Assembly: GCA_965204695.1 (NCBI GenBank)
Contig: OZ242007.1
Coordinates: forward strand, 296,480-360,479
Source of the DNA: Arenicellales bacterium
Lineage (GTDB): Bacteria > Pseudomonadota > Gammaproteobacteria > Arenicellales > JAHEKD01
Direction: 5' to 3'
DNA length: 64,000 bases
In this document: piece after piece, positions 1 through 64,000 of the stretch
Numbering within the stretch: position 1 is the first letter of the stretch
Layout of the letters: the number at the start of each line of letters is the position of its first letter
Translations under genes and position numbers: made by a program
The notes under the pieces: generated by a model
Database searches by the model: none
What the model was told of the DNA's origin: nothing
Seen by the model: the letters and a program-made list of their open reading frames with translations, nothing else

Positions 1-2
1 AT

Positions 3-212
3 CCAAATGTACGTGTTGAAGCAGTAATTAATGGACAAGGTATAGCTCTTAACGATTTTCTGGTCAATAATGAAATTGAAAAGGGATTGTTATTTCAGAT
101 ATCCCCAGTAAAGCTCGATAATTATGGCTATTATTTAGCTTATCGTGACAAGACCATGGATACTGATGCCTTAGCAACATTTAGAGACTGGATCACTAAT
201 CAGGCCGAATAA
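3..212 (+). CDS. LysR-family regulator, C-terminal fragment (5' end outside window)
   Basis: Manual translation PNVRVEAVINGQGIALNDFLVNNEIEKGLL...GYYLAY...LATFRDWITNQAE* resembles the end of a GcvA-like LysR substrate-binding domain; stop at 210-212. Confidence 0.8.
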   Translation, partial: PNVRVEAVINGQGIALNDFLVNNEIEKGLLFQISPVKLDNYGYYLAYRDKTMDTDALATFRDWITNQAE

Positions 213-301
213 CTTTTTTGCATCGGTTATTTCACTATCAAATTTATAGCCATCAATAAATGGGTTTGTTATTCTCGAGACCAACAAATCAGAGGTTATG
301 T

Positions 302-1390
302 ATGAACATTCCGAAAACAATGACAGCAATATTACTAACCGGACATGGTGGCTTGGACAAACTACAACTCAGGCACGATGTTCCTACACCTGTTCCTAAT
401 GCTGATGAGGTTTTAATCAAAGTTGCGGCAGCAGGTATTAATAATACCGATATAAACACACGTATTGCCTGGTATTCCAAGGCTGTAACTGGTGATACCA
501 ACTCTGGTGGTGAAAAAGGCTTTGCTGAGGCCGAAGATGACGATGGTTCTTGGTCCGGCGAGAAACTCGAGTTTCCACGAATTCAGGGCGCGGATTGTTG
601 TGGTTATATTGTTGCTGTTGGTGAAAATGTTGCTAACTCAAGAATTGGCGAACGCGTGTTGGTTCGAAACATGCTTAGAAGCTATGTTGATTATGAGCCC
701 TTCAAATGCTGGACATTTGGGTCCGAATGTGACGGTGGATTTGCTCAATATGCAAAAGCCCCTGCAAGAGAAACCCATAAAGTCGCCTGTGACTGGAGTA
801 ATATTGAATTAGCCTCAATTCCATGTGCTTACTCAACCGCTGAAGGAATGCTGCATAGAGCCAACGTTGGCGCTGAGCGGGTTTTAATAACTGGCGCTTC
901 AGGTGGTGTTGGCTCCGCCGCTATACAACTGGCTAAACGCCGTGGTGCACACATCATTGCGGTATCAGGTAAAGATAAGCAACAAGACGTTCTAGCTCTG
1001 GGAACGGATCAAGTTGTCGATAGAAATGCTGATTTGGTTGCTGAATTAGGCACAGAAACTGTTGATGTAGTTGTTGATCTAGTCGTCGGTTCAGCCTGGC
1101 CTTCTTTTCTAGACATCCTGGTCCGTGGGGGCCGTTATGTCACAGCAGGCGCAATAGCCGGGCCTATTGTTGAGTTCGACGTGCGGACTTTGTATTTAAA
1201 AGATTTATCGCTGTTTGGTTCAACTTTTCAAGATGATATCGTTTTTGAAAATTTAATCGGTTATATAGAACGCAATGAAATCAAACCAGTCGTGGCTAAA
1301 TTCTATCCTTTAGAAGATATTCATCAAGCTCAGGAAGATTTCTTAAGCAAAAAACATGTAGGTAAACTCGTTCTCGTTCCACCTCAATGA
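302..1390 (+). CDS. MDR-superfamily (alcohol dehydrogenase/quinone oxidoreductase-like) NAD(P)-dependent oxidoreductase
   Basis: EVLIKVAAAGINNTD, FPRIQGAD, VLITGASGGVG, C-terminal GKLVL. ATG 302 follows GAGG (ORF track start 260). Confidence 0.85.
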   Translation: MNIPKTMTAILLTGHGGLDKLQLRHDVPTPVPNADEVLIKVAAAGINNTDINTRIAWYSKAVTGDTNSGGEKGFAEAEDDDGSWSGEKLEFPRIQGADCCGYIVAVGENVANSRIGERVLVRNMLRSYVDYEPFKCWTFGSECDGGFAQYAKAPARETHKVACDWSNIELASIPCAYSTAEGMLHRANVGAERVLITGASGGVGSAAIQLAKRRGAHIIAVSGKDKQQDVLALGTDQVVDRNADLVAELGTETVDVVVDLVVGSAWPSFLDILVRGGRYVTAGAIAGPIVEFDVRTLYLKDLSLFGSTFQDDIVFENLIGYIERNEIKPVVAKFYPLEDIHQAQEDFLSKKHVGKLVLVPPQ

Positions 1391-2505
1391 AAATAGAAAA
1401 AATAGATGTTTTCCGGGTTGATCTACCTTATTCAGGCGGTACTTATCGTTTATCCGGTGGGCGTGAATATGGTGGTTTTGACGCCACAATCGTACGAATT
1501 ACCACAGAATGTGGAATTGAAGGCTGGGGTGAAAGTACGCCTTTTGGTTCAACCTATATAGCCGCACATGCCCTTGGGGTACGGGCTGGCATTGCAGAAG
1601 TCGCTCCAAACTTGATTGGCTGTGACCCAAGGCATGTTGATCGAATTAACGAAATTATGGATCACAGTCTGGTTGATCATAATCATGCTAAAACCGCTCT
1701 AGATGTAGCCTGTTGGGATATTTTTGGCAAATCTGTAAATATGCCGGCCTATGATTTATTAGGCGGAAGCACGAAACTGAGAATTCCTGTAATTTCTTCT
1801 ATTCCAGCTGATTCTCCTGAACTCATGCGGCGAAATGTAACCCTTCATCGTGAGCAAGGTTACAAAGGTCACTCGATTAAAATTGGTGCTCTGGATTCAG
1901 AAGGCGGCCCAAGCTTGGACGCAGAGCGTATTGAACAATGCTTAGCTGACCGACAACCAGGTGAATACTTTCTGGTAGATGCAAATGGCGGTCTCACCGT
2001 TGAAAACGCATTGCGCCTGTTACAACTATTACCCTCTGGCCTAGATTTTTCACTTGAAGCTCCCTGTGCAACTTGGCGTGAAACAATCTCTTTGAGAAAA
2101 CAGACTAACATTCCAATCGTCCTGGACGAACTAGCCACATCCGAACAATCAATTGTTCAAATTATTGCTGATAATGCAGCAGACGGAATAGGATTAAAAA
2201 TATCAAAGAACGGTGGACTGACTAAAGGTCGTCGTCAACGTGATATGTGCGTTGCTGCAGGTTTGACTATGAGCGTACAAGATACTGTTGGCTCTGAAAT
2301 TGCCTTTGCGGCTGTCCTTCATCTGGCTCAAACAGTGCCTGAGCGTTATTTGCGATGCGCACTGGATACTCGCGCAATGGTTAAGCTAAATACTGCTGAA
2401 TTCAATGTCCCAATCGTTAACGGCGGTGTAATTGCACCTAATATCCCTGGACTCGGCATTAAACCTGATTTATCTGTTATAGGAAACCCAATAGTCAACT
2501 ATTAA
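1387..2505 (+). CDS. Mandelate racemase/muconate lactonizing enzyme (enolase superfamily), related to the hydroxyproline/proline-betaine subgroup
   Basis: GWGESTPFGSTY.AAHALG, SxK, DANGG, EAPC, LDE, LKISKNGG, PGLG motifs; start overlaps the upstream stop. Confidence 0.85.
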   Translation: MKIEKIDVFRVDLPYSGGTYRLSGGREYGGFDATIVRITTECGIEGWGESTPFGSTYIAAHALGVRAGIAEVAPNLIGCDPRHVDRINEIMDHSLVDHNHAKTALDVACWDIFGKSVNMPAYDLLGGSTKLRIPVISSIPADSPELMRRNVTLHREQGYKGHSIKIGALDSEGGPSLDAERIEQCLADRQPGEYFLVDANGGLTVENALRLLQLLPSGLDFSLEAPCATWRETISLRKQTNIPIVLDELATSEQSIVQIIADNAADGIGLKISKNGGLTKGRRQRDMCVAAGLTMSVQDTVGSEIAFAAVLHLAQTVPERYLRCALDTRAMVKLNTAEFNVPIVNGGVIAPNIPGLGIKPDLSVIGNPIVNY

Positions 2506-2556
2506 GTATTTAAAGTTATTTATAGTGACATTTTAAGATAAAGATCAAGTCTTTAC

Positions 2557-2688
2557 TCACAGCGGAAACCTTTCATTTGCTCCCCCAGATTCAACTTGGT
2601 TACCAGACCCCCCAAGCACTAACATAGGTAAAGATCCCAGTAATCTTAGTACTGGTGAATCATATAATTTTAAGGGTTTTTTATTCAT
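2557..2688 (-). CDS. Putative lasso-peptide-like RiPP precursor (43 aa; not in ORF track)
   Basis: Manual translation MNKKPLKLYDSPVLRLLGSLPMLVL-GGSGNQVESGGANERFPL*. RBS AAGGA precedes GTG-ATG. Leader YxxPxLxxxGxxxxxV-x; core begins with Gly and has Glu at position 8. Confidence 0.7.
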   Translation of the reverse strand: MNKKPLKLYDSPVLRLLGSLPMLVLGGSGNQVESGGANERFPL

Positions 2689-2761
2689 CACGAATTTCCT
2701 TACTTGCAGTATTACTTAAATTGATATTGTGGCCCCTAGACTCTTCGATCCATCTTAGTCA

Positions 2762-2792
2762 GGCCTGATAGAGTTCTAATATCTATCAGGCC
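2762..2792. repeat. 11-bp perfect inverted repeat hairpin (terminator or REP-like)
   Basis: GGCCTGATAGA-gttctaata-TCTATCAGGCC. Confidence 0.55.
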
Positions 2793-2899
2793 CGTTTCAC
2801 TTCCCGGTGATGTATCCCGTCAGAGGATATGAGACAAAGTTGATGTTCTGAACAAGAGAGACTTCTGTTAATTTAATAGTAATTTATAGGAGTCTTAAG

Positions 2900-3262
2900 A
2901 TGAGTAAATATAACTCAGAGAAATTAGTTAAAGCAATTAAACGCAACACCCGTCATAAATATTCAGCCGATGAAAAGATTCGGATTGTATTAGACGGTCT
3001 TCGAGGTGAGGATAGTATTGCCGAGTTATGCCGCCGGGAAGGGATCAATCAGAATACGTATTACCGTTGGAGCAAAGACTTTCTTGAAGCCGGGAAACAA
3101 CGTTTGGCCGGTGATATTAAGCGTGAAGCCAATTCAGAGGAAGTGACTGAACTTCGCAAAGAAAACAATCAGCTAAAACATGCACTGGCCGATGTTGTTT
3201 TGAAGAATACGGTGCTTAAAAAAAGTGTGCTTGGCTTGGACTCGACGTGGGACGACGAATGA
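2900..3262 (+). CDS. IS3 transposase OrfA (HTH)
   Basis: KYSADEKIRIVLDGLRGEDSIAELCRREGI...YYRW followed by a leucine-zipper-like segment. Confidence 0.9.
   Translation: MSKYNSEKLVKAIKRNTRHKYSADEKIRIVLDGLRGEDSIAELCRREGINQNTYYRWSKDFLEAGKQRLAGDIKREANSEEVTELRKENNQLKHALADVVLKNTVLKKSVLGLDSTWDDE
3218..3225 (+). other. -1 programmed frameshift site (A7G) of the IS3 element
   Basis: AAAAAAAG near the end of orfA; orfB is in the -1 frame relative to orfA. Confidence 0.7.
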
Positions 3263-4239
3263 GTTTGTCGGCGGCTGAAAAAGTGGAAATTATCCATATA
3301 GTTGAAGCCAGTGAACTTCCCGTGAGTAGGACATTAGCGGAACTGGGTATTGCTCGCAGCAGTTTTTACCGTTGGTATCAACTCTATCAAATGGGTGGCC
3401 CTGATGCATTGGAAAGTCATTGTAAATCTCCCCAACGGTTCTGGAACAAACTCCCCGAATCAGTCAAAGAGCAATGTCTCGAGATTGCACTTCAGTACCC
3501 GGAGAAATCACCTCGTGAACTGGCCTGGCAAATTACCGATGAACACAGGTACTTTATCTCTGAGTCCAGTGTTTACCGTATTTTGAAGGCCCATGACCTG
3601 ATTACCTCACCGGCCTATATTCTGCTATCGGCCAGTGATACCTTCCATACGCCAACCAAGCGAATCAATGAATTATGGCAGACTGATTTTACCTATTTCA
3701 AAATCATCGGCTGGGGTTGGTATTATCTGTCTACCGTACTGGATGATTATTCACGGTTTATTCTGAGCTGGATGCTCACTAGTACCATGGGCGCGGGTGA
3801 TGTCAAAGACACCCTGGATCAAGCGATTGCTGTAACGGGTGTGACAAATGTGCCTGTTAAACACCGACCACGGCTACTCAGTGATAATGGCCCGGCGTAT
3901 CTATCCGGTGAGCTGAAAGATTACCTGGCTTATCATCAGATGACGCATACTCGTGGAACACCGTACCATCCGATGACTCAGGGTAAAATTGAACGCTATC
4001 ATCGGTCAATGAAAAACGTCGTCAAACTTGAGCATTATTATCTGCCTGGCGAACTCGAACAAGCCATTGAACAGTTTGTTCATCATTACAACCACGAACG
4101 CTATCATGAGTCGTTAGACAATGTGACACCGGCGGATATGTATTATGGTCGATATCAGCAAATCATCGATGAGCGAGCCGTTATTAAACAACAAACGTTA
4201 AACCAAAGGAGGTGCGAAAACCTAAAACTGTGTGCCTGA
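3247..4239 (+). CDS. IS3 transposase OrfB (DDE integrase core)
   Basis: WQTDFTY, LDDYSR, SDNGPAY, GKIERYHRSMK, YNHERYHESL. Confidence 0.92.
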   Translation: MGRRMSLSAAEKVEIIHIVEASELPVSRTLAELGIARSSFYRWYQLYQMGGPDALESHCKSPQRFWNKLPESVKEQCLEIALQYPEKSPRELAWQITDEHRYFISESSVYRILKAHDLITSPAYILLSASDTFHTPTKRINELWQTDFTYFKIIGWGWYYLSTVLDDYSRFILSWMLTSTMGAGDVKDTLDQAIAVTGVTNVPVKHRPRLLSDNGPAYLSGELKDYLAYHQMTHTRGTPYHPMTQGKIERYHRSMKNVVKLEHYYLPGELEQAIEQFVHHYNHERYHESLDNVTPADMYYGRYQQIIDERAVIKQQTLNQRRCENLKLCA

Positions 4240-4241
4240 TC

Positions 4242-6140
4242 TCAGGCAAGTGATATGATCGGATAGTCTCTCTTAATTTTAAGAACTAACTGTCCCAAAT
4301 CATCTGACGACATACACTCACCACTACTTATCCGGTACATCCCCGACTCACTCACCTGAAACTCAACCACTAACTGGGCATCCAAATCATTCGACTCAAC
4401 CCCTGAGGTAACCTGACGGTAGCCTTTCACCCCATCCCGGACATACCCCTGTAACCCCATCCGGGTATCCAATTCAGCCCGTACATCTCCCCAGTCAATC
4501 GGGGAAAGAGAACTCAATTCGCCGTAACTCGACCCCACCTCAAACGGCCCGTAATAATGTTCTGAACCGTCACTGTCGATACTCGACAGCCCCACACTCA
4601 TTAACTGGTCGATCGAACCCGGTATACGGACACGTTTACTGTAACTCTGCGGCTCAACCGCATTACCACTGCCACTTCTAACATACCAGTTGTGTAACTT
4701 CTCCCAATCCCCATCAACGCCGTCTAACCCCCATAACTGAAAACCAACATTAAATAACTCACTACTCGTACCCCAGTCAAACGACACCTTATCGCCCTCT
4801 CGCTCACTGGAAAAATGAGATAACGTGACAGGGAGTGTTCCAGTAGATATTACATAATCTTCCACTTCACCATCCATGGCCCCGCCCGTTGGCTGAGGTG
4901 AATTATCATCAAAAAAGCCCGATGCCGTATCCGTGGTAATCCTAATTCGAGCAAAGGTCCTGTTAGGCGATTGTGTCTCAACATCACCTAAATCTGTCCA
5001 AATTAGAACATAATCGTTAGTCGCTGAGTTAGCCGGTACATTACCCGTGGTAAATGTGCCATCATCATCCGGGTGTGTATTTGCCGGATTAGTGACAGAA
5101 CGCTCTGCATCTGAAAACGAACCGTCCACATCAAAATCCAGCCAGCTCACCAGTTGCGCTGGTCTCGCACTATTGTTGGTCGCCTTAACCACCACACAAT
5201 ATTCATTCTCTGCGGTAACATAGGTACCATTCGAACCCGTACACCTCATATCACCTGCTGCTTGATATGATTGGAATTCCACCACACCATCTTCATCGTC
5301 GAAATTATCATTGTCATCACCCTCTGCATTTGATTGTGGAATTCCTGTCGCTTCAAAATCGACGGTTGTGCCCAGCATAAGCATTGGCGAATCATCAACA
5401 CCGCAATGAACTGGTTCGTCAGAACTCCCCATACCATAAAGTCCATCCGGCGCATCACCTTGGTCTGAAGGAAGATAAAATAACACTGAATGACCATCAC
5501 CCCCGGAAGGATTAGTTCCAGATGCAGTGATTTCCTGATAAGAACCAGGAAACACGATGGTTCCGCAACCAGCAGATGGATTGTCTCCATTATTCAATTG
5601 ACAACCACGGTTTCTCGCCCCTCTTGTATTAACATTCACTATATTGGTTGCAGCATTGACTTCAAATTCATTGTTTCCCGATACCCTTACAAAATTAACA
5701 GGGTTGCCGGATACATCCGTTGTCGCACTGTAATCCCATTGGGCCCCATCAATATTAAAAAAGGATTTATGGAGGTTGTTTACGGGTCTATTGAAACTCA
5801 AATTATACGTATAACCGTTGCCTGCTGGATTTCTTAAGAATAATGATAGTCGATTTACAAACAGTGGTGGATCTCCTGGTGTGAACCAGTTGTTCCCTGA
5901 AAGATTAGGGTCTGATTGAAAGCCCGGTGCTGCAGCAGCCGGGGAACTTCCTACATTACCGATAGCTGCTGTTTGCGTAATCAAGGCCACAACGGAACCA
6001 CCACAAAAAGATGCGTCCTCTGTAAGAGGATCTCCATCGCCAGCATTAGTGAATACTGCCCAGTCTGCATTAACAGAATTAATTTCCAGGGCAATAGTAA
6101 TTAAACAAAAAGCAAATAATAAGGTCCTAAATTTTGTCAT
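4242..6140 (-). pseudogene. Secreted GEVED-domain protein truncated by IS3; probably the N-terminal part of a C25-peptidase-type large protein
   Basis: AGGAGG RBS, signal peptide, DQGDAP...DDEDGV...SWLDFDVDGSF...ARIRI...GEVEDY, then TLPVTL and VVEFQVSESGMYRIS. The native sequence stops at 4317; the last 24 aa are read from the IS3 right end. Confidence 0.75.
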
Positions 6141-6877
6141 TTCAACCTCCTAAAAATTGATATTGTCTACGCCATAAAAGTATTGAGATGCATCGTTTAA
6201 GCATGTTCAGTGTACATCCTGAATCAGTGAGTTGGCGTCAAAAAATGACAAAGAAAATAATGATAAAAAATTGAAGCCGGGTAAAAAATTTTTCCTGCGT
6301 GATACCCGTAGACAATGATGGCCGTATAAACCCCGTAGCCAGATGTGAATTGTGTTTCATACAAAGTCCCTCTGCGATAACGAGACAATTAAAAATCAAG
6401 CCGAACGCACCGGCCGTCACCCCTTGAAAACCGCTCGTTCGCCCTGCAGTATGGTTATTATTGTAGATGATAAGGCATTGTTTCACAATACCTCAATTTT
6501 ATTATGGAAATCTGACAGATTATTGGACATCCAACAAACCGGGCATTATCACGTAGTGTCTTCACTTGTATTGCCGGAGTTACCATAAAATTTGTTCTTT
6601 CAGTAGTGTTCTTTTCCTCAGCAAATTTGTACTTGCTCATTTGCCGTGCTAGATAATTTAAGACATGAATACCAATTTCTTTGTTTGTCATTGTGAACAC
6701 TAAATGCGGCATGACGAGTAAGTTAATGGGGCATTAGCAATAGAAAATAATATTCATGTGGTTGTAAGGTTATTTGCTTCTGATTGTAGCTCAAGATCTC
6801 AATGATGATCCGCAGGTTGGTGCCTGGCGGAAAAGGGAAGATTATTTTTTAGGCAATATGCAGGAAAATTTAAGATG

Positions 6878-8290
6878 TTAAGAGCTTAAGCGTTGCTCGA
6901 TGTATGTCTTAATGTTTTCTATGTTGGGTTTCATTACGTCATATTTTCTAGGCTTATCTTCGATACCTTCATGATTGGCTGGTCGGTCTGGTTTATGACC
7001 TAAAGCTTCGATCACTGTTGCCTCGAATTTGGCTGGTAATGCTGTTTCCAGACAAATCATTGGAATACCTTCCTGCCTGAAATCTTTGGCGACTTTAATG
7101 CCATCGGCAGTATGGGTATCGATGACTAAATCGTAGTGACTTTTGATTTCACGGATGATCTCAATTCGATCTTGATGATTACTGCTGCCGGATTTAAAAC
7201 CGTAGTTTTGAATTTTTTCGAAATATTCTGTGTTCGATAAATCAAAATAGCCATTGGACTCGACTTGACTCCATAATTCAGCAACTATTTTTGGATTACG
7301 GCCTACTAAATCATATATAAAACGTTCAAAGTTAGAAGCTTTGGAAATATCCATTGATGGACTAGAGGTAATGTGAACATCGTTTTCATCACGAACACGA
7401 TAGACACCTGTGCGGAAGAATTCATCAAGTACATTGTTCTCATTAGTCGCTAAAACCAATTTTTCTATAGGCAAGCCCATTTGTCGGGCAATATGTCCTG
7501 CATAAATATTGCCAAAATTACCACTCGGTACGGTAAACGAAACTTTTTGATTATTACTGACTGTAGCGTCTAGATAACCCTTAAAGTAATAAACCACCTG
7601 AGCAGTGACTCTGGCCCAGTTGATTGAATTCACTGTACCGATTTTATAGCGAGCTTTAAATTCGGCATCATGACTAACGCCCTTGACCATATCCTGAGCT
7701 CGATCAAAGCTTCCTTCCACGGCAATATTGAAAATATTCGGCTCATCCAGGGAATACATCTGAGCTTCTTGAAATGGACTCATGCGTTGATGCGGTGACA
7801 ACATAAACACTCGCACATGGGATTTACCCAACATTGCGTATTCCGCACTAGGGCCGGTATCGCCTGATGTAGCACCGAGAATATTCAATTCTTGATTGTT
7901 TTTAGTCAAAATGTATTCGAACAAATTGCCAAGCAATTGCATGGCAATATCTTTGAAAGCTAAAGTCGGACCATTTGACAAGCCCAGTATGGCCAAATCA
8001 TCATTCAACCAGTTTAACGGCGTAATATCTTCGCTGCCGAATTTCTCAGCCGTATACGTTTTATTAATGATTTCCCGCAAATCTTCACTTGGAATATCCG
8101 TAGCAAAACGCGAAATAATCTCAAATGCGAGCTCAGGATAGCCCAGTGCACGCCAATTGGTTAATTCTTGATCTGTGATTTGAGGATAATGTTCACAAAT
8201 TGATAAGCCACCATCATCAGCCAAACCAGCTAATAATATTTCAGAAAATGACTTAGTGGCCATACCACCACGTGTGCTTACATATTGCAT
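6878..8290 (-). CDS. thrC: Threonine synthase
   Basis: MQYVSTRG, GPTLAFKD (PLP Lys), GATSGDTG, NSINWAR, VPSGNFGN, SPSMDI. Confidence 0.96.
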   Translation of the reverse strand: MQYVSTRGGMATKSFSEILLAGLADDGGLSICEHYPQITDQELTNWRALGYPELAFEIISRFATDIPSEDLREIINKTYTAEKFGSEDITPLNWLNDDLAILGLSNGPTLAFKDIAMQLLGNLFEYILTKNNQELNILGATSGDTGPSAEYAMLGKSHVRVFMLSPHQRMSPFQEAQMYSLDEPNIFNIAVEGSFDRAQDMVKGVSHDAEFKARYKIGTVNSINWARVTAQVVYYFKGYLDATVSNNQKVSFTVPSGNFGNIYAGHIARQMGLPIEKLVLATNENNVLDEFFRTGVYRVRDENDVHITSSPSMDISKASNFERFIYDLVGRNPKIVAELWSQVESNGYFDLSNTEYFEKIQNYGFKSGSSNHQDRIEIIREIKSHYDLVIDTHTADGIKVAKDFRQEGIPMICLETALPAKFEATVIEALGHKPDRPANHEGIEDKPRKYDVMKPNIENIKTYIEQRLSS

Positions 8291-8437
8291 TAGAGTAGTC
8301 GCAAAATTTTGGGCTATTATACCTAGACCGCCAAGCGGCAAGAAATAATATCAGTGCTTTTATTCGAAGATTCACAACACTTTAAACTATTTGTTGTCAT
8401 GGCTGTCAGAATAACTTCAATACTACCAATTAATCTT

Positions 8438-9814
8438 ATGATTATTACCAGATTTTTTCGCACGTCCTTATCAGCTTTGGTTTTGCTGGTTTTCTTTTAC
8501 TCAAATCCAGGATTTGCGCAACAAAGCGAAGTTCCCAAAATCGAAAATTTCGTTTTAATCGCTTTAAGTAAAAACCAACAGGAATTTGATAATGCATTAG
8601 CTGATATTAAAAATGGCTGGCAAGACAGTTATACAACAATGATACTTGAATCCCTAACCTTTATTCGTAGCCCGAGTCATTATGGACAATTAATCGGATT
8701 TTTACGTGAACAGACTGGACAAGACTTTGGCTACGACCCAAATGCCTGGTATGAATGGTTATGGTCACTAGATTATCAACCTCATCCGGACTATGCCAAA
8801 TTCAAATCCACCTTATACGGACTAATCGATGATCCATTTGCCGGATATTTTTCTAACCAACGAGAATCAACTATCCGCCTGGATGAAGTACGTTGGGGAG
8901 GTGTAAGACAAGATGGAATTCCGCCACTAAGACAACCGAAAATGATCAAGGCTGATGAAGCTGATTACCTGGATGACTCTAATGTCGTGTTTGGACTCGA
9001 AGTGAATGGCGATATACGCGCTTATCCAAAACGCATACTGGCTTGGCATGAGATGTTTGTCGATAAAATTGGTGGTGAGGCCATTGCCGGTGTTTATTGC
9101 ACGCTATGTGGCACCGTCATCATTTATGACATTGTTGTAGATGGTGAACGACATGAAATCGGTACTAGTGGATTCCTTTATCGCTCCAACAAACTTATGT
9201 ATGACAAGAGCACCCAATCGTTATGGTCTACATTTGGGGGTGAACCTGTAATTGGTCCACTTGTTGGCAAAGGTATAAAACTACCCCATCGGTATGTTGT
9301 GACAACAACCTGGGGCGAATGGAAAAAGCGCCACCCAGATAGCTTGGTTTTATCCTTGGATACCGGACACAATCGCGACTACGGCGAAGGAGTGGCCTAT
9401 CAACAATATTTTGCTACTGATGATTTGATGTTTAATGTTCCAAAATTGGACAAACGGCTGAATAACAAATCTGAAGTACTAGGCCTGATCTTCAATCAAC
9501 ATCCTGACAAACCCTTAGCGATTGATGTGAATTATCTCGCTGATAACCCGATTTACTATGATCAAATTGAAAGCAGTCAATTTGTAGCTTTAACTGATAA
9601 CTCTGGTGCCATTCGAGTCTATGAAAACAACGGGGTTAAATTCAATCAGTGGGATCAAAAATATCAAGTAGTCGATGAAAACGGGCTAGCCTGGACGTTA
9701 TCAGAATCGCAGCTTGAATCAGAAAATGGAGATGTTTTGTCACGATTACCTGCTAATCGTGCATTCTGGTTTGGTTGGTATTCGGCTTATCCGCACACCA
9801 GGCTTGTACAATAA
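8438..9814 (+). CDS. DUF3179-domain exported protein
   Basis: Signal peptide, WGGVRQDGIPPL, RAYPKRILAWHE, YCTLC, GTSGFLYRSNKLMYD, FWFGW...P.T; start uncertain (ORF track 8354). Confidence 0.8.
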   Translation: MIITRFFRTSLSALVLLVFFYSNPGFAQQSEVPKIENFVLIALSKNQQEFDNALADIKNGWQDSYTTMILESLTFIRSPSHYGQLIGFLREQTGQDFGYDPNAWYEWLWSLDYQPHPDYAKFKSTLYGLIDDPFAGYFSNQRESTIRLDEVRWGGVRQDGIPPLRQPKMIKADEADYLDDSNVVFGLEVNGDIRAYPKRILAWHEMFVDKIGGEAIAGVYCTLCGTVIIYDIVVDGERHEIGTSGFLYRSNKLMYDKSTQSLWSTFGGEPVIGPLVGKGIKLPHRYVVTTTWGEWKKRHPDSLVLSLDTGHNRDYGEGVAYQQYFATDDLMFNVPKLDKRLNNKSEVLGLIFNQHPDKPLAIDVNYLADNPIYYDQIESSQFVALTDNSGAIRVYENNGVKFNQWDQKYQVVDENGLAWTLSESQLESENGDVLSRLPANRAFWFGWYSAYPHTRLVQ

Positions 9815-9876
9815 CTCCTAAGAAATCAATTTATTCTCCCCACACTTACGTATGGGGAATATCTGACTATGCAAGA

Positions 9877-10091
9877 TGCATTTATTCATCCACGAGCATC
9901 TCTAATTCCTGTGTTCTTTCAGGTGCCCCGATCTGTTTCAAAATGTACGTCAAAACGAGCGATTGGATACATCTTTGACCTGTCAGGTTCGAATAGCACA
10001 ACAGATCCCTCGCAAGCCCGACATTGAGTTATAGTGTTGATAAGCTGGGATAAATCCGTGGTATTCTGTCGCTTACGCGAACGCTAATAAA
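9877..10091 (+). repeat. Dispersed non-coding repeat family A, copy 1 (MITE-like)
   Basis: Aligns with 14875-14995 (same strand) and 46660-46994 (opposite strand); shared core CCGTGGTATTCTGTCGCTTACGCGAACG. Confidence 0.8.
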
Positions 10092-10169
10092 CGTTACTGC
10101 AAAAAAATCTTCATGTTCATTTCCTTTGTTAATTTCATCAACTAGGAATATCATAATTCCAGAATTTTC

Positions 10170-10212
10170 TTGACATTTAATTGATAGGAAATAATAATGA
10201 AAACGCTTTCAT
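10170..10212 (+). promoter_or_regulatory. Sigma70 promoter overlapped by a LacI-type operator, upstream of the TRAP operon
   Basis: TTGACA (10170-10175), 17 bp, AATAAT (10193-10198); palindrome ATGAAAACGCTTTCAT (10197-10212) fits TGWAANCGNTTWCA. Confidence 0.7.
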
Positions 10213-10338
10213 AATTTATATTTTAGAATGCCATAACTGAATTATTAAAATATTGTTATACTATTTTAGTAATTTCATTTTTGATTTTTATTGTAAACCT
10301 TATTGCTGAGGAACAACCAACTACTAGAGGAAAGAAGA

Positions 10339-11325
10339 ATGTTGAAGTCTATTCGTATTTTTATTGCCGCATTACTTGTCTCGTTTCAAGCTATCGCCGA
10401 TGATCCGATCAAAATAAATATGAGTCTGGTTTTTACTGAGAACGAACTGTTAACTCAGGAATTGATCAAAGTGACCGATAAAATTCGGGAGCGCACTGAA
10501 GGTTCTGTGGACATCACGGTTTTCCCAGGAGGTCAATTACCGGTTTATAAAGACAATATGGAACAAGTTGTAAATGGAGCAAACTGGATTGCTGTTGAAG
10601 ATTTAACTTATCCTGGTGATTATGTACCAGATTTTGCTGCTTTAGCGGGCCCCATGCTTTACAACAGCTATGATGAATATGTTGCCATGATGGACACTGA
10701 TTTAGTTGCTGATTTGACTGCTCAGTTGGAAGCAAAAGGCATCAAAATACTGAACGCCGATTATATGTTTGGTTTCAGACACATGATTACTAACAAAGAT
10801 ATTAAAGCACCTGCAGACTTGGAAGGTTTAAAAATCAGAGTTCCTAAGAGTCAGCTTTTTATCAGCACATTGCAGGCTATGGGTGCTTCACCTACTGCAC
10901 TTCCCTTCCCTGAAACTTACGCAGGCGTTCAACAAGGTGTAGTTGACGGGCTTGAAGGTTCAATCTTAACGATGTATGGCACTAAAATTTACGAAGTCGC
11001 CAAGGTCATGTCACTGACAAAACACTTCCTTGGAACTGTTGGTCTTTACATATCTCCCCAAGTCTGGGACAAGCTATCAGCCGAACAACAACAAATCGTC
11101 ATGGAAGAAATCGAAGCTGGCGCTGCATCAAATAATGCTAATTTGGTTAAGCTTGACGAGGAATATATTGGCAAGCTTGAGGAACAAGGTGTGACCTTTG
11201 TCGAATCTGATACAGCCGCCTTCAATGACTTAACGGCTCCTGTTTATGGCGAGTTTCCTGAGTGGAGCGAAGGTATCCACGCTACTATCATGCAAGAACT
11301 CGAAAAAATTCGAAGCGGCAGTTAA
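10339..11325 (+). CDS. dctP: TRAP transporter substrate-binding protein
   Basis: Signal peptide, VFPGGQL, GFRHM, DLEGLKIRV, ETYAGVQQGVVDGLE. Confidence 0.92.
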   Translation: MLKSIRIFIAALLVSFQAIADDPIKINMSLVFTENELLTQELIKVTDKIRERTEGSVDITVFPGGQLPVYKDNMEQVVNGANWIAVEDLTYPGDYVPDFAALAGPMLYNSYDEYVAMMDTDLVADLTAQLEAKGIKILNADYMFGFRHMITNKDIKAPADLEGLKIRVPKSQLFISTLQAMGASPTALPFPETYAGVQQGVVDGLEGSILTMYGTKIYEVAKVMSLTKHFLGTVGLYISPQVWDKLSAEQQQIVMEEIEAGAASNNANLVKLDEEYIGKLEEQGVTFVESDTAAFNDLTAPVYGEFPEWSEGIHATIMQELEKIRSGS

Positions 11326-11424
11326 AAATTTAATGTCATGCCGGAGAGCTGGTGTGCTTTCCGGTAGTGTTATCCTAGATTCCGATAATGCCTATAGCGA
11401 GGGCTAGCAAGATTGTATTAATAC

Positions 11425-11901
11425 ATGGGGTTCCTACTTAAAAACTTAGAAGAAATTCTTGCTTCAATAGCCATTTCAATTACTGTTTTGATGGTTATTA
11501 CTAACGTAGTGCTACGTTATGGCTTCAACTTTGTTTTACCCTGGAGTGAGGAGTTATCAGTCATCTGCTTCATCTGGGCGACTTATTTGGGTATTAGTTC
11601 TTGTTACAAACACAAGTTGCACATGGGTGTTGATGTAATCTTATCGTTCCTGCCTAGTAAAACGATTATCCCCTTCAAACTCATTATTGCCTGCTTTTTA
11701 CTCGGATTAAATCTCTACATGGCTTACCTGAGCTATCAGTACACCATGTTATCCAGCAAGGTCACGCCGGTGATGGGCATGTCCTATTTTTCTATTAATG
11801 CTGTGCTAGTAGTGTGTTTTGCCCTGATGGCCATTCACACAGTTAGGTTTATTATTGAAGATATTAAGCTAATCAAAGCTGGTTCGGAACAGGCAAGTTG
11901 A
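11425..11901 (+). CDS. dctQ: TRAP transporter small permease
   Basis: Four TM segments, NVVLRY, WSEEL, HMGVD. Confidence 0.92.
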   Translation: MGFLLKNLEEILASIAISITVLMVITNVVLRYGFNFVLPWSEELSVICFIWATYLGISSCYKHKLHMGVDVILSFLPSKTIIPFKLIIACFLLGLNLYMAYLSYQYTMLSSKVTPVMGMSYFSINAVLVVCFALMAIHTVRFIIEDIKLIKAGSEQAS

Positions 11902-11902
11902 G

Positions 11903-13186
11903 ATGGAAGTTTATCTGCCAATTATAATTCTGTTTGCGCTTTTCCTGCTCAATGTACCCATTGCATTTTCCTTGATTGCTTCAGCGATGTACTATTTTTT
12001 GTTTATTAATGATTCATTGCCGACAACACTGGTCATGCAACGCTTCATCACATCCGCTGAATCATTTCCTCTGCTCGCGATTCCGTTTTTTATTATGGTG
12101 GGCTCGGTGATGAATTATTCAGGTATCAGTCGTAGCTTACTCGCCTTTGCAGATTCGTTAATAGGCCATAAAACCGGCGGTTTGGCACATGTCAATGTCA
12201 TTCTCAGCACCATGATGGGAGGAATTTCTGGCTCCGCAAATGCCGATGCTGCGATGCAGTCTAAAATATTGGCGCCGGAGATGACTAAACGTGGTTATGG
12301 TTTACCATTCACGGCAGCGGTCACTGCTGTATCATCGAGTATCAGCCCAGTTATTCCACCTGGAATTAACTTAATAATCTATGCTTTACTGGCGAGCGTT
12401 TCCGTACACCAAATGTTTATCGCTGGTTATGTCCCTGCATTATTAATGGCCTTGTCGTTAATGATTGCCATAACCATCATTGCCAACAAACGCAACTATA
12501 AACCTTCCAGGTCTGAACCAGCTTCAGCCAGTGAGCGATGGCATTGTTTTGCCAAAGCAATCCCTGCTTTGTTTATTCCTTTTGGCGTAATTCTGGGCAT
12601 GCGATTCGGTTTGTTCACCCCCACGGAAGCTGGTGCAATTGCCGTATTCTTATGTGCAATTATTGGTTTTGTTGTTTACAAGGAATTAAAGATCAGCCAT
12701 TTCCCTCAAATTCTTCGAGAAACTGTGCAAGGTACCAGTGCAGTGATGTTTATCATTATTGGAGCTCTTGTTTTTGGTTATTACATGACGCTAGAACAAA
12801 TCCCACACAGCATAGCCTCAGCATTAATTGCACTTACTGATAATAAATTCCTGCTTCTTCTATTAATAAACATACTATTACTGGTTGTCGGCATGTTCAT
12901 CGAGGGTGGCGCGGCAATGATAATTCTTACACCATTATTACTGCCTGCAGTGTTAAATCTGGACGTGGATCCAGTTCATTTTGGTGTCATTATTATCGTC
13001 AATATCATGATTGGGGGTGTTACACCACCATTCGGGTCTATGATGTTCACAGTCTGTTCTATTCTCAAAGTCAAAATTCTTGATTTCGTTAAAGAAGCCC
13101 TGCCGTTATTGTTTGCACTGCTAATTGTGCTGATGATTCTCACCTACTCAGAAGGTTTGGTAATGTTTTTGCCAAGATTGATCTAA
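11903..13186 (+). CDS. dctM: TRAP transporter large permease
   Basis: FPLLAIPFF, GISGSANAD, VIPPG, FTPTEAG, DPVHFG, TPPFG. Confidence 0.93.
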   Translation: MEVYLPIIILFALFLLNVPIAFSLIASAMYYFLFINDSLPTTLVMQRFITSAESFPLLAIPFFIMVGSVMNYSGISRSLLAFADSLIGHKTGGLAHVNVILSTMMGGISGSANADAAMQSKILAPEMTKRGYGLPFTAAVTAVSSSISPVIPPGINLIIYALLASVSVHQMFIAGYVPALLMALSLMIAITIIANKRNYKPSRSEPASASERWHCFAKAIPALFIPFGVILGMRFGLFTPTEAGAIAVFLCAIIGFVVYKELKISHFPQILRETVQGTSAVMFIIIGALVFGYYMTLEQIPHSIASALIALTDNKFLLLLLINILLLVVGMFIEGGAAMIILTPLLLPAVLNLDVDPVHFGVIIIVNIMIGGVTPPFGSMMFTVCSILKVKILDFVKEALPLLFALLIVLMILTYSEGLVMFLPRLI

Positions 13187-13259
13187 ATCTTCTAAGTCAA
13201 GATAGTTTCTTAACTCGTTTATCGGCATAATCCTCCGCCTTTGAATACCGGAATTCTTT

Positions 13260-14159
13260 ATGTGGTTTAGAAACCTCTATCTTTTTAAATTTGAAAATCC
13301 ATTTAACTTTAACGCTGAAGATTTACAAGCTGCCCTTGAAAAAAACCAATTAGATGCTTGCCCTCCCGGACAAAGGGAAACTCTTGGCTGGATATCCCCT
13401 TTTGGACGCAATAATGAGTTGTTAGTCTTAGCTAACCAAGGTTTTTATTTAATAAGAATGGCGAAACAGGAACGAATTCTCCCAGCTAGTGTTATTAAAG
13501 ACCATCTATTGGAACGAGTAGATCAAATTCAAATCGGACAAGGTCGTAAAGTTGGTGGCAAGGAACGGCGTGAAATTAAAGAAGAACTGGAATTTGAACT
13601 ATTACCCAAAGCATTTACCAAGACGTCTCATATCGATGCCTGGATTGACAGTAATAACTCCTGGCTAGTCATTAACACCAGTACTGCATCCAAAGCTGAA
13701 GCTTTAGTAAAGTTGCTGCAAAATTCACTGGGTAACTTATCAGTAACTTTACCTGAAACCGAATCTTCACCAGCTGCCACAATGACAAACTGGCTTTATC
13801 TCAATAAGCTTCCACGCGCTTTTGAGTTTGGTCATGAATGCTTGTTTAAATCAAGGGATGATCAAATGAGCACGGTGACGTTCAAAAAACACGAACTCTA
13901 TAGCAACGAAGTTCATCCTAATCTTGAAACTGGCAAGTTTGTAGCGCAAATAGAATTGATCTGGAGTCAAAAAATCAAATTTATACTGACAGAAGAGTTA
14001 GTTCTTAAACGTGTCAAATTTCTCGATGTCATGACAGATAATCTTGACAAACAAGGTTTTGAAACGAATGAAGAAAAAATAGATACAGAATTTGCCTTAA
14101 TGACAGGTGAAATAACACAACTGCTGGATGAGCTTATGCAAGAGCTCAATGGTAATTAG
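13260..14159 (+). CDS. rdgC: Recombination-associated protein RdgC
   Basis: MWFRNLYLF, GWISP, ERILPASVI, LLPKAF, DTEFALMTGE. Confidence 0.93.
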   Translation: MWFRNLYLFKFENPFNFNAEDLQAALEKNQLDACPPGQRETLGWISPFGRNNELLVLANQGFYLIRMAKQERILPASVIKDHLLERVDQIQIGQGRKVGGKERREIKEELEFELLPKAFTKTSHIDAWIDSNNSWLVINTSTASKAEALVKLLQNSLGNLSVTLPETESSPAATMTNWLYLNKLPRAFEFGHECLFKSRDDQMSTVTFKKHELYSNEVHPNLETGKFVAQIELIWSQKIKFILTEELVLKRVKFLDVMTDNLDKQGFETNEEKIDTEFALMTGEITQLLDELMQELNGN

Positions 14160-14283
14160 CAAAGTAGATTACTTAGCAAATAAAAAGTATCTTTACTGAA
14201 ATCTTGATGATGAGAAAAGTGGGCGGGCCGGGAATAGTCGCGGCTATTTATGCAACCCAACCAAGATGAAATAGCATTATTGC

Positions 14284-14664
14284 TTAAAACATTCTGCCCC
14301 GCTCAATAGTAGCAGGATAAACATTTCCCCTTCCATCGCTCCAAAGCAAAGTCTCAGCCTCTTTGCTCACATCATAACAAGCTTCAGTTTTACTTGGCGG
14401 CCACACTGAACAGTAACGGCCTTGTTCGTTAATTCGCCAAGTTCCAAAGGTGGGTCGTTTACCTTCTTCTTGGTAAATAGTCCGCCCGTTTGGATCAAAA
14501 TATTGTTGATAAACAGTTTCGCCCCAAATGCCGTTCATGGTATTGCCTGACAACAATTGTTTGAATTCATCGGCTGTCATTGTTACTGGTGCCTTATTCT
14601 GGTTCCAATAAAATCCCAATGCGACAATAAAAATCACTAACAATATAAGCAAGTTTCTTTTCAA
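14284..14664 (-). CDS. Small exported or membrane-anchored hypothetical protein
   Basis: N-terminal TM segment, then LLSGNT...QYFDPNG.T.Y...G.W.....YCSVWP; TTG start with GGAG RBS. Confidence 0.7.
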   Translation of the reverse strand: MKRNLLILLVIFIVALGFYWNQNKAPVTMTADEFKQLLSGNTMNGIWGETVYQQYFDPNGRTIYQEEGKRPTFGTWRINEQGRYCSVWPPSKTEACYDVSKEAETLLWSDGRGNVYPATIERGRMF

Positions 14665-14692
14665 GCCGGACTCCGATTTTTAATCGCTAGCG

Positions 14693-14822
14693 AGGGTTGG
14701 CTTGCCACGGGATAACATGCAAAGTAAATAGATACCTCCTGGGAGTTTCATTTAACAACAATTTCATCCTGAAAGAACACGTAACACAGTTCAATAGATT
14801 CCCCCGGCTAAAGCCGGGGTAC
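14693..14822. repeat. Repeat family B (REP/IS200-type hairpin remnants), copy 1
   Basis: GGCTTGCCACGGGATAACATGCAAAG and AATAGATTCCCCCGGCTAAAGCCGGGGTA recur, with one segment inverted, at 29095-29170. Confidence 0.6.
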
Positions 14823-14874
14823 TAACCGTAACAGTCCTTGCGGGTTGATACAATGAACATCACATCTTAAATCA

Positions 14875-14995
14875 TGTGTGTGATGTTCAATCTATATACA
14901 CTCATTCATCCGCGGGCAAGCTCGGCATTGAATTATAGTGTTGAAGAGCCGGGACAAGCCCGTGGTATTCTGTCGCTTACGCGAACGTTCATAAA
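14875..14995 (+). repeat. Repeat family A, copy 2 (internally deleted)
   Basis: Both ends match copies 1 and 3; the central ~115 bp are missing. Confidence 0.75.
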
Positions 14996-15189
14996 TCATT
15001 TGACATTCTGTCAGATAATAGTAGCCTACATGTAATGCCTTGACACAGAGTTTTTTTAACAGTGAATAATTACATAGTTCCCAATTCACGCCGTCATCTA
15101 AAGCACGACCTAGTGGTCTGACTACTCTTTGTTTTTTTCCTTGCTATATCAAGCAAGTCTTGTTTATTTCCTTTTAACTGTTCAGGGTT

Positions 15190-17283
15190 TTGAGTATGCA
15201 ACCAACAATCAGCGCGGCTATCGACATTGGTGGAACATTCACTGACACGGCACTGGCTATTCCAGGGCAATCTTATTTAATAACAGCAAAAAATCCCACC
15301 ACACCACAAGACCCGACATTGGGAGCGCTAGAGGGATTAAGATCTGCGCTAGACCAGACGCAAATTAATGCTGGCCAGATCACCAGGTTTATTCATGGCA
15401 CTACGCTCGCGACGAATGCCCTAATAGAACGTCGTGGTGCAGAAACTGCAGTGATTACAACTGAAGGTTTTAGAGACATATTGGAAATTGCTTATGAAAG
15501 GCGATATTCCCAATATGACATCATGTTGCAAAAACCGGACTTGATCGTTCCACGCTCACGCTGCTTTACAGTTAAAGAAAGATTAAATGTTCACGGTGAG
15601 ATACTTGAGCCACTGGACCCGCAAAGTGTCAGTGCAGTAGTAGAACAAATTGACTGCGCTGGTGTGCAGGCACTGGCGATATGCTTATTACATTCCTATG
15701 CCAACCCGATCCATGAACAGCAATTACGGGACGAAATTCTTAAGCACCTGCCTGATTTATATATTTCTCTTTCAAGCGAAGTCAGTCCAGAAGCAAGAGA
15801 ATTCGAACGCTTATGCACAACCGTTGCCAATGCTTATTTACAACCGCTTATGGTTGAATACTTAACACGCTTCGAAGATGAATTTAAAAAACTGGGACTA
15901 AATAGTCCGATCCTGATGATGACATCTTCAGCCGGAATGACGACTTTGGAAACAGCTCGTAAATTTCCTATCCGTCTGGTTGAATCTGGTCCATCAGGTG
16001 GCGCCGTAATGGCAGCTAAAGTAGCTTGCCAGAGTCAACTTGATAAAGTCCTCTCCTTCGACATGGGCGGCACAACCGCAAAACTCTGTTTAATCAGTAA
16101 CTACACGCCCAAGACAGCACGTAACTTCGAAGTGAACAGAGCAGCTCGATTTATCAAAGGCAGTGGTATGCCAGTGCGTATTCCGGTAGTTGAAATGATC
16201 GAGATCGGTGCAGGTGGTGGCTCTTATGCCGGAATTGATCGATTAAACCGAATTACAATCGGCCCTGAAAGCGCTGGCTCTGAACCAGGGCCGGCTGGTT
16301 TTGACCGTGGTGGCACTATTGCCACTGTGACGGATGCAGATATTTCACTGGGCTATATTGACCCGACTCTATTTGCTGAAAAACGCTTAACCCTGGATAA
16401 GACTAAAGCGCAAAAAGCCGTAGATAAGACTATCGGTAACCCGCTTAAATTAAATACTGACCAAGCTGCCTATGGTATTAGTCAAATTGTCGATGAAAAC
16501 ATGGCCAGCGCTGGCAGAATGCATGCAGTTGAATCCGGTGTCGATATAGGAACTCGAACAATGATTGCATTCGGAGGCAATGGGCCTCTTCATGCGACCC
16601 GAGTTGCTCGGCGTTGTAATGTAGATAAAATTGTTATTCCCCTTAACCCTGGAGTTGGTTCAGCCGTAGGATTCCTTGATGCACCAGTTTCCTTTGAAAT
16701 CATTCGTAGCCAGTATTCATTGTTAAACAGTATTGATATAACGACCATCAATTCATTGCTAAAAGATATGCTTGGCCAAGCCCGGGAGGTCGTGAGGCGC
16801 GGCGCACCTAATACTGAATTACAAGCTAGCTGTTCGGCCTTTATGCGCTATCATGGCCAGGGCCACGAAATTGAAATTCCATTACTGGGTAAGCAATTAA
16901 CCGCTGAAGAATTACCCGAATTACTAGAAAAATTCGAAGCCGAATATGCATTTCAGTATTCACGTGTGGTACCAAACATGGACATCGAAATTCTCAACTG
17001 GGCAGTTAAAGTCAATACAGAAGATAACCCTCCAGAGCCGTTATCAAATATAAGTAACAATCAAGAAATTCGAACTTCTGAAACCCGAACAATAATTTGT
17101 GATCATCGGTCCGAGCCAGTTACTGCCAAGATCTATCATCGTCATGAATTAAATCCCGGTGATTATTTTGCCGGTCCAGCATTGGTGATCGAGCCACAAA
17201 CAACGACACTAGTAAGTAGTGATTATGATGCTCACATTGATAACGCTTTAAATATCATCATGACCAAGAAGGAGAACTCATAA
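15190..17283 (+). CDS. Hydantoinase A/5-oxoprolinase-family ATP-dependent subunit
   Basis: IDIGGTFTD, HGTTLATNALIER, ESGPSGG, FDMGGTTAK, EIGAGGGS, MRYHGQGHE. Confidence 0.93.
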   Translation: MSMQPTISAAIDIGGTFTDTALAIPGQSYLITAKNPTTPQDPTLGALEGLRSALDQTQINAGQITRFIHGTTLATNALIERRGAETAVITTEGFRDILEIAYERRYSQYDIMLQKPDLIVPRSRCFTVKERLNVHGEILEPLDPQSVSAVVEQIDCAGVQALAICLLHSYANPIHEQQLRDEILKHLPDLYISLSSEVSPEAREFERLCTTVANAYLQPLMVEYLTRFEDEFKKLGLNSPILMMTSSAGMTTLETARKFPIRLVESGPSGGAVMAAKVACQSQLDKVLSFDMGGTTAKLCLISNYTPKTARNFEVNRAARFIKGSGMPVRIPVVEMIEIGAGGGSYAGIDRLNRITIGPESAGSEPGPAGFDRGGTIATVTDADISLGYIDPTLFAEKRLTLDKTKAQKAVDKTIGNPLKLNTDQAAYGISQIVDENMASAGRMHAVESGVDIGTRTMIAFGGNGPLHATRVARRCNVDKIVIPLNPGVGSAVGFLDAPVSFEIIRSQYSLLNSIDITTINSLLKDMLGQAREVVRRGAPNTELQASCSAFMRYHGQGHEIEIPLLGKQLTAEELPELLEKFEAEYAFQYSRVVPNMDIEILNWAVKVNTEDNPPEPLSNISNNQEIRTSETRTIICDHRSEPVTAKIYHRHELNPGDYFAGPALVIEPQTTTLVSSDYDAHIDNALNIIMTKKENS

Positions 17284-18929
17284 TGGCACAGACTAAAACT
17301 GATTTACAAGTCATGTGGGATCGATTACTGGGAGTCGTTGAAGAACAAGGGCAGGCTTTGATTCGTGCGGCTTTCAGCCCGATTGTTCGTGAATGCGGTG
17401 ATATTTCTGCCGGTATTTTCAATCTTCAGGGTGACATGTTGGCGCAGGCTGTTACCGGCACCCCTGGGCATATTAACACCATGGCCGAAGCCGTTAAAAT
17501 TCTGATGAAGCATTTTCCAGTTGAACAAATGAAGCCCAATGAAATTTATATGACCAATGACCCATGGATTGCTTCCGGTCATTTAAATGATTTTCTTTTG
17601 TTACAACCAGCCTTTTTAAGCGGCAAAGTCGTCGGTTTCAGTGCTTGTACTTCGCATCTGTTTGATCTTGGTGGCAAAGGCATGGGGCCGGATGGCACAG
17701 ATATTTATGATGAAGGTTTGTTTATCCCTCCATGTAAGTTGTTAGAAAATGGCGAAGTCAACCAACTATTGCTGGATATCATCAAAGTTAATTCTCGCGA
17801 ACCGATTGCCAATGAAGGCGATATTTACGCCTTGATTGCCTGTTGCGAAACCGGTGTTACCCAATTATTAAATATGATGAGTGAATTCAATCTTAGTGAT
17901 TTGGATGAGCTCTCTAAACACATCATTGAAACCTCAAGAACAGCCACCATTGAATCAATTCAGGAACTGCCACAGAGCACTTATAAATATGTTTTGCCCG
18001 TTGATGGCTATGAAAAAGAAATCGAATTGCATGCCACCATGACCATTACTGATCGGGATATACAAGTTGATTTCACTGGAACTTCAAGCTGTTCTAAATA
18101 CGGAATTAATGTTCCGCTTAATTACACCACGGCCTATTGCGTTTTTGCTATGCGTTGTTTAATCGCATCAGATATCCCGAATAACGCCGGCTCATTAGCA
18201 CCTTTTATGGTGACTGGCCCGGAAGATTGTATCTTGAACGCACAGCACCCCTCGCCTGTTGCTATGCGGCATACATTAGGACAAATGACCCCAGATTTAA
18301 TGTTTGGCTGTTTGCATCAGGCTATACCCGATCGTGTTCCGGCGGAAGGAGCATCGTGTATGTATGACGTGCCTTTACGCCATGCACCGGAAGTAACGCG
18401 TAATGGTGGTAAACCATTCGGCATTGAACTTACACATAACGGTGGTACAGGTGCAAGGCCGGGGCTTGATGGTTTATCCGCAACGGCGTTTCCAAGCGGT
18501 GTCTGGGGTTCACAAGTTGAAATTAGTGAGAGCGTAACGCCTATTCTTATTAAACGGCGTGAATTAATTGCCGACAGCGGCGGCGCTGGTCAATATCGTG
18601 GAGGATTAGGACAGCGCATCGAACTTACTCCAGCTACGAATGATGCATTCGTTGTTTTTCTTTCTGTTGAAAGAATGAAATACGCTGCCCAAGGTCGTCA
18701 AGGAGGTCGTGCTGGCAGGGCCGGTAAAATAAGCATGGATTGTGGCAAAATAATTCCAGGCAAGGGTGAATTTCGAGTTAATCCCGGTGAAACCATGATT
18801 GTTGAGACTCCCGGTGGAGGCGGGATTGGAGATCCAACGGCACGTAACAAAGCCTCTATACTCTCGGACTTGGACAATGAATTGATTACCCCTGAATCAT
18901 CCCAATCAACTTATAGTCTGGAAGTTTAA
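17283..18929 (+). CDS. Hydantoinase B/oxoprolinase-family subunit
   Basis: AFSPIVRE, TNDPW..SGHLND, HLFDLGG, DSGGAGQYRGG, ETPGGGG.GDP. Confidence 0.93.
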   Translation: MAQTKTDLQVMWDRLLGVVEEQGQALIRAAFSPIVRECGDISAGIFNLQGDMLAQAVTGTPGHINTMAEAVKILMKHFPVEQMKPNEIYMTNDPWIASGHLNDFLLLQPAFLSGKVVGFSACTSHLFDLGGKGMGPDGTDIYDEGLFIPPCKLLENGEVNQLLLDIIKVNSREPIANEGDIYALIACCETGVTQLLNMMSEFNLSDLDELSKHIIETSRTATIESIQELPQSTYKYVLPVDGYEKEIELHATMTITDRDIQVDFTGTSSCSKYGINVPLNYTTAYCVFAMRCLIASDIPNNAGSLAPFMVTGPEDCILNAQHPSPVAMRHTLGQMTPDLMFGCLHQAIPDRVPAEGASCMYDVPLRHAPEVTRNGGKPFGIELTHNGGTGARPGLDGLSATAFPSGVWGSQVEISESVTPILIKRRELIADSGGAGQYRGGLGQRIELTPATNDAFVVFLSVERMKYAAQGRQGGRAGRAGKISMDCGKIIPGKGEFRVNPGETMIVETPGGGGIGDPTARNKASILSDLDNELITPESSQSTYSLEV

Positions 18930-18931
18930 TC

Positions 18932-20020
18932 ATGAAGATCACCCCAAACCAGAATATCGACGTATTGGCTCCATACGTGTTAGCTGACCTATCCGTTCCT
19001 GAAGGTAAGTCCTTAATTTCTCTGGCCCAAAACGAACTGTGTTTTGAACCAACGCCAAAGGTAGTCAATGCGGTGTCTCAAGCTTCTTATGATTTACAGC
19101 TTTATCCTGATCCAGACTGGTCTGAGTTAACCGAAAGTATCGCACAAGTTCATGACTTAGAACCCAAACAGATTTTATGTGGTGCTGGTTCAATGGAACT
19201 GCTTGAGGTTCTCGGTCGTGTGTATTTATCTACTGGCAATCAAGTTGTAATGAGCGAATACGGTTATTCATTTTTTAAAACTGTCGCTCAGATGTATGGA
19301 GCGGCTGTTGACATTGCTGAGGAAATCAACTTTAAGGTTGATATCGATAAACTCCTGCAACGAGTCAATTCAAATACAAAAATCGTATTTATCGCGAATC
19401 CAGCGAATCCAACCGGAACTTTGATTAGTGCGAATGAAATAAGGCGGCTCAGAGAGGGACTTAAGAATAATATCTTACTTATCCTAGATGAAGCATATGC
19501 TGAGTTTACCGATGAGAAAGACCACCCGCCATTATTTGACTTGGTTGATCTAGGTAACACAGTTGTGCTGCGTACTTTTTCAAAAATTTATGGATTAGCA
19601 GGTCTACGAGTCGGCTGGGGTTATTTTCCACCTGATATTTACGTGGGTATGCGTAAAGTTTTAAATCCAAATAACATCTCAGCTCCTTCGCAAGCTGGCG
19701 CTACAACCGCCATGCAACAACAGGATGTCGTCAAACAACGAAAAAACACTATTGATGTGATAAGAACAAATTTCTGTACAAACTTAAAAGCGCTTGGACT
19801 TCAAGTACCCCAAAGCTACAGTAATTTTGTACTTATCAATTTTAAAGACGAACTAAAAGCCCAAACTTGTTTTAAGGCTTTACGTGCACAAGGGATAATG
19901 ATGCGGCCCATGGGCGCTTATGGTTTGACTCATTGTTTGCGTGCAACCCTGTCTACTCTGGAACACATGAATCTTACGATTCAACATTTGACCGGTATAC
20001 TTGAGGAACTTGAATCATGA
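18932..20020 (+). CDS. HisC-like PLP aminotransferase (catabolic paralog)
   Basis: ANPANPTG, DEAYAE, RTFSKIYGLAGLRVGW. Confidence 0.88.
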   Translation: MKITPNQNIDVLAPYVLADLSVPEGKSLISLAQNELCFEPTPKVVNAVSQASYDLQLYPDPDWSELTESIAQVHDLEPKQILCGAGSMELLEVLGRVYLSTGNQVVMSEYGYSFFKTVAQMYGAAVDIAEEINFKVDIDKLLQRVNSNTKIVFIANPANPTGTLISANEIRRLREGLKNNILLILDEAYAEFTDEKDHPPLFDLVDLGNTVVLRTFSKIYGLAGLRVGWGYFPPDIYVGMRKVLNPNNISAPSQAGATTAMQQQDVVKQRKNTIDVIRTNFCTNLKALGLQVPQSYSNFVLINFKDELKAQTCFKALRAQGIMMRPMGAYGLTHCLRATLSTLEHMNLTIQHLTGILEELES

Positions 20021-20760
20021 ATTGGCCATCACGCGGTCGTGCCCGTATTGGAATACTGGTACCGTTTACTAACACCAACCTTGAAGCGGACATGGCTATG
20101 CTCCGCCCGCCTGGAGTAACTATGCATTACGCCAGATTAGGTGGCTATGACATGGATCAAATCCCCGATGAAAACCAGATGGCAAACCTGGGGGCATCTG
20201 ATCTGTCTGAACCACTTAGACTTCTGGCAGGTGTTAAGCCTGATGTAATCATGTACGGTTGTACTTCAGCAACTTTGACACATGGCCCAGAATTTGATTT
20301 AGAATTATCTCATAACATATTGAATAAATGGAATATTCCTACTGTTACAGCAGCTAACTCATTGGTTTGTGCCTTAAAAGCTCTAGATATTGAGAAAATT
20401 GGTTTTGCTTCTCCTTACGTTGAAAACATTAATAAAGATGCGATTGAATTCTTAAACAAAAGCGGTTTTGAAACTGTCTCCAGTGCTCATGTCGAAGATG
20501 AATTGGATAATTACGGACAAGGTAATTTAACACCAGAAAAAGTTTGCGAACTGGCAAGACAGTCTGACTGCGATCAAGCACAGGTAATTGTTTTATCATG
20601 CACTGACATGAGGGCTGTTGAAGTGGTTGATCAACTGGAAGCCGAACTAGGCAAACCGATTATTACTTCTAATCAGGCTATGCTATTTAATGCTCTTAGG
20701 CATATTAACGTGGCAGCCAATGAAATTGATTGTGGGATACTGTTCAAAAATAGAGTTTAA
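20017..20760 (+). CDS. Asp/Glu racemase, maleate-isomerase (EutA/AMDase-like) family protein
   Basis: IGILVPFTNTNLEAD, YGCTS, LSCTDM (two catalytic Cys), ITSNQA. Confidence 0.85.
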   Translation: MNWPSRGRARIGILVPFTNTNLEADMAMLRPPGVTMHYARLGGYDMDQIPDENQMANLGASDLSEPLRLLAGVKPDVIMYGCTSATLTHGPEFDLELSHNILNKWNIPTVTAANSLVCALKALDIEKIGFASPYVENINKDAIEFLNKSGFETVSSAHVEDELDNYGQGNLTPEKVCELARQSDCDQAQVIVLSCTDMRAVEVVDQLEAELGKPIITSNQAMLFNALRHINVAANEIDCGILFKNRV

Positions 20761-20765
20761 TTATT

Positions 20766-21728
20766 ATGTCAGCAACGAAAGTTTTAATTCACTCCGAAGA
20801 ACCTGAACTGGCTTTAGAAGTTTTAAGTCAGATTCATCCGGATTTATCACCTGCGATTTGCACAAATTATTCAAATCTTGAAAATGACCTGAGGCAATTC
20901 AAACCTGAAATAGTGTTTACCTGCCGCTCAGAAACTCAAGTCTTCCCTAGAGAGGATTTACTTAATTGTGAATCCATCGCCTGGATTTCAAATGCCGGTT
21001 CAGGCATTAATCATATTTTGCCTTGGAACCCTGACAAAGTAACAGTCACAAACTCAGCCGGCGTCGCGGCAGATATGATGGCCGAATATGCACTGGGTAT
21101 GATGCTACATTTCTCTCTTAATATTCCAGCTTTACAAAAAGATCAACAAAACCATCACTGGCAGTATCGAACCGTTAGTCCAATATATGGCAAAACGTTG
21201 TTGATACTTGGCCTTGGTAAAACCGGACAAGCCATGGCCCAAAGAGCCAAAGCATTAGACATGAACATCATCGGTGTACGTGCCAGAGATATACCCACCA
21301 AAAACGTTGATCAAGTCTATGCAACCGAGCAATTACACACAGCTTTACCCCAAGCCGATTTCATTTTAGTCTGTATGCCGCTCTTAGACTCAACAAAAGG
21401 TTTAATCGGTGATACAGAGTTCTCGGCCATGAAAGATGATGTCGTACTCATTGACGTTTCTCGTGGCGGTATAGTCCAAGAAAAAACATTAATCAACGCT
21501 TTGGATAGCGGCAAACTCAAAGGTGCTGGGCTCGACGTTTTCGAAACCGAGCCGTTACCTGTTGATAATCCATTATGGAATTATCCCAATGTGCTCATCT
21601 CGCCTCACTGTTCCAGTGTCTATGATGGTTGGGAAAAACGTTCGGCCCAAATGTTTGCAGAAAACCTGACCCGCTGGAGAAGCGGAGAGCAGCTTAATAA
21701 CATTGTTGATCCTGAGCGTGGTTATTAA
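20766..21728 (+). CDS. D-2-hydroxyacid dehydrogenase family protein
   Basis: MAEYA, GLGKTG, DVSRGG, LDVFETEPL, SPHCS. Confidence 0.9.
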   Translation: MSATKVLIHSEEPELALEVLSQIHPDLSPAICTNYSNLENDLRQFKPEIVFTCRSETQVFPREDLLNCESIAWISNAGSGINHILPWNPDKVTVTNSAGVAADMMAEYALGMMLHFSLNIPALQKDQQNHHWQYRTVSPIYGKTLLILGLGKTGQAMAQRAKALDMNIIGVRARDIPTKNVDQVYATEQLHTALPQADFILVCMPLLDSTKGLIGDTEFSAMKDDVVLIDVSRGGIVQEKTLINALDSGKLKGAGLDVFETEPLPVDNPLWNYPNVLISPHCSSVYDGWEKRSAQMFAENLTRWRSGEQLNNIVDPERGY

Positions 21729-21766
21729 GCCCAAAGTGTTGTTGAACATCATAGGAAAATGCAAGA

Positions 21767-22405
21767 ATGTATAAACTTTACTACGCACTAAAGAGCGCAT
21801 CCATGGGTACCCGGGTAATGCTGGAGGAAATAGGAGCACCTTACGAATTAATTCAAACAACAGTTGATATGGACAAATCCCGACCACCTGACCAACTGGC
21901 GATCAACCCTAATGGTTGGGTGCCGGTTCTGATCTGGGATAATGGTGCAATGTATGAGTGTGCTGCAATCACCGTGTTTCTGTTCGATCGGCATCCAGAA
22001 GCTAATCTGGCTCCAACCATTGATGATCCGAAGCGAGCGCTTTACCTGCAGACATTGGTGTATTTCTCCAACTCTGTTCAAAACGCCTTTCAGCTTAATT
22101 ACTACCCTGACCGCTTTGCCGATACTCAAGCCGACGAGCCAAGTGCCCAGCGACGTGGCAACCGTCGACTTAAGGAAACCTGGAAAGTGATTGATGATCA
22201 AATCGGTGACAACGAATGGATGCTTGGTAATAAATTCAGCGCCGCTGATATTTATCTATTCATGTTAACCACCTGGCTGCGACCTGCTCGGGGCCACCCT
22301 GCCATCGACGAGTTTCCTAATGTTAAGCGCATTGCCGACCTGGTTGTACAGCGCCCAAGTGTTCAACTTGTTTATCAGCCTTGGATTGAAAATCCAAACT
22401 ACTAA
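21767..22405 (+). CDS. Glutathione S-transferase family protein
   Basis: INPNGWVPVL, ECAAI, FSAADIYL. Confidence 0.88.
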   Translation: MYKLYYALKSASMGTRVMLEEIGAPYELIQTTVDMDKSRPPDQLAINPNGWVPVLIWDNGAMYECAAITVFLFDRHPEANLAPTIDDPKRALYLQTLVYFSNSVQNAFQLNYYPDRFADTQADEPSAQRRGNRRLKETWKVIDDQIGDNEWMLGNKFSAADIYLFMLTTWLRPARGHPAIDEFPNVKRIADLVVQRPSVQLVYQPWIENPNY

Positions 22406-22427
22406 AGCTTGCAAATGATGTTGCCGT

Positions 22428-23462
22428 TCACTCCAAACGTTTAGAGACCTTAACAATTTGCTCCCAGGTTTGCTCAGGTAAAGAAATACCACTAGCACGA
22501 ATTTTTTCACGATAGTCACGCTCGCGTTCACCGGGAACTTCGACTTTATCAAAGCCAGGTGCAGGTGGACACTCGCGTAATTCGGTGAGAATTTGTTCCG
22601 CAATGGTTTGCATGGTGTGGGGTTCACGGTAGCGAGTAGTGTCCAGTGCAATCATTAACCAGCTTCCCTCAGTGGATACTGGTCCTAACATGGCTTCTGC
22701 TATTATTTCTGCAACTACAGCCAATGCGTAACCCTTAGGACCACCAGACGGCAGTATGGCACCACCACGAAAGTAATCTTCCGGATCACGACTGATCTTT
22801 CCTTCTGGGTTCATTAAGGCATTGTCAGGCAAAAGAGCACCCGCACTACGTGCGGCATAAATCCAGCCGCCGGCAATTTTGGAAGTGGCGAAATCTAAAA
22901 CTACCGGTCCGTGTTCTCCGCCCGGTATACCGATACTGTATGGATTGGTTGGCAAGATCGCTTTGCGTCCACCGTAGGGTACAACCTGGCGCCAATTTAC
23001 ACGCCCCCCACCACCAATGATAATTGCCAGCATTCCTTTGTTTGCTGCCTGCTCAGCAAAAGTACCTATTCGACCTGTATGGCCAACGTTGCGAATCGGT
23101 ATTGCAGCAATACCGTTTTGTTTGGCCTGCTGACACACCTGATCAGTGGCAATAGACATAGCGGGGATACCAATACCACCATTGCCATCTACTTCAATAG
23201 CGCCGAATTTGTTGGTCACAATTTCAGGCTCAACATCGGCACGCATATAACCACTTTCGAATTGCTCAACATATTGAAGCGTTCGCATCAGGCCATGTGA
23301 TTCCACGCCACAAAGGTTTGAATCAGCCAAGTGGTCTGCTACTTCTTTAGCAATCTTCTGTGAACAGCCAACACCTTTGAATATGCTTGTCACAAGCACG
23401 ACAACTTCATCTACTGCGACTGTGACTCGTTCACCTTTGAGTTCTAGTTTGCTGCGCACCAT
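22428..23462 (-). CDS. Ldh_2-family (type 2 malate/lactate/ureidoglycolate dehydrogenase-like) oxidoreductase
   Basis: GVESHG, HTGRIG, TNPYS, LDFATS, KGYAL, VPGE. Confidence 0.88.
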   Translation of the reverse strand: MVRSKLELKGERVTVAVDEVVVLVTSIFKGVGCSQKIAKEVADHLADSNLCGVESHGLMRTLQYVEQFESGYMRADVEPEIVTNKFGAIEVDGNGGIGIPAMSIATDQVCQQAKQNGIAAIPIRNVGHTGRIGTFAEQAANKGMLAIIIGGGGRVNWRQVVPYGGRKAILPTNPYSIGIPGGEHGPVVLDFATSKIAGGWIYAARSAGALLPDNALMNPEGKISRDPEDYFRGGAILPSGGPKGYALAVVAEIIAEAMLGPVSTEGSWLMIALDTTRYREPHTMQTIAEQILTELRECPPAPGFDKVEVPGERERDYREKIRASGISLPEQTWEQIVKVSKRLE

Positions 23463-23746
23463 AGTTTTTCAAGTTTGATTTGTTGTCAACCTCAGAAGAT
23501 TCTCACATTTATCCTAGTTTGCGAAGGGTGCTAAAACGTCTCAATATATGGATTCCTACTCAACGGTTATAGTTGAGAGGTTAATCCAACAACATTTTTT
23601 TGAGGAGCCAATACGATGAAAAATGAAGGGTATCGCCCAATACCATCAAGACATCAAAACCCTAAGATACGCACATATCGTTCATCTAGCATCTGTCATG
23701 TTGCTTTAAATCACGAGTCCTTATACACGATGATGGCAACCCAAGA

Positions 23747-24199
23747 TCACAATTGTACCGAACTCAATCCCTGCTCTTGCCAATTCTGGTAAGTCGACAT
23801 CCGCAGCCCGATTCGGTCATAATACACTGCATAATAACCACCTTCCATTAGTGTCACTGCATCCGGACGATTTTCCATAACATCCTGAGCCATCACACCG
23901 ACATATTCAGTCTTGGTCACATCGCTAATATACCTAAATCGATATAATGGATAACCTTGCTCCGACTGACATAGATAATGAATATCCGTCTTGAGACGTT
24001 GATCCGACGGAGGTGGCGGTGGTCCACCAGAAATCTGTGCCCAAGCACTGTCCTTGGCTAGCAAGGTAATCATCGCTGGTGGTGTATATTTCACCAATTT
24101 CTCTAATGCTTCTCGACGGTCAAAGTCCATAGGCCCACCATCTTGTGACGCATCAATATCAAGTATATCCTTGGTTTGCCGTGTCTGTTTGCTACTCAT
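23747..24199 (-). CDS. Twin-Arg/YTPP leader and Gly-Pro core fused to a Peptidase_S74 (intramolecular chaperone auto-processing) domain
   Basis: DRREALEKLVKYTPPAMITLL...AWA-QISGGPPPPP-SDQRLKTDI...LYRFRY...GVMAQDV...PDAV...YYAVYY; AAGGA RBS. Confidence 0.8.
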   Translation of the reverse strand: MSSKQTRQTKDILDIDASQDGGPMDFDRREALEKLVKYTPPAMITLLAKDSAWAQISGGPPPPPSDQRLKTDIHYLCQSEQGYPLYRFRYISDVTKTEYVGVMAQDVMENRPDAVTLMEGGYYAVYYDRIGLRMSTYQNWQEQGLSSVQL

Positions 24200-24348
24200 T
24201 GTGTTTCCTTTAACTTGATTTATCTCTTAATGGTCAAGCAACAAATTTGCCATCCTGAGGCACTGCTAAGTGCCGTGAGGAAATCCTAATCGCTGCTCGG
24301 GCATTGACCGTAGTCACTGCCTCATTTGAACTGAAAGCCAGATCATGA

Positions 24349-24376
24349 AGATTTCTCCACTGCGGTCGAAATGACA
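24349..24376. repeat. REP-like palindrome
   Basis: AGATTTCTCCACTGCGGTCGAAATGACA directly after the stop of the large gene; GTCAT...ATCT-bounded type. Confidence 0.55.
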
Positions 24377-24384
24377 GAGGAGTG

Positions 24385-27213
24385 TCACTTCGGCCTTGCC
24401 AAATACACCCATTTAAAACGGTGTTCGGTGCTGAGAGTGGTAAATGTATAGGTCTGTAATTGACCTCGGCTAAGTACACTTACCGTTCGGCCGCTTTCGA
24501 CATCCACCAATCTCATCCGCCAAAAACGCCTCGTCTTGTAATTCCCTTCCCAACTCAATGTTACTTCTCGGCCAATTTTGTCACTCTTAACTATGAACTC
24601 CCATTCCTCTCCTTTGCGCCAATATTTGCGCTTTCTTAGGTCAGAGGCATAGTCTCCCGAATCAGTGCCCCAGCCATCTTGTGGAAATACAATGGTTAAA
24701 TACGGATTACTGAAGGGTGGTAATTCTTTTAAATCACGTCGATCTTTACCGTCTTGGCTGTCGCTATACCAGCCCAGGTAGTTATGTTTATCTACCATGC
24801 CGCCGTCCTCGTCTGATTCGGCCTGCAGGCGTACCCACCATTCTCCGTATTTTAAACTGGTATCTTGCGCAGCTTCCGCCACATTAATCCACGATAACCA
24901 CCAGGGCATGTCATCCAGAGTTGACTCTGTCATCCCGGCCGTAGTGGAGGGATCTTTCTTCAAGCCCGTTTCAACGTTCATTTTGGAAAAGAGTGAGGCA
25001 ACTGAAGGAATGGAATAATTCGAGACGTCGGTGGATCTCCTAAATACAGCTCGAGCTTTTGTAAATATTTCAGCTATCAAAGAGCTCTCTTCGTCCGCTT
25101 CTGTCTCAATTGAAGCTGCCGCTGGTGGAGCAATAGGTGATGCCACACAAGCTGGACTATCACTCACCGGCCCTTTGGGGATCAACAAGGTGACATCCTG
25201 TCCCTCGCTATTATTCAGGGTCTGTACCCAATAACCCTTGTAAGCTTCAAATACGGCCACATCCATCGGACTTCCCGTGCTCAATGCCGTATAGCCGGCA
25301 TCATAGTTCCAAAATGTATCGGTCAATAATAACTGGTTTTGTGCCTGTTCAGGATCACAAACCTGGTTGCCATTAACCACAATACGGATATTTTTCCAAT
25401 TTACATCGTTGGTGAACGGATGGCTGATTAAGTTGAATTTACCGTCACCTTCTACCAGGTCAATCTCAAAACAGCCTAAATTAGACGGACAGTTAGGATC
25501 GGCAGTATCAACCGGTGTGTCAGCACCATCCGGAATGAATTCAAGGTCTACACCTGTTCTCTGTAACACCCAATAGCCTTTGCCTTGTTCCAAGGTGTCT
25601 GACAAAGCCATCATCACGTACGAATCGGTGCTTTCGTCACGTTTATACACCACCCAATTTATGTTGTAATCAGTACTGGCTAATCCAGTTGGAGTCGTGG
25701 TGCCAAATACGTCCTCAACCGTTTTTGAGGGCGCATCTTTAGATAACCCCACCATGGTCCAGCGGTTATTCTTTAAAGTAACTGGTTCACCTGTCAGGTC
25801 CAATGCACCGACTTCAAATGCGCCGATATCACATGAACCATCGAAACGTAAAAAACCGCGTTGGTCGGTGGTTTCACACACGGCATTATTGGCTGTTGGC
25901 GCATCAATGGCTGGGGAACCATCCAGCAAGGCATGAGTATGAGTCGGACCGCCATTGTCTTGCAAGGGGCCAAGTTTGGCATCCGCAACTACGGTTGCAC
26001 CACCACAAGCTGTGGTGGCGATATTGTCAGCACCTGCGAATAGTGTGCCAAACACAGAGCAATCGGCATTAAGCGGACTGACCGTTGCAACATTATCAGC
26101 AATAATACTGTTACGAGACGATAACACACGACCAGACGCCACATACACTCCACCTCCTGCTCTATTTAACGCATTACCTGTGACTGCCGTGTTGCCGGTC
26201 ACCGTACTGTTAGTCAGTGAGATCGCGCCGGGGTTATTGGCGACTCGCAGTCCCCCGCCCAAGTATTTTGCTGTATTTCCTGATACCGTGCTGTTGTATA
26301 AATCAACAGTTGCACTGATGGCAAAAACACCGCCTCCGCTGCTAGCGTAATTTCCGCTGATCAAGCTCTCTCTGACAACAGTTCTTGAATAATTAGAATA
26401 AATACCACCCCCGGCATTACTCGTACTTACATTATCTGAAATAACACTGTTTTCGATTAGAGTGGGCGTAAGAAAATTAGTGATGCCGTTTTTGACATTG
26501 CCGCTGACCACACTGTTATTCAGTGTCAGTGTATTGCTGCGAATAGCATGAATACCGCCGCTGAAACGCGCCGAGACATTATTAGACACCGTCGTATTAT
26601 TCAGATGCATACTGGCACCATTAGTCAATGACAGTCCACCACCGCCATCAATTCGGGGTGTCGCTATCGTTACACCGGTAGTGGTATTGCCCGTCACCGT
26701 GCAGTCATTCAAATTGACAGTGCCGCCGCTAGAGGCCACACCACCGCCGTCAGTGGCCACCAATCCACCGGTAATCGTTAACTGATTTAAAGTAACTGTC
26801 GCACCCGCCCCCACATACATCACTCGTGAAACTTGATTGCCGTCGATAGTTGTATTTTCTCCTCCATCGTTGATCGTCACACTTTTGGTGACGCTTAATT
26901 GCCCCTGGGTGGTATCAATGGTATTGCCTGCCACACCCGCTCCAAAACTAATTGCATCATTAGTGCCCAGGGCATTTATACTTTCGTTAGGGAAACAGCC
27001 GTTTTCCAATATAAATCCAGCATTGATAGTATCTATAGCTTCACGAAGCGTGCAGGTTGTGTCTGTTGCTGTTGAAACATCGCCGGTCGAATTCACCTCA
27101 ATTGTCGCTGCATGCGCCGCCTGAAACGCCAATGCCTGAGCAATCGCCAAGCTGAGCAATTTAGGTTTGAGTGTGTTTACCCCAGATTTACTTTCATTCC
27201 GCTTGTTTACCAT
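24385..27213 (-). CDS. Large secreted CSLREA / right-handed beta-helix / choice-of-anchor Q domain protein with an extended C-terminal region
   Basis: KPKLLSLAIA...AHA signal; CTLREAI; GGG(I/V)...NxTVSGN repeats; LGPLQDNGGPTHTHAL...SPAIDA...DQRG...CDIGAFE. ATG 27213 has an AAGGA RBS. Confidence 0.82.
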   Translation of the reverse strand: MVNKRNESKSGVNTLKPKLLSLAIAQALAFQAAHAATIEVNSTGDVSTATDTTCTLREAIDTINAGFILENGCFPNESINALGTNDAISFGAGVAGNTIDTTQGQLSVTKSVTINDGGENTTIDGNQVSRVMYVGAGATVTLNQLTITGGLVATDGGGVASSGGTVNLNDCTVTGNTTTGVTIATPRIDGGGGLSLTNGASMHLNNTTVSNNVSARFSGGIHAIRSNTLTLNNSVVSGNVKNGITNFLTPTLIENSVISDNVSTSNAGGGIYSNYSRTVVRESLISGNYASSGGGVFAISATVDLYNSTVSGNTAKYLGGGLRVANNPGAISLTNSTVTGNTAVTGNALNRAGGGVYVASGRVLSSRNSIIADNVATVSPLNADCSVFGTLFAGADNIATTACGGATVVADAKLGPLQDNGGPTHTHALLDGSPAIDAPTANNAVCETTDQRGFLRFDGSCDIGAFEVGALDLTGEPVTLKNNRWTMVGLSKDAPSKTVEDVFGTTTPTGLASTDYNINWVVYKRDESTDSYVMMALSDTLEQGKGYWVLQRTGVDLEFIPDGADTPVDTADPNCPSNLGCFEIDLVEGDGKFNLISHPFTNDVNWKNIRIVVNGNQVCDPEQAQNQLLLTDTFWNYDAGYTALSTGSPMDVAVFEAYKGYWVQTLNNSEGQDVTLLIPKGPVSDSPACVASPIAPPAAASIETEADEESSLIAEIFTKARAVFRRSTDVSNYSIPSVASLFSKMNVETGLKKDPSTTAGMTESTLDDMPWWLSWINVAEAAQDTSLKYGEWWVRLQAESDEDGGMVDKHNYLGWYSDSQDGKDRRDLKELPPFSNPYLTIVFPQDGWGTDSGDYASDLRKRKYWRKGEEWEFIVKSDKIGREVTLSWEGNYKTRRFWRMRLVDVESGRTVSVLSRGQLQTYTFTTLSTEHRFKWVYLARPK

Positions 27214-27267
27214 AGTCCTTATTCCCATATTAATCGTCTATGCCTACCCCTCTTCCTCTTTGATTAA

Positions 27268-27313
27268 ATCCCGAGCAGCATTTGGGAGATCCCTAGGCTG
27301 TGCTCGGGATGAC
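27268..27313. repeat. REP-like palindrome
   Basis: Revcomp of 27287-27313 (GTCATCCCGAGCACAGCCTAGGGATCT) is 24/27 identical to 50613-50639. Confidence 0.65.
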
Positions 27314-27586
27314 TGGCCCGAACAGTGTTCACCAGATCCCCGTTTTCGCGTGGATAAGCGCGGGATAATTTTTTTACTGTTACTACCCTATTGAATTAAA
27401 AAACCGCGTCAATCATCCATTAGTATGATTGTGTAAGCGGTAAAATAAATGGGTGAAAGACGACTAAAATTGAAATAATCCTTATATTACAAAGGATTAG
27501 AATGGATTTTAGAACTAGAATCGAGAAATATTAAGGAGATTCTCGCACGCCGCTACTCTGACAGAATAGAAGCGTAATTCTCTTAT

Positions 27587-28387
27587 TCAAGTAAATCCGA
27601 GCACATTTTGCATATTATAAAGCCCTGGTTGATTTTGCTTTGCCAGCCACCTGGCAGCTCGCAAGGCCCCATTAGCATAAATATTACGATTTGATGCTTT
27701 GTGAGTGATCTCGATCCGTTCTCCGTCCAAAACAAACATGGCTGTGTGCTCACCAACAATATCACCCGCCCTAATTACTGAGAAGCCAATTTGCCCGGCC
27801 TGCCTTTCTCCAGTATGACCATGACGACTAAATACACCATGCTGATCGAGATTACGATCTAATTCCTGGGCAATGACATGACCCATTGCCAAAGCCGTAC
27901 CTGAGGGCGCATCGACTTTGTGCTTGTGATGAGCCTCAATAATTTCAATATCTGCATCCTGGCCAATAGCCTGGGCAGTTAGCTGCATCAATTTAAAAGA
28001 CAAATTCACCCCGGCACTCATATTCGCGGCCAGCATGATTTTTATTGAGTTAGCAGCTTGTTTGAATTTGGCCAGTTGTTGGTTGCTAAATCCTGTTGTT
28101 CCAACAACCAAAGACTTATTACAATCCAGGCAATGCTCAAGATAATCCATAGTCGCTTCAGGGCGAGTAAAATCGATCAAGACATCAAAATCAGATTGCG
28201 AGATATCTGCCACTACGGTGATACCAGTCGGATCATGACCAACCATCTGAGCAGCATCATAACCCAGAACATCGCTTTGTGGGTGATCAAATGCGGCTGA
28301 TAGCTGCAAATCCTTACTGCCTAAAACTGCTTGAATTAAGGTATTTCCCATTCGACCTGAAGTGCCGCTGATTGCGATATTGATCAT
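27587..28387 (-). CDS. dapB: 4-hydroxy-tetrahydrodipicolinate reductase
   Basis: GTSGRMG, IDFTRP, GTTG, EAHHKHKVDAPSGTA, RAGDIVGEH. Confidence 0.96.
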   Translation of the reverse strand: MINIAISGTSGRMGNTLIQAVLGSKDLQLSAAFDHPQSDVLGYDAAQMVGHDPTGITVVADISQSDFDVLIDFTRPEATMDYLEHCLDCNKSLVVGTTGFSNQQLAKFKQAANSIKIMLAANMSAGVNLSFKLMQLTAQAIGQDADIEIIEAHHKHKVDAPSGTALAMGHVIAQELDRNLDQHGVFSRHGHTGERQAGQIGFSVIRAGDIVGEHTAMFVLDGERIEITHKASNRNIYANGALRAARWLAKQNQPGLYNMQNVLGFT

Positions 28388-28429
28388 GTGTTATTCTCCG
28401 AACTTAGCTGTTTAATTATAAATCCAAGC

Positions 28430-29095
28430 ATGAGTTTTGACGTACAAATTTCTCAAATTGAGTCGTTATCAATTGCCCAGGCAAAAATTATTCAAAATGA
28501 TCTTGCCAAACAAACTCGATTAACCGATGAGTTTGGTGAAATAAAGACTATTGCTGGCCTTGATGTAGGGTTTACAGACAACAATCGGATCGCTGTTGGT
28601 GGAATTGTAATATTGAGTTTTCCAACTTTTGAAATGATAGAACAACAAACTAGCCGACGTAAAGTTGTATTTCCTTATGCACCTGGCTTTTTGTCTTTTC
28701 GGGAGGTCCCAGTATTATTGGAAGCCTTCTATCACTTAAGCAATAAGCCTGATTTATTAATTTGCGATGGGCAAGGTATCGCTCACCCGCGTAGATTTGG
28801 TTTAGCCTGTCACTTGGGAACGATCTTGGATATCCCTTCTATTGGCGCAGCTAAATCAAGGCTAATTGGAAAATATACAGAACCATCGCATGACAAAGGC
28901 TCCTCGTCTCACTTGGTCGACAAAGACGAGCAAATTGGTACCGTATTACGTACAAGATTAAACACTAAACCTTTATTTGTTTCACCTGGACATCGAATCT
29001 CATTCGATTCTGCCAATAAGTGGGTCTTAAACTGCTGCCCTAAGTTTCGTCTTCCTGAAACCACTCGGCATGCTCATAAATTAGTTTCAGGATAA
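28430..29095 (+). CDS. nfi: Endonuclease V
   Basis: AGLDV, PYAPGFLSFRE, DGQGIAHPRRFGLACHLG, KPLFVSPGH, RLPETTR. Confidence 0.95.
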   Translation: MSFDVQISQIESLSIAQAKIIQNDLAKQTRLTDEFGEIKTIAGLDVGFTDNNRIAVGGIVILSFPTFEMIEQQTSRRKVVFPYAPGFLSFREVPVLLEAFYHLSNKPDLLICDGQGIAHPRRFGLACHLGTILDIPSIGAAKSRLIGKYTEPSHDKGSSSHLVDKDEQIGTVLRTRLNTKPLFVSPGHRISFDSANKWVLNCCPKFRLPETTRHAHKLVSG

Positions 29096-29170
29096 ATAGA
29101 TTCCCCCGCTGTAAACGGCCGGGTATCAATTTTGTTTTGCATGTTATACCGTGGCAAACCGTAGGGAATT
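29095..29170. repeat. Repeat family B, copy 2
   Basis: AATAGATTCCCCCGC...GGCCGGGTA plus TTTGCATGTTATACCGTGGCAAACC, the revcomp of the motif at ~14699-14723. Confidence 0.6.
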
Positions 29171-29283
29171 TGATCATCGTTAACGATTAAATCTTGTTAA
29201 TGAATTGATTGTTTACAATTCAGATGTTTAATTAACCGCTTTAATACATATAATAAATGCATCACTAATATTTAATTTAAGCA

Positions 29284-29958
29284 ATGTCGAAGAAGTTAAT
29301 TTTTGGGGTGGTCGGCGCTTTAGCAGTTATCGCAGCAGCAGTTTTTGGGGGTATTAAATTCCAAAAGCATTTATTACAGCAAGAGCTGGCAGACAACGTG
29401 AAACAAGTGCAAGAACAACTCAATGCACAATGGGCTCAAATAAAAATCATCGATAACAATATCATGATCACTGGCGAAACTGTTGATAATGAAACTCATA
29501 AAGAACTTATAAGCCAACTAACGAAAGTTAAAGGTATTAATACAGTTACTAGCAAGGTCAAAGTTAGCCGACCGCTGAGCATGGAACAATGCCAGGAAAA
29601 TATTGACAGCTTATTGGCCAATAATGACGTTGAATTTTCTAGCCAGAATTCAAAGATAGATTCGGCCAGTCATGATGTATTACAAGAAATTGCTAAGAAC
29701 CTTTGGCTCTGCCCTGATGCCAATTTATTAATAGTTTCACATACCAGCAATGAAGATGACATTGATGACAATATTCAAACTAGCGAGTTGCGCTCCGCTG
29801 CGCTGCTTGAGTATTTTAATAATAGTCTTGGTTTCAGTGACCGTCAGATCGCTGCTGTAGGTATGGGTGCGGCGTTTCCAATCGCGATGAATGACAGTGA
29901 TGAAAATCGTGATCTCAATGATCGTATTGAAATCAAAATCAGATCCATAAATCTATAG
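29284..29958 (+). CDS. Membrane-anchored BON-like and OmpA-family domain protein
   Basis: N-terminal TM; VEF...S.I, SHTS, N...SELR, GMG...PIAMND...NDRIEI. Confidence 0.75.
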   Translation: MSKKLIFGVVGALAVIAAAVFGGIKFQKHLLQQELADNVKQVQEQLNAQWAQIKIIDNNIMITGETVDNETHKELISQLTKVKGINTVTSKVKVSRPLSMEQCQENIDSLLANNDVEFSSQNSKIDSASHDVLQEIAKNLWLCPDANLLIVSHTSNEDDIDDNIQTSELRSAALLEYFNNSLGFSDRQIAAVGMGAAFPIAMNDSDENRDLNDRIEIKIRSINL

Positions 29959-29996
29959 ATTAGAACCCAATTTGGGTTAAAATTTAGCGCTCGATT

Positions 29997-30725
29997 ATGA
30001 GCGTCTATCAAGCAATCAAACGCTGGTGGCATAAACTAAGCTCACCAGTACATTTTTATCATTTCGCAGGCCGTCATCTTAAATGGACGGGTCTGCTTGC
30101 CCTGTTTTGTTATTTAACTGGTTTAATATGGGGCCTGGTGTTCGCACCTGCTGATTATCAACAAGGTAATAGTTTCAGAATTATTTATCTCCATGTTCCA
30201 GCCGCGGCACTGTCCATGGGTGTTTATGTTGGTATGGCGATCTGTTGTGCTGTCGGCCTGATCTGGAAAATGAAACTTGCATTTATGGTGGCTCGTAGTT
30301 TAGCCGTCATCGGTGCAGTATTTACTGCTTTAGCACTTTTTACAGGCTCTGTTTGGGGCAAACCGACCTGGGGCACCTGGTGGGTTTGGGATGCTCGTTT
30401 AACCTCAGAATTAATTTTACTATTTCTGTATCTAGGCTTTATTAGCTTATCTGAGGCTTTGCCTGATCGTGATACCGCCAACAAAGCCAGTGGAATTTTA
30501 GCCATCGTTGGCGTTATTAACATTCCAATTATTCACTATTCGGTCGTATGGTGGCAAAGTCTGCATCAAGGTTCAACAATTTTTAAATTCGCTAAGCCAT
30601 CTATTGCCCCGGAAATGCTGTGGCCACTTTTAATCATGATGCTAGCCTTCATCTTGCTGGCTGTAAGTTATGTATTTTTAAACACACGTACTCAAATTCT
30701 TAAACACCGAATTAAACGCAGATAA
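29997..30725 (+). CDS. ccmC: Heme exporter protein C
   Basis: RIIYLHVP, WGKPTWGTWWVWDARLTS (WWD domain), WWQSLHQ. Confidence 0.96.
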   Translation: MSVYQAIKRWWHKLSSPVHFYHFAGRHLKWTGLLALFCYLTGLIWGLVFAPADYQQGNSFRIIYLHVPAAALSMGVYVGMAICCAVGLIWKMKLAFMVARSLAVIGAVFTALALFTGSVWGKPTWGTWWVWDARLTSELILLFLYLGFISLSEALPDRDTANKASGILAIVGVINIPIIHYSVVWWQSLHQGSTIFKFAKPSIAPEMLWPLLIMMLAFILLAVSYVFLNTRTQILKHRIKRR

Positions 30726-30893
30726 ATGTATTTCGACTCAATCAGTGAATTAATAACAATGGCTGGGCACGGCAAATATGTCTGGAGCTGTGTATTTATC
30801 AGTAGCTTAGCCATAGCACTGTTGTTTATCAATGCTTTAAAGCATTTCAAGAGGCAACTAAAACTCAATACTAAACTAAACAATTTACCTTAA
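30726..30893 (+). CDS. ccmD: Heme exporter protein D (55 aa; not in ORF track)
   Basis: MYFDSISELITMAGHGKYVWSCVFISSLAIALLFINALKHFKRQLKLNTKLNNLP*; M.G.G.YVW motif, TM segment and basic tail; lies between ccmC and ccmE. Confidence 0.9.
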   Translation: MYFDSISELITMAGHGKYVWSCVFISSLAIALLFINALKHFKRQLKLNTKLNNLP

Positions 30894-30895
30894 TC

Positions 30896-31357
30896 ATGCA
30901 TCCTCTACGTCGTAAACGCTTAATGTTGATTATTTATATTATGATCATTATTGCCATTGTTGTCGGACTGATTTTATACGCACTAAGGCAAAACATTAAT
31001 TTATTTTATACCCCTACCCAAATTGTTAACAATGAGGCCCCCAAGGGGATAAATATTCGAGTTGGCGGACTAGTGGAACAAGGGAGTTTTAAACGTGAGT
31101 CAGACTCTTTAAAAAGTGAGTTTTCTGTTACTGATACACAAAGTTCGATCATCATCAGCTACGAAGGTATTCTTCCAGACTTGTTTCGGGAAGGGCAAGG
31201 CGTAGTTGCGAGAGGTCAACTTACACCTGAGAATCATTTTGTCGCCGAAGAAGTATTGGCCAAGCATGACGAAAATTATATGCCACCTGAAGTCAAAGAA
31301 GCACTTGAAGCTCAAGGCTACTGGAAACACGATCAACAATCTCAAACGACCTATTAA
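30896..31357 (+). CDS. ccmE: Heme chaperone CcmE
   Basis: NINLFYTP, RVGGLV, LPDLFREGQG, LAKHDENY. Confidence 0.96.
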   Translation: MHPLRRKRLMLIIYIMIIIAIVVGLILYALRQNINLFYTPTQIVNNEAPKGINIRVGGLVEQGSFKRESDSLKSEFSVTDTQSSIIISYEGILPDLFREGQGVVARGQLTPENHFVAEEVLAKHDENYMPPEVKEALEAQGYWKHDQQSQTTY

Positions 31358-31360
31358 TAA

Positions 31361-31993
31361 ATGGCCAGCCCGCCACACTTACAGGTCGAGAATTTAAGTT
31401 GTGAGCGTCAGGACAGGCTTTTATTTGAAAATCTGAGTTTTGAGGCATCAGCCGGACAACTGATCCGGGTTCATGGAAAAAACGGATCAGGCAAGTCAAC
31501 GCTGTTAAAGACCATTTCCGGTTTACTCAAACCAACTGCCGGATTCGTTAACTGGAAAAAGACAGGTATTGCTGCGCTGTATACTAATTATCATAAACAG
31601 CTCACCTACATTGGCCATAAGCCTGCTGTTAAATCCGAATTGACAGTTGCAGAAAACATCAGGCACTTACTTTCGTTCAGACAGCAACAGGTCGGGCAAA
31701 CACAAATCAATCAAGTACTGTCGACGTTATCAATCGATTTATACGAAGATGTTGAAGCAGGATTTCTTTCTCAAGGCCAGCAACGCCGGATCTCGTTGTC
31801 AAGACTTTGGCTGGAAGACAGTGAGTTATGGATACTTGATGAGCCCTACACCGCCCTGGATAAAGATGCGGTAAAGCTAGTCAATACAGTCATGCAACGA
31901 TTTCTTCAGGCAGGTAATATTGTTATCCTGACCTCACATCAAGATACTGATGAACTTGAACAACTCAGTCAAAACATCTGGTTGGGCAATTAG
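31361..31993 (+). CDS. ccmA: Heme export ATP-binding protein CcmA
   Basis: GKNGSGKST, LSQGQQRR, LWILDEP.TALD, LTSHQ. Confidence 0.95.
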   Translation: MASPPHLQVENLSCERQDRLLFENLSFEASAGQLIRVHGKNGSGKSTLLKTISGLLKPTAGFVNWKKTGIAALYTNYHKQLTYIGHKPAVKSELTVAENIRHLLSFRQQQVGQTQINQVLSTLSIDLYEDVEAGFLSQGQQRRISLSRLWLEDSELWILDEPYTALDKDAVKLVNTVMQRFLQAGNIVILTSHQDTDELEQLSQNIWLGN

Positions 31994-32650
31994 ATGTTAG
32001 CTGGGCTGATCAAAAATGAAATCAAACTAGTCTTGAAAAAACCGGCGGAAATATTTCAACCTATCATTTTCGGTTTAATCACGATTACACTGTTTGTGCT
32101 GGCGATAGGCGTAGAGCAAAAAACACTTTCAATGATAGCCCCGGCAATTATTTGGGTTATTGTCTTGCTGGCGATTTTGCTGTCCACGGATAGATTGTTT
32201 TATTCTGATTTTGAAGACGGAACCCTTGAGCAACAACAACTGGCAGCTTGTTCTTTCAGCACAATTATCGGCATCAAATTACTGGTGCATTGGCTGTTAA
32301 TTGTTCTGCCTCTAATCATCGTTGCTCCCATTTATGCAAGACTACTCTTTTTTGAGGGTGAATCTGTAACGGTTTTAGTCTTAACTTTACTGCTTGGAAC
32401 ACCATCAGTGGCGCTGTTTAGTGCTTTAGGCAATGCTTTAACCTTAAGCCTCAAGCGTGGTAGTTTGTTACTAGGCCTTATAGTTACGCCACTGTATGTG
32501 CCTGTATTGATTCTTGCCATTACTGCGATTCAAGCAACCCAACAAGGATTAAATTCTTCAGGCCAACTTGCTTTATTATTAGCCATGACGTTGGTTAGCT
32601 TATTGATTTGCTTACCGGCGATTACAGCCGCATTGCGATTGAATAACTGA
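31994..32650 (+). CDS. ccmB: Heme exporter protein B
   Basis: DFEDGTLEQ, KLLVHW, LLLGTP, PLYVPVLI. Confidence 0.95.
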   Translation: MLAGLIKNEIKLVLKKPAEIFQPIIFGLITITLFVLAIGVEQKTLSMIAPAIIWVIVLLAILLSTDRLFYSDFEDGTLEQQQLAACSFSTIIGIKLLVHWLLIVLPLIIVAPIYARLLFFEGESVTVLVLTLLLGTPSVALFSALGNALTLSLKRGSLLLGLIVTPLYVPVLILAITAIQATQQGLNSSGQLALLLAMTLVSLLICLPAITAALRLNN

Positions 32651-32683
32651 AATTCCACATTTTTTAAGTTAAGAGCTAGAAAT

Positions 32684-32709
32684 TTCATCCCGGACTTGAT
32701 CCGGGATCT
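32684..32709. repeat. REP-like palindrome
   Basis: TTCATCCCGGACTTGATCCGGGATCT; exact reverse complement at 42692-42717. Confidence 0.75.
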
Positions 32710-32815
32710 TCTGACCGGACTAAGCAGCAACTTGATCCAAATCTCGCAGCCGGTCGCTGTACATAATTGAAGAGCTTTCGAAATGACGAATGTCAGCTTC
32801 CCGGGTTTATCCAGT

Positions 32816-33790
32816 TTATTGACAATCTGAAACGGCCATGGCAACAGTTTTAGCAGTCAGTTTGGGAATCTCTCCCATCATAGTGATACGGTTACCCTCT
32901 ATAACTCGACTATAAACATTCACTATACCAAGCTGATAAGCACCTTCCATATCCATATCGTCCGGTTTATACATGTGTTCGACAAATAAAGAGAAGTTAG
33001 ACAGACCATCACTAAATACATATTGGCTCATCATGTTTTGCTTATCTGTAGCTGGTTTGACCATTGAATGAACAAGTTCGAAACCGGTAGGCATATTATC
33101 CAATTTACAGGTCATTTCTGAATTATCCATTGGCTCAGGCGAATCAACCTGAATCCAATTCAGACCTACCTTAGCAGCCTCAGATGGCTCAAGGTCAGAG
33201 TCATCAATAGGCACATCGATTTCAACTTCGGTGAACATATACCGCTCCAAGGCTGCACCCTCATGATCGACACAGGCTGATTGCAATAACAAGCCGGTTT
33301 CTTTATCAATCCAGAGTTGATGGCCGTAGCGATATTCATCTTTGGGCTGGATTTTAATCATCTGTGCTTCACGGTTGACGATACGATCTACCTGTCCCAG
33401 TTCAAAAGTGTAGTAGTTATCTAGCTTAGCGATTTCCTCATCAGTAAAAGCTGGGAAAAAACGCTGGTCTTGAAACAATTTGCCCTGCAGCCCCATATTT
33501 TTGTCGGGCAAATAACAAATTAACTGTCCGGATTTACGAATGATTTCTCTGGGCACACCGTTCAATGAATAAATACGTTCTTGTTCACCGTTAGCATCAA
33601 TTTTATGGACAATGCCCATTAACTCAACATTTGAGCCACGGATTCCAATCATATTACCTTTGTAGTTTAAAGATTGACCAGCGTGTAGCATACGCATGAC
33701 CCAATCACGCGCTTCGTCAGGCATAGCACTGACACTGTTGATATTTACCACCAGTAACAGAGCAAAAACGGTTTTAATTAGCTTATTCAA
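32816..33790 (-). CDS. rseB: Sigma-E regulatory protein RseB/MucB
   Basis: LNYKG, LNGVPREIIR, P.D.YRYG..LWIDKETGLLL, FSDGL..FSLFVE, MGEIP..TA. Confidence 0.92.
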   Translation of the reverse strand: MNKLIKTVFALLLVVNINSVSAMPDEARDWVMRMLHAGQSLNYKGNMIGIRGSNVELMGIVHKIDANGEQERIYSLNGVPREIIRKSGQLICYLPDKNMGLQGKLFQDQRFFPAFTDEEIAKLDNYYTFELGQVDRIVNREAQMIKIQPKDEYRYGHQLWIDKETGLLLQSACVDHEGAALERYMFTEVEIDVPIDDSDLEPSEAAKVGLNWIQVDSPEPMDNSEMTCKLDNMPTGFELVHSMVKPATDKQNMMSQYVFSDGLSNFSLFVEHMYKPDDMDMEGAYQLGIVNVYSRVIEGNRITMMGEIPKLTAKTVAMAVSDCQ

Positions 33791-33799
33791 AAAAAGTTC

Positions 33800-34360
33800 T
33801 CAAAGCTTCTGATAAGAGACAAATTTCGAGTACGAGCCCAATCCATTCATCCCTGTCACGCTGGTGAATTCACTATGCTCAACTAAAAGAGCGTTTAGTA
33901 CATCTTCAACTGCCGCATTGTCAGTTTGCCAATGGGGCATCGACATTGGGTCAGAATTAGGCGTTGTAGTCACTTCAGCGACTTGAGTTTCAACAGCAGG
34001 TTGCTGCAGTGGTTGTTGTATAATGAAATACAACCCTAACAACATACTGGCTGCAATGGCCATAGGCCACCAAGGTTTTTTAGCTGTAGCCGTTTTGGCA
34101 GGAAACTCAACAACATTACTGGCTGAGGTTTCAGGTTTAATTGTCTCGTTAGGATTTGCTTTAACCTGGGCCATCACTTTAGCTGCAATATCAAACTGCA
34201 AATCTTTTTCAGAGACTTCGTTTTTGATTAAATCCTGAGCGACATGATAACGTTGCCAGCGCGCAGCCAGCTCGGGATCATTTTTATAAGCGGTTAAAAA
34301 TTCATCCAGTTCCCACTGGCTGATTTTCTCATCCATCAAATTCGATAATTTTTCCGACAT
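33800..34360 (-). CDS. rseA: Anti-sigma-E factor RseA/MucA
   Basis: EKLSNLMD, WQRYH...D, TM segment AIAAS, LVEH; lies between rpoE and rseB. Confidence 0.9.
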   Translation of the reverse strand: MSEKLSNLMDEKISQWELDEFLTAYKNDPELAARWQRYHVAQDLIKNEVSEKDLQFDIAAKVMAQVKANPNETIKPETSASNVVEFPAKTATAKKPWWPMAIAASMLLGLYFIIQQPLQQPAVETQVAEVTTTPNSDPMSMPHWQTDNAAVEDVLNALLVEHSEFTSVTGMNGLGSYSKFVSYQKL

Positions 34361-34361
34361 C

Positions 34362-34967
34362 TCAAATACCCGTCGACATATTTTCTTTAATCACGGCATC
34401 CAGAATTTCCCTAGCACGAAAAATTCTTGAACGTACTGTCCCAATTGGACAATCCATTGCTTGAGCAATATCTTCATAACTCAGACCATCAAACTCGCGC
34501 AATATAATCGCCTCTTTTAACTCATCTGGCATTTCCTTGATCGCCTCTTTTAAAACCAGATACATTTGTTTGCCCGCAAATTTAGATTCAGGTGTTTCTG
34601 AATCCACCATATGGGATAACTCATAAACACTTTCTTCTGTATTTTGTGGATCAAATCCATATTCAGCCTTTCGCCTGCTTTTATATGACAAGTGATTTTT
34701 GGCTGTGTTCACTGCAATCCTGTAAAGCCAGGTATAAAATTCACTGTCCCCTCTGAAGTTATTTATAGCCTTATAGGCCTTAATAAACACTTCCTGACTG
34801 ACATCCTCGATTTCGGTCTCGATACTGATATATCTGGACAATAACCTTGCCACCCTAAACTGGTATTTTTTTACCAACAGCTCGTATGCTGTATGATCAC
34901 CAGACTGGCATCTTGCCACCAAGGCTTTATCGGGATTGATATCGTCAGTCACAATAACATCCACCAA
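34362..34967 (-). CDS. rpoE: ECF sigma factor RpoE/AlgU
   Basis: ELLVKKYQ, FRGDSEFYTWLYRIAVNTAKN, LREFDGLSYEDIA..MDCPIGTVRSRIFRARE. Confidence 0.96.
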   Translation of the reverse strand: MVDVIVTDDINPDKALVARCQSGDHTAYELLVKKYQFRVARLLSRYISIETEIEDVSQEVFIKAYKAINNFRGDSEFYTWLYRIAVNTAKNHLSYKSRRKAEYGFDPQNTEESVYELSHMVDSETPESKFAGKQMYLVLKEAIKEMPDELKEAIILREFDGLSYEDIAQAMDCPIGTVRSRIFRAREILDAVIKENMSTGI

Positions 34968-34984
34968 AAAGCCTAGCTAGCTCT

Positions 34985-35011
34985 ATAGACTTGAAACTAT
35001 TAGAAAAGTTC
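34985..35011 (-). promoter_or_regulatory. Autoregulatory sigma-E promoter of rpoE
   Basis: Minus strand GAACTT-N16-TCTAT, the sigmaE/AlgU consensus, 17 bp upstream of the GTG start. Confidence 0.8.
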
Positions 35012-35084
35012 ATCCAAATTATGTTAAAAAGCGATACAAGTTTTTGGGTATTATATTGTCTGTAACATAGTTATTGGGTAAAAA

Positions 35085-36695
35085 ATGACGGAAACTATAA
35101 AAACAAGTGTGGCCATTATAGGAGGTGGTCTGGCCGGACTCAGTCTGGCGATCAGATTAGCTGATAAAGGCATTCAGGTTCTTATTGTTTCTAAGAAGGA
35201 ACTCACTGAAGGTTCTAGCCTTTATGCCCAAGGTGGAATAGCAGCCGTTCTAAGCGACGAGGACAGTTTTAAATCACATATTGAAGACACTTTGATCGCT
35301 GGTGCTGGCATTTGCAAACACGATGCAGTGGAGTTCGTGGTCAAACATGGCCCAGCCAGCATCCAATGGCTAATTGATCAAGGCGTCAAATTTACCCGTG
35401 AAACCAGTGATTTGGGTTATGGTAACTACCATCTAACCCGTGAAGGTGGACATAGTCATCGTCGTATTATCCACGCTGCCGATGCAACCGGCCATGAAGT
35501 TGAAGTCACCCTGGAAAGTAAAGTCAGACAGCATCCAAACATAAATCTTTTGGAGAGTCACATTGCAATCGACTTAATTACATCCGAAAAGATTAACTTG
35601 TCCGGCTCAAACCGATGTATAGGATTTTATGCTTACGATAACCTGAAACGTCAGGCCATCACTATTGAAGCTGATAGCACCATCCTGGCAACCGGAGGAG
35701 CATCAAAGGTATATCTCTACACTAGCAACCCTGATACCTCAACCGGTGATGGCATGGCCATGGCCTGGCGGGCAGGTTGTCGTGTAGGCAATATGGAGTT
35801 TAACCAGTTTCACCCAACCTGCTTATTTCATCCCAAGGCCAAATCATTTCTGATTTCAGAAGCAGTTCGTGGTGAAGGTGGAAAATTATTACTGTCTAAC
35901 GGTGAAGAGTTCATGTCCAAATACGATGAACGCAAGGAGCTTGCACCGCGTGACATTGTTGCTCGTGCCATCGATAATGAAATGAAACGTGGCGGCCATG
36001 AGCACGTTTATCTTGACATCTCACATAAATCAGCGGACTTCATAAAAGAACATTTTCCAACCATTTACTCTCGCTGTCTTGATTACGGTTATGACATGAC
36101 GGCTGAACCCGTTCCTGTAGTCCCCGCTGCCCACTATACCTGTGGTGGCATTGTTACGGATTTGAACGCCAAAACTGACTTAGATGGGCTCTACGCAGTT
36201 GGGGAATGTACTTATTCTGGTTTACACGGTGCTAATCGTCTGGCAAGCAACTCATTACTGGAATGTTTGGTTTTTGCAGAATCAGCAGCTAATCATATTA
36301 GTGAAAATCTGAATAGTTTTGATATGAGCCAGTTTGAAATTCCACCCTGGGATGAGAGCCGTGTCACCGATGCCGATGAAATGGTGGTTGTAACCCATAA
36401 CTGGGATGAACTTAGGCGTGCGATGTGGGACTATGTCGGCATTGTTCGCACAACCAAACGATTAGAACGAGCCCTACATCGAATAAAGTTGCTTGATACG
36501 GAAATCCAGGAATACTATGGAAATTTCAGGATCAGCAATGACTTGTTAGAATTACGTAACTTAGTTCAGGTGGCAGAACTTATAGTTCACAGTGCACTCA
36601 AACGCAAAGAAAGTCGTGGCTTACATTATTCACGGGACTATCCTGGAACTGATGATGATAATCCTATTAAAGAGACGATACTGACACCTGAATAG
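35085..36695 (+). CDS. nadB: L-aspartate oxidase
   Basis: [55 protein letters not shown]; divergent from rpoE. Confidence 0.96.
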
Positions 36696-36799
36696 TAGTT
36701 CTAGTATCTAAATTACAACAAGCCAAAGAGATCACAAGGTTTTAAGGACACTTCAGAATAAAGTTGTTTTGTCATTGCGAGCGAGTAGGAGGAGAGTCA

Positions 36800-37264
36800 T
36801 TATTTTCTATGAGTAGTAACCTCTCTTCGAATTGCACTATAGATAGTGTCGTCTACTGACTCAGCATCTATGATGATTTTTTGGCCTGGTTTTTCAGGGA
36901 TAAACGTCACCCATTCTGGGGCCATGGAAACTTTTTTTATTTTATGTACCTGTTTCATTCCGTTATTCTTCTTAATCTCAACCTTGCCATTATGCAAACG
37001 AAGACTAATAACAGAATTAGCATTTGTCCTTAAAGCATATAAGCGAATGTAGTAAATACAGCAGGCAACAATCCCTATAATCAAACCGCCCATAATAAAC
37101 AGATGTTTGGGAATTAAGGTGGTTAATGAAATAATGGGGGTTAGTGCAATTAGAGCATAGCCACAAGCGAGCTTTTTTGACGGTTTTAACTCACAGATTA
37201 TTGGCTTTTTGAATAAGTCGTACAATTTCAGACAATCCTTTGTCTTGGGGTTGTTGTTGCTCAA
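36800..37264 (-). CDS. YgfX-like inner-membrane protein (start uncertain)
   Basis: Two TM segments after LKPSKKL; position between sdhE and nadB matches ygfX synteny. Confidence 0.55.
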   Translation of the reverse strand: MSNNNPKTKDCLKLYDLFKKPIICELKPSKKLACGYALIALTPIISLTTLIPKHLFIMGGLIIGIVACCIYYIRLYALRTNANSVISLRLHNGKVEIKKNNGMKQVHKIKKVSMAPEWVTFIPEKPGQKIIIDAESVDDTIYSAIRREVTTHRK

Positions 37265-37439
37265 CCAGCCATTGATTTAACTCTGGGTCCTGTTGAGCGA
37301 GTAACCGCTTAAAGTCGTTGATTTGCTGATCAGATAATTTATCTATTTGATCATCAATAAACCTTGTTAACATGATATCCAGTTCCTTGGTACCACGCCG
37401 ACAACGCCATTTCAGTTTTGCCCGTTCTTTAGCATTCAT
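37191..37439 (-). CDS. sdhE: SDH flavinylation factor
   Basis: LKWRCRRGTKELD (RGxxE motif), LL...DPEL..W. Confidence 0.92.
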   Translation of the reverse strand: MNAKERAKLKWRCRRGTKELDIMLTRFIDDQIDKLSDQQINDFKRLLAQQDPELNQWLVEQQQPQDKGLSEIVRLIQKANNL

Positions 37440-37449
37440 GCTGTGGGGC

Positions 37450-38235
37450 TTAACCCCCTCGACGCTCGACAATTAATTTTTTAATTTCGGCAATTGCCAG
37501 GGCCGGGTTCAAACCTTTCGGGCAGGCTTTGGCGCAATTCATAATAGTGTGACAACGGTAAAGCTTAAACGGGTCTTCCAGCTCATCTAGCCGCTCACCG
37601 GTAGCTTCATCGCGGCTATCGACAATCCAACGATACGACTGCAATAATGCTGCCGGACCCAAATATTTATCACTATTCCACCAGTAGCTAGGACAACTGG
37701 TCGAACAACATGCACATAAAATACACTCATAAAGACCATCCAGTTTTTCCCGGTCTTCTTTCGACTGTAGCCGTTCTTTATCAGGTGGTGGAGGTGTTTG
37801 AGTCTCAATCCAAGGTTTAATTGAGGCATATTGAGCATAAAAATTGGTCAAATCAGGTACTAGATCTTTGACAACAGGCATATGCGGCAAAGGATAAACT
37901 TTAACATCTCCTTTACATTCATCGATTGGCTTAGTGCAAGCCAGAGTATTACTGCCGTCGATGTTCATAGAACAGGAACCACAAATACCCTCGCGGCAGG
38001 AACGCCTGAAAGTTAATGTTGGGTCGATTTCATTTTTGATTTTAATCAAAGCATCCAACACCATGGGTCCACACTTATCCATATCCACTTCATAAGTATC
38101 TGTACGAGGATTTTCTCCATCGTCAGGTGACCAGCGATATACTTTAAATACTCTCATATTCGAGCTGGTTTTTTCTGCCTTAAAGTGTTTACCTTTTCTA
38201 ACTACTGAGTTCGCCGGCAATCTGAATTCGGCCAT
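37450..38235 (-). CDS. sdhB: Succinate dehydrogenase iron-sulfur subunit
   Basis: [44 protein letters not shown]. Confidence 0.97.
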
Positions 38236-38284
38236 CTTTCGATCCTATTTGGTTAAATCTTTGTTTCCATTAGCAATAAAGCAA

Positions 38285-40069
38285 TTAATACACACGTGCT
38301 TTAGGTGCAATGTATTCAACATCATCTGTTAGTGTGTAGTTATGCACATCGCGGTAATTAATATTGGGGTTACCATCATCACCCATCCACACCAGTGTAT
38401 GTTTCATCCAGTTCTCGTCATCACGTTCGGTGTAATCCTCGCGAGCATGAGCCCCACGGCTTTCTTTACGATTGGCCGCGCTATGAATCGTCACCATAGC
38501 CTGACGAATTAAATTATCGAGTTCGATAGTCTCAACTAGATCGGTATTCCAAACCATACTGCGATCTTTGACATCTATATGCGGCATGGAATCCCAAACT
38601 TCGCGCAACTTGTCTTTACCTTCCTCCATAATCTCACCGGTTCTAAATACAGCACAATTGGTCTGCATGACTTTTTGCATGTTTAAACGAATCTCGGCGG
38701 TGGAAATATCGCCTTCTGCATAGCGAAATTTGTTCAACATTGCTAAAGCTTCATCACCAGCACCCTGTTTAAGTTTGGGAATAGGTCCTGGCTTTACAAC
38801 TTCAGCCGCGCGGTGAGCTGCCGCACGCCCAAAAACGACCAAATCCAGCAATGAGTTAGAGCCCAAACGGTTAGCACCATGAACCGATACACAAGCTGCT
38901 TCACCGATTGCCATTAATCCAGGGATAACTTCTTCAGTACCGCTTTCGCTTAAAGTCATGACTTCGCCATGATAATTAGTAGGGATACCGCCCATGTTGT
39001 AATGCACCGTGGGTAAAACTGGGATTGGTGCACGAGTTACATCCACCCCTGCAAAAATTTTGGCCGACTCACTAATACCCGGTAATCTTTCTTCTAAAAT
39101 TTCCGCTCCTAAATGCTCCAAATGTAAATGAATATGATCACCTTCATCGCCAACACCACGACCTTCACGAATTTCCATGGTCATGGAACGGCTCACGACA
39201 TCACGTGAGGCTAGATCCTTCGCGTTAGGAGCATAGCGCTCCATAAAACGCTCACCTTCAGAATTAGTAAGATAACCACCTTCACCTCTAGCGCCTTCAG
39301 TGATTAACACGCCAGCACCATAGACACCCGTGGGATGAAATTGCACAAATTCCATATCTTGCATTGGTAAACCCGCACGCAACACCATACCACCACCGTC
39401 CCCGGTGCAAGTATGTGCAGACGTACAAGAAAAGTAAGCTCTCCCGTAACCGCCAGTTGCCAGCACGACTAATTTAGAACGAAAACGGTGAATCACACCA
39501 TCTTCCAGATTCCAGACCATCACACCACGACATTCACCGTCTTCCATGATCAAATCAAATGCAAAATACTCAATAAAGAATTCAGCCTGGTGTTTGATTG
39601 ATTGTTGGTAAAGAGTATGAAGCATGGCATGGCCCGTTCGGTCTGCTGCAGCGCAAGTGCGCATGGCCTGACCTTGACCAAAGTTTGTTGTCATGCCACC
39701 AAAGGCACGCTGATAAATCTTACCGTCATCGGTACGTGAGAATGGTACTCCATAATGCTCTAACTCAATAATCGCATCTGGAGCTTCTTTACACATATAT
39801 TCGATAGAATCCTGGTCACCGAGCCAGTCAGAACCTTTTACAGTATCATACATATGCCAGCGCCAATCATCTTCACCCATATTCCCCAAGGCCGCGCTAA
39901 TACCGCCCTGAGCGGCCACAGTGTGACTACGTGTAGGAAATACCTTAGTAATACATGCTGTCGATAGTCCAGCCGATGCCATGCCAAAAGTCGCTCGCAG
40001 CCCAGCCCCCCCAGCACCTACAACCACCACATCATAGCTGTGATCAACAATTTTATAAGCATCTGTCAT
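38285..40069 (-). CDS. sdhA: Succinate dehydrogenase flavoprotein
   Basis: [43 protein letters not shown]. Confidence 0.97.
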
Positions 40070-40073
40070 GACT

Positions 40074-40454
40074 TCATCCTGTAGCTGCGATTCTTAAAAC
40101 GGCAATCACTGATGCCGCACCGAGCAATGCCAACGCAAACTTTATTGCGATAATCATTACCATTCGTGTCCCTTCTGAACTAATATAATCTTCCAATACT
40201 ACCTGCACACCAATCGCACCATGATAATAAGACACAATAAAAAACAGCACCATAAAGGCCGCAACCCATGGATTGGAAATCCATTCGCGCATTTCTTCAA
40301 ACCCGGCACCGGCCATGCTGGCAACACTATAAGCAAACCATACACTTAGTGGCACAAGTGCTAATGCGGTTAATCGCTGCATCCACCAGTGGTGGGCACC
40401 CTCTTTTGCTGAGCCAAGCCCTTTGGCCTGGCTGATTGGAGTTCTAAATTTCAT
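40074..40454 (-). CDS. sdhD: SDH hydrophobic anchor subunit
   Basis: [16 protein letters not shown]...G.QVVLEDY. Confidence 0.94.
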
Positions 40455-40468
40455 AAATTAAATCTCTC

Positions 40469-40846
40469 CTAAGCCGAATAACCGATAATCCAAACCAGTA
40501 TGGTTAAAACGCCCGCACCCGCCAAAGTTAGATAACCACTGGTATATACGGATTTCATCTCAAATCCTTTGCCCATGTCCCAATACAAATGCCTAATGCC
40601 ATTAAGCAAATGGTAAAAAAGCGAAAAAGTCCAGCCTAGTAATAGAAGCTGACCTATAAATGAACCTATAAATGACTTTACTCCGGAAAAATCGTCGACG
40701 CCTGTTGCCAAGGAAATAATCCAGACGCTTAACAAAATAGTTCCCATGGTCAGAAAAACCCCTGTTGCCCGATGAAATATAGACATCAGAGCTGGCAAAG
40801 GCAATTTATAGACTTGTAAATGAGGTGATAACGGTCTGTTGTCCAT
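40469..40846 (-). CDS. sdhC: SDH cytochrome b556 subunit
   Basis: RPLSPHLQVY, SIFHRATG, HLLNGIRHL.WD. Confidence 0.95.
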   Translation of the reverse strand: MDNRPLSPHLQVYKLPLPALMSIFHRATGVFLTMGTILLSVWIISLATGVDDFSGVKSFIGSFIGQLLLLGWTFSLFYHLLNGIRHLYWDMGKGFEMKSVYTSGYLTLAGAGVLTILVWIIGYSA

Positions 40847-40872
40847 GTGCTGGTGACACTCAGTATTTAAGG

Positions 40873-41064
40873 TTAAAAATCAATACAACGCCCGGCGATT
40901 TCCCAATCGCCATAGCGAGTAGGCTCGACAGTTTTTTCATAACCGCCTGTTTCTTTTTCTCGCTCACCGTCTTCCTGTGTTAGGGATGACTTTGGGCTTG
41001 ATGGCTTATGCAAAGTGATAATGGGTTCATCATCCTTGCTAACAGTTTTATCTGCTTGATTCAT
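40873..41064 (-). CDS. DUF1674 (SdhAF4/Sdh8-like) SDH assembly factor
   Basis: C-terminal EPTRYGDWE..GRCIDF; directly upstream of sdhC. Confidence 0.85.
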   Translation of the reverse strand: MNQADKTVSKDDEPIITLHKPSSPKSSLTQEDGEREKETGGYEKTVEPTRYGDWEIAGRCIDF

Positions 41065-41156
41065 AGACTGGCACTATAGCTGTTCTTAAATTTCACATCA
41101 ACTCTTAGACACTAATTGTGACTATAATTCAAAGCTAGTTAATATTGAAATTACAG

Positions 41157-41987
41157 ATGAAAATCGACCCGAATCAACAAAACTCTGTACTTGAATTATC
41201 TGAACTGACCTTGATAAAGGTTAGCGGCAGTGATGCACTGACTTTTTTAAACAATCAGTTCACTAACGACATTAATCACTTAGGCGAAAACGATTGGCAG
41301 TTTAATGGTTATTGCACCGCCAAGGGGCGGTTGATCGCAATAATGCGATTATTTCGAAAAGACGATGATATTTATCTAATCGTACCAAAATCCATAGCAG
41401 AAACCTTGCTTCAACGCCTGCAGATTTATGTTTTCAGGGCAAAGGTGAACTTTGAACAACTGGGACAACATATATATGCCTACCTGGGCACAGAAAGCCA
41501 ACAAATCAATGATCCCATGACAACTACTGGGCAGTTCAGGCAGACTGATTATGGTTTTCTTATTAACGTATCTGAATCAGAGCAACGTTATTTACAGTTC
41601 AGTGACAAGAAAATGAACCAAACTTATAACTTTGTTGATGGAGAACTTGCTGATCTTTACTGGCGCTTATCAGAAATCAACGAGTCAATCCCAACAGTTT
41701 TTGTCAGCAGTTTGGAAAAATTCATCCCCCAACATGTGAATTTAGATTTAATTGGGGGTGTAAGTTTCAAAAAAGGTTGCTTCCCGGGCCAAGAAGTCGT
41801 CGCACGGCTGCATTATCTGGGTAAATCAAAGCAGTCAATGCGAAAGATGACTTTGACATCAGCCAATCAACTAAATCCTGGTGATTCGCAGTCAAATCCA
41901 GAAACCCAAAAACCATTAACCATTGTTGATGCAGTACAAATTAGCAACCACAACCATTCATGCTTGGTTGTCGGACAATTCGAATAA
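41157..41987 (+). CDS. ygfZ: Folate-binding Fe-S repair protein YgfZ
   Basis: G.DA..FL..Q.TND, KGR, FKKGCFPGQEVVAR. Confidence 0.92.
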   Translation: MKIDPNQQNSVLELSELTLIKVSGSDALTFLNNQFTNDINHLGENDWQFNGYCTAKGRLIAIMRLFRKDDDIYLIVPKSIAETLLQRLQIYVFRAKVNFEQLGQHIYAYLGTESQQINDPMTTTGQFRQTDYGFLINVSESEQRYLQFSDKKMNQTYNFVDGELADLYWRLSEINESIPTVFVSSLEKFIPQHVNLDLIGGVSFKKGCFPGQEVVARLHYLGKSKQSMRKMTLTSANQLNPGDSQSNPETQKPLTIVDAVQISNHNHSCLVVGQFE

Positions 41988-41999
41988 GGCAGGTGATTC

Positions 42000-42305
42000 A
42001 TGACTATTTACAATTTCTTTTATAAGCGTCCGTTTCTAACTTTTCTAATGTTGCTGGGATCCGGTCTAGCCTTTGGTGCCATGACGATTAATATATTCAG
42101 GCTTGTCGCCGCAAATTGGAAATTTATCACCACCTATGGATTAACGGCCCTGCATGATGGTGGCTTACAACAAGCCTTTGAAATCATCTTAACTGGGATG
42201 CTGTCGATGATGGTGTATTTGATTTTTAAGTTTTGTGAACGAGTTTTAATCGACTGGATGCGAGCATTAACACTTCCGGGCTCAACCAAACAAGTAAAAA
42301 CTTAA
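42000..42305 (+). CDS. Small membrane hypothetical protein
   Basis: 101 aa with two hydrophobic segments; AGGTG RBS. Confidence 0.6.
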   Translation: MTIYNFFYKRPFLTFLMLLGSGLAFGAMTINIFRLVAANWKFITTYGLTALHDGGLQQAFEIILTGMLSMMVYLIFKFCERVLIDWMRALTLPGSTKQVKT

Positions 42306-42306
42306 A

Positions 42307-42591
42307 CTATTCTTTTGGTTCTTTTTCTATTATTTGAATAAAGGTTTCGTCCTCTTTCACCAAACCCAACTCTGATCGAGCACGCTCCTCAACGGCCTGG
42401 AGGCCGGTTTGCAGATCAATGACTTCAGCTTTGAGTTCGTCATTACGTTTTTCCAGTTCAAGGTTTTCCAGTTTGGATGCTTGTAGGTTCTGACGAGATT
42501 CCCACAAGTCAATAATGCCATCATTACCAAACCATAAAATCCACTGTGTTAAAGCGATTAGGATGATGAGTGTTAGTAAGACGTAGCGCAT
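42307..42591 (-). CDS. ftsB: Cell division protein FtsB
   Basis: TM segment, LWFG..G, coiled coil, EERARSELGLVK.DETF; downstream of eno. Confidence 0.94.
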   Translation of the reverse strand: MRYVLLTLIILIALTQWILWFGNDGIIDLWESRQNLQASKLENLELEKRNDELKAEVIDLQTGLQAVEERARSELGLVKEDETFIQIIEKEPKE

Positions 42592-42637
42592 TGTTTAGTT
42601 TAGGTCCTCATGACCAGTATAGAGGTAAATAACAAGT

Positions 42638-42717
42638 TTCCCCGGATCTATTCCGGGGTCTTCTTTAAGAAAGTAAGGCATCAAGTTTGGGAGATCCCGG
42701 ATCAAGTCCGGGATGAA
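42638..42717. repeat. Inverted pair of REP-like palindromes between eno and ftsB
   Basis: TTCCCCGGATCTATTCCGGGGTCT (42638-42661) and AGATCCCGGATCAAGTCCGGGATGAA (42692-42717). Confidence 0.7.
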
Positions 42718-42743
42718 GATGAATAATTTATGTAATAAATTAT

Positions 42744-46533
<3,790 letters not shown>

Positions 46534-46659
46534 TTAGTTAAAATTATGTCTTAAAGTAGAAAGTAGAATAAATGAGGCAAAATTCTACTAGCTCCGGACG
46601 GGAGTAAAGCTTACCAAAATTATGCATTAAGGTATAGCAATTGGACTCAATAAACTAAA

Positions 46660-46994
46660 TTTATTAACGTTCGCGTCAGCGACAGAAGACCACGGGCTTG
46701 TCCCGGCTCATCAACACAATAACTCAATGCCGGGGCTTGTCCCGACCCTTCAGCACTATAACTAAATGCCGGGCTTGCGAGGGACCTGCTGTGCTGTTAG
46801 AACCTGCCAAGTCAGTGATGTACCTGAGCTCGTTTTGACGTACATGCTGAAACAGATCGGGATAACTGAAAAAACGGAGAAATTAGAGATGCGAGAGATC
46901 TCCTAACTACTATTCAAATCGGGATAACTGAAAGAGAGGAGAAATTAGAGATGTCCATGGATAAATGAGTGTATGTAGATTGAACATGACACAT
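46660..46994 (-). repeat. Repeat family A, copy 3 (with two internal duplications)
   Basis: Reverse complement of copy 1; the segments GGGCTTGTCCCG...ATAACT.AATGCCGG and ATCGGGATAACTGAAA...GGAGAAATTAGAGATG each occur twice. Confidence 0.8.
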
Positions 46995-47004
46995 CGTAGA
47001 GGTG

Positions 47005-48531
47005 TCATGTCACATCTCCGGGCACCTCTTTTTCACGTTTGGCAATATATTCGAGTAGTGCTTCATCTATTGCCGGGTCTAAATCAGGTTGCTGGTAACT
47101 TTTCAGTTGTTTATCAGCATAGGCAAGCGCTCTTTGTGTAATTTCTTTTTCACCTTCTACCTGCCATTGTTCAAAGGAATTATTATCAAATAATTTGGGC
47201 ATGAAGAATGCGGTTTCAAAGTTTGATTGCGTATAAGGATGGCCTAGATAATGGCCACCAGGGCCAATGTCAGGCACGGCAGCTAGTGCCTCGTCAAAAT
47301 CGTCCCATTTAACCCCTTCAGTCATCCGGTAGGCCATGGCACATTGTTCGGCATCAACAACAAACTTAGCCATAGAAACATGCATTCCGGCTTCATTCCA
47401 ACCCGCTGAGTGCCAAATATAATTTGCACCGGCATGGCAAACTGCCATTAAAGTTGTCGCACTCTCATAACCAGCTTGTGCATCAAACGTTTTAGCTCCA
47501 CCCAGTGTATTTGAGGTTCTCCATGGAACATTGTAATAACGTGCCATTTGACCGATTAAATAATTCATTAAACTAATCTCTGGTGTACCAGCCATTGGTG
47601 CACCGGATTGCATTGAGACGGTGGATAAATAGTGCCCGTAAATTGCGGGGGCACCCTTTCTTACAACCTGTGTATAAGACAAAGCAGATAGGGCTTCAGC
47701 ATTCAATTGTGCCACAGTTGCAGCAGTTGAAGCCGGGGTGTTGGCACCACCTAAAACAAAGGGTGAACATAATACAGGTTGCATATTACGACTAAACGCT
47801 CGTAAAGCTCCCAACATGGTTTCATCCCAAACTAAGGGTGAATTACCATTAACATTACCAGTAGTAACCGGATGGGTTTCTAGATAATCCTCTCCGAACA
47901 TGATTTTGCACATATCAATCACGTCTTCAGCACGCTCACCGGACGTGGTCATTCCCATAAAAGTTTTATCGGAATGTTTCATTGAAGAATAAGTGATCCA
48001 TAAATGGCGGTGCCCAACTGCAATATCCATAGGCTCACAGATTACATGTGCAGTAGAATGCAAAGCAGGCAAGATATGCGACAGTTTGTGAAAATCGTTC
48101 AAGTCCTTGAGAGTACCCCAACGACGTTGATCCTCCAGGTCACGTATAAACGGTGCTCCGGTCATTGGCACAAATATCGATTTGCCATTCCCTAGTGACA
48201 CTGTTTTTTCGGGATCACGAGCATGGAGAGTAATTTCAGAGGGGATTGACTTAATTAAGTCCATGACCAAACCTCTGTCAAGGAAAACTCGTTCACCGAC
48301 TACTTTGGCTCCAGCGTCTTGCCAATCTTTTAATGCCGTAGGATCACGAAAATCGACACCAACATTTTCAAGAATATCCATTGACGCATTGTGAATACGC
48401 TCTATTTGCCCCTCAGATGCTGGTTCAACATAAGGTATACCACGAACCAAGTTTGGCAACATATTTTCGACTTTGTTTTGTCTTAATTGGCGACGTGCGC
48501 CACGTCCACCACGGCGAGCTTTCTCTTCCAT
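47005..48531 (-). CDS. MttB-superfamily (trimethylamine methyltransferase-like, non-pyrrolysine) methyltransferase
   Basis: IERIHNASMDILENVG, NGNSPLVWD, GAPMAGTPE, DAQAGYES, GPGGHYLGH; uninterrupted ORF. Confidence 0.9.
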   Translation of the reverse strand: MEEKARRGGRGARRQLRQNKVENMLPNLVRGIPYVEPASEGQIERIHNASMDILENVGVDFRDPTALKDWQDAGAKVVGERVFLDRGLVMDLIKSIPSEITLHARDPEKTVSLGNGKSIFVPMTGAPFIRDLEDQRRWGTLKDLNDFHKLSHILPALHSTAHVICEPMDIAVGHRHLWITYSSMKHSDKTFMGMTTSGERAEDVIDMCKIMFGEDYLETHPVTTGNVNGNSPLVWDETMLGALRAFSRNMQPVLCSPFVLGGANTPASTAATVAQLNAEALSALSYTQVVRKGAPAIYGHYLSTVSMQSGAPMAGTPEISLMNYLIGQMARYYNVPWRTSNTLGGAKTFDAQAGYESATTLMAVCHAGANYIWHSAGWNEAGMHVSMAKFVVDAEQCAMAYRMTEGVKWDDFDEALAAVPDIGPGGHYLGHPYTQSNFETAFFMPKLFDNNSFEQWQVEGEKEITQRALAYADKQLKSYQQPDLDPAIDEALLEYIAKREKEVPGDVT

Positions 48532-48541
48532 TTATTCACCA

Positions 48542-48574
48542 TTGAATACAATTTGTATACATAATATTGTACAC
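48542..48574. promoter_or_regulatory. Tandem GntR/FadR-type operator sites upstream of the mttB-like gene
   Basis: TTGAATACAA (48542-48551) and TTGTATACAT (48553-48562), each 9/10 to TTGTATACAA at 51654; partial third site TTGTACAC. Confidence 0.65.
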
Positions 48575-48702
48575 CCAGGATATTGGAAAGAAAATAAAAA
48601 TTTAAGCCTGTCCCGAGGAGTTTACAACGAGGAAACTCCTTATGACTTTTAGGGACTTAAGTGAAGAAAATTTTTATCGAATCTTTAGCAAACTCATGGA
48701 AA

Positions 48703-48747
48703 TCCAACCACTACGGTTTTGATACCCGAATGGGTGCGGGATAACAG
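48703..48747. repeat. REP-like family C, copy 1
   Basis: CCCGAATGGGTGCGGGAT(A/G)ACAG shared with 50794-50816 and, inverted, with 54827-54846. Confidence 0.7.
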
Positions 48748-48750
48748 TTG

Positions 48751-49857
48751 TCAACCAAATGATAAAACCGGTTCACCAAATAAAGCAGTATTAGGATTAA
48801 TGCCTAAACCTGGCCCCTGCGGCACTTTAATATATCCCTGCTCTATTTTAATTGGGTTTATATCATCATAATGATGCTCAATATAAGGCTGAGCAAGCCA
48901 TACACCTTCTAACAATCTCGGTTGAATTGTTGCACCAATATGTACACAAGCGGCAGCAATAATGTCTCCTCCCCAAGAATCATCACAAGTATGAGACATC
49001 GATCTAGCTTGGCAAATTTCCCTAGCAGTACGCATATTGGTTAAGCCACCCAGGCGCGTAATCTTGAAGCCAAAGCCATCACACAAACCAGATCCAACTG
49101 CATCCAGGACAATGTTCAAGTTTTCCGTATTTTCATCCAGATAAACCGGGTGGTTGAGTTGTGAGCGAATCGAGGCAATCTCTTGAACCGTATTACAAGG
49201 CTGTTCAAGGATAATCGGAATGTCTCGACAAGCATTCGAAAAGATTATTGTATCTTTGCTAGTCCAACCTCGATTTGCATCTGCAGCGAGACGAACTTTA
49301 CCTCCGACTCTTTCAAAAACTTTTTTAACAACTTCAATATCAATTTGCACGTCTCTACCGCCAACTTTTATTTGCAAACGGGGAAAGCCTTCGTTAACTT
49401 TTTCTTCAGCGATTAGAGCTACTTCGTCCGCTTCGCCTACCCCCGTAGCATAATAGGATGGCACAGAATCAAAATGACTCCCGCCCAGCAAGTCGCAAAC
49501 TCTAGAATTAAAATGTTTCCCCATCAAATCATATAAAGCGATATCGATAACGGCTTTTGCATAATTATGACCATTGAGATTGGAATCCATGATTTGACAG
49601 ATATTGGAAACCAACAATGGATTCTCACCAATTAAGGCGACAGCTATTTGCTCTAGGGCTGCTCTGGCTCCCAATGCATGTTGAGGTTGATATGTCGGGC
49701 CGACCGGGCAGGTTTCGCCATAGCCTTTTAAACCTGTATCAGTGACAAGCTGAACAATAGTTGTGTCTAATGCGTCAACCCAGGCATTGGCCATTTTATA
49801 AGGACCATTCTTTACTGGAAGATCGTGCTGATAAACATGGATTTCAGTTATTTTCAT
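48751..49857 (-). CDS. hpbD: HpbD-like 4-hydroxyproline-betaine 2-epimerase / proline-betaine racemase
   Basis: [20 protein letters not shown], Qx[21 protein letters not shown]; closely recalls characterised HpbD sequences (from memory). Confidence 0.75.
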
Positions 49858-50585
49858 GGTAGAGAAAGCTTGGATGTGCGCCCACCGTCAACAGTATATA
49901 TTTGGCCGGTTATAAAACTCGCCTGATTACTAGCTAAAAAATATACCAGTTTTGCGACTTCTTTAGGGGATCCGGTGCGGGCCAGTGGGTGAATTTTACC
50001 AATCGATTTGCGAAAAGCTGTTGGATCATCCATAGATTCAATAAAGGCTTCGTTAAGTTCAGTATCGATCCAGCCGGGTGCAACCGCATTGCAACGAATA
50101 CCATCAGCACCGTTGTCAACAGCAACAGCTTGGGTAAGACCATGCAACCCTGCCTTTGAGGCACAATATGCCGTATGCTTGGGATTTGAACCTAATCCCT
50201 CAATCGAACCGATGTTAACGATGGATCCTTTTGACTGGCGCAGATGTGGCAAAGCATGTTTAATCAATAAAAATGGGATGGTCAGATTAATGGTTATAGT
50301 TTTCTGCCACTGTTCTAATGTCATTTCTTCAGCAGTTGCCTCGTACATTACTCCGGCATTATTTATCAATACATCAAGCTGACCTGCCTGATCAATAACC
50401 TCACGAATCACCTTTTCCGGTACATCAGTATCAGTAAAATCTGCTTGGATAGAAGTGAAATCTTCAATAGTTCCTCGCTGTGCTGTGACAACTGTTGCGC
50501 CTTGTGTTTTAAATTCTTCAGCACAAGCAAACCCTATGCCTCTTGAGGCGCCTGTAATTAAGACTGTTTTGTTTTTGAAGTTCAT
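49854..50585 (-). CDS. SDR-family oxidoreductase
   Basis: [23 protein letters not shown]. Confidence 0.9.
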
Positions 50586-50612
50586 TAGATTAATTTTATT
50601 AAGTTACTACTT

Positions 50613-50816
50613 GTCATCCCGAGCATAGTCAAGGGATCTTTTGATAACCACTTGAGCACTGACAATTACTCAAAGTGATGTAATACCGACTTGCTTTAAT
50701 CCATTTCACCAACAAACAAAACTGGTTATTCACCTAGATTCCTCCGCTACGGTCAAATGACATGTAGTAGAGACCCCTCGGCAAGCTTTTGTCCCCGAAT
50801 GGGTGCGGGATGACAG
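50613..50816. repeat. Cluster of REP-like palindromes (includes family C copy 2)
   Basis: GTCATCCCGAGCATAGTCAAGGGATCT; AGATTCCTCCGCTACGGTCAAATGACA; CCCGAATGGGTGCGGGATGACAG. Confidence 0.65.
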
Positions 50817-50823
50817 TTCTTTT

Positions 50824-51594
50824 TTAATATACCGGCTTAGCACCATTAACCTCAACACATGCTCCACACATATAACTCGATTCATCTGAGGCTAAAAATG
50901 CCACGACATCAGCAATTTCTTGTGGCTGAGCAATTCGGCCAATCGGAACCGATTCATTTAAAATATCAACAGCTTTATCCGGATCAAGTCCACGAATTTC
51001 AAACCCAGTTCTAAGCATTGGAGTATCTACTTCGTTAGGACAGACAGCATTAACTCTTATATTTTGATGAGCATGATCACGGCCAAGGCATTTTGTCATG
51101 GTCGCCAGTGCACTTTTAGTTGCACAATAAATCACATGATCCGGTCCAGGATATAACCCCCAACAAGAAGCAGTATTGATAATTTTGCCACCACCAGCCG
51201 CAGCCATAATTGGAATTGCTGCACGACAGATTCTGAATGGCGCTTCTACGTTAATCTCAAAAGATAGCGTGTAATCCTCATCTGTTGCCTGTGTTATCGC
51301 TCCTCTGCGCATTAGTCCGGCATTATTAACCACGATATCCAATCGACCAAAGGCTTCGATTGCCTTTTCTGGAAGTGTATCGCAATAATTTTTATCAGTT
51401 AGATCCCCGCTTGAGATTTCGGCTTTTACGCTAGATGCTCGCAAGTCTGAGGCAAGTTTACTCAAACCATCTACCGAAGTATCCGCTAAAAATAAATCGG
51501 CACCTTGCGAGGCTAATGTTTGAGCAATTACTCTGCCCATACCCCCCGTAGCTCCAGTTAGCAAAGCCACTTGTTTTTTAAATCGGCTCAACAT
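50824..51594 (-). CDS. SDR-family oxidoreductase
   Basis: TGATGGMG, NNAG, YCATK, NAVCPNEVDT. Confidence 0.9.
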   Translation of the reverse strand: MLSRFKKQVALLTGATGGMGRVIAQTLASQGADLFLADTSVDGLSKLASDLRASSVKAEISSGDLTDKNYCDTLPEKAIEAFGRLDIVVNNAGLMRRGAITQATDEDYTLSFEINVEAPFRICRAAIPIMAAAGGGKIINTASCWGLYPGPDHVIYCATKSALATMTKCLGRDHAHQNIRVNAVCPNEVDTPMLRTGFEIRGLDPDKAVDILNESVPIGRIAQPQEIADVVAFLASDESSYMCGACVEVNGAKPVY

Positions 51595-51653
51595 TCACTC
51601 CAACAGTTAAAAAATACTAATGACATCTGAATCTTATAATAATATAATACTTG

Positions 51654-51663
51654 TTGTATACAA
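51654..51663. promoter_or_regulatory. GntR/FadR-type operator in the divergent promoter
   Basis: Perfect palindrome TTGTATACAA between the SDR gene and the gntR-family gene. Confidence 0.7.
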
Positions 51664-51680
51664 TTATTAATGACTTCTCT

Positions 51681-52373
51681 ATGTCTACAAATAGTAAAGA
51701 TACTCTTTATCAAGATTTAAAGAAACGAATTCTAACACTGGATTTGGAGCCAGGCACAGATCTTGATGAAGTCAAAATTAGCGGCGAGTATGGCTTATCC
51801 AGAACACCAGTTCGGGAAGTCTTTCGCCGTCTCGCTGGTGAAGGCTATATCGAAATTATCAATAACAAAGGTGCTTCTGTTTCGTCAATGAATCATAAAA
51901 CATTGCGCGATTTCTATTTGGTTGCGCCATTGATTTATTCAACTATTGGACGTTTAGCTGTGCAAAACTCAAGTGAAAAACAGATTAAAGAATTAAAAGT
52001 TGCTCAATCAAAATTCAAGCAAGCTGTCAAAGCTAATAACCCGGACAAAATGGCCTTTTACAATGATTGCTTTCACTCTATCACTGGAGAAATGGCTGAC
52101 AACAAATATATCCAACCTAGCTTGCAGCGCCTTTTAATCGACCATGCTCGCATAGCACAAACATTTTATCGCCCTAAAGATGCAAAAATGCAGAAATATC
52201 TAAATCAGGCGGTAAAACAACATGATCAAATTATCAAAGCTATTGAGGACGGTGACGAGAATAGAGCTGCCTCAATTTCACTCGAACATTGGGAACTATC
52301 ACGTAAACGTATGGAAATGTTTGTGATCCCGGATGCATTGCCATTTGAACCAGTCCTGGTTGCGAATGCTTAA
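51681..52373 (+). CDS. GntR-family (FCD) transcriptional regulator
   Basis: LKKRILTLDLEPG, GLSRTPVRE, FH...ADN, H..II.AI. Confidence 0.92.
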   Translation: MSTNSKDTLYQDLKKRILTLDLEPGTDLDEVKISGEYGLSRTPVREVFRRLAGEGYIEIINNKGASVSSMNHKTLRDFYLVAPLIYSTIGRLAVQNSSEKQIKELKVAQSKFKQAVKANNPDKMAFYNDCFHSITGEMADNKYIQPSLQRLLIDHARIAQTFYRPKDAKMQKYLNQAVKQHDQIIKAIEDGDENRAASISLEHWELSRKRMEMFVIPDALPFEPVLVANA

Positions 52374-52396
52374 CCATTTATCTTATGAGGTAAAAA

Positions 52397-53311
52397 ATGC
52401 GTTTTGAAGGTATTTACACCCCGGTAATAACCCCTTATCTGCCGGACCAAAGCATTGATAAAAATGCTTTCTCAGAAGTCGTTGATCATTTAATTGACTC
52501 GGGTGTTCATGGGTTAATTGTAGCCGGTACAACTGGTGAGTATTACGCCCAAAGCTATGAAGAGCGGGTCGAATTGATGAAGCTGGCGAATGCCCAAATC
52601 AAAGACCGGGTGCCATTAATTGTTGGCACCGGTGCATTGCGTACCGAGGAATCAATCGCTTTTGCTCAAGCTGCAAAAGAGAATGGTGCCAGTTGTCTAC
52701 TGGTCGCAACACCGCCCTACTCGATTCCAACCGAGCGCGAAAATGCGTTGCATGCCCTTGCTATCGATCGGGCCGCAAAGTTACCAATTATGCTTTATAA
52801 CTACCCAGGACGAATGGGAGCTATGATGGGTGAAGAATATCTCGACCGGGTTGGACGCTCTCCGAATTTTTGTGCAATTAAAGAAAGCTCTGGTGACATC
52901 AACCGAGTGCATTTATTAGCCCGTGATTATCCACATATTCAACTCTCTTGTGGCATGGACGACCAGGCACTGGAATTCTTCGCCTGGGGTGCTCGTAGTT
53001 GGGTCTGCGCCGGCTCTAACTTTTTGCCCAAAGAACATATCGCCTTATATCAAGCTTGCGCCGTTGATGGAGACTTCGATAAAGGCAGACGCATTATGTC
53101 GGCAATGATGCCTCTGATGCGTGTATTAGAACAAGGCGGCAAATTTGTTCAATGTGTTAAACACGGTGTAGAGATGAATGGTTTATCAGCCGGTGAACCA
53201 CGCAAGCCACTCAAACATCTAAACAAAGATGACAAACGTCAACTGGAACAAGTCGTACGAACGTTGAAAACGACCATTGCAAAAATTCAAGCTGAAGGAC
53301 AATCATCATGA
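52397..53311 (+). CDS. DapA/NAL-family lyase or deaminase (catabolic; HypD-like)
   Basis: GTTGEY, LYNYPGR, IKESSGD, CGMDD. Confidence 0.85.
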   Translation: MRFEGIYTPVITPYLPDQSIDKNAFSEVVDHLIDSGVHGLIVAGTTGEYYAQSYEERVELMKLANAQIKDRVPLIVGTGALRTEESIAFAQAAKENGASCLLVATPPYSIPTERENALHALAIDRAAKLPIMLYNYPGRMGAMMGEEYLDRVGRSPNFCAIKESSGDINRVHLLARDYPHIQLSCGMDDQALEFFAWGARSWVCAGSNFLPKEHIALYQACAVDGDFDKGRRIMSAMMPLMRVLEQGGKFVQCVKHGVEMNGLSAGEPRKPLKHLNKDDKRQLEQVVRTLKTTIAKIQAEGQSS

Positions 53312-54822
53312 GCGAATTACAAACCCGTGAAGAATACCAAGCCATTGCCGATAATTTAACGCTGCCAAGCACCAGCTTTATTGACGGCTCATTCAGAGCA
53401 TCTAAATCAGGCAAGACCTTTGCTAGTGTTAATCCGGCCACTGGCGATGGATTAGCCCAAATCGCAGCTTGTGATGCTGCGGACGTTGATTTTACTGTCC
53501 AAAAAGCTAAGGAAGCCTTTGAAGATGGTCGTTGGCGCTGTATGCATCCCTCAGACCGTAAAAATGTGTTGATTCGCTTGTGTAAACTCATTACCCGCAA
53601 TCGTAAAGAACTGGCTGTGATGGAAAGCCTGGATTCTGGCAAGCCGATCAAAGACTGCGTAGAAATCGACATTCCCGAAACTATTCACACGATTAAGTGG
53701 CATGCCGAAGCCATCGACAAGATCTATGACCAAACGGCTCCAGTTGGTGATGATGCCATGGCTATGATAGTTCGTGAACCAATCGGCGTTGTCGGTGCAG
53801 TACTGCCCTGGAATTTCCCGATGTTAATGATGGCCTGGAAAATTGGTCCGGCTTTGGCTGCCGGTAATTCTGTCATTGTTAAGCCCGCTGAACAAACTTC
53901 ATTGACAGCACTTCGAATTGCCGAGTTGGCAATGGAAGCCGGTATTCCCTCTGGTGTATTAAATGTAATCACTGGCATGGGGCCTGATGTCGGCCAACCT
54001 TTGGGTTTGCATAATGATGTCGACATGGTCAGTTTTACTGGCTCAACCGAAACTGGCGCACGCTTTTTACACTACGCAGCAGATTCTAACTTGAAGAAAA
54101 TCGTACTTGAATGCGGCGGTAAAAACCCTTGTGTCGTTTTGCAGGATGCCGAAAACCTGGATCGAATCGCCGCCCATGTCGTCAATGCTGCGTTCTGGAA
54201 TATGGGTGAAAACTGTTCGGCGAATTCCCGTTTAATCGTGCATGAAAATATCAAGGACGCTCTGGTCGAGAAAATTCTGCAAAACGCAAATGAATGGCGC
54301 ACTGGCGATCCGCTCGATCCGGTAAATCAACTCGGTGCTCTGGTCGATAAAGAACATTTCAACAAGGTCTGTTCATACCTGGATAAAGGTAAACAAGAAG
54401 GTGCTACTGCGATTTTGGGCGGCGATAGTTTCAACGATGCATTTGTAAATCCAACTATTTTTGACGGCGTCACTCATGATCAAACCATCGCCAGAGAAGA
54501 AATCTTCGGGCCGGTAATGTCCATTTCAACAATACGAAACTACGATGAAGCTATTCAATTGGCGAACAACACCGAATACGGATTGGCTGCTTCGGTATTT
54601 ACAGCTAATAACAAAAAAGCTTTACGAGCTGCACGCTCAATTCGAGCTGGCACCGTAACAGTTAATTGTTATGGTGAGGGCGACATTACCACACCATTTG
54701 GTGGCTACAAAAAGTCGGGATTTGGTGGACGTGATAATTCGATTCATGCACACGATCAATACACTGAGATGAAAACCATTTGGGTGGATTTATCGGATGA
54801 TGATGCGGATTACTTGTCCTGA
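53308..54822 (+). CDS. Aldehyde dehydrogenase (PuuC-like)
   Basis: PWNFP, KPAEQT, FTGST, LECGGK, GENCS, EEIFGP, PFGGYK.SG. Confidence 0.92.
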   Translation: MSELQTREEYQAIADNLTLPSTSFIDGSFRASKSGKTFASVNPATGDGLAQIAACDAADVDFTVQKAKEAFEDGRWRCMHPSDRKNVLIRLCKLITRNRKELAVMESLDSGKPIKDCVEIDIPETIHTIKWHAEAIDKIYDQTAPVGDDAMAMIVREPIGVVGAVLPWNFPMLMMAWKIGPALAAGNSVIVKPAEQTSLTALRIAELAMEAGIPSGVLNVITGMGPDVGQPLGLHNDVDMVSFTGSTETGARFLHYAADSNLKKIVLECGGKNPCVVLQDAENLDRIAAHVVNAAFWNMGENCSANSRLIVHENIKDALVEKILQNANEWRTGDPLDPVNQLGALVDKEHFNKVCSYLDKGKQEGATAILGGDSFNDAFVNPTIFDGVTHDQTIAREEIFGPVMSISTIRNYDEAIQLANNTEYGLAASVFTANNKKALRAARSIRAGTVTVNCYGEGDITTPFGGYKKSGFGGRDNSIHAHDQYTEMKTIWVDLSDDDADYLS

Positions 54823-54826
54823 GCAA

Positions 54827-54970
54827 TGTCATCCCGCACCCATTCGAGTATAAAACCGAAGTGGAGGGATCTCCTTGGGTTGAATTTCATATCAAGAAAA
54901 GTAACGACTTTGATCAACGCTCTAACAGTCTTTAGGAGATCATCACGCCACTTCGTGGCTCATGATGACA
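54827..54970. repeat. REP-like family C, copy 3, with an inverted partner palindrome
   Basis: TGTCATCCCGCACCCATTCGAGTATAAAACCGAAGTGGAGGGATCTCC ... GGAGATCATCACGCCACTTCGTGGCTCATGATGACA. Confidence 0.65.
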
Positions 54971-54978
54971 ATTAGTAA

Positions 54979-56316
54979 GTGAAGGTCAACAAACTCCCTA
55001 TCGATACCGGCGCAAGTGGTTGGAACGAAGTATTACCTCCTCCCCTGCCTGCCAGAGTTCTTGAGGATACGATTACAACTGACTGGCTGGTCATCGGCGC
55101 TGGTTTTGCCGGCCTGGCCGCAACACGCAGACTTATACAACTGCAAGCCGCTGATCGAATAACCCTAATAGATGCCTGTCGTGTTGGACAAGGCCCAGCT
55201 GGCCGTAACTCCGGCTTTATGATTGACTTGCCTCATGATTTGGCTTCGGATAACTATTCTGGTGCAGCTCAATCTGATAAGGATGAGATTTTCCTTAATC
55301 GCACTGCAATTCTCTTCGCCCGGCAAGGCGCTGAAGAAGCAGAGTTGGAAAAAGGTATTTTCAATCCATCTGGCAAAGTGAATGCAGCCGCCACTGAAAA
55401 AGGCATTAAGCACTTGCAGGATTACCAAAAGCACCTGTCGGCGCTTGATGAAGAATGTTCAGCACTTGACGAACAAGATATGACCGAATTGACAGGAACA
55501 AATTTCTACAAATCCGGCTTGGTTACTCCGGGTGCAGCAATCATTCAACCCGCCGCTTATGTGCGTGGCATCGCAAACTATTTATCCACCAAGGTTGACT
55601 TATATGAAAACACACCTGCGGTTAGCTTTGAGAAAGTTGGTCATACTTATACCGTTAACACCCCCAAGGGTAGTATTAAAACACCCAAAATCATTCTGGC
55701 TGTAAATGGCCATGTACAATCGTTTGGTTTTTTCAAACAGCAACTTATGCATGTTTTTACCTATGCTTCAACCACACGGCAACTCACTGAGGATGAAGTT
55801 TATCGACTCGGCGGCAAGCACCAATGGAATATTATTCCTGCTGACCCGATGGGAACAACGGTAAGACGAATAACAGGCAAATTATTCGGTGGCGACAGAA
55901 TTGTCGTGCGCAATCGCTTTACTTACGATCCTTCCATGCAGATCGATGAGTCGCGTCTTCAGTCTATCTCGACTTCTCACAGATTGAGTTTTAACAGACG
56001 TTTTCCAACACTCAAACATGTTGAAATGGAATATTGTTGGGGTGGACGCTTATGCTTATCCCGAAATAACGTTCCCGCCTTTGGTGAGGTGCAAAGCAAC
56101 ATTTATTCTGCTGCATGTCAAAATGGATTAGGAACAACTAAAGGCACCTTGTCTGGAATGCTAGCCGCTGAATTAGCGACGGACACTAAATCTAATTTAC
56201 TAGAATTTTATTTAAAGCAACAAGCACCACAAAAATTATTGTCGGAACCCTTTATGTCCTTAGGTGCTAAAGCAGTACTCAAACTTAAAGAATGGCAAGC
56301 CAACATAGAACTTTAA
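54979..56316 (+). CDS. FAD-dependent oxidoreductase (DAO/PuuB-like)
   Basis: IGAGFAGL, GRNSGF, WGG, CQNGLG; GTG start. Confidence 0.88.
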   Translation: MKVNKLPIDTGASGWNEVLPPPLPARVLEDTITTDWLVIGAGFAGLAATRRLIQLQAADRITLIDACRVGQGPAGRNSGFMIDLPHDLASDNYSGAAQSDKDEIFLNRTAILFARQGAEEAELEKGIFNPSGKVNAAATEKGIKHLQDYQKHLSALDEECSALDEQDMTELTGTNFYKSGLVTPGAAIIQPAAYVRGIANYLSTKVDLYENTPAVSFEKVGHTYTVNTPKGSIKTPKIILAVNGHVQSFGFFKQQLMHVFTYASTTRQLTEDEVYRLGGKHQWNIIPADPMGTTVRRITGKLFGGDRIVVRNRFTYDPSMQIDESRLQSISTSHRLSFNRRFPTLKHVEMEYCWGGRLCLSRNNVPAFGEVQSNIYSAACQNGLGTTKGTLSGMLAAELATDTKSNLLEFYLKQQAPQKLLSEPFMSLGAKAVLKLKEWQANIEL

Positions 56317-56471
56317 ATCATAACTTCAGAAACTTCTAACAGACTTGGAATTACTAATAAGCTGATGCAATTCGTGAACTCATTGGGATAGAGGTAAGCG
56401 CCAAATTAAGGGTAGGATTTTCAATTGAGGTGTAATCTGCCAGAGTCTAGTTTTCAACATTGGAGACTTAA

Positions 56472-56810
56472 ATGCTGGCAAGAACAATAACGGCGAAGCA
56501 AAAGCTATGGCTAAGCCATGTTAAAGCAGCTGATGCTAGTGACAGCAGTATTGCCGACTACGCCGAAGCCCACGGATTACGCTTAAAGACACTTTATCAA
56601 TGGAAGACGAAGTTGGTTAAACTGGGGTTTTACGGACCTGGCGCTGAGTCGAGTCAGTCCGCATTTGTTCCGGTTAGACCGGTACAATCTTCTACTTGTA
56701 TTCCAAGCTGCACGATCAAACTGGTGGATGGGACGAAGATTGAGTTTACCGGTGAATTGGATGCCAAGATAATTCGTTCCATTATTACTAGCAGTGGTTT
56801 GAAGCGTTGA
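56472..56810 (+). CDS. IS66 accessory protein TnpA
   Basis: W..HV...S..SIADYA..HGL...TLYQWK, FVPV, then a short beta domain. Confidence 0.85.
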   Translation: MLARTITAKQKLWLSHVKAADASDSSIADYAEAHGLRLKTLYQWKTKLVKLGFYGPGAESSQSAFVPVRPVQSSTCIPSCTIKLVDGTKIEFTGELDAKIIRSIITSSGLKR

Positions 56811-57135
56811 TCCGTCCATCTGGGGATTCGGTGATTTATTTGTACCGTCAACCTGTTGATATGCGCAAATCTATCAACGGGCTAGTTGCTATAGTAGAGG
56901 GCCAGATGAATCTTGATCCGTTTTCCTCAAAGCTGTTTATTTTCTGTAATACCGCCAGAACGATTATCAAGATGGTTGGCTGGGGCGTATTGAGAAAGCT
57001 CGGTTTCGCTGGCCTATAAATTTGCCAGTAGATCAGGTTGAGTTGAATGCTAGACAGATTAACTGGTTATTGGATGGCTATGATTTAACCTTGTTACAGG
57101 GCCATGCAACATTGCCGCATCACACTGTTCTTTAA
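56807..57135 (+). pseudogene. IS66 accessory protein TnpB, frameshifted by an internal deletion
   Basis: Frame 1 gives PVDMRKSINGL...LFIFCN...IKMVGW; a second frame gives RIEKARFRWP...NWLLDGYD...* (stop 57133-57135). The usual NGFxLxxK segment is missing. Confidence 0.8.
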
Positions 57136-57172
57136 GGGGTTTTAAAGTTATTGGCATGGTAAAATACAGCCC

Positions 57173-58789
57173 ATGAATCAACGCATTGAATCCCTACCGA
57201 ATGAGCCAGAACAACTCAAGAAATTAGTGATTCGACTTCAAGATAAATGTACTCATCTTGAAACAGAACTATCGACAGAACAGACTAAAACCAAACACCA
57301 ATCGGATTATATTAACCAGTTGATTGAAGCGATTGCCTTGGCCAAACAACAACACTTCGGCTCACGCAGTGAAACGTTTAATGGTGACCAGCTCTCACTA
57401 TTATTCAATGAAGCGGAAGCCTTATCTGATCATGATAATTCTAAAGAGAATGCTGACGCTGATGATGAAAACAAAACCTTAGTTGAAGCGCACGCTCGTC
57501 GTAAAGGCAAAGGAGGCCGCAAGAAGCTGCCGAATCATTTTCCCCGAATCGAAGTTGTGCATGTACTAGATGAATCGGAATGCACCTGTGACCATTGTCA
57601 GAGCCAGCTTGTTGAAATGGGGGAGAAGACCTCTGAGCAAATTGAACTCATTCCGATGACAGTTAAGGTCATCAAACACAGCAAAAAGACCTACAGCTGC
57701 CCAAATTGCAAGCAAACGATTAAGGCCGCGAAGCTACCACCACAGCCGATTCCAGGCAGTATCGCTAGTCCTGGGACACTTGCGCATATCGTGGTGGGTA
57801 AATATATCAATGGAATGCCACTCTACCGTCAAGAACAGGCATTTAAACGGCTCGATATTCCGCTCAATCGTTCTACGCTAGCAAATTGGATAATCAAAGC
57901 CGGACTATTGTTCCAACCGTTGATCAATTTGATGCGTGAATCGATGTTGAGCTATGACATACTGCAGATGGACGAGACACAGTGTCAGGTTTTAAAGGAA
58001 CCGGGTAAAACACCGCAAAGTCAGTCTTACATGTGGCTACAGCGTGGTGGGCCACCGGATCAGCGAATCATTCTTTACGACTATGCGCCGAGTCGATCAC
58101 AACAAGTTCCGGTTGATCTTTTAGGTGACTATTCGGGTTATCTGCAAACCGATGGTTATGAAGGTTACAACAAAGTGTGTGCTGACAACGAGATTATACA
58201 AATTGGTTGTTGGGCGCATGTGCGGCGCAAGTTCGATCAGGCAATTAAAGCTCAGGGAAAGCTCAAGACGAAGAAACTGCCGTTAGCCAAGCAAGCGTTG
58301 CAACGCATCCAATTGTTGTATCGAATTGAGAAGCAGGCTAAAGATATTGATGCTGATCAGCGTTTGGTTTTACGGCAGACTCGATCTATTCCCATTCTTA
58401 ATGATCTTAGAAAATGGCTGGATAAACATTTACCTGTCGTGGTCAAGCAGTCAGCCTTGGGTAAGGCCATACACTATATGGATAAACAGTGGGATAAGTT
58501 AACAGTCTATACGACAGATGGCCGATTAACTATCGACAACAATCACTGCGAGAATGCCATCAGGCCGTTTGTCATTGGTCGCAAGAATCATTTGTTCTCA
58601 GATACCGTATCAGGCTCCAAGGCTAGTGCTAATCTCTATTCACTGATTGAAACGGCCAAGGCAAATGACCTTGAGCCGTATCAATACCTGAAATTGGTAT
58701 TTACAGAATTACCCAAAGCCACCATTGTTAAGCAGATTGAAGGCTTGCTGCCATTCAAACCCAATATTGAGTTGGATGAGGCCGCATAA
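57173..58789 (+). CDS. IS66 DDE transposase TnpC
   Basis: FGSRSE, zinc finger, PLYRQ, MDET, LQTDGYEGY, CWAHVRRKF, IDNNHCENAIRP...GRKN.LF. Confidence 0.95.
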   Translation: MNQRIESLPNEPEQLKKLVIRLQDKCTHLETELSTEQTKTKHQSDYINQLIEAIALAKQQHFGSRSETFNGDQLSLLFNEAEALSDHDNSKENADADDENKTLVEAHARRKGKGGRKKLPNHFPRIEVVHVLDESECTCDHCQSQLVEMGEKTSEQIELIPMTVKVIKHSKKTYSCPNCKQTIKAAKLPPQPIPGSIASPGTLAHIVVGKYINGMPLYRQEQAFKRLDIPLNRSTLANWIIKAGLLFQPLINLMRESMLSYDILQMDETQCQVLKEPGKTPQSQSYMWLQRGGPPDQRIILYDYAPSRSQQVPVDLLGDYSGYLQTDGYEGYNKVCADNEIIQIGCWAHVRRKFDQAIKAQGKLKTKKLPLAKQALQRIQLLYRIEKQAKDIDADQRLVLRQTRSIPILNDLRKWLDKHLPVVVKQSALGKAIHYMDKQWDKLTVYTTDGRLTIDNNHCENAIRPFVIGRKNHLFSDTVSGSKASANLYSLIETAKANDLEPYQYLKLVFTELPKATIVKQIEGLLPFKPNIELDEAA

Positions 58790-58873
58790 AACTTGTCCGG
58801 TTCAGCAATCAACAAGGATTGAAGCAATAACCTTTAATTTAAGAGGAACCCATGACAAAATTGAGGATGCCCT

Positions 58874-59230
58874 ATGATTGAAAGAGTTCAAGGTAGCCAA
58901 GCCCCAGGTAGAAGCCAATCAACTCGCTATAATGATTTAATTTGGACAGTTGCCTGTGCCGAGGATGAAAGTTTAGATTTGGCGGGTCAAACTGCCCAGG
59001 CATTAAATGTACTTGATGATAATCTTGCTGAGCTGGGTTCAGACAAAACCAAAATCGTATCTGCCCAAGTATTTATCGCCAGTATCGATGACAAACCTAT
59101 CATGGATAAAGTCTGGCGAGAGTGGATAGGAAGCAATCCAGACCATTGGCCACAACGCGCTTGTTTGGGTGTTGATCTTGGCGGAGATTGGTTAATAGAA
59201 ATCGTCGTGACTGCTGTCAGAGAAATTTAA
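58874..59230 (+). CDS. RidA/YjgF-family (YoaB-like) protein, passenger inside IS66
   Basis: QT...L...D..L...GSDK, MDKVW.EW, P.RAC, IEIVVTA; GAGG RBS; ends 7 bp before the IRR. Confidence 0.85.
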   Translation: MIERVQGSQAPGRSQSTRYNDLIWTVACAEDESLDLAGQTAQALNVLDDNLAELGSDKTKIVSAQVFIASIDDKPIMDKVWREWIGSNPDHWPQRACLGVDLGGDWLIEIVVTAVREI

Positions 59231-59231
59231 G

Positions 59232-60713
59232 TTACGTCCTTAATTTGGCGCTTACGGATATAGAGAGAATAAGACGGTTATTTTCAGATGCCAGCCTACA
59301 AACTTTACTATTTAGTTGCGAGCATTCACGGACAGGATGGTTTTTTAATTTATTACAATCAGCTTTTATGATTCCTTTCTCGATAGCACACCAAATTGGC
59401 ATAGGCAAATCTAGCTCAATAAAAGCCGGATCAACTCTTGATGCCTGGCGAACCCCTTCTAAAATTGCAGGAATACCACGAAACAAATGCGAATTAAGAG
59501 CTGGCCATGGTGCAGAATCAGTTATTACATATACACTATCAATAATTTGCGGTGATTCTTTCACCAACTCGGAAATTGTCTGCTTAATGTTTGTCGTTAC
59601 ACTGGAGAACCAAGCCATATTCGCATATATAAGCTTATGTGCGGGCAGCAGGATCAATATCAACATAAAACCAACTAGTACTTTTGAATTCGTTACCCAA
59701 AAAAACAACATTACTAATACTGCAAATGAACAACCAATCACCAGACCCAATCTTATCGATATGACTGTCCCTAAAGGTGCTGTTATTAAATAGGAAGAAA
59801 GCATTACGGGTAGAACATAAAGTAATAATGGAAAAATACACATTAGCGGCCTATTAAGTTTATCTTGCAATAAAAGCAGCACTAAACACGCTAAAGCCCA
59901 AGCAAACCATCCGATACCTATCCACGACTCATAAAAATACAGTTTCAAATGGCTTATAAAAATAGTAAGGTTTTTACCTAATGCAGAGACCAAATCATAG
60001 ACCGAAGAAACTGGATGTGCCTGCCGCCAACTCGGTAACTCCGGCAGATACCCAAAATAAGAATATTGCATTAATTTAGCGACTAAATACCCAGCGACAA
60101 TAGCTAACAACCATATGAAAACTGAAATAAGAGCATTAGAAATATTTTTATTTAAGCTATTTTTTGCAAGATCAGTTTGATTGGGTAAAAGAAACAAAAG
60201 AGACAAAAAGGAAAAAGTTTGCAATGTACCAAATAAAACAATAGTACCGATAATGACAACCCATCGTTTGGAAAAACGTTTTGACAAATAAGCCATAATC
60301 GCTAAAACCACAATCCCAGCCAAAGAATGTGTTGGCCAATGAAGTTGGGAAATAAATGCGGGATTTATAACAAAGCATGATGAAATCACTACCGCAAGGA
60401 CTTTTAACCGCTCATCACCGAGAAATTGACTCACAATCACATAGCCCACATACCAAAACAGTAAAAATGCTAAAGTCCAGGAAGCATTTGCAGGAACTGC
60501 GCCCAAAAGTTTATGAAATGCGGGCGCTACCCAACGCAAATTCAATTTAAATTCCGTGATCTCACTGGATGAATATTTCCACGCATCCTGACGCCAGAAC
60601 CCATATTCGATAACCAGGTTCCAGTATTGAACAAAAGAAAAAAGACAAGCGATTAACAAAAACAGATCCAGCGGACTAGAAATGAAATGTAGTCTTTTAT
60701 AGGACTTAGTCAA
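59232..60713 (-). CDS. Polytopic membrane protein, putative GT-C (GtrII-like) glycosyltransferase
   Basis: About 11 TM segments, early periplasmic D (WRQD) and a soluble C-terminal domain; co-transcribed with the DprE-like genes; last 7 codons come from the IS66 right end. Confidence 0.55.
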   Translation of the reverse strand: MTKSYKRLHFISSPLDLFLLIACLFSFVQYWNLVIEYGFWRQDAWKYSSSEITEFKLNLRWVAPAFHKLLGAVPANASWTLAFLLFWYVGYVIVSQFLGDERLKVLAVVISSCFVINPAFISQLHWPTHSLAGIVVLAIMAYLSKRFSKRWVVIIGTIVLFGTLQTFSFLSLLFLLPNQTDLAKNSLNKNISNALISVFIWLLAIVAGYLVAKLMQYSYFGYLPELPSWRQAHPVSSVYDLVSALGKNLTIFISHLKLYFYESWIGIGWFAWALACLVLLLLQDKLNRPLMCIFPLLLYVLPVMLSSYLITAPLGTVISIRLGLVIGCSFAVLVMLFFWVTNSKVLVGFMLILILLPAHKLIYANMAWFSSVTTNIKQTISELVKESPQIIDSVYVITDSAPWPALNSHLFRGIPAILEGVRQASRVDPAFIELDLPMPIWCAIEKGIIKADCNKLKNHPVRECSQLNSKVCRLASENNRLILSISVSAKLRT

Positions 60714-60719
60714 TTTTTC

Positions 60720-61457
60720 TCATAGCCGCATCCTAACGAATACAAACTCAGGAACTAGTTTTATCGCCAGCATTATTAGTTGCCAAAAAAATGGAACGTA
60801 AACAGTATGTTTTTTCTTGTCAATGGCAGCAACAATCTTGGCAGCAATAACATCTGGTTTTACCCAGAGCATTCCTTTTTTAAAATCTGCGGTCATCGGT
60901 GTATCGACAAAACCAGGTCTAATATCAATCACATGAACATTAGAGCTATGCAGCCTATTTCTGAGCCCCTGGAGAAATATAGAAACCATCCCTTTCGCGG
61001 TACCATAGACGTAATTCGATTGCCTACCTCTATCACCGGCAACACTCGTAATAACTGCTATGCTTCCACTTTTTTGCTTTTCAAGTTTATTCGCAATATG
61101 AGTCAAAAGAGAAATTGTACCCGTCGCATTCGTATTAAGCTCTTCCAATGTTATACCGACATCACTTTCACAAACCTTTTGCTCGGGCAGCGTGCCGTGT
61201 GCAATTAACACAATGTCTATCTTGCCCAGTGCATTAAACGCCTTGTTTATAAGCTGCTCATGGACTTCAACTTCGTTTACGTTTAATTGAGCAAAATCGA
61301 ATGTGGTTCCATTACGGATGCTGAGATCCTTTGCTATAGCATTGAGGCGGTGCATATTGCGGGCAACAAGATAAAGCTGATCTCCTCTTTGTGCAAAAAT
61401 CCTGGCTATCGCTTCAGCTATAGCTGAGGTAGCACCTATAATCAATACATTGTTCAT
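60720..61457 (-). CDS. DprE2-like SDR (polyprenyl-phospho-2-keto-pentose reductase)
   Basis: IIGATSAIA, SVAGDRGRQSNYVYGTAK, GLRNRL, RPGFVDTPMT. Confidence 0.8.
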   Translation of the reverse strand: MNNVLIIGATSAIAEAIARIFAQRGDQLYLVARNMHRLNAIAKDLSIRNGTTFDFAQLNVNEVEVHEQLINKAFNALGKIDIVLIAHGTLPEQKVCESDVGITLEELNTNATGTISLLTHIANKLEKQKSGSIAVITSVAGDRGRQSNYVYGTAKGMVSIFLQGLRNRLHSSNVHVIDIRPGFVDTPMTADFKKGMLWVKPDVIAAKIVAAIDKKKHTVYVPFFWQLIMLAIKLVPEFVFVRMRL

Positions 61458-61460
61458 TAT

Positions 61461-62779
61461 TTAAAAACCCAGACGCTTTGATTGCAACGAGTTAAACACC
61501 CCATCAGCGCCATATTGCCTTCGGACGGCCATAAACTGATCCAGTCTGTGGTAACTTTGCTTAAACATACTTTCAGGCATTCGGGCATCTTTAGCCATGT
61601 ATAGCCTACCTCCATGCTCAAGCACTATCTTATCCAGTTCATCCAGCAGTTCAAATAAACCCGATTGAACTTTAAAGTCCAGTGCCAATGTATAGCCCTC
61701 AGTTGGAAAGGACAGGAAATTCTCATTCGCTGGGCCTAAAGCTTTAAGTACAGCAAAATAAGAACTGAACTTAGATTCAGAAATTTTTTTCAGTACCGAG
61801 GTCATCCCTGACAACCCGGCTTGCTTAGGTATAACAAACTGATATTGGGCAAAACCTTTCTTGCCATATATCCGGTTCCATTGGTGGATACTATCGAGAG
61901 GGAAAAAAATGACTCATAGTGCACAAGCCGTTCAACATAGTCCCCAGCAATTCGATGATAATAAAGAAAATTGAAAGCGCGAATGCTGTATCCGCGAATG
62001 CTGTATCGGTTTAACAAAATACCGGGCATATCCACAGGAATTACCAACTTCCTTTTTTTCCCGAGAGCAAGTTCTCCATGTGTTGCATGTTCACCAAATA
62101 CGAATAATGACTTACCTAGCGATTGGCCAACAGACAAACAGTCTATCCATGCAACAGAGTAGCTTCGATCTTGATATTCTTCAAATAAAGCCAATACTCC
62201 TTCGAGATTCTTGGCCTTAATGATGGTTTCATTTATATACGCACTTTGTATCGGTTTCAACTTAAATGTAACTTCAAGTATGATGCCTGTTAGCCCCATA
62301 CCCCCACAAGTTGCATAAAACAATTCAGAACGCAGTTCCCGTGAACATTCTGTAATCCCGATCGTGCCAGTTACAATTTTAAGAGAGACTACATGATCAG
62401 CAAAACTGCCTTCCTGATGATGATTTTTACCATGCACATCACTTGCAACAGCACCACCCACAGTGATGAATTTGGTTCCTGGTGTAACCGGTAAAAACCA
62501 ACCTTTAGGCACGAATACGCTTAAAACGTCTGATAAACAAACACCCGCGGAGCAGGTCAATAGTCCTGTCGTTTTATCAAAATTGATAAAGTGATCCAAA
62601 CGGGCAGTGCTGATCACATGTGAGGCTAATGAGCTGTCACCGTAACTTCTACCAAGACCACGAGCAATAAGTGTACTTTGTATATTGTCAGGCAAGCCAG
62701 TGAGCACACTCTCATTACTATGAGGGCTTATTATTTCTGAGTTTATTGAAGGGTATTTACCCCATCCAGTTAATGCCAT
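61461..62779 (-). pseudogene. DprE1-like FAD-binding oxidoreductase split by a single-base frameshift
   Basis: RGLGRSYGD, VTPGTKFITVGGA.ASDVHGKNHH, GGMGLTG, YSVAWID; C-terminal GYTLALD...GGRLYMAKD. One extra T in the T7 run (61903-61909) restores FFFPLDSIHQWNRIYG. Confidence 0.85.
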
Positions 62780-63035
62780 CTAATCTCATACTCGATGATT
62801 AAAAACGATTTATCAATCCGATATTTGATGAGCCCCCTGGATGAGTTCTAACTAAACTTGTAGATATAATACACTGAACTTTAGGGTACTGTGTTAAGAC
62901 TTGATTTTTAGAATTTAATCAATTTAGTAACTTCAAGATGCTGGTATAGCATCGCTGATTCCAACCGGAATACTTTAAGCGTTTGGTTTGAAGCTTTTTT
63001 CCAGATGTTTCTGTGCGCCATGTTTATTTTGTATT

Positions 63036-64000
63036 TCACAATGTCAATTTGATTTCATCTAAGGCTTTTTGAACCTTCATAACATCCGCAGTCTTATCCA
63101 AAATTTGATAAATGCCGCGACTACGAAGTAATTGCTGAATTGCTTTAGTTGGTTCATCTTCAGCATACGAAATTAATCCGAGCTGATACAAAACATCAGC
63201 AAATACGCTGTCGTCTTGGGTAGAGAGTCCGTACGCAGTAACGAACATTTCACGCGCTTGTTTGAAATTCTTGGCCATTTTATTGAGCAAACCAATTGTA
63301 AAGTAATTATTTCTCATCGATTTATGACGTGCTAGATTCTTATTTATCATTAGCGAATCAAATAATACTTTGCTGGCCCGCTCATCTTCCCCCTGAAATA
63401 AATAAATCACCCCCAACCCATAATTATTATCAGCCTGAATCGCAGTTAGATTTCCAGCGCTCTCAACTAAATCAAGTGAAATTTTATACATCTGCTCCGC
63501 CTTGCTGAAGTCTTTTTGACGCAGACATAAATCACCAAGCAACAAGTAAACATACATCCGCTGTTGTCTTATTTTAAAGGATTGATAGTTATTATCTTTT
63601 TTTGGCATATGCTGATCGAGCACGTCATGATATATTGATTCGGCATACTTATAGTCACCTTTTTGATTAACCATCATGCCCAACATTATCTGTAATTCTG
63701 TGTCAGTACTAATTAGTTCTGAGCTGCTTTCCATTAAACTTATGGCTTTGTTCACATCCTGTAAATACGTCAAGACAACGATTTCTTTAAACAATTCGAT
63801 TAGCACATAATTCGGAGCGGCTTTTTTTCTTAAATAAACTTCTTCCAAAAAAGACAATGCTTTTGAAAGATCTCGTTGATGTAAAGCATCAATAGCTTGG
63901 CTTGCTCTTAGAGCCAACCGATCATCTGTATTTGCGTTTGACTTTAACTTATTGGCAATATCTACTAGTACCGGCAAATAGAGAATTCGTTCAACAGCAG
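63036..64000 (-). CDS. TPR-repeat protein (5' end probably outside window)
   Basis: Repeated LG...Y...G....A...Y helices; the frame stays open to the window edge. Confidence 0.75.
   Translation of the reverse strand, partial: AVERILYLPVLVDIANKLKSNANTDDRLALRASQAIDALHQRDLSKALSFLEEVYLRKKAAPNYVLIELFKEIVVLTYLQDVNKAISLMESSSELISTDTELQIMLGMMVNQKGDYKYAESIYHDVLDQHMPKKDNNYQSFKIRQQRMYVYLLLGDLCLRQKDFSKAEQMYKISLDLVESAGNLTAIQADNNYGLGVIYLFQGEDERASKVLFDSLMINKNLARHKSMRNNYFTIGLLNKMAKNFKQAREMFVTAYGLSTQDDSVFADVLYQLGLISYAEDEPTKAIQQLLRSRGIYQILDKTADVMKVQKALDEIKLTL

Follow-up and report, generated by a model that had tools for sequence, protein, structure and literature searches.

The window (the whole 64,000-nucleotide stretch of DNA analysed) carried a 150-codon gene with an ATG start and a AAAGGAAAC-like ribosome-binding site immediately 5' of it, encoding a small protein with a leader-like N-terminal part, a ten-residue putative core and a C-terminal Peptidase_S74 domain (Table 1). 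A promoter and terminator scan of 23300..24600 returned nothing on the minus strand, and NCBIfam held no family for the ORF or for the 10 short precursors scanned. Such genes are currently annotated as 'tail fiber domain-containing protein' or 'hypothetical protein'. Among the ORFs flanking the gene, the nine that were scanned encoded hydantoinase B, aminotransferase, Amdase, 2-hydroxyacid dehydrogenase, GST, Ldh_2, DapB, endonuclease V and OmpA proteins; none was of phage type, in agreement with the absence of phage context stated in the preliminary description. Within the window, no RiPP enzyme adjoined the gene. The C-terminal domain (~155 aa) of the large secreted protein encoded upstream recurs beside leader-type genes in the genus.

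Table 1. Features of the putative precursor gene and of its upstream neighbour, in window coordinates.
Feature	Coordinates	Strand	Remarks
Whole putative precursor gene	23747..24199	minus	150 aa + stop; variable N-terminus, leader, core, S74 follower
Residues 1-25, hydrophilic, poorly conserved N-terminal region	24125..24199	minus	Pairwise identity 0.17 (own clade); pLDDT <50
Residues 26-54, conserved leader FDRREALEKLVKYTPPAMITLLAKDSAWA	24038..24124	minus	Pairwise identity 0.87
Arg28-Arg29, leader twin arginine, in DRREALEKL	24113..24118	minus	Invariant in A2 (8 rows); R29 >=90% in A1 (32 rows)
Y38-T-P-P-A-M43, [Y/W]xxPx[L/V/I/A/F/Y]-type RRE-binding motif	24071..24088	minus	Y38, P41, M43 invariant in A2
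A52-W-A54, AxA like a type I signal peptidase site; proposed leader end	24038..24046	minus	Cleavage inferred
Residues 55-64, proposed core QISGGPPPPP	24008..24037	minus	Identical in 9/9 own-clade sequences
Ser57, third residue of proposed core, candidate phospho-acceptor (inferred)	24029..24031	minus	
Residues 65-150, Peptidase_S74 (intramolecular chaperone / autoprotease)	23750..24007	minus	Predicted cut Pro64/Ser65
Dyad Ser65	24005..24007	minus	Codon checked by hand
Dyad Lys70	23990..23992	minus	Codon checked by hand
Upstream 947-aa secreted CSLREA / beta-helix / choice-of-anchor-Q protein	24385..27228	minus	Link to precursor unresolved

The motifs listed in the preliminary description were all present in the translation (R28-R29, YTPPAM, AWA at 52-54, QISGGPPPPP at 55-64, S65-D-Q-R-L-K70, GVMAQDV and PDAV). 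Read without a predictor, the leader had Tat-like features, with the invariant arginine pair (alignment A2, see below) in RREAL, followed by YTPPAMITLLA and AWA; the h-region was short and contained two prolines.

The Peptidase_S74 domain suggested earlier from motifs was recovered by HMM search, Pfam PF13884 matching residues 65-115 (E = 1.2e-7; 32.4 bits against a cut-off of 22). Because 125 of 147 similar-length candidate proteins also matched at E <= 1e-3, the match is more than chance. Alignment A1 (32 sequences) contained 22 invariant columns, among them P41, L47, S65, D66, R68, L69 and K70, and the Ser65/Lys70 dyad was invariant in 32/32 sequences. A PDB profile aligned the SDxRLK motif with those of the tail fibre 8jov and of MyRF 7dc3, the dyad residues being equivalent. 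The AF2 model had pLDDT values of 93-98 across residues 70-150, while residues 1-60 were predicted to be disordered (block-mean pLDDT 33-54). A Foldseek comparison of this model with the PDB gave 0/167 matches at E <= 0.001, a result that is uninformative since the query modelled as a monomer a domain that forms an intertwined trimer, and its N-terminus was disordered. No trimeric fibre or spike stands ahead of the domain, which is preceded by just 64 residues.

In the available portion of PMC8326128, MyRF is cut at P586/S587 by its own S587/K592 dyad. Compared with phage endosialidases and MyRF as described there, the window protein shares SDxRLK, the Ser/Lys(+5) dyad, a C-terminal domain that would release the N-terminal part, and, as in MyRF, a Pro before the catalytic Ser. 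It differs from them in its passenger, a 64-aa leader-core peptide instead of a trimeric fibre or a transcription factor, and in lacking a triple beta-helix upstream. The second half of its S74 domain (residues 116-150) takes a distinct short form that lacks the long coiled coil of P0123. A trimerisation-dependent self-cleavage at Pro64/Ser65 is predicted from these features, without experiment.

A leader profile built from 8 leader-core sequences was searched among 1.84 billion representatives and matched 278 clusters at E <= 1e-3, mostly 50-70-aa peptides consisting of the leader and a 2-20-aa tail. Among 151 inspected family proteins (149 of the 150 listed, P0270 being left out, plus P0001 and P0015), 118 had a length of 80 aa or less and 141 carried the motif RR...[YWF]xxP. 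In the leader alignment A2 (8 rows), R28, R29, Y38, T39, P41, M43, L47 and A54 were invariant. Counted from the Tyr, position 15 was Ala in 87/140 members, position 17 was Ala in 100/139, and position 19 was Ser or Thr in 80/138 (Ser 66, Thr 14); the window ORF has Ile at position 19, with Ser57 at position 20. Tails of the ISGGPPPPP type also end stand-alone peptides, such as P0148 (...AQSLGPPPPP), and leaders related to that of the window, with RRDFLKK or RRAFLKK, occurred in L034 and L132. The own genome contained two leader-profile matches in all, both fused to S74, and a paralogue of the 150-aa protein with 60% identity.

Both the leader and the S74 domain were conserved among homologues, as anticipated. 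The accompanying suggestion of a hypervariable core between them stood only in part: the core was the most variable segment in the alphaproteobacterial clade (18 sequences; pairwise identities: leader 0.83, core 0.50, S74 0.88), whereas in the window's own clade (9 sequences) it was invariant (core 1.00, S74 0.64), and so it is not hypervariable there, yet clearly under selection.

Three S74-less genes (P0121, P0122 and L117 8315..8518) had ...ISGGPPPPP as their last residues, ending precisely where S74 is predicted to cut; P0122 and the L117 gene were nearly identical, and P0121 differed in its N-terminal region. Another core occurred both free (...CIPTSITHCPV, then a stop codon) and fused (...CIPTSIVHCPPPP, then SD), and a free core of the same type as a fused one was found beside it (...AAAQSVPT and a stop codon versus ...AAAQTAP and SD). 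Near-identical leaders in one genus were joined to two different S74 subtypes, and a quick tree required at least two origins of the leader label. As the self-cut of S74 would leave a 64-aa leader-core peptide like the stand-alone precursors, the domain is best read as a self-removing C-terminal follower of a precursor resembling those of the LPP system (described below), the cleavage being inferred.

The own genome encoded a PqqD-kinase / NTP_transf_5 operon outside the window, with the PqqD-kinase gene (G000:C1:4893742-4894932) located 4.57 Mb from the precursor gene. The PqqD domain (Pfam PqqD, E = 4e-7) was fused to the kinase and not discrete. The kinase itself matched TIGR04352 (E = 1.2e-11; 44 bits against a cut-off of 200), possessed the P-loop GSGKST and matched Pfam Hpr_kinase_C weakly, so that its likeness to HprK is at the family level only. 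The adjoining NTP_transf_5 gene matched PF14907 (E = 6e-38). No exporter was obvious beside the operon, in the absence of a targeted search. A complex prediction with the RRE domain (residues 1-95) and the leader (residues 20-64) scored 0.28 against a mark of 0.32 and counts neither way.

At the level of loci, the kinase and NTP_transf_5 were both found in the flanks of 4/6 leader-type S74 loci, compared to 1/74 of the other S74 loci (80 genome loci). Among metagenome loci with the leader, 21/38 carried one of the two enzymes, and 14/15 did so among those of at least 4 kb; many of the loci L163-L171 were near-identical, and these counts therefore overstate independence. In the genome G062, four tandem short precursors lay directly upstream of a PqqD-kinase gene and, elsewhere, a short precursor, an S74-fused precursor and a PqqD-kinase gene stood in a row. 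Within the window's genus, an S74 gene adjoined the PqqD-kinase in G002, and NTP_transf_5 plus the PqqD-kinase in G003. Full-length kinase orthologues were present in 4/4 genomes of the genus and in 0/57 other relatives, which gave weaker or partial matches only. Of the neighbours named in the preliminary description, PqqD and the nucleotidyltransferase were thus found, together with an HprK-like kinase, but a SipW-type S26 peptidase was not: TIGR02228 was above its cut-off in 0/5 genomes (G000, G001, G003, G062, G064), the B. subtilis control being matched. No radical SAM enzyme appeared among the neighbours scanned against family libraries, a search that was not aimed at one.

According to the available text of Popov et al. 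(Nat Commun 2026, PMC13381572), the linear polyphosphorylated peptide (LPP) system comprises the precursor LppA, the RiPP recognition element (RRE) LppB, the HprK-like kinase LppK, the NTP transferase LppN, the SipW-like peptidase LppS and the MsbA-like exporter LppD, and is called restricted to Bacillota. The core Ser is polyphosphorylated there, S3 of the core AQS being the phosphorylated residue; the precursor logo is YxxPxVLxHQxIxFETxxS, with the phospho-Ser at position 19, and the RRE-binding motif is defined as [Y/W]xxPx[L/V/I/A/F/Y]. As far as this text allows a comparison, the window family shares the YxxP RRE-binding leader motif, a Ser located some 19 residues past the Tyr (position 20 in the window ORF), the enzyme set of RRE, HprK-like kinase and NTP_transf_5, variable C-termini, several precursors per locus and a leader end resembling a signal-peptidase site, and its proteobacterial loci L020, L041 and L117 lie among glycosyltransferase genes. 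The differences are its occurrence in Pseudomonadota, an RRE usually fused to the kinase, the lack of a detected SipW-type peptidase in the five genomes searched, far shorter cores (2-20 aa) and, in some members, the C-terminal S74 autoprotease. Moreover, the window-family leader looks like a signal peptide, unlike that of LPP, because of its RR and AxA. Neither 'S74' nor 'chaperone' occurs in the available main text of PMC13381572, supplements excluded.

In phosphorylated lasso peptides (paeninodin, pseudomycoidin), as described in the accessible part of PMC8498205, an HPr-kinase homologue phosphorylates a precursor Ser and a nucleotidyltransferase adds a hexose to the phosphate. The likeness to these systems lies in this enzyme pair and in a YxxP/WxxP-type leader; the lasso target is a C-terminal Ser, whereas the window core ends in Pro. 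Fifteen of the short tails in the family end in Ser, and no lasso cyclase or B2 peptidase was apparent in the ORF listings of the examined loci, for which no HMM search was made. Concerning the NCBIfam 'HPr-rel-A system', TIGR04352 (HprK-related kinase A) was the best kinase match (E ~1e-11) and TIGR04353 (PqqD family chaperone) the best match for the separate PqqD of L020 (E = 3e-5), with all scores well below the curated cut-offs, which indicates a different subfamily. Bufferins are also RiPP precursors with an export-signal-like leader ending in AxA, made with enzymes that differ from those of the window family; they are not known to carry a self-cleaving follower.

The signal-like leader raises the question of whether it is anything more than a Tat or Sec signal with a short linker, the exported S74 domain being the working product and the kinase and transferase acting on other peptides; possibly, S74 would be released from a membrane-held signal, the mirror image of the MyRF anchor release. 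The twin arginine, hydrophobic stretch and AxA would suit such a role, yet S74-less genes retain the leader and the core and end exactly at the junction, and conservation in the window's own clade is higher for the core than for S74. The L034 relatives similarly point both ways, with a textbook RRDFLKK motif on a leader type that is nevertheless common to six Cys-rich precursors within a YcaO / PqqD-kinase / NTP_transf_5 cluster of the same genome. S74 also ends many other bacterial proteins with ordinary signals, and L043 shows a lipobox, then four residues, then S74. No kinase was nearby at 3/9 leader-type S74 loci (window, L004, L034), although the enrichment of kinase and transferase at leader-type loci reported above argues the other way. 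Overall, this explanation was considered unlikely, while retaining some weight.

The preliminary description had also proposed that the small protein might chaperone the upstream beta-helix protein in trans. Extended to relatives of that protein, this idea had adjacency within the genus as its sole support, 5/8 leader-type loci (window, L004, L007, L008, L117) adjoining a gene with a KELPPF...FKWVYLARP domain. Even there, one of the five adjoining genes was the S74-less 67-aa form, and tblastn matched KELPPF-domain proteins in none of the remaining loci (96 in total, including 80 genome loci). Right-handed beta-helices are generally single-chain folds, and the beta-helix of the neighbour matches the Pfam right-handed Beta_helix family. 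S74 chaperones, as described in the available portion of PMC8326128, act on their own chain and need trimerisation. A 188-aa KELPPF-domain protein retrieved only unnamed clusters in a protein atlas search, and its AF2 model (mean pLDDT 53.6) was too poor for fold comparison. The trans-acting role was not sustained and appears very improbable. Still less credible is the idea that the gene, without a function of its own, is what decay has left of a tail-fibre or adhesin gene, one of the outcomes that would have overturned the initial proposal: S74 domains do originate in phage fibres and the passenger has only 10 residues, but the frame is intact, a paralogue persists in the same genome, 125 similar-length homologues exist, and the dyad and the leader are invariant. 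No longer leader-bearing protein was found in the search, which is weak evidence.

The arrangement proposed at the outset, a RiPP-type leader followed by a short core and a self-cleaving S74 domain, passed the comparative tests, although neither cleavage nor modification has been shown experimentally. The ORF is probably a RiPP precursor belonging to a large proteobacterial family that parallels LPP, with phosphorylation, cleavage and export inferred in the absence of experiments. In the proposed mechanism, the PqqD-type RRE fused to the HprK-like kinase would bind the leader via Y38xxPxM43, the kinase would phosphorylate a core Ser, with Ser57 as the likeliest target, and the adjacent NTP_transf_5 enzyme would decorate the phosphate. 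The C-terminal S74 domain would trimerise and cut itself off at Pro64/Ser65 with the Ser65/Lys70 dyad, leaving a 64-aa leader-core peptide built like the stand-alone precursors of the family. The leader may then be removed between AWA54 and Q55, probably by type I signal peptidase after export, to yield Q-I-S(modified)-GGPPPPP. Stability, trimeric presentation and a folded cargo for export are candidate benefits of the follower.

Several points weigh against this RiPP-precursor reading. The enzymes of the window genome are distant from the precursor gene (4.57 Mb), and the spacing between the Tyr and Ser57 is off by one (position 20, not 19). The kinase is far below the HprK_rel_A NCBIfam cut-off, and none of the five genomes searched had a match above the cut-off for a SipW-type leader peptidase, whose gene is part of the LPP core set. 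Furthermore, if S74 cuts on folding in the cytoplasm, as in phages and MyRF, its benefit is unexplained for a peptide that also exists without it.

A broader proposal can be put forward only tentatively, namely that a phage-tailspike autoprotease was recruited more than once as a built-in C-terminal 'follower peptidase' of RiPP precursors. These would form a large and so far undescribed class of proteobacterial phospho(glyco)sylated mini-peptides, with leaders acting as RRE baits and export signals alike. S74 would here make the 10-residue core a folded, trimeric, self-releasing cargo, and this would be the first RiPP precursor with its own protease of phage origin. Literature searches found nothing on S74 in RiPPs, and the combination that the gene most likely encodes, a self-cutting phage-tail-spike domain at the end of a modified-peptide precursor, is to that extent new for bacterial natural products of this type.

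If the interpretation is correct, LPP-type chemistry would also cover a far more numerous group of peptides from Pseudomonadota (278 or more clusters at 50% identity), and a self-cleaving follower derived from phage tail spikes would represent a new design principle for RiPP precursors. Cores that exist naturally in both a fused and an unfused precursor offer a ready-made comparison of what the follower adds, and S74 domains would gain a concrete role outside phages and MyRF.

The 150-aa ORF had been read in a preliminary description as a RiPP/Tat-like leader and a ten-residue core fused to a self-cleaving Peptidase_S74 (S74) chaperone domain, and all the sequence features listed there were recovered: R28-R29 inside DRREALEKL, Y38-T-P-P-A-M43, AWA at residues 52-54, QISGGPPPPP at residues 55-64, and S65-D-Q-R-L-K70 together with GVMAQDV and PDAV. 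Residues 65-115 matched Pfam Peptidase_S74 over the gathering score (E = 1.2e-7), and no NCBIfam model matched the ORF. In an AlphaFold2 model based on a 32-row alignment, the S74 part was confident (block-mean pLDDT 94-98, residues 71-150) and residues 1-60 were disordered. The domain make-up and conserved motifs of the precursor are established at the level of sequence. The family profile aligned SDxRLK to the solved tail fibre 8jov (E = 0.003) and to MyRF 7dc3 (E = 0.009). Because MyRF, as far as the accessible part of the source describes it, is cut between P586 and S587 in a reaction requiring the S587/K592 dyad and a trimer (PMC8326128), the cut in the ORF is predicted between Pro64 and Ser65. 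The absence of phage context, also claimed earlier, held, the nine flanking ORFs being ordinary metabolic or housekeeping genes.

Positions of the genes and gene groups considered (G, genome; C, contig; L, locus; P, protein)
Feature	Location	Strand	Remark
Precursor ORF, 150 aa	window 23747..24199	-	ATG start, purine-rich ribosome-binding site
CSLREA / beta-helix / choice-of-anchor-Q protein gene, 947 aa	window 24385..27228	-	just upstream of the precursor ORF
PqqD-HprK-like fusion and NTP_transf_5 genes	G000:C1:4.894 Mb		window start at 0.296 Mb
S74-less P0121, 62 aa			ends ...ISGGPPPPP
S74-less P0122, 64 aa			ends ...ISGGPPPPP
S74-less ORF, 67 aa	L117 8315..8518 (G001:C6)		ends ...ISGGPPPPP; adjoins NTP_transf_5 gene
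Beta-helix domain relatives	L004 9164..9730 and 9700..13032; L117 4471..8165; L008 2..985		
Phage Tail Collar genes	L004 13090..14127; L117 2818..4381	+; -	two or three in tandem
Hybrid cluster of G064	L132 (G064:C1:1764000-1783000) 327..15064		six tandem precursors and enzyme genes
Second leader type	L005 9247..10131 (G000:C1 ~4.269 Mb); L008 1027..1809; L014 865..1779; L010; L029; L116 14949..15368	- (L005, L116)	
FxxPxV-leader subgroup	L020 9968..10411; L041 9956..10921; P0036, P0048, P0076, P0078		
Lipobox variant, 107 aa	L043 10001..10324	+	

Among candidate proteins of similar length, 125 of 147 matched the ORF at E ≤ 1e-3. The S74-fused relatives, nearly all 130-160 aa long with PF13884, included a paralogue in the same genome (60% identical). 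Their 32-row alignment ran from a variable N-terminus through a conserved leader (consensus DPxRREALxRLAKYTAPAMLALLAS..A.A) and a short segment to the start of S74, where S65, D66, R68, L69 and K70 were invariant. Within the ORF's own clade (9 sequences), pairwise identity was 1.00 in the ten-residue core, against 0.87 in the leader, 0.64 in S74 and 0.17 in residues 1-25; in an alphaproteobacterial clade (18 sequences) it was 0.83, 0.50 and 0.88 for leader, core and S74, with cores including CVSPCPP, CVSCA, AVSRIT and CFSRCQ. Judged from these alignments, the core is, depending on the clade, either hypervariable between conserved flanks or better conserved than the protease; neither pattern is compatible with a mere linker.

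A profile of eight leader-core sequences, searched against 1.84 billion representative proteins, retrieved 278 clusters at E ≤ 1e-3. The 151 proteins inspected (149 of 150 listed, P0270 being left out, plus P0001 and P0015) were mostly mini-peptides, with 118 of at most 80 aa, 23 of 81-120 aa and 10 longer. RR...[YWF]xxP was present in 141 of the 151 and S74 in only five (P0001, P0015, P0139, P0184 and P0123, the last called from a Pfam match on the same protein in locus L011). Counting from the Tyr, position 15 was Ala in 87/140 members, position 17 Ala in 100/139, position 18 Ala or Gln in 82/139, and position 19 Ser in 66/138 or Thr in 14/138. The tails of 2-20 residues that follow the leader in the short peptides, such as ...AQSLGPPPPP (P0148), ...GPPPPPPPPPLP (P0127), ...ACVSPCT (P0144) and ...ACVSYCG (P0152), resembled the "linkers" of the S74-fused proteins. 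No NCBIfam model was found in the ten short peptides scanned.

Three natural S74-less genes (P0121, P0122 and the L117 ORF) terminated exactly after ...ISGGPPPPP, with no S74 sequence downstream of the 67-aa ORF in L117. P0122 and the L117 ORF were almost identical, and the N-terminal region of P0121 differed from theirs about as much as that region varies among fused paralogues. Matching cores occurred both free and fused among related contigs: ...CIPTSITHCPV and ...ACIPTSIIKCLE ended at a stop codon, against fused ...ACIPTSIVHCPPPP/SD (the slash marks the predicted cut), and free ...VIVISGPA adjoined fused ...MVVSGGPPPA/SD. Within one genus, near-identical leaders were attached to two different S74 types, whose alignment stopped at residue 108. 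In a quick tree built from 100 S74 domains, eight changes of the "leader" label were needed, at least two of them forced by well-supported branches; this tree was poorly resolved, and L005, L008, L014, P0048 and P0139 were mislabelled "other" by the pattern. S74 has probably become fused to these leaders on more than one occasion. The dyad Ser65/Lys70, invariant in 32/32 sequences, the S74-less genes, the free and fused cores and the probable repeated joining point to S74 as a putative self-removing follower, and a cut between Pro64 and Ser65 would restore a precursor of the stand-alone type. Its benefit can only be guessed at: peptide stability, trimeric presentation to enzymes, or a folded export cargo.

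The fused gene(s) of a Bradyrhizobium MAG (L020) and a Xanthobacteraceae MAG (L041) were bordered to one side by a PqqD protein and HprK-like kinase and to the other by a SunS-like GT2/TPR glycosyltransferase and NTP_transf_5 protein, the set being flanked by more glycosyltransferases. Genome G062 had four tandem short precursors (...FAAAS, ...FATVSHPV, ...FATS, ...FAGS) directly upstream of a PqqD-HprK-like kinase fusion (PqqD-kinase) and, at a second locus, a row of short precursor (...AAAQSVPT), S74-fused precursor (...AAAQTAP/SD) and PqqD-kinase gene. In genome G064, a related, Tat-like leader (ARRAFLKK...ASAQ) preceded the Cys-rich cores (IYGGCDTCDCDC...) of its tandem precursors, accompanied by ThiF-YcaO, a SagB-like nitroreductase, a PqqD-kinase, a GlcNAc-transferase/PqqD fusion and an 837-aa NTP_transf_5 protein; the products are probably azole-containing phospho/glyco-peptides. 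The two S74-fused genes of G064, about 700 kb from this cluster, shared the ARRAFLKK-type leader and had the core start AQIYGGC. As a control, the kinase and transferase HMMs were run against the complete set of 80 S74-centred genome loci: both enzymes were in the flanks of four of the six leader-type loci, and an enzyme match was found at one of 74 non-leader loci (L054, weak), whose protein itself has a YQKPTL motif. Kinase or transferase was present at 21/38 metagenome loci found via the leader and at 14/15 of those of at least 4 kb, fractions that overstate independence as nine loci (L163-L171) are near-identical. On this gene-neighbourhood evidence, the leader family is genomically linked to PqqD-kinase and NTP_transf_5.

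The window's genome contained three S74 matches, only two leader-profile matches (the ORF and its paralogue, both S74-fused) and one PqqD-HprK-like fusion (Pfam PqqD E = 4e-7; TIGR04352 E = 1e-11, far under cut-off) adjoining an NTP_transf_5 protein (PF14907, E = 6e-38). Full-length orthologues of the fusion were found in 4/4 genomes of the genus, the same four that possessed leader-type genes, and 57 other relatives gave weaker or partial matches only. The kinase gene adjoined the fused precursor in G002, and in G003 it was grouped with an NTP_transf_5 gene and a 177-aa precursor.

The C-terminal ~155-aa domain (KELPPF...FKWVYLARP) of the upstream 947-aa protein and its middle domain are found again as independent genes (188 aa and 1110 aa) that adjoin the paralogous precursor and occur in genus relatives. 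The C-terminal domain had no match in Pfam or NCBIfam, and AF2 modelled it poorly (mean pLDDT 53.6). At the paralogous precursor locus, the beta-helix gene adjoined Phage Tail Collar genes (PF07484, E = 1e-28 to 4e-30), phage-fibre-like modules in a non-phage setting, and in G001 also a GT1 glycosyltransferase.

A plain exported S74 module, with signal peptide and linker, would account for the signal-like appearance of RR and AxA, for the lipobox variant and for loci that lack the enzymes, but leaves the S74-less genes, the invariant core and the enzyme enrichment unexplained; we regard it as unlikely without dismissing it. The lipobox variant consists of a lipoprotein-type signal (LMGAGC), VPAP and S74, and self-cleavage would release its S74 domain from the lipid anchor. 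There is very little to recommend a chaperone acting in trans on the upstream beta-helix protein: such a neighbour was present at five of eight leader-type loci within the genus, but one of these five carries the S74-less form, and the other loci compared had none. Least credible is a decayed tail-fibre gene, which conservation and paralogy contradict. The comparative evidence supports the reading first proposed, a RiPP-type leader and short core followed by a self-cleaving S74, with cleavage inferred.

A second leader type had RR, a hydrophobic stretch and then W-x-K-P-V-[VI]-x-x-V-x-L-P-A-H-A-Q-T-S, WxxP taking the place of the ORF's YxxP, reminiscent of the Y/W discrimination of the RiPP recognition elements (RREs) of paeninodin and of the linear polyphosphorylated peptides (LPP) of Bacillota. 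These proteins were longer, with Thr/Pro-rich regions, and most ended in S74 (260-304 aa); one of 139 aa lacked it. Every core in the FxxPxV-leader subgroup had an N-x-S/T sequon (NGT, NGS, NTT), and the subgroup's loci carried the SunS-like glycosyltransferase (TIGR04195, E = 1e-21, under cut-off) and mannosyltransferase-like genes. Among the genome loci L021-L096, many Alphaproteobacteria and some Saccharibacteria and Patescibacteria had S74 at the end of long low-complexity proteins, either Gly/Arg-rich (...GGGGRGGGGGRR/SD) or Ala/Ser/Asn-rich (...AASNAASNIRVP/SD). S74 seems to be a common C-terminal module in cellular fibrous proteins, although the phage context of these loci was not examined. 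P0105 (255 aa), a "midcut-by-XrtH protein" (NF033207, E = 1.7e-24, residues 15-177), also ended in S74, so that S74 self-cleavage may account in part for the "mid-protein cut" that has been attributed to exosortase XrtH.

In the proposed mechanism, an RRE would bind at Y38xxPxM43 and the core would be phosphorylated, with Ser57 the best candidate because it is core residue 3, as in LPP, albeit at position 20 from the Tyr, not 19. The transferase would then decorate it, S74 would cut between P64 and S65, and a type I signal peptidase would remove the leader between A54 and Q55 after export, giving a Q-I-S-GGPPPPP peptide with a modified Ser. The weak points are that the enzymes lie far from the ORF in its own genome, that no dedicated leader peptidase has been identified and no exporter is obvious beside the enzyme operon, and that an autoprotease firing on folding would act before export.

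LPP were described in 2026, and the available text of that report (PMC13381572) gives precursors of 35-200 aa with a common YxxPxVLxHQxIxFETxxS and variable C-termini. YxxP is bound by the discrete RRE LppB, LppK phosphorylates the core (AQS) several times at S3, and the SipW-like peptidase LppS cuts the leader with RRE assistance; LppN was inactive in a heterologous host, and final product and function are unknown. In lasso systems, the accessible part of a further source has a homologous kinase phosphorylating Ser and a nucleotidyltransferase adding hexoses to the phosphate (PMC8498205). As far as these descriptions go, the family agrees with LPP in its leader logic and in its enzymes (RRE, HprK-like kinase, NTP transferase), and the Ser of the LPP logo lies 19 residues from the Tyr, the spacing of the Ser/Thr peak found here. 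In contrast to LPP, stated by their authors to be restricted to Bacillota, the family belongs to Pseudomonadota, its RRE is usually fused to the kinase, its cores are very short, S74 terminates some of the precursors, and no SipW-type peptidase was found at cut-off in the five genomes searched. The leader also differs in having RR (both Arg invariant in the eight-row leader alignment) and an AxA motif, and therefore resembles a Tat/Sec signal peptide. The main text of the LPP report contains no "S74", "chaperone", "Proteobacteria" or "Pseudomonadota", although its supplements might list such cases, and no description of an LPP-like Pseudomonadota precursor with a phage-derived self-cleaving follower was found in the searchable literature. 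Pending biochemical data, such a precursor, of LPP-like RiPP type, is what the ORF is best filed as from its sequence.
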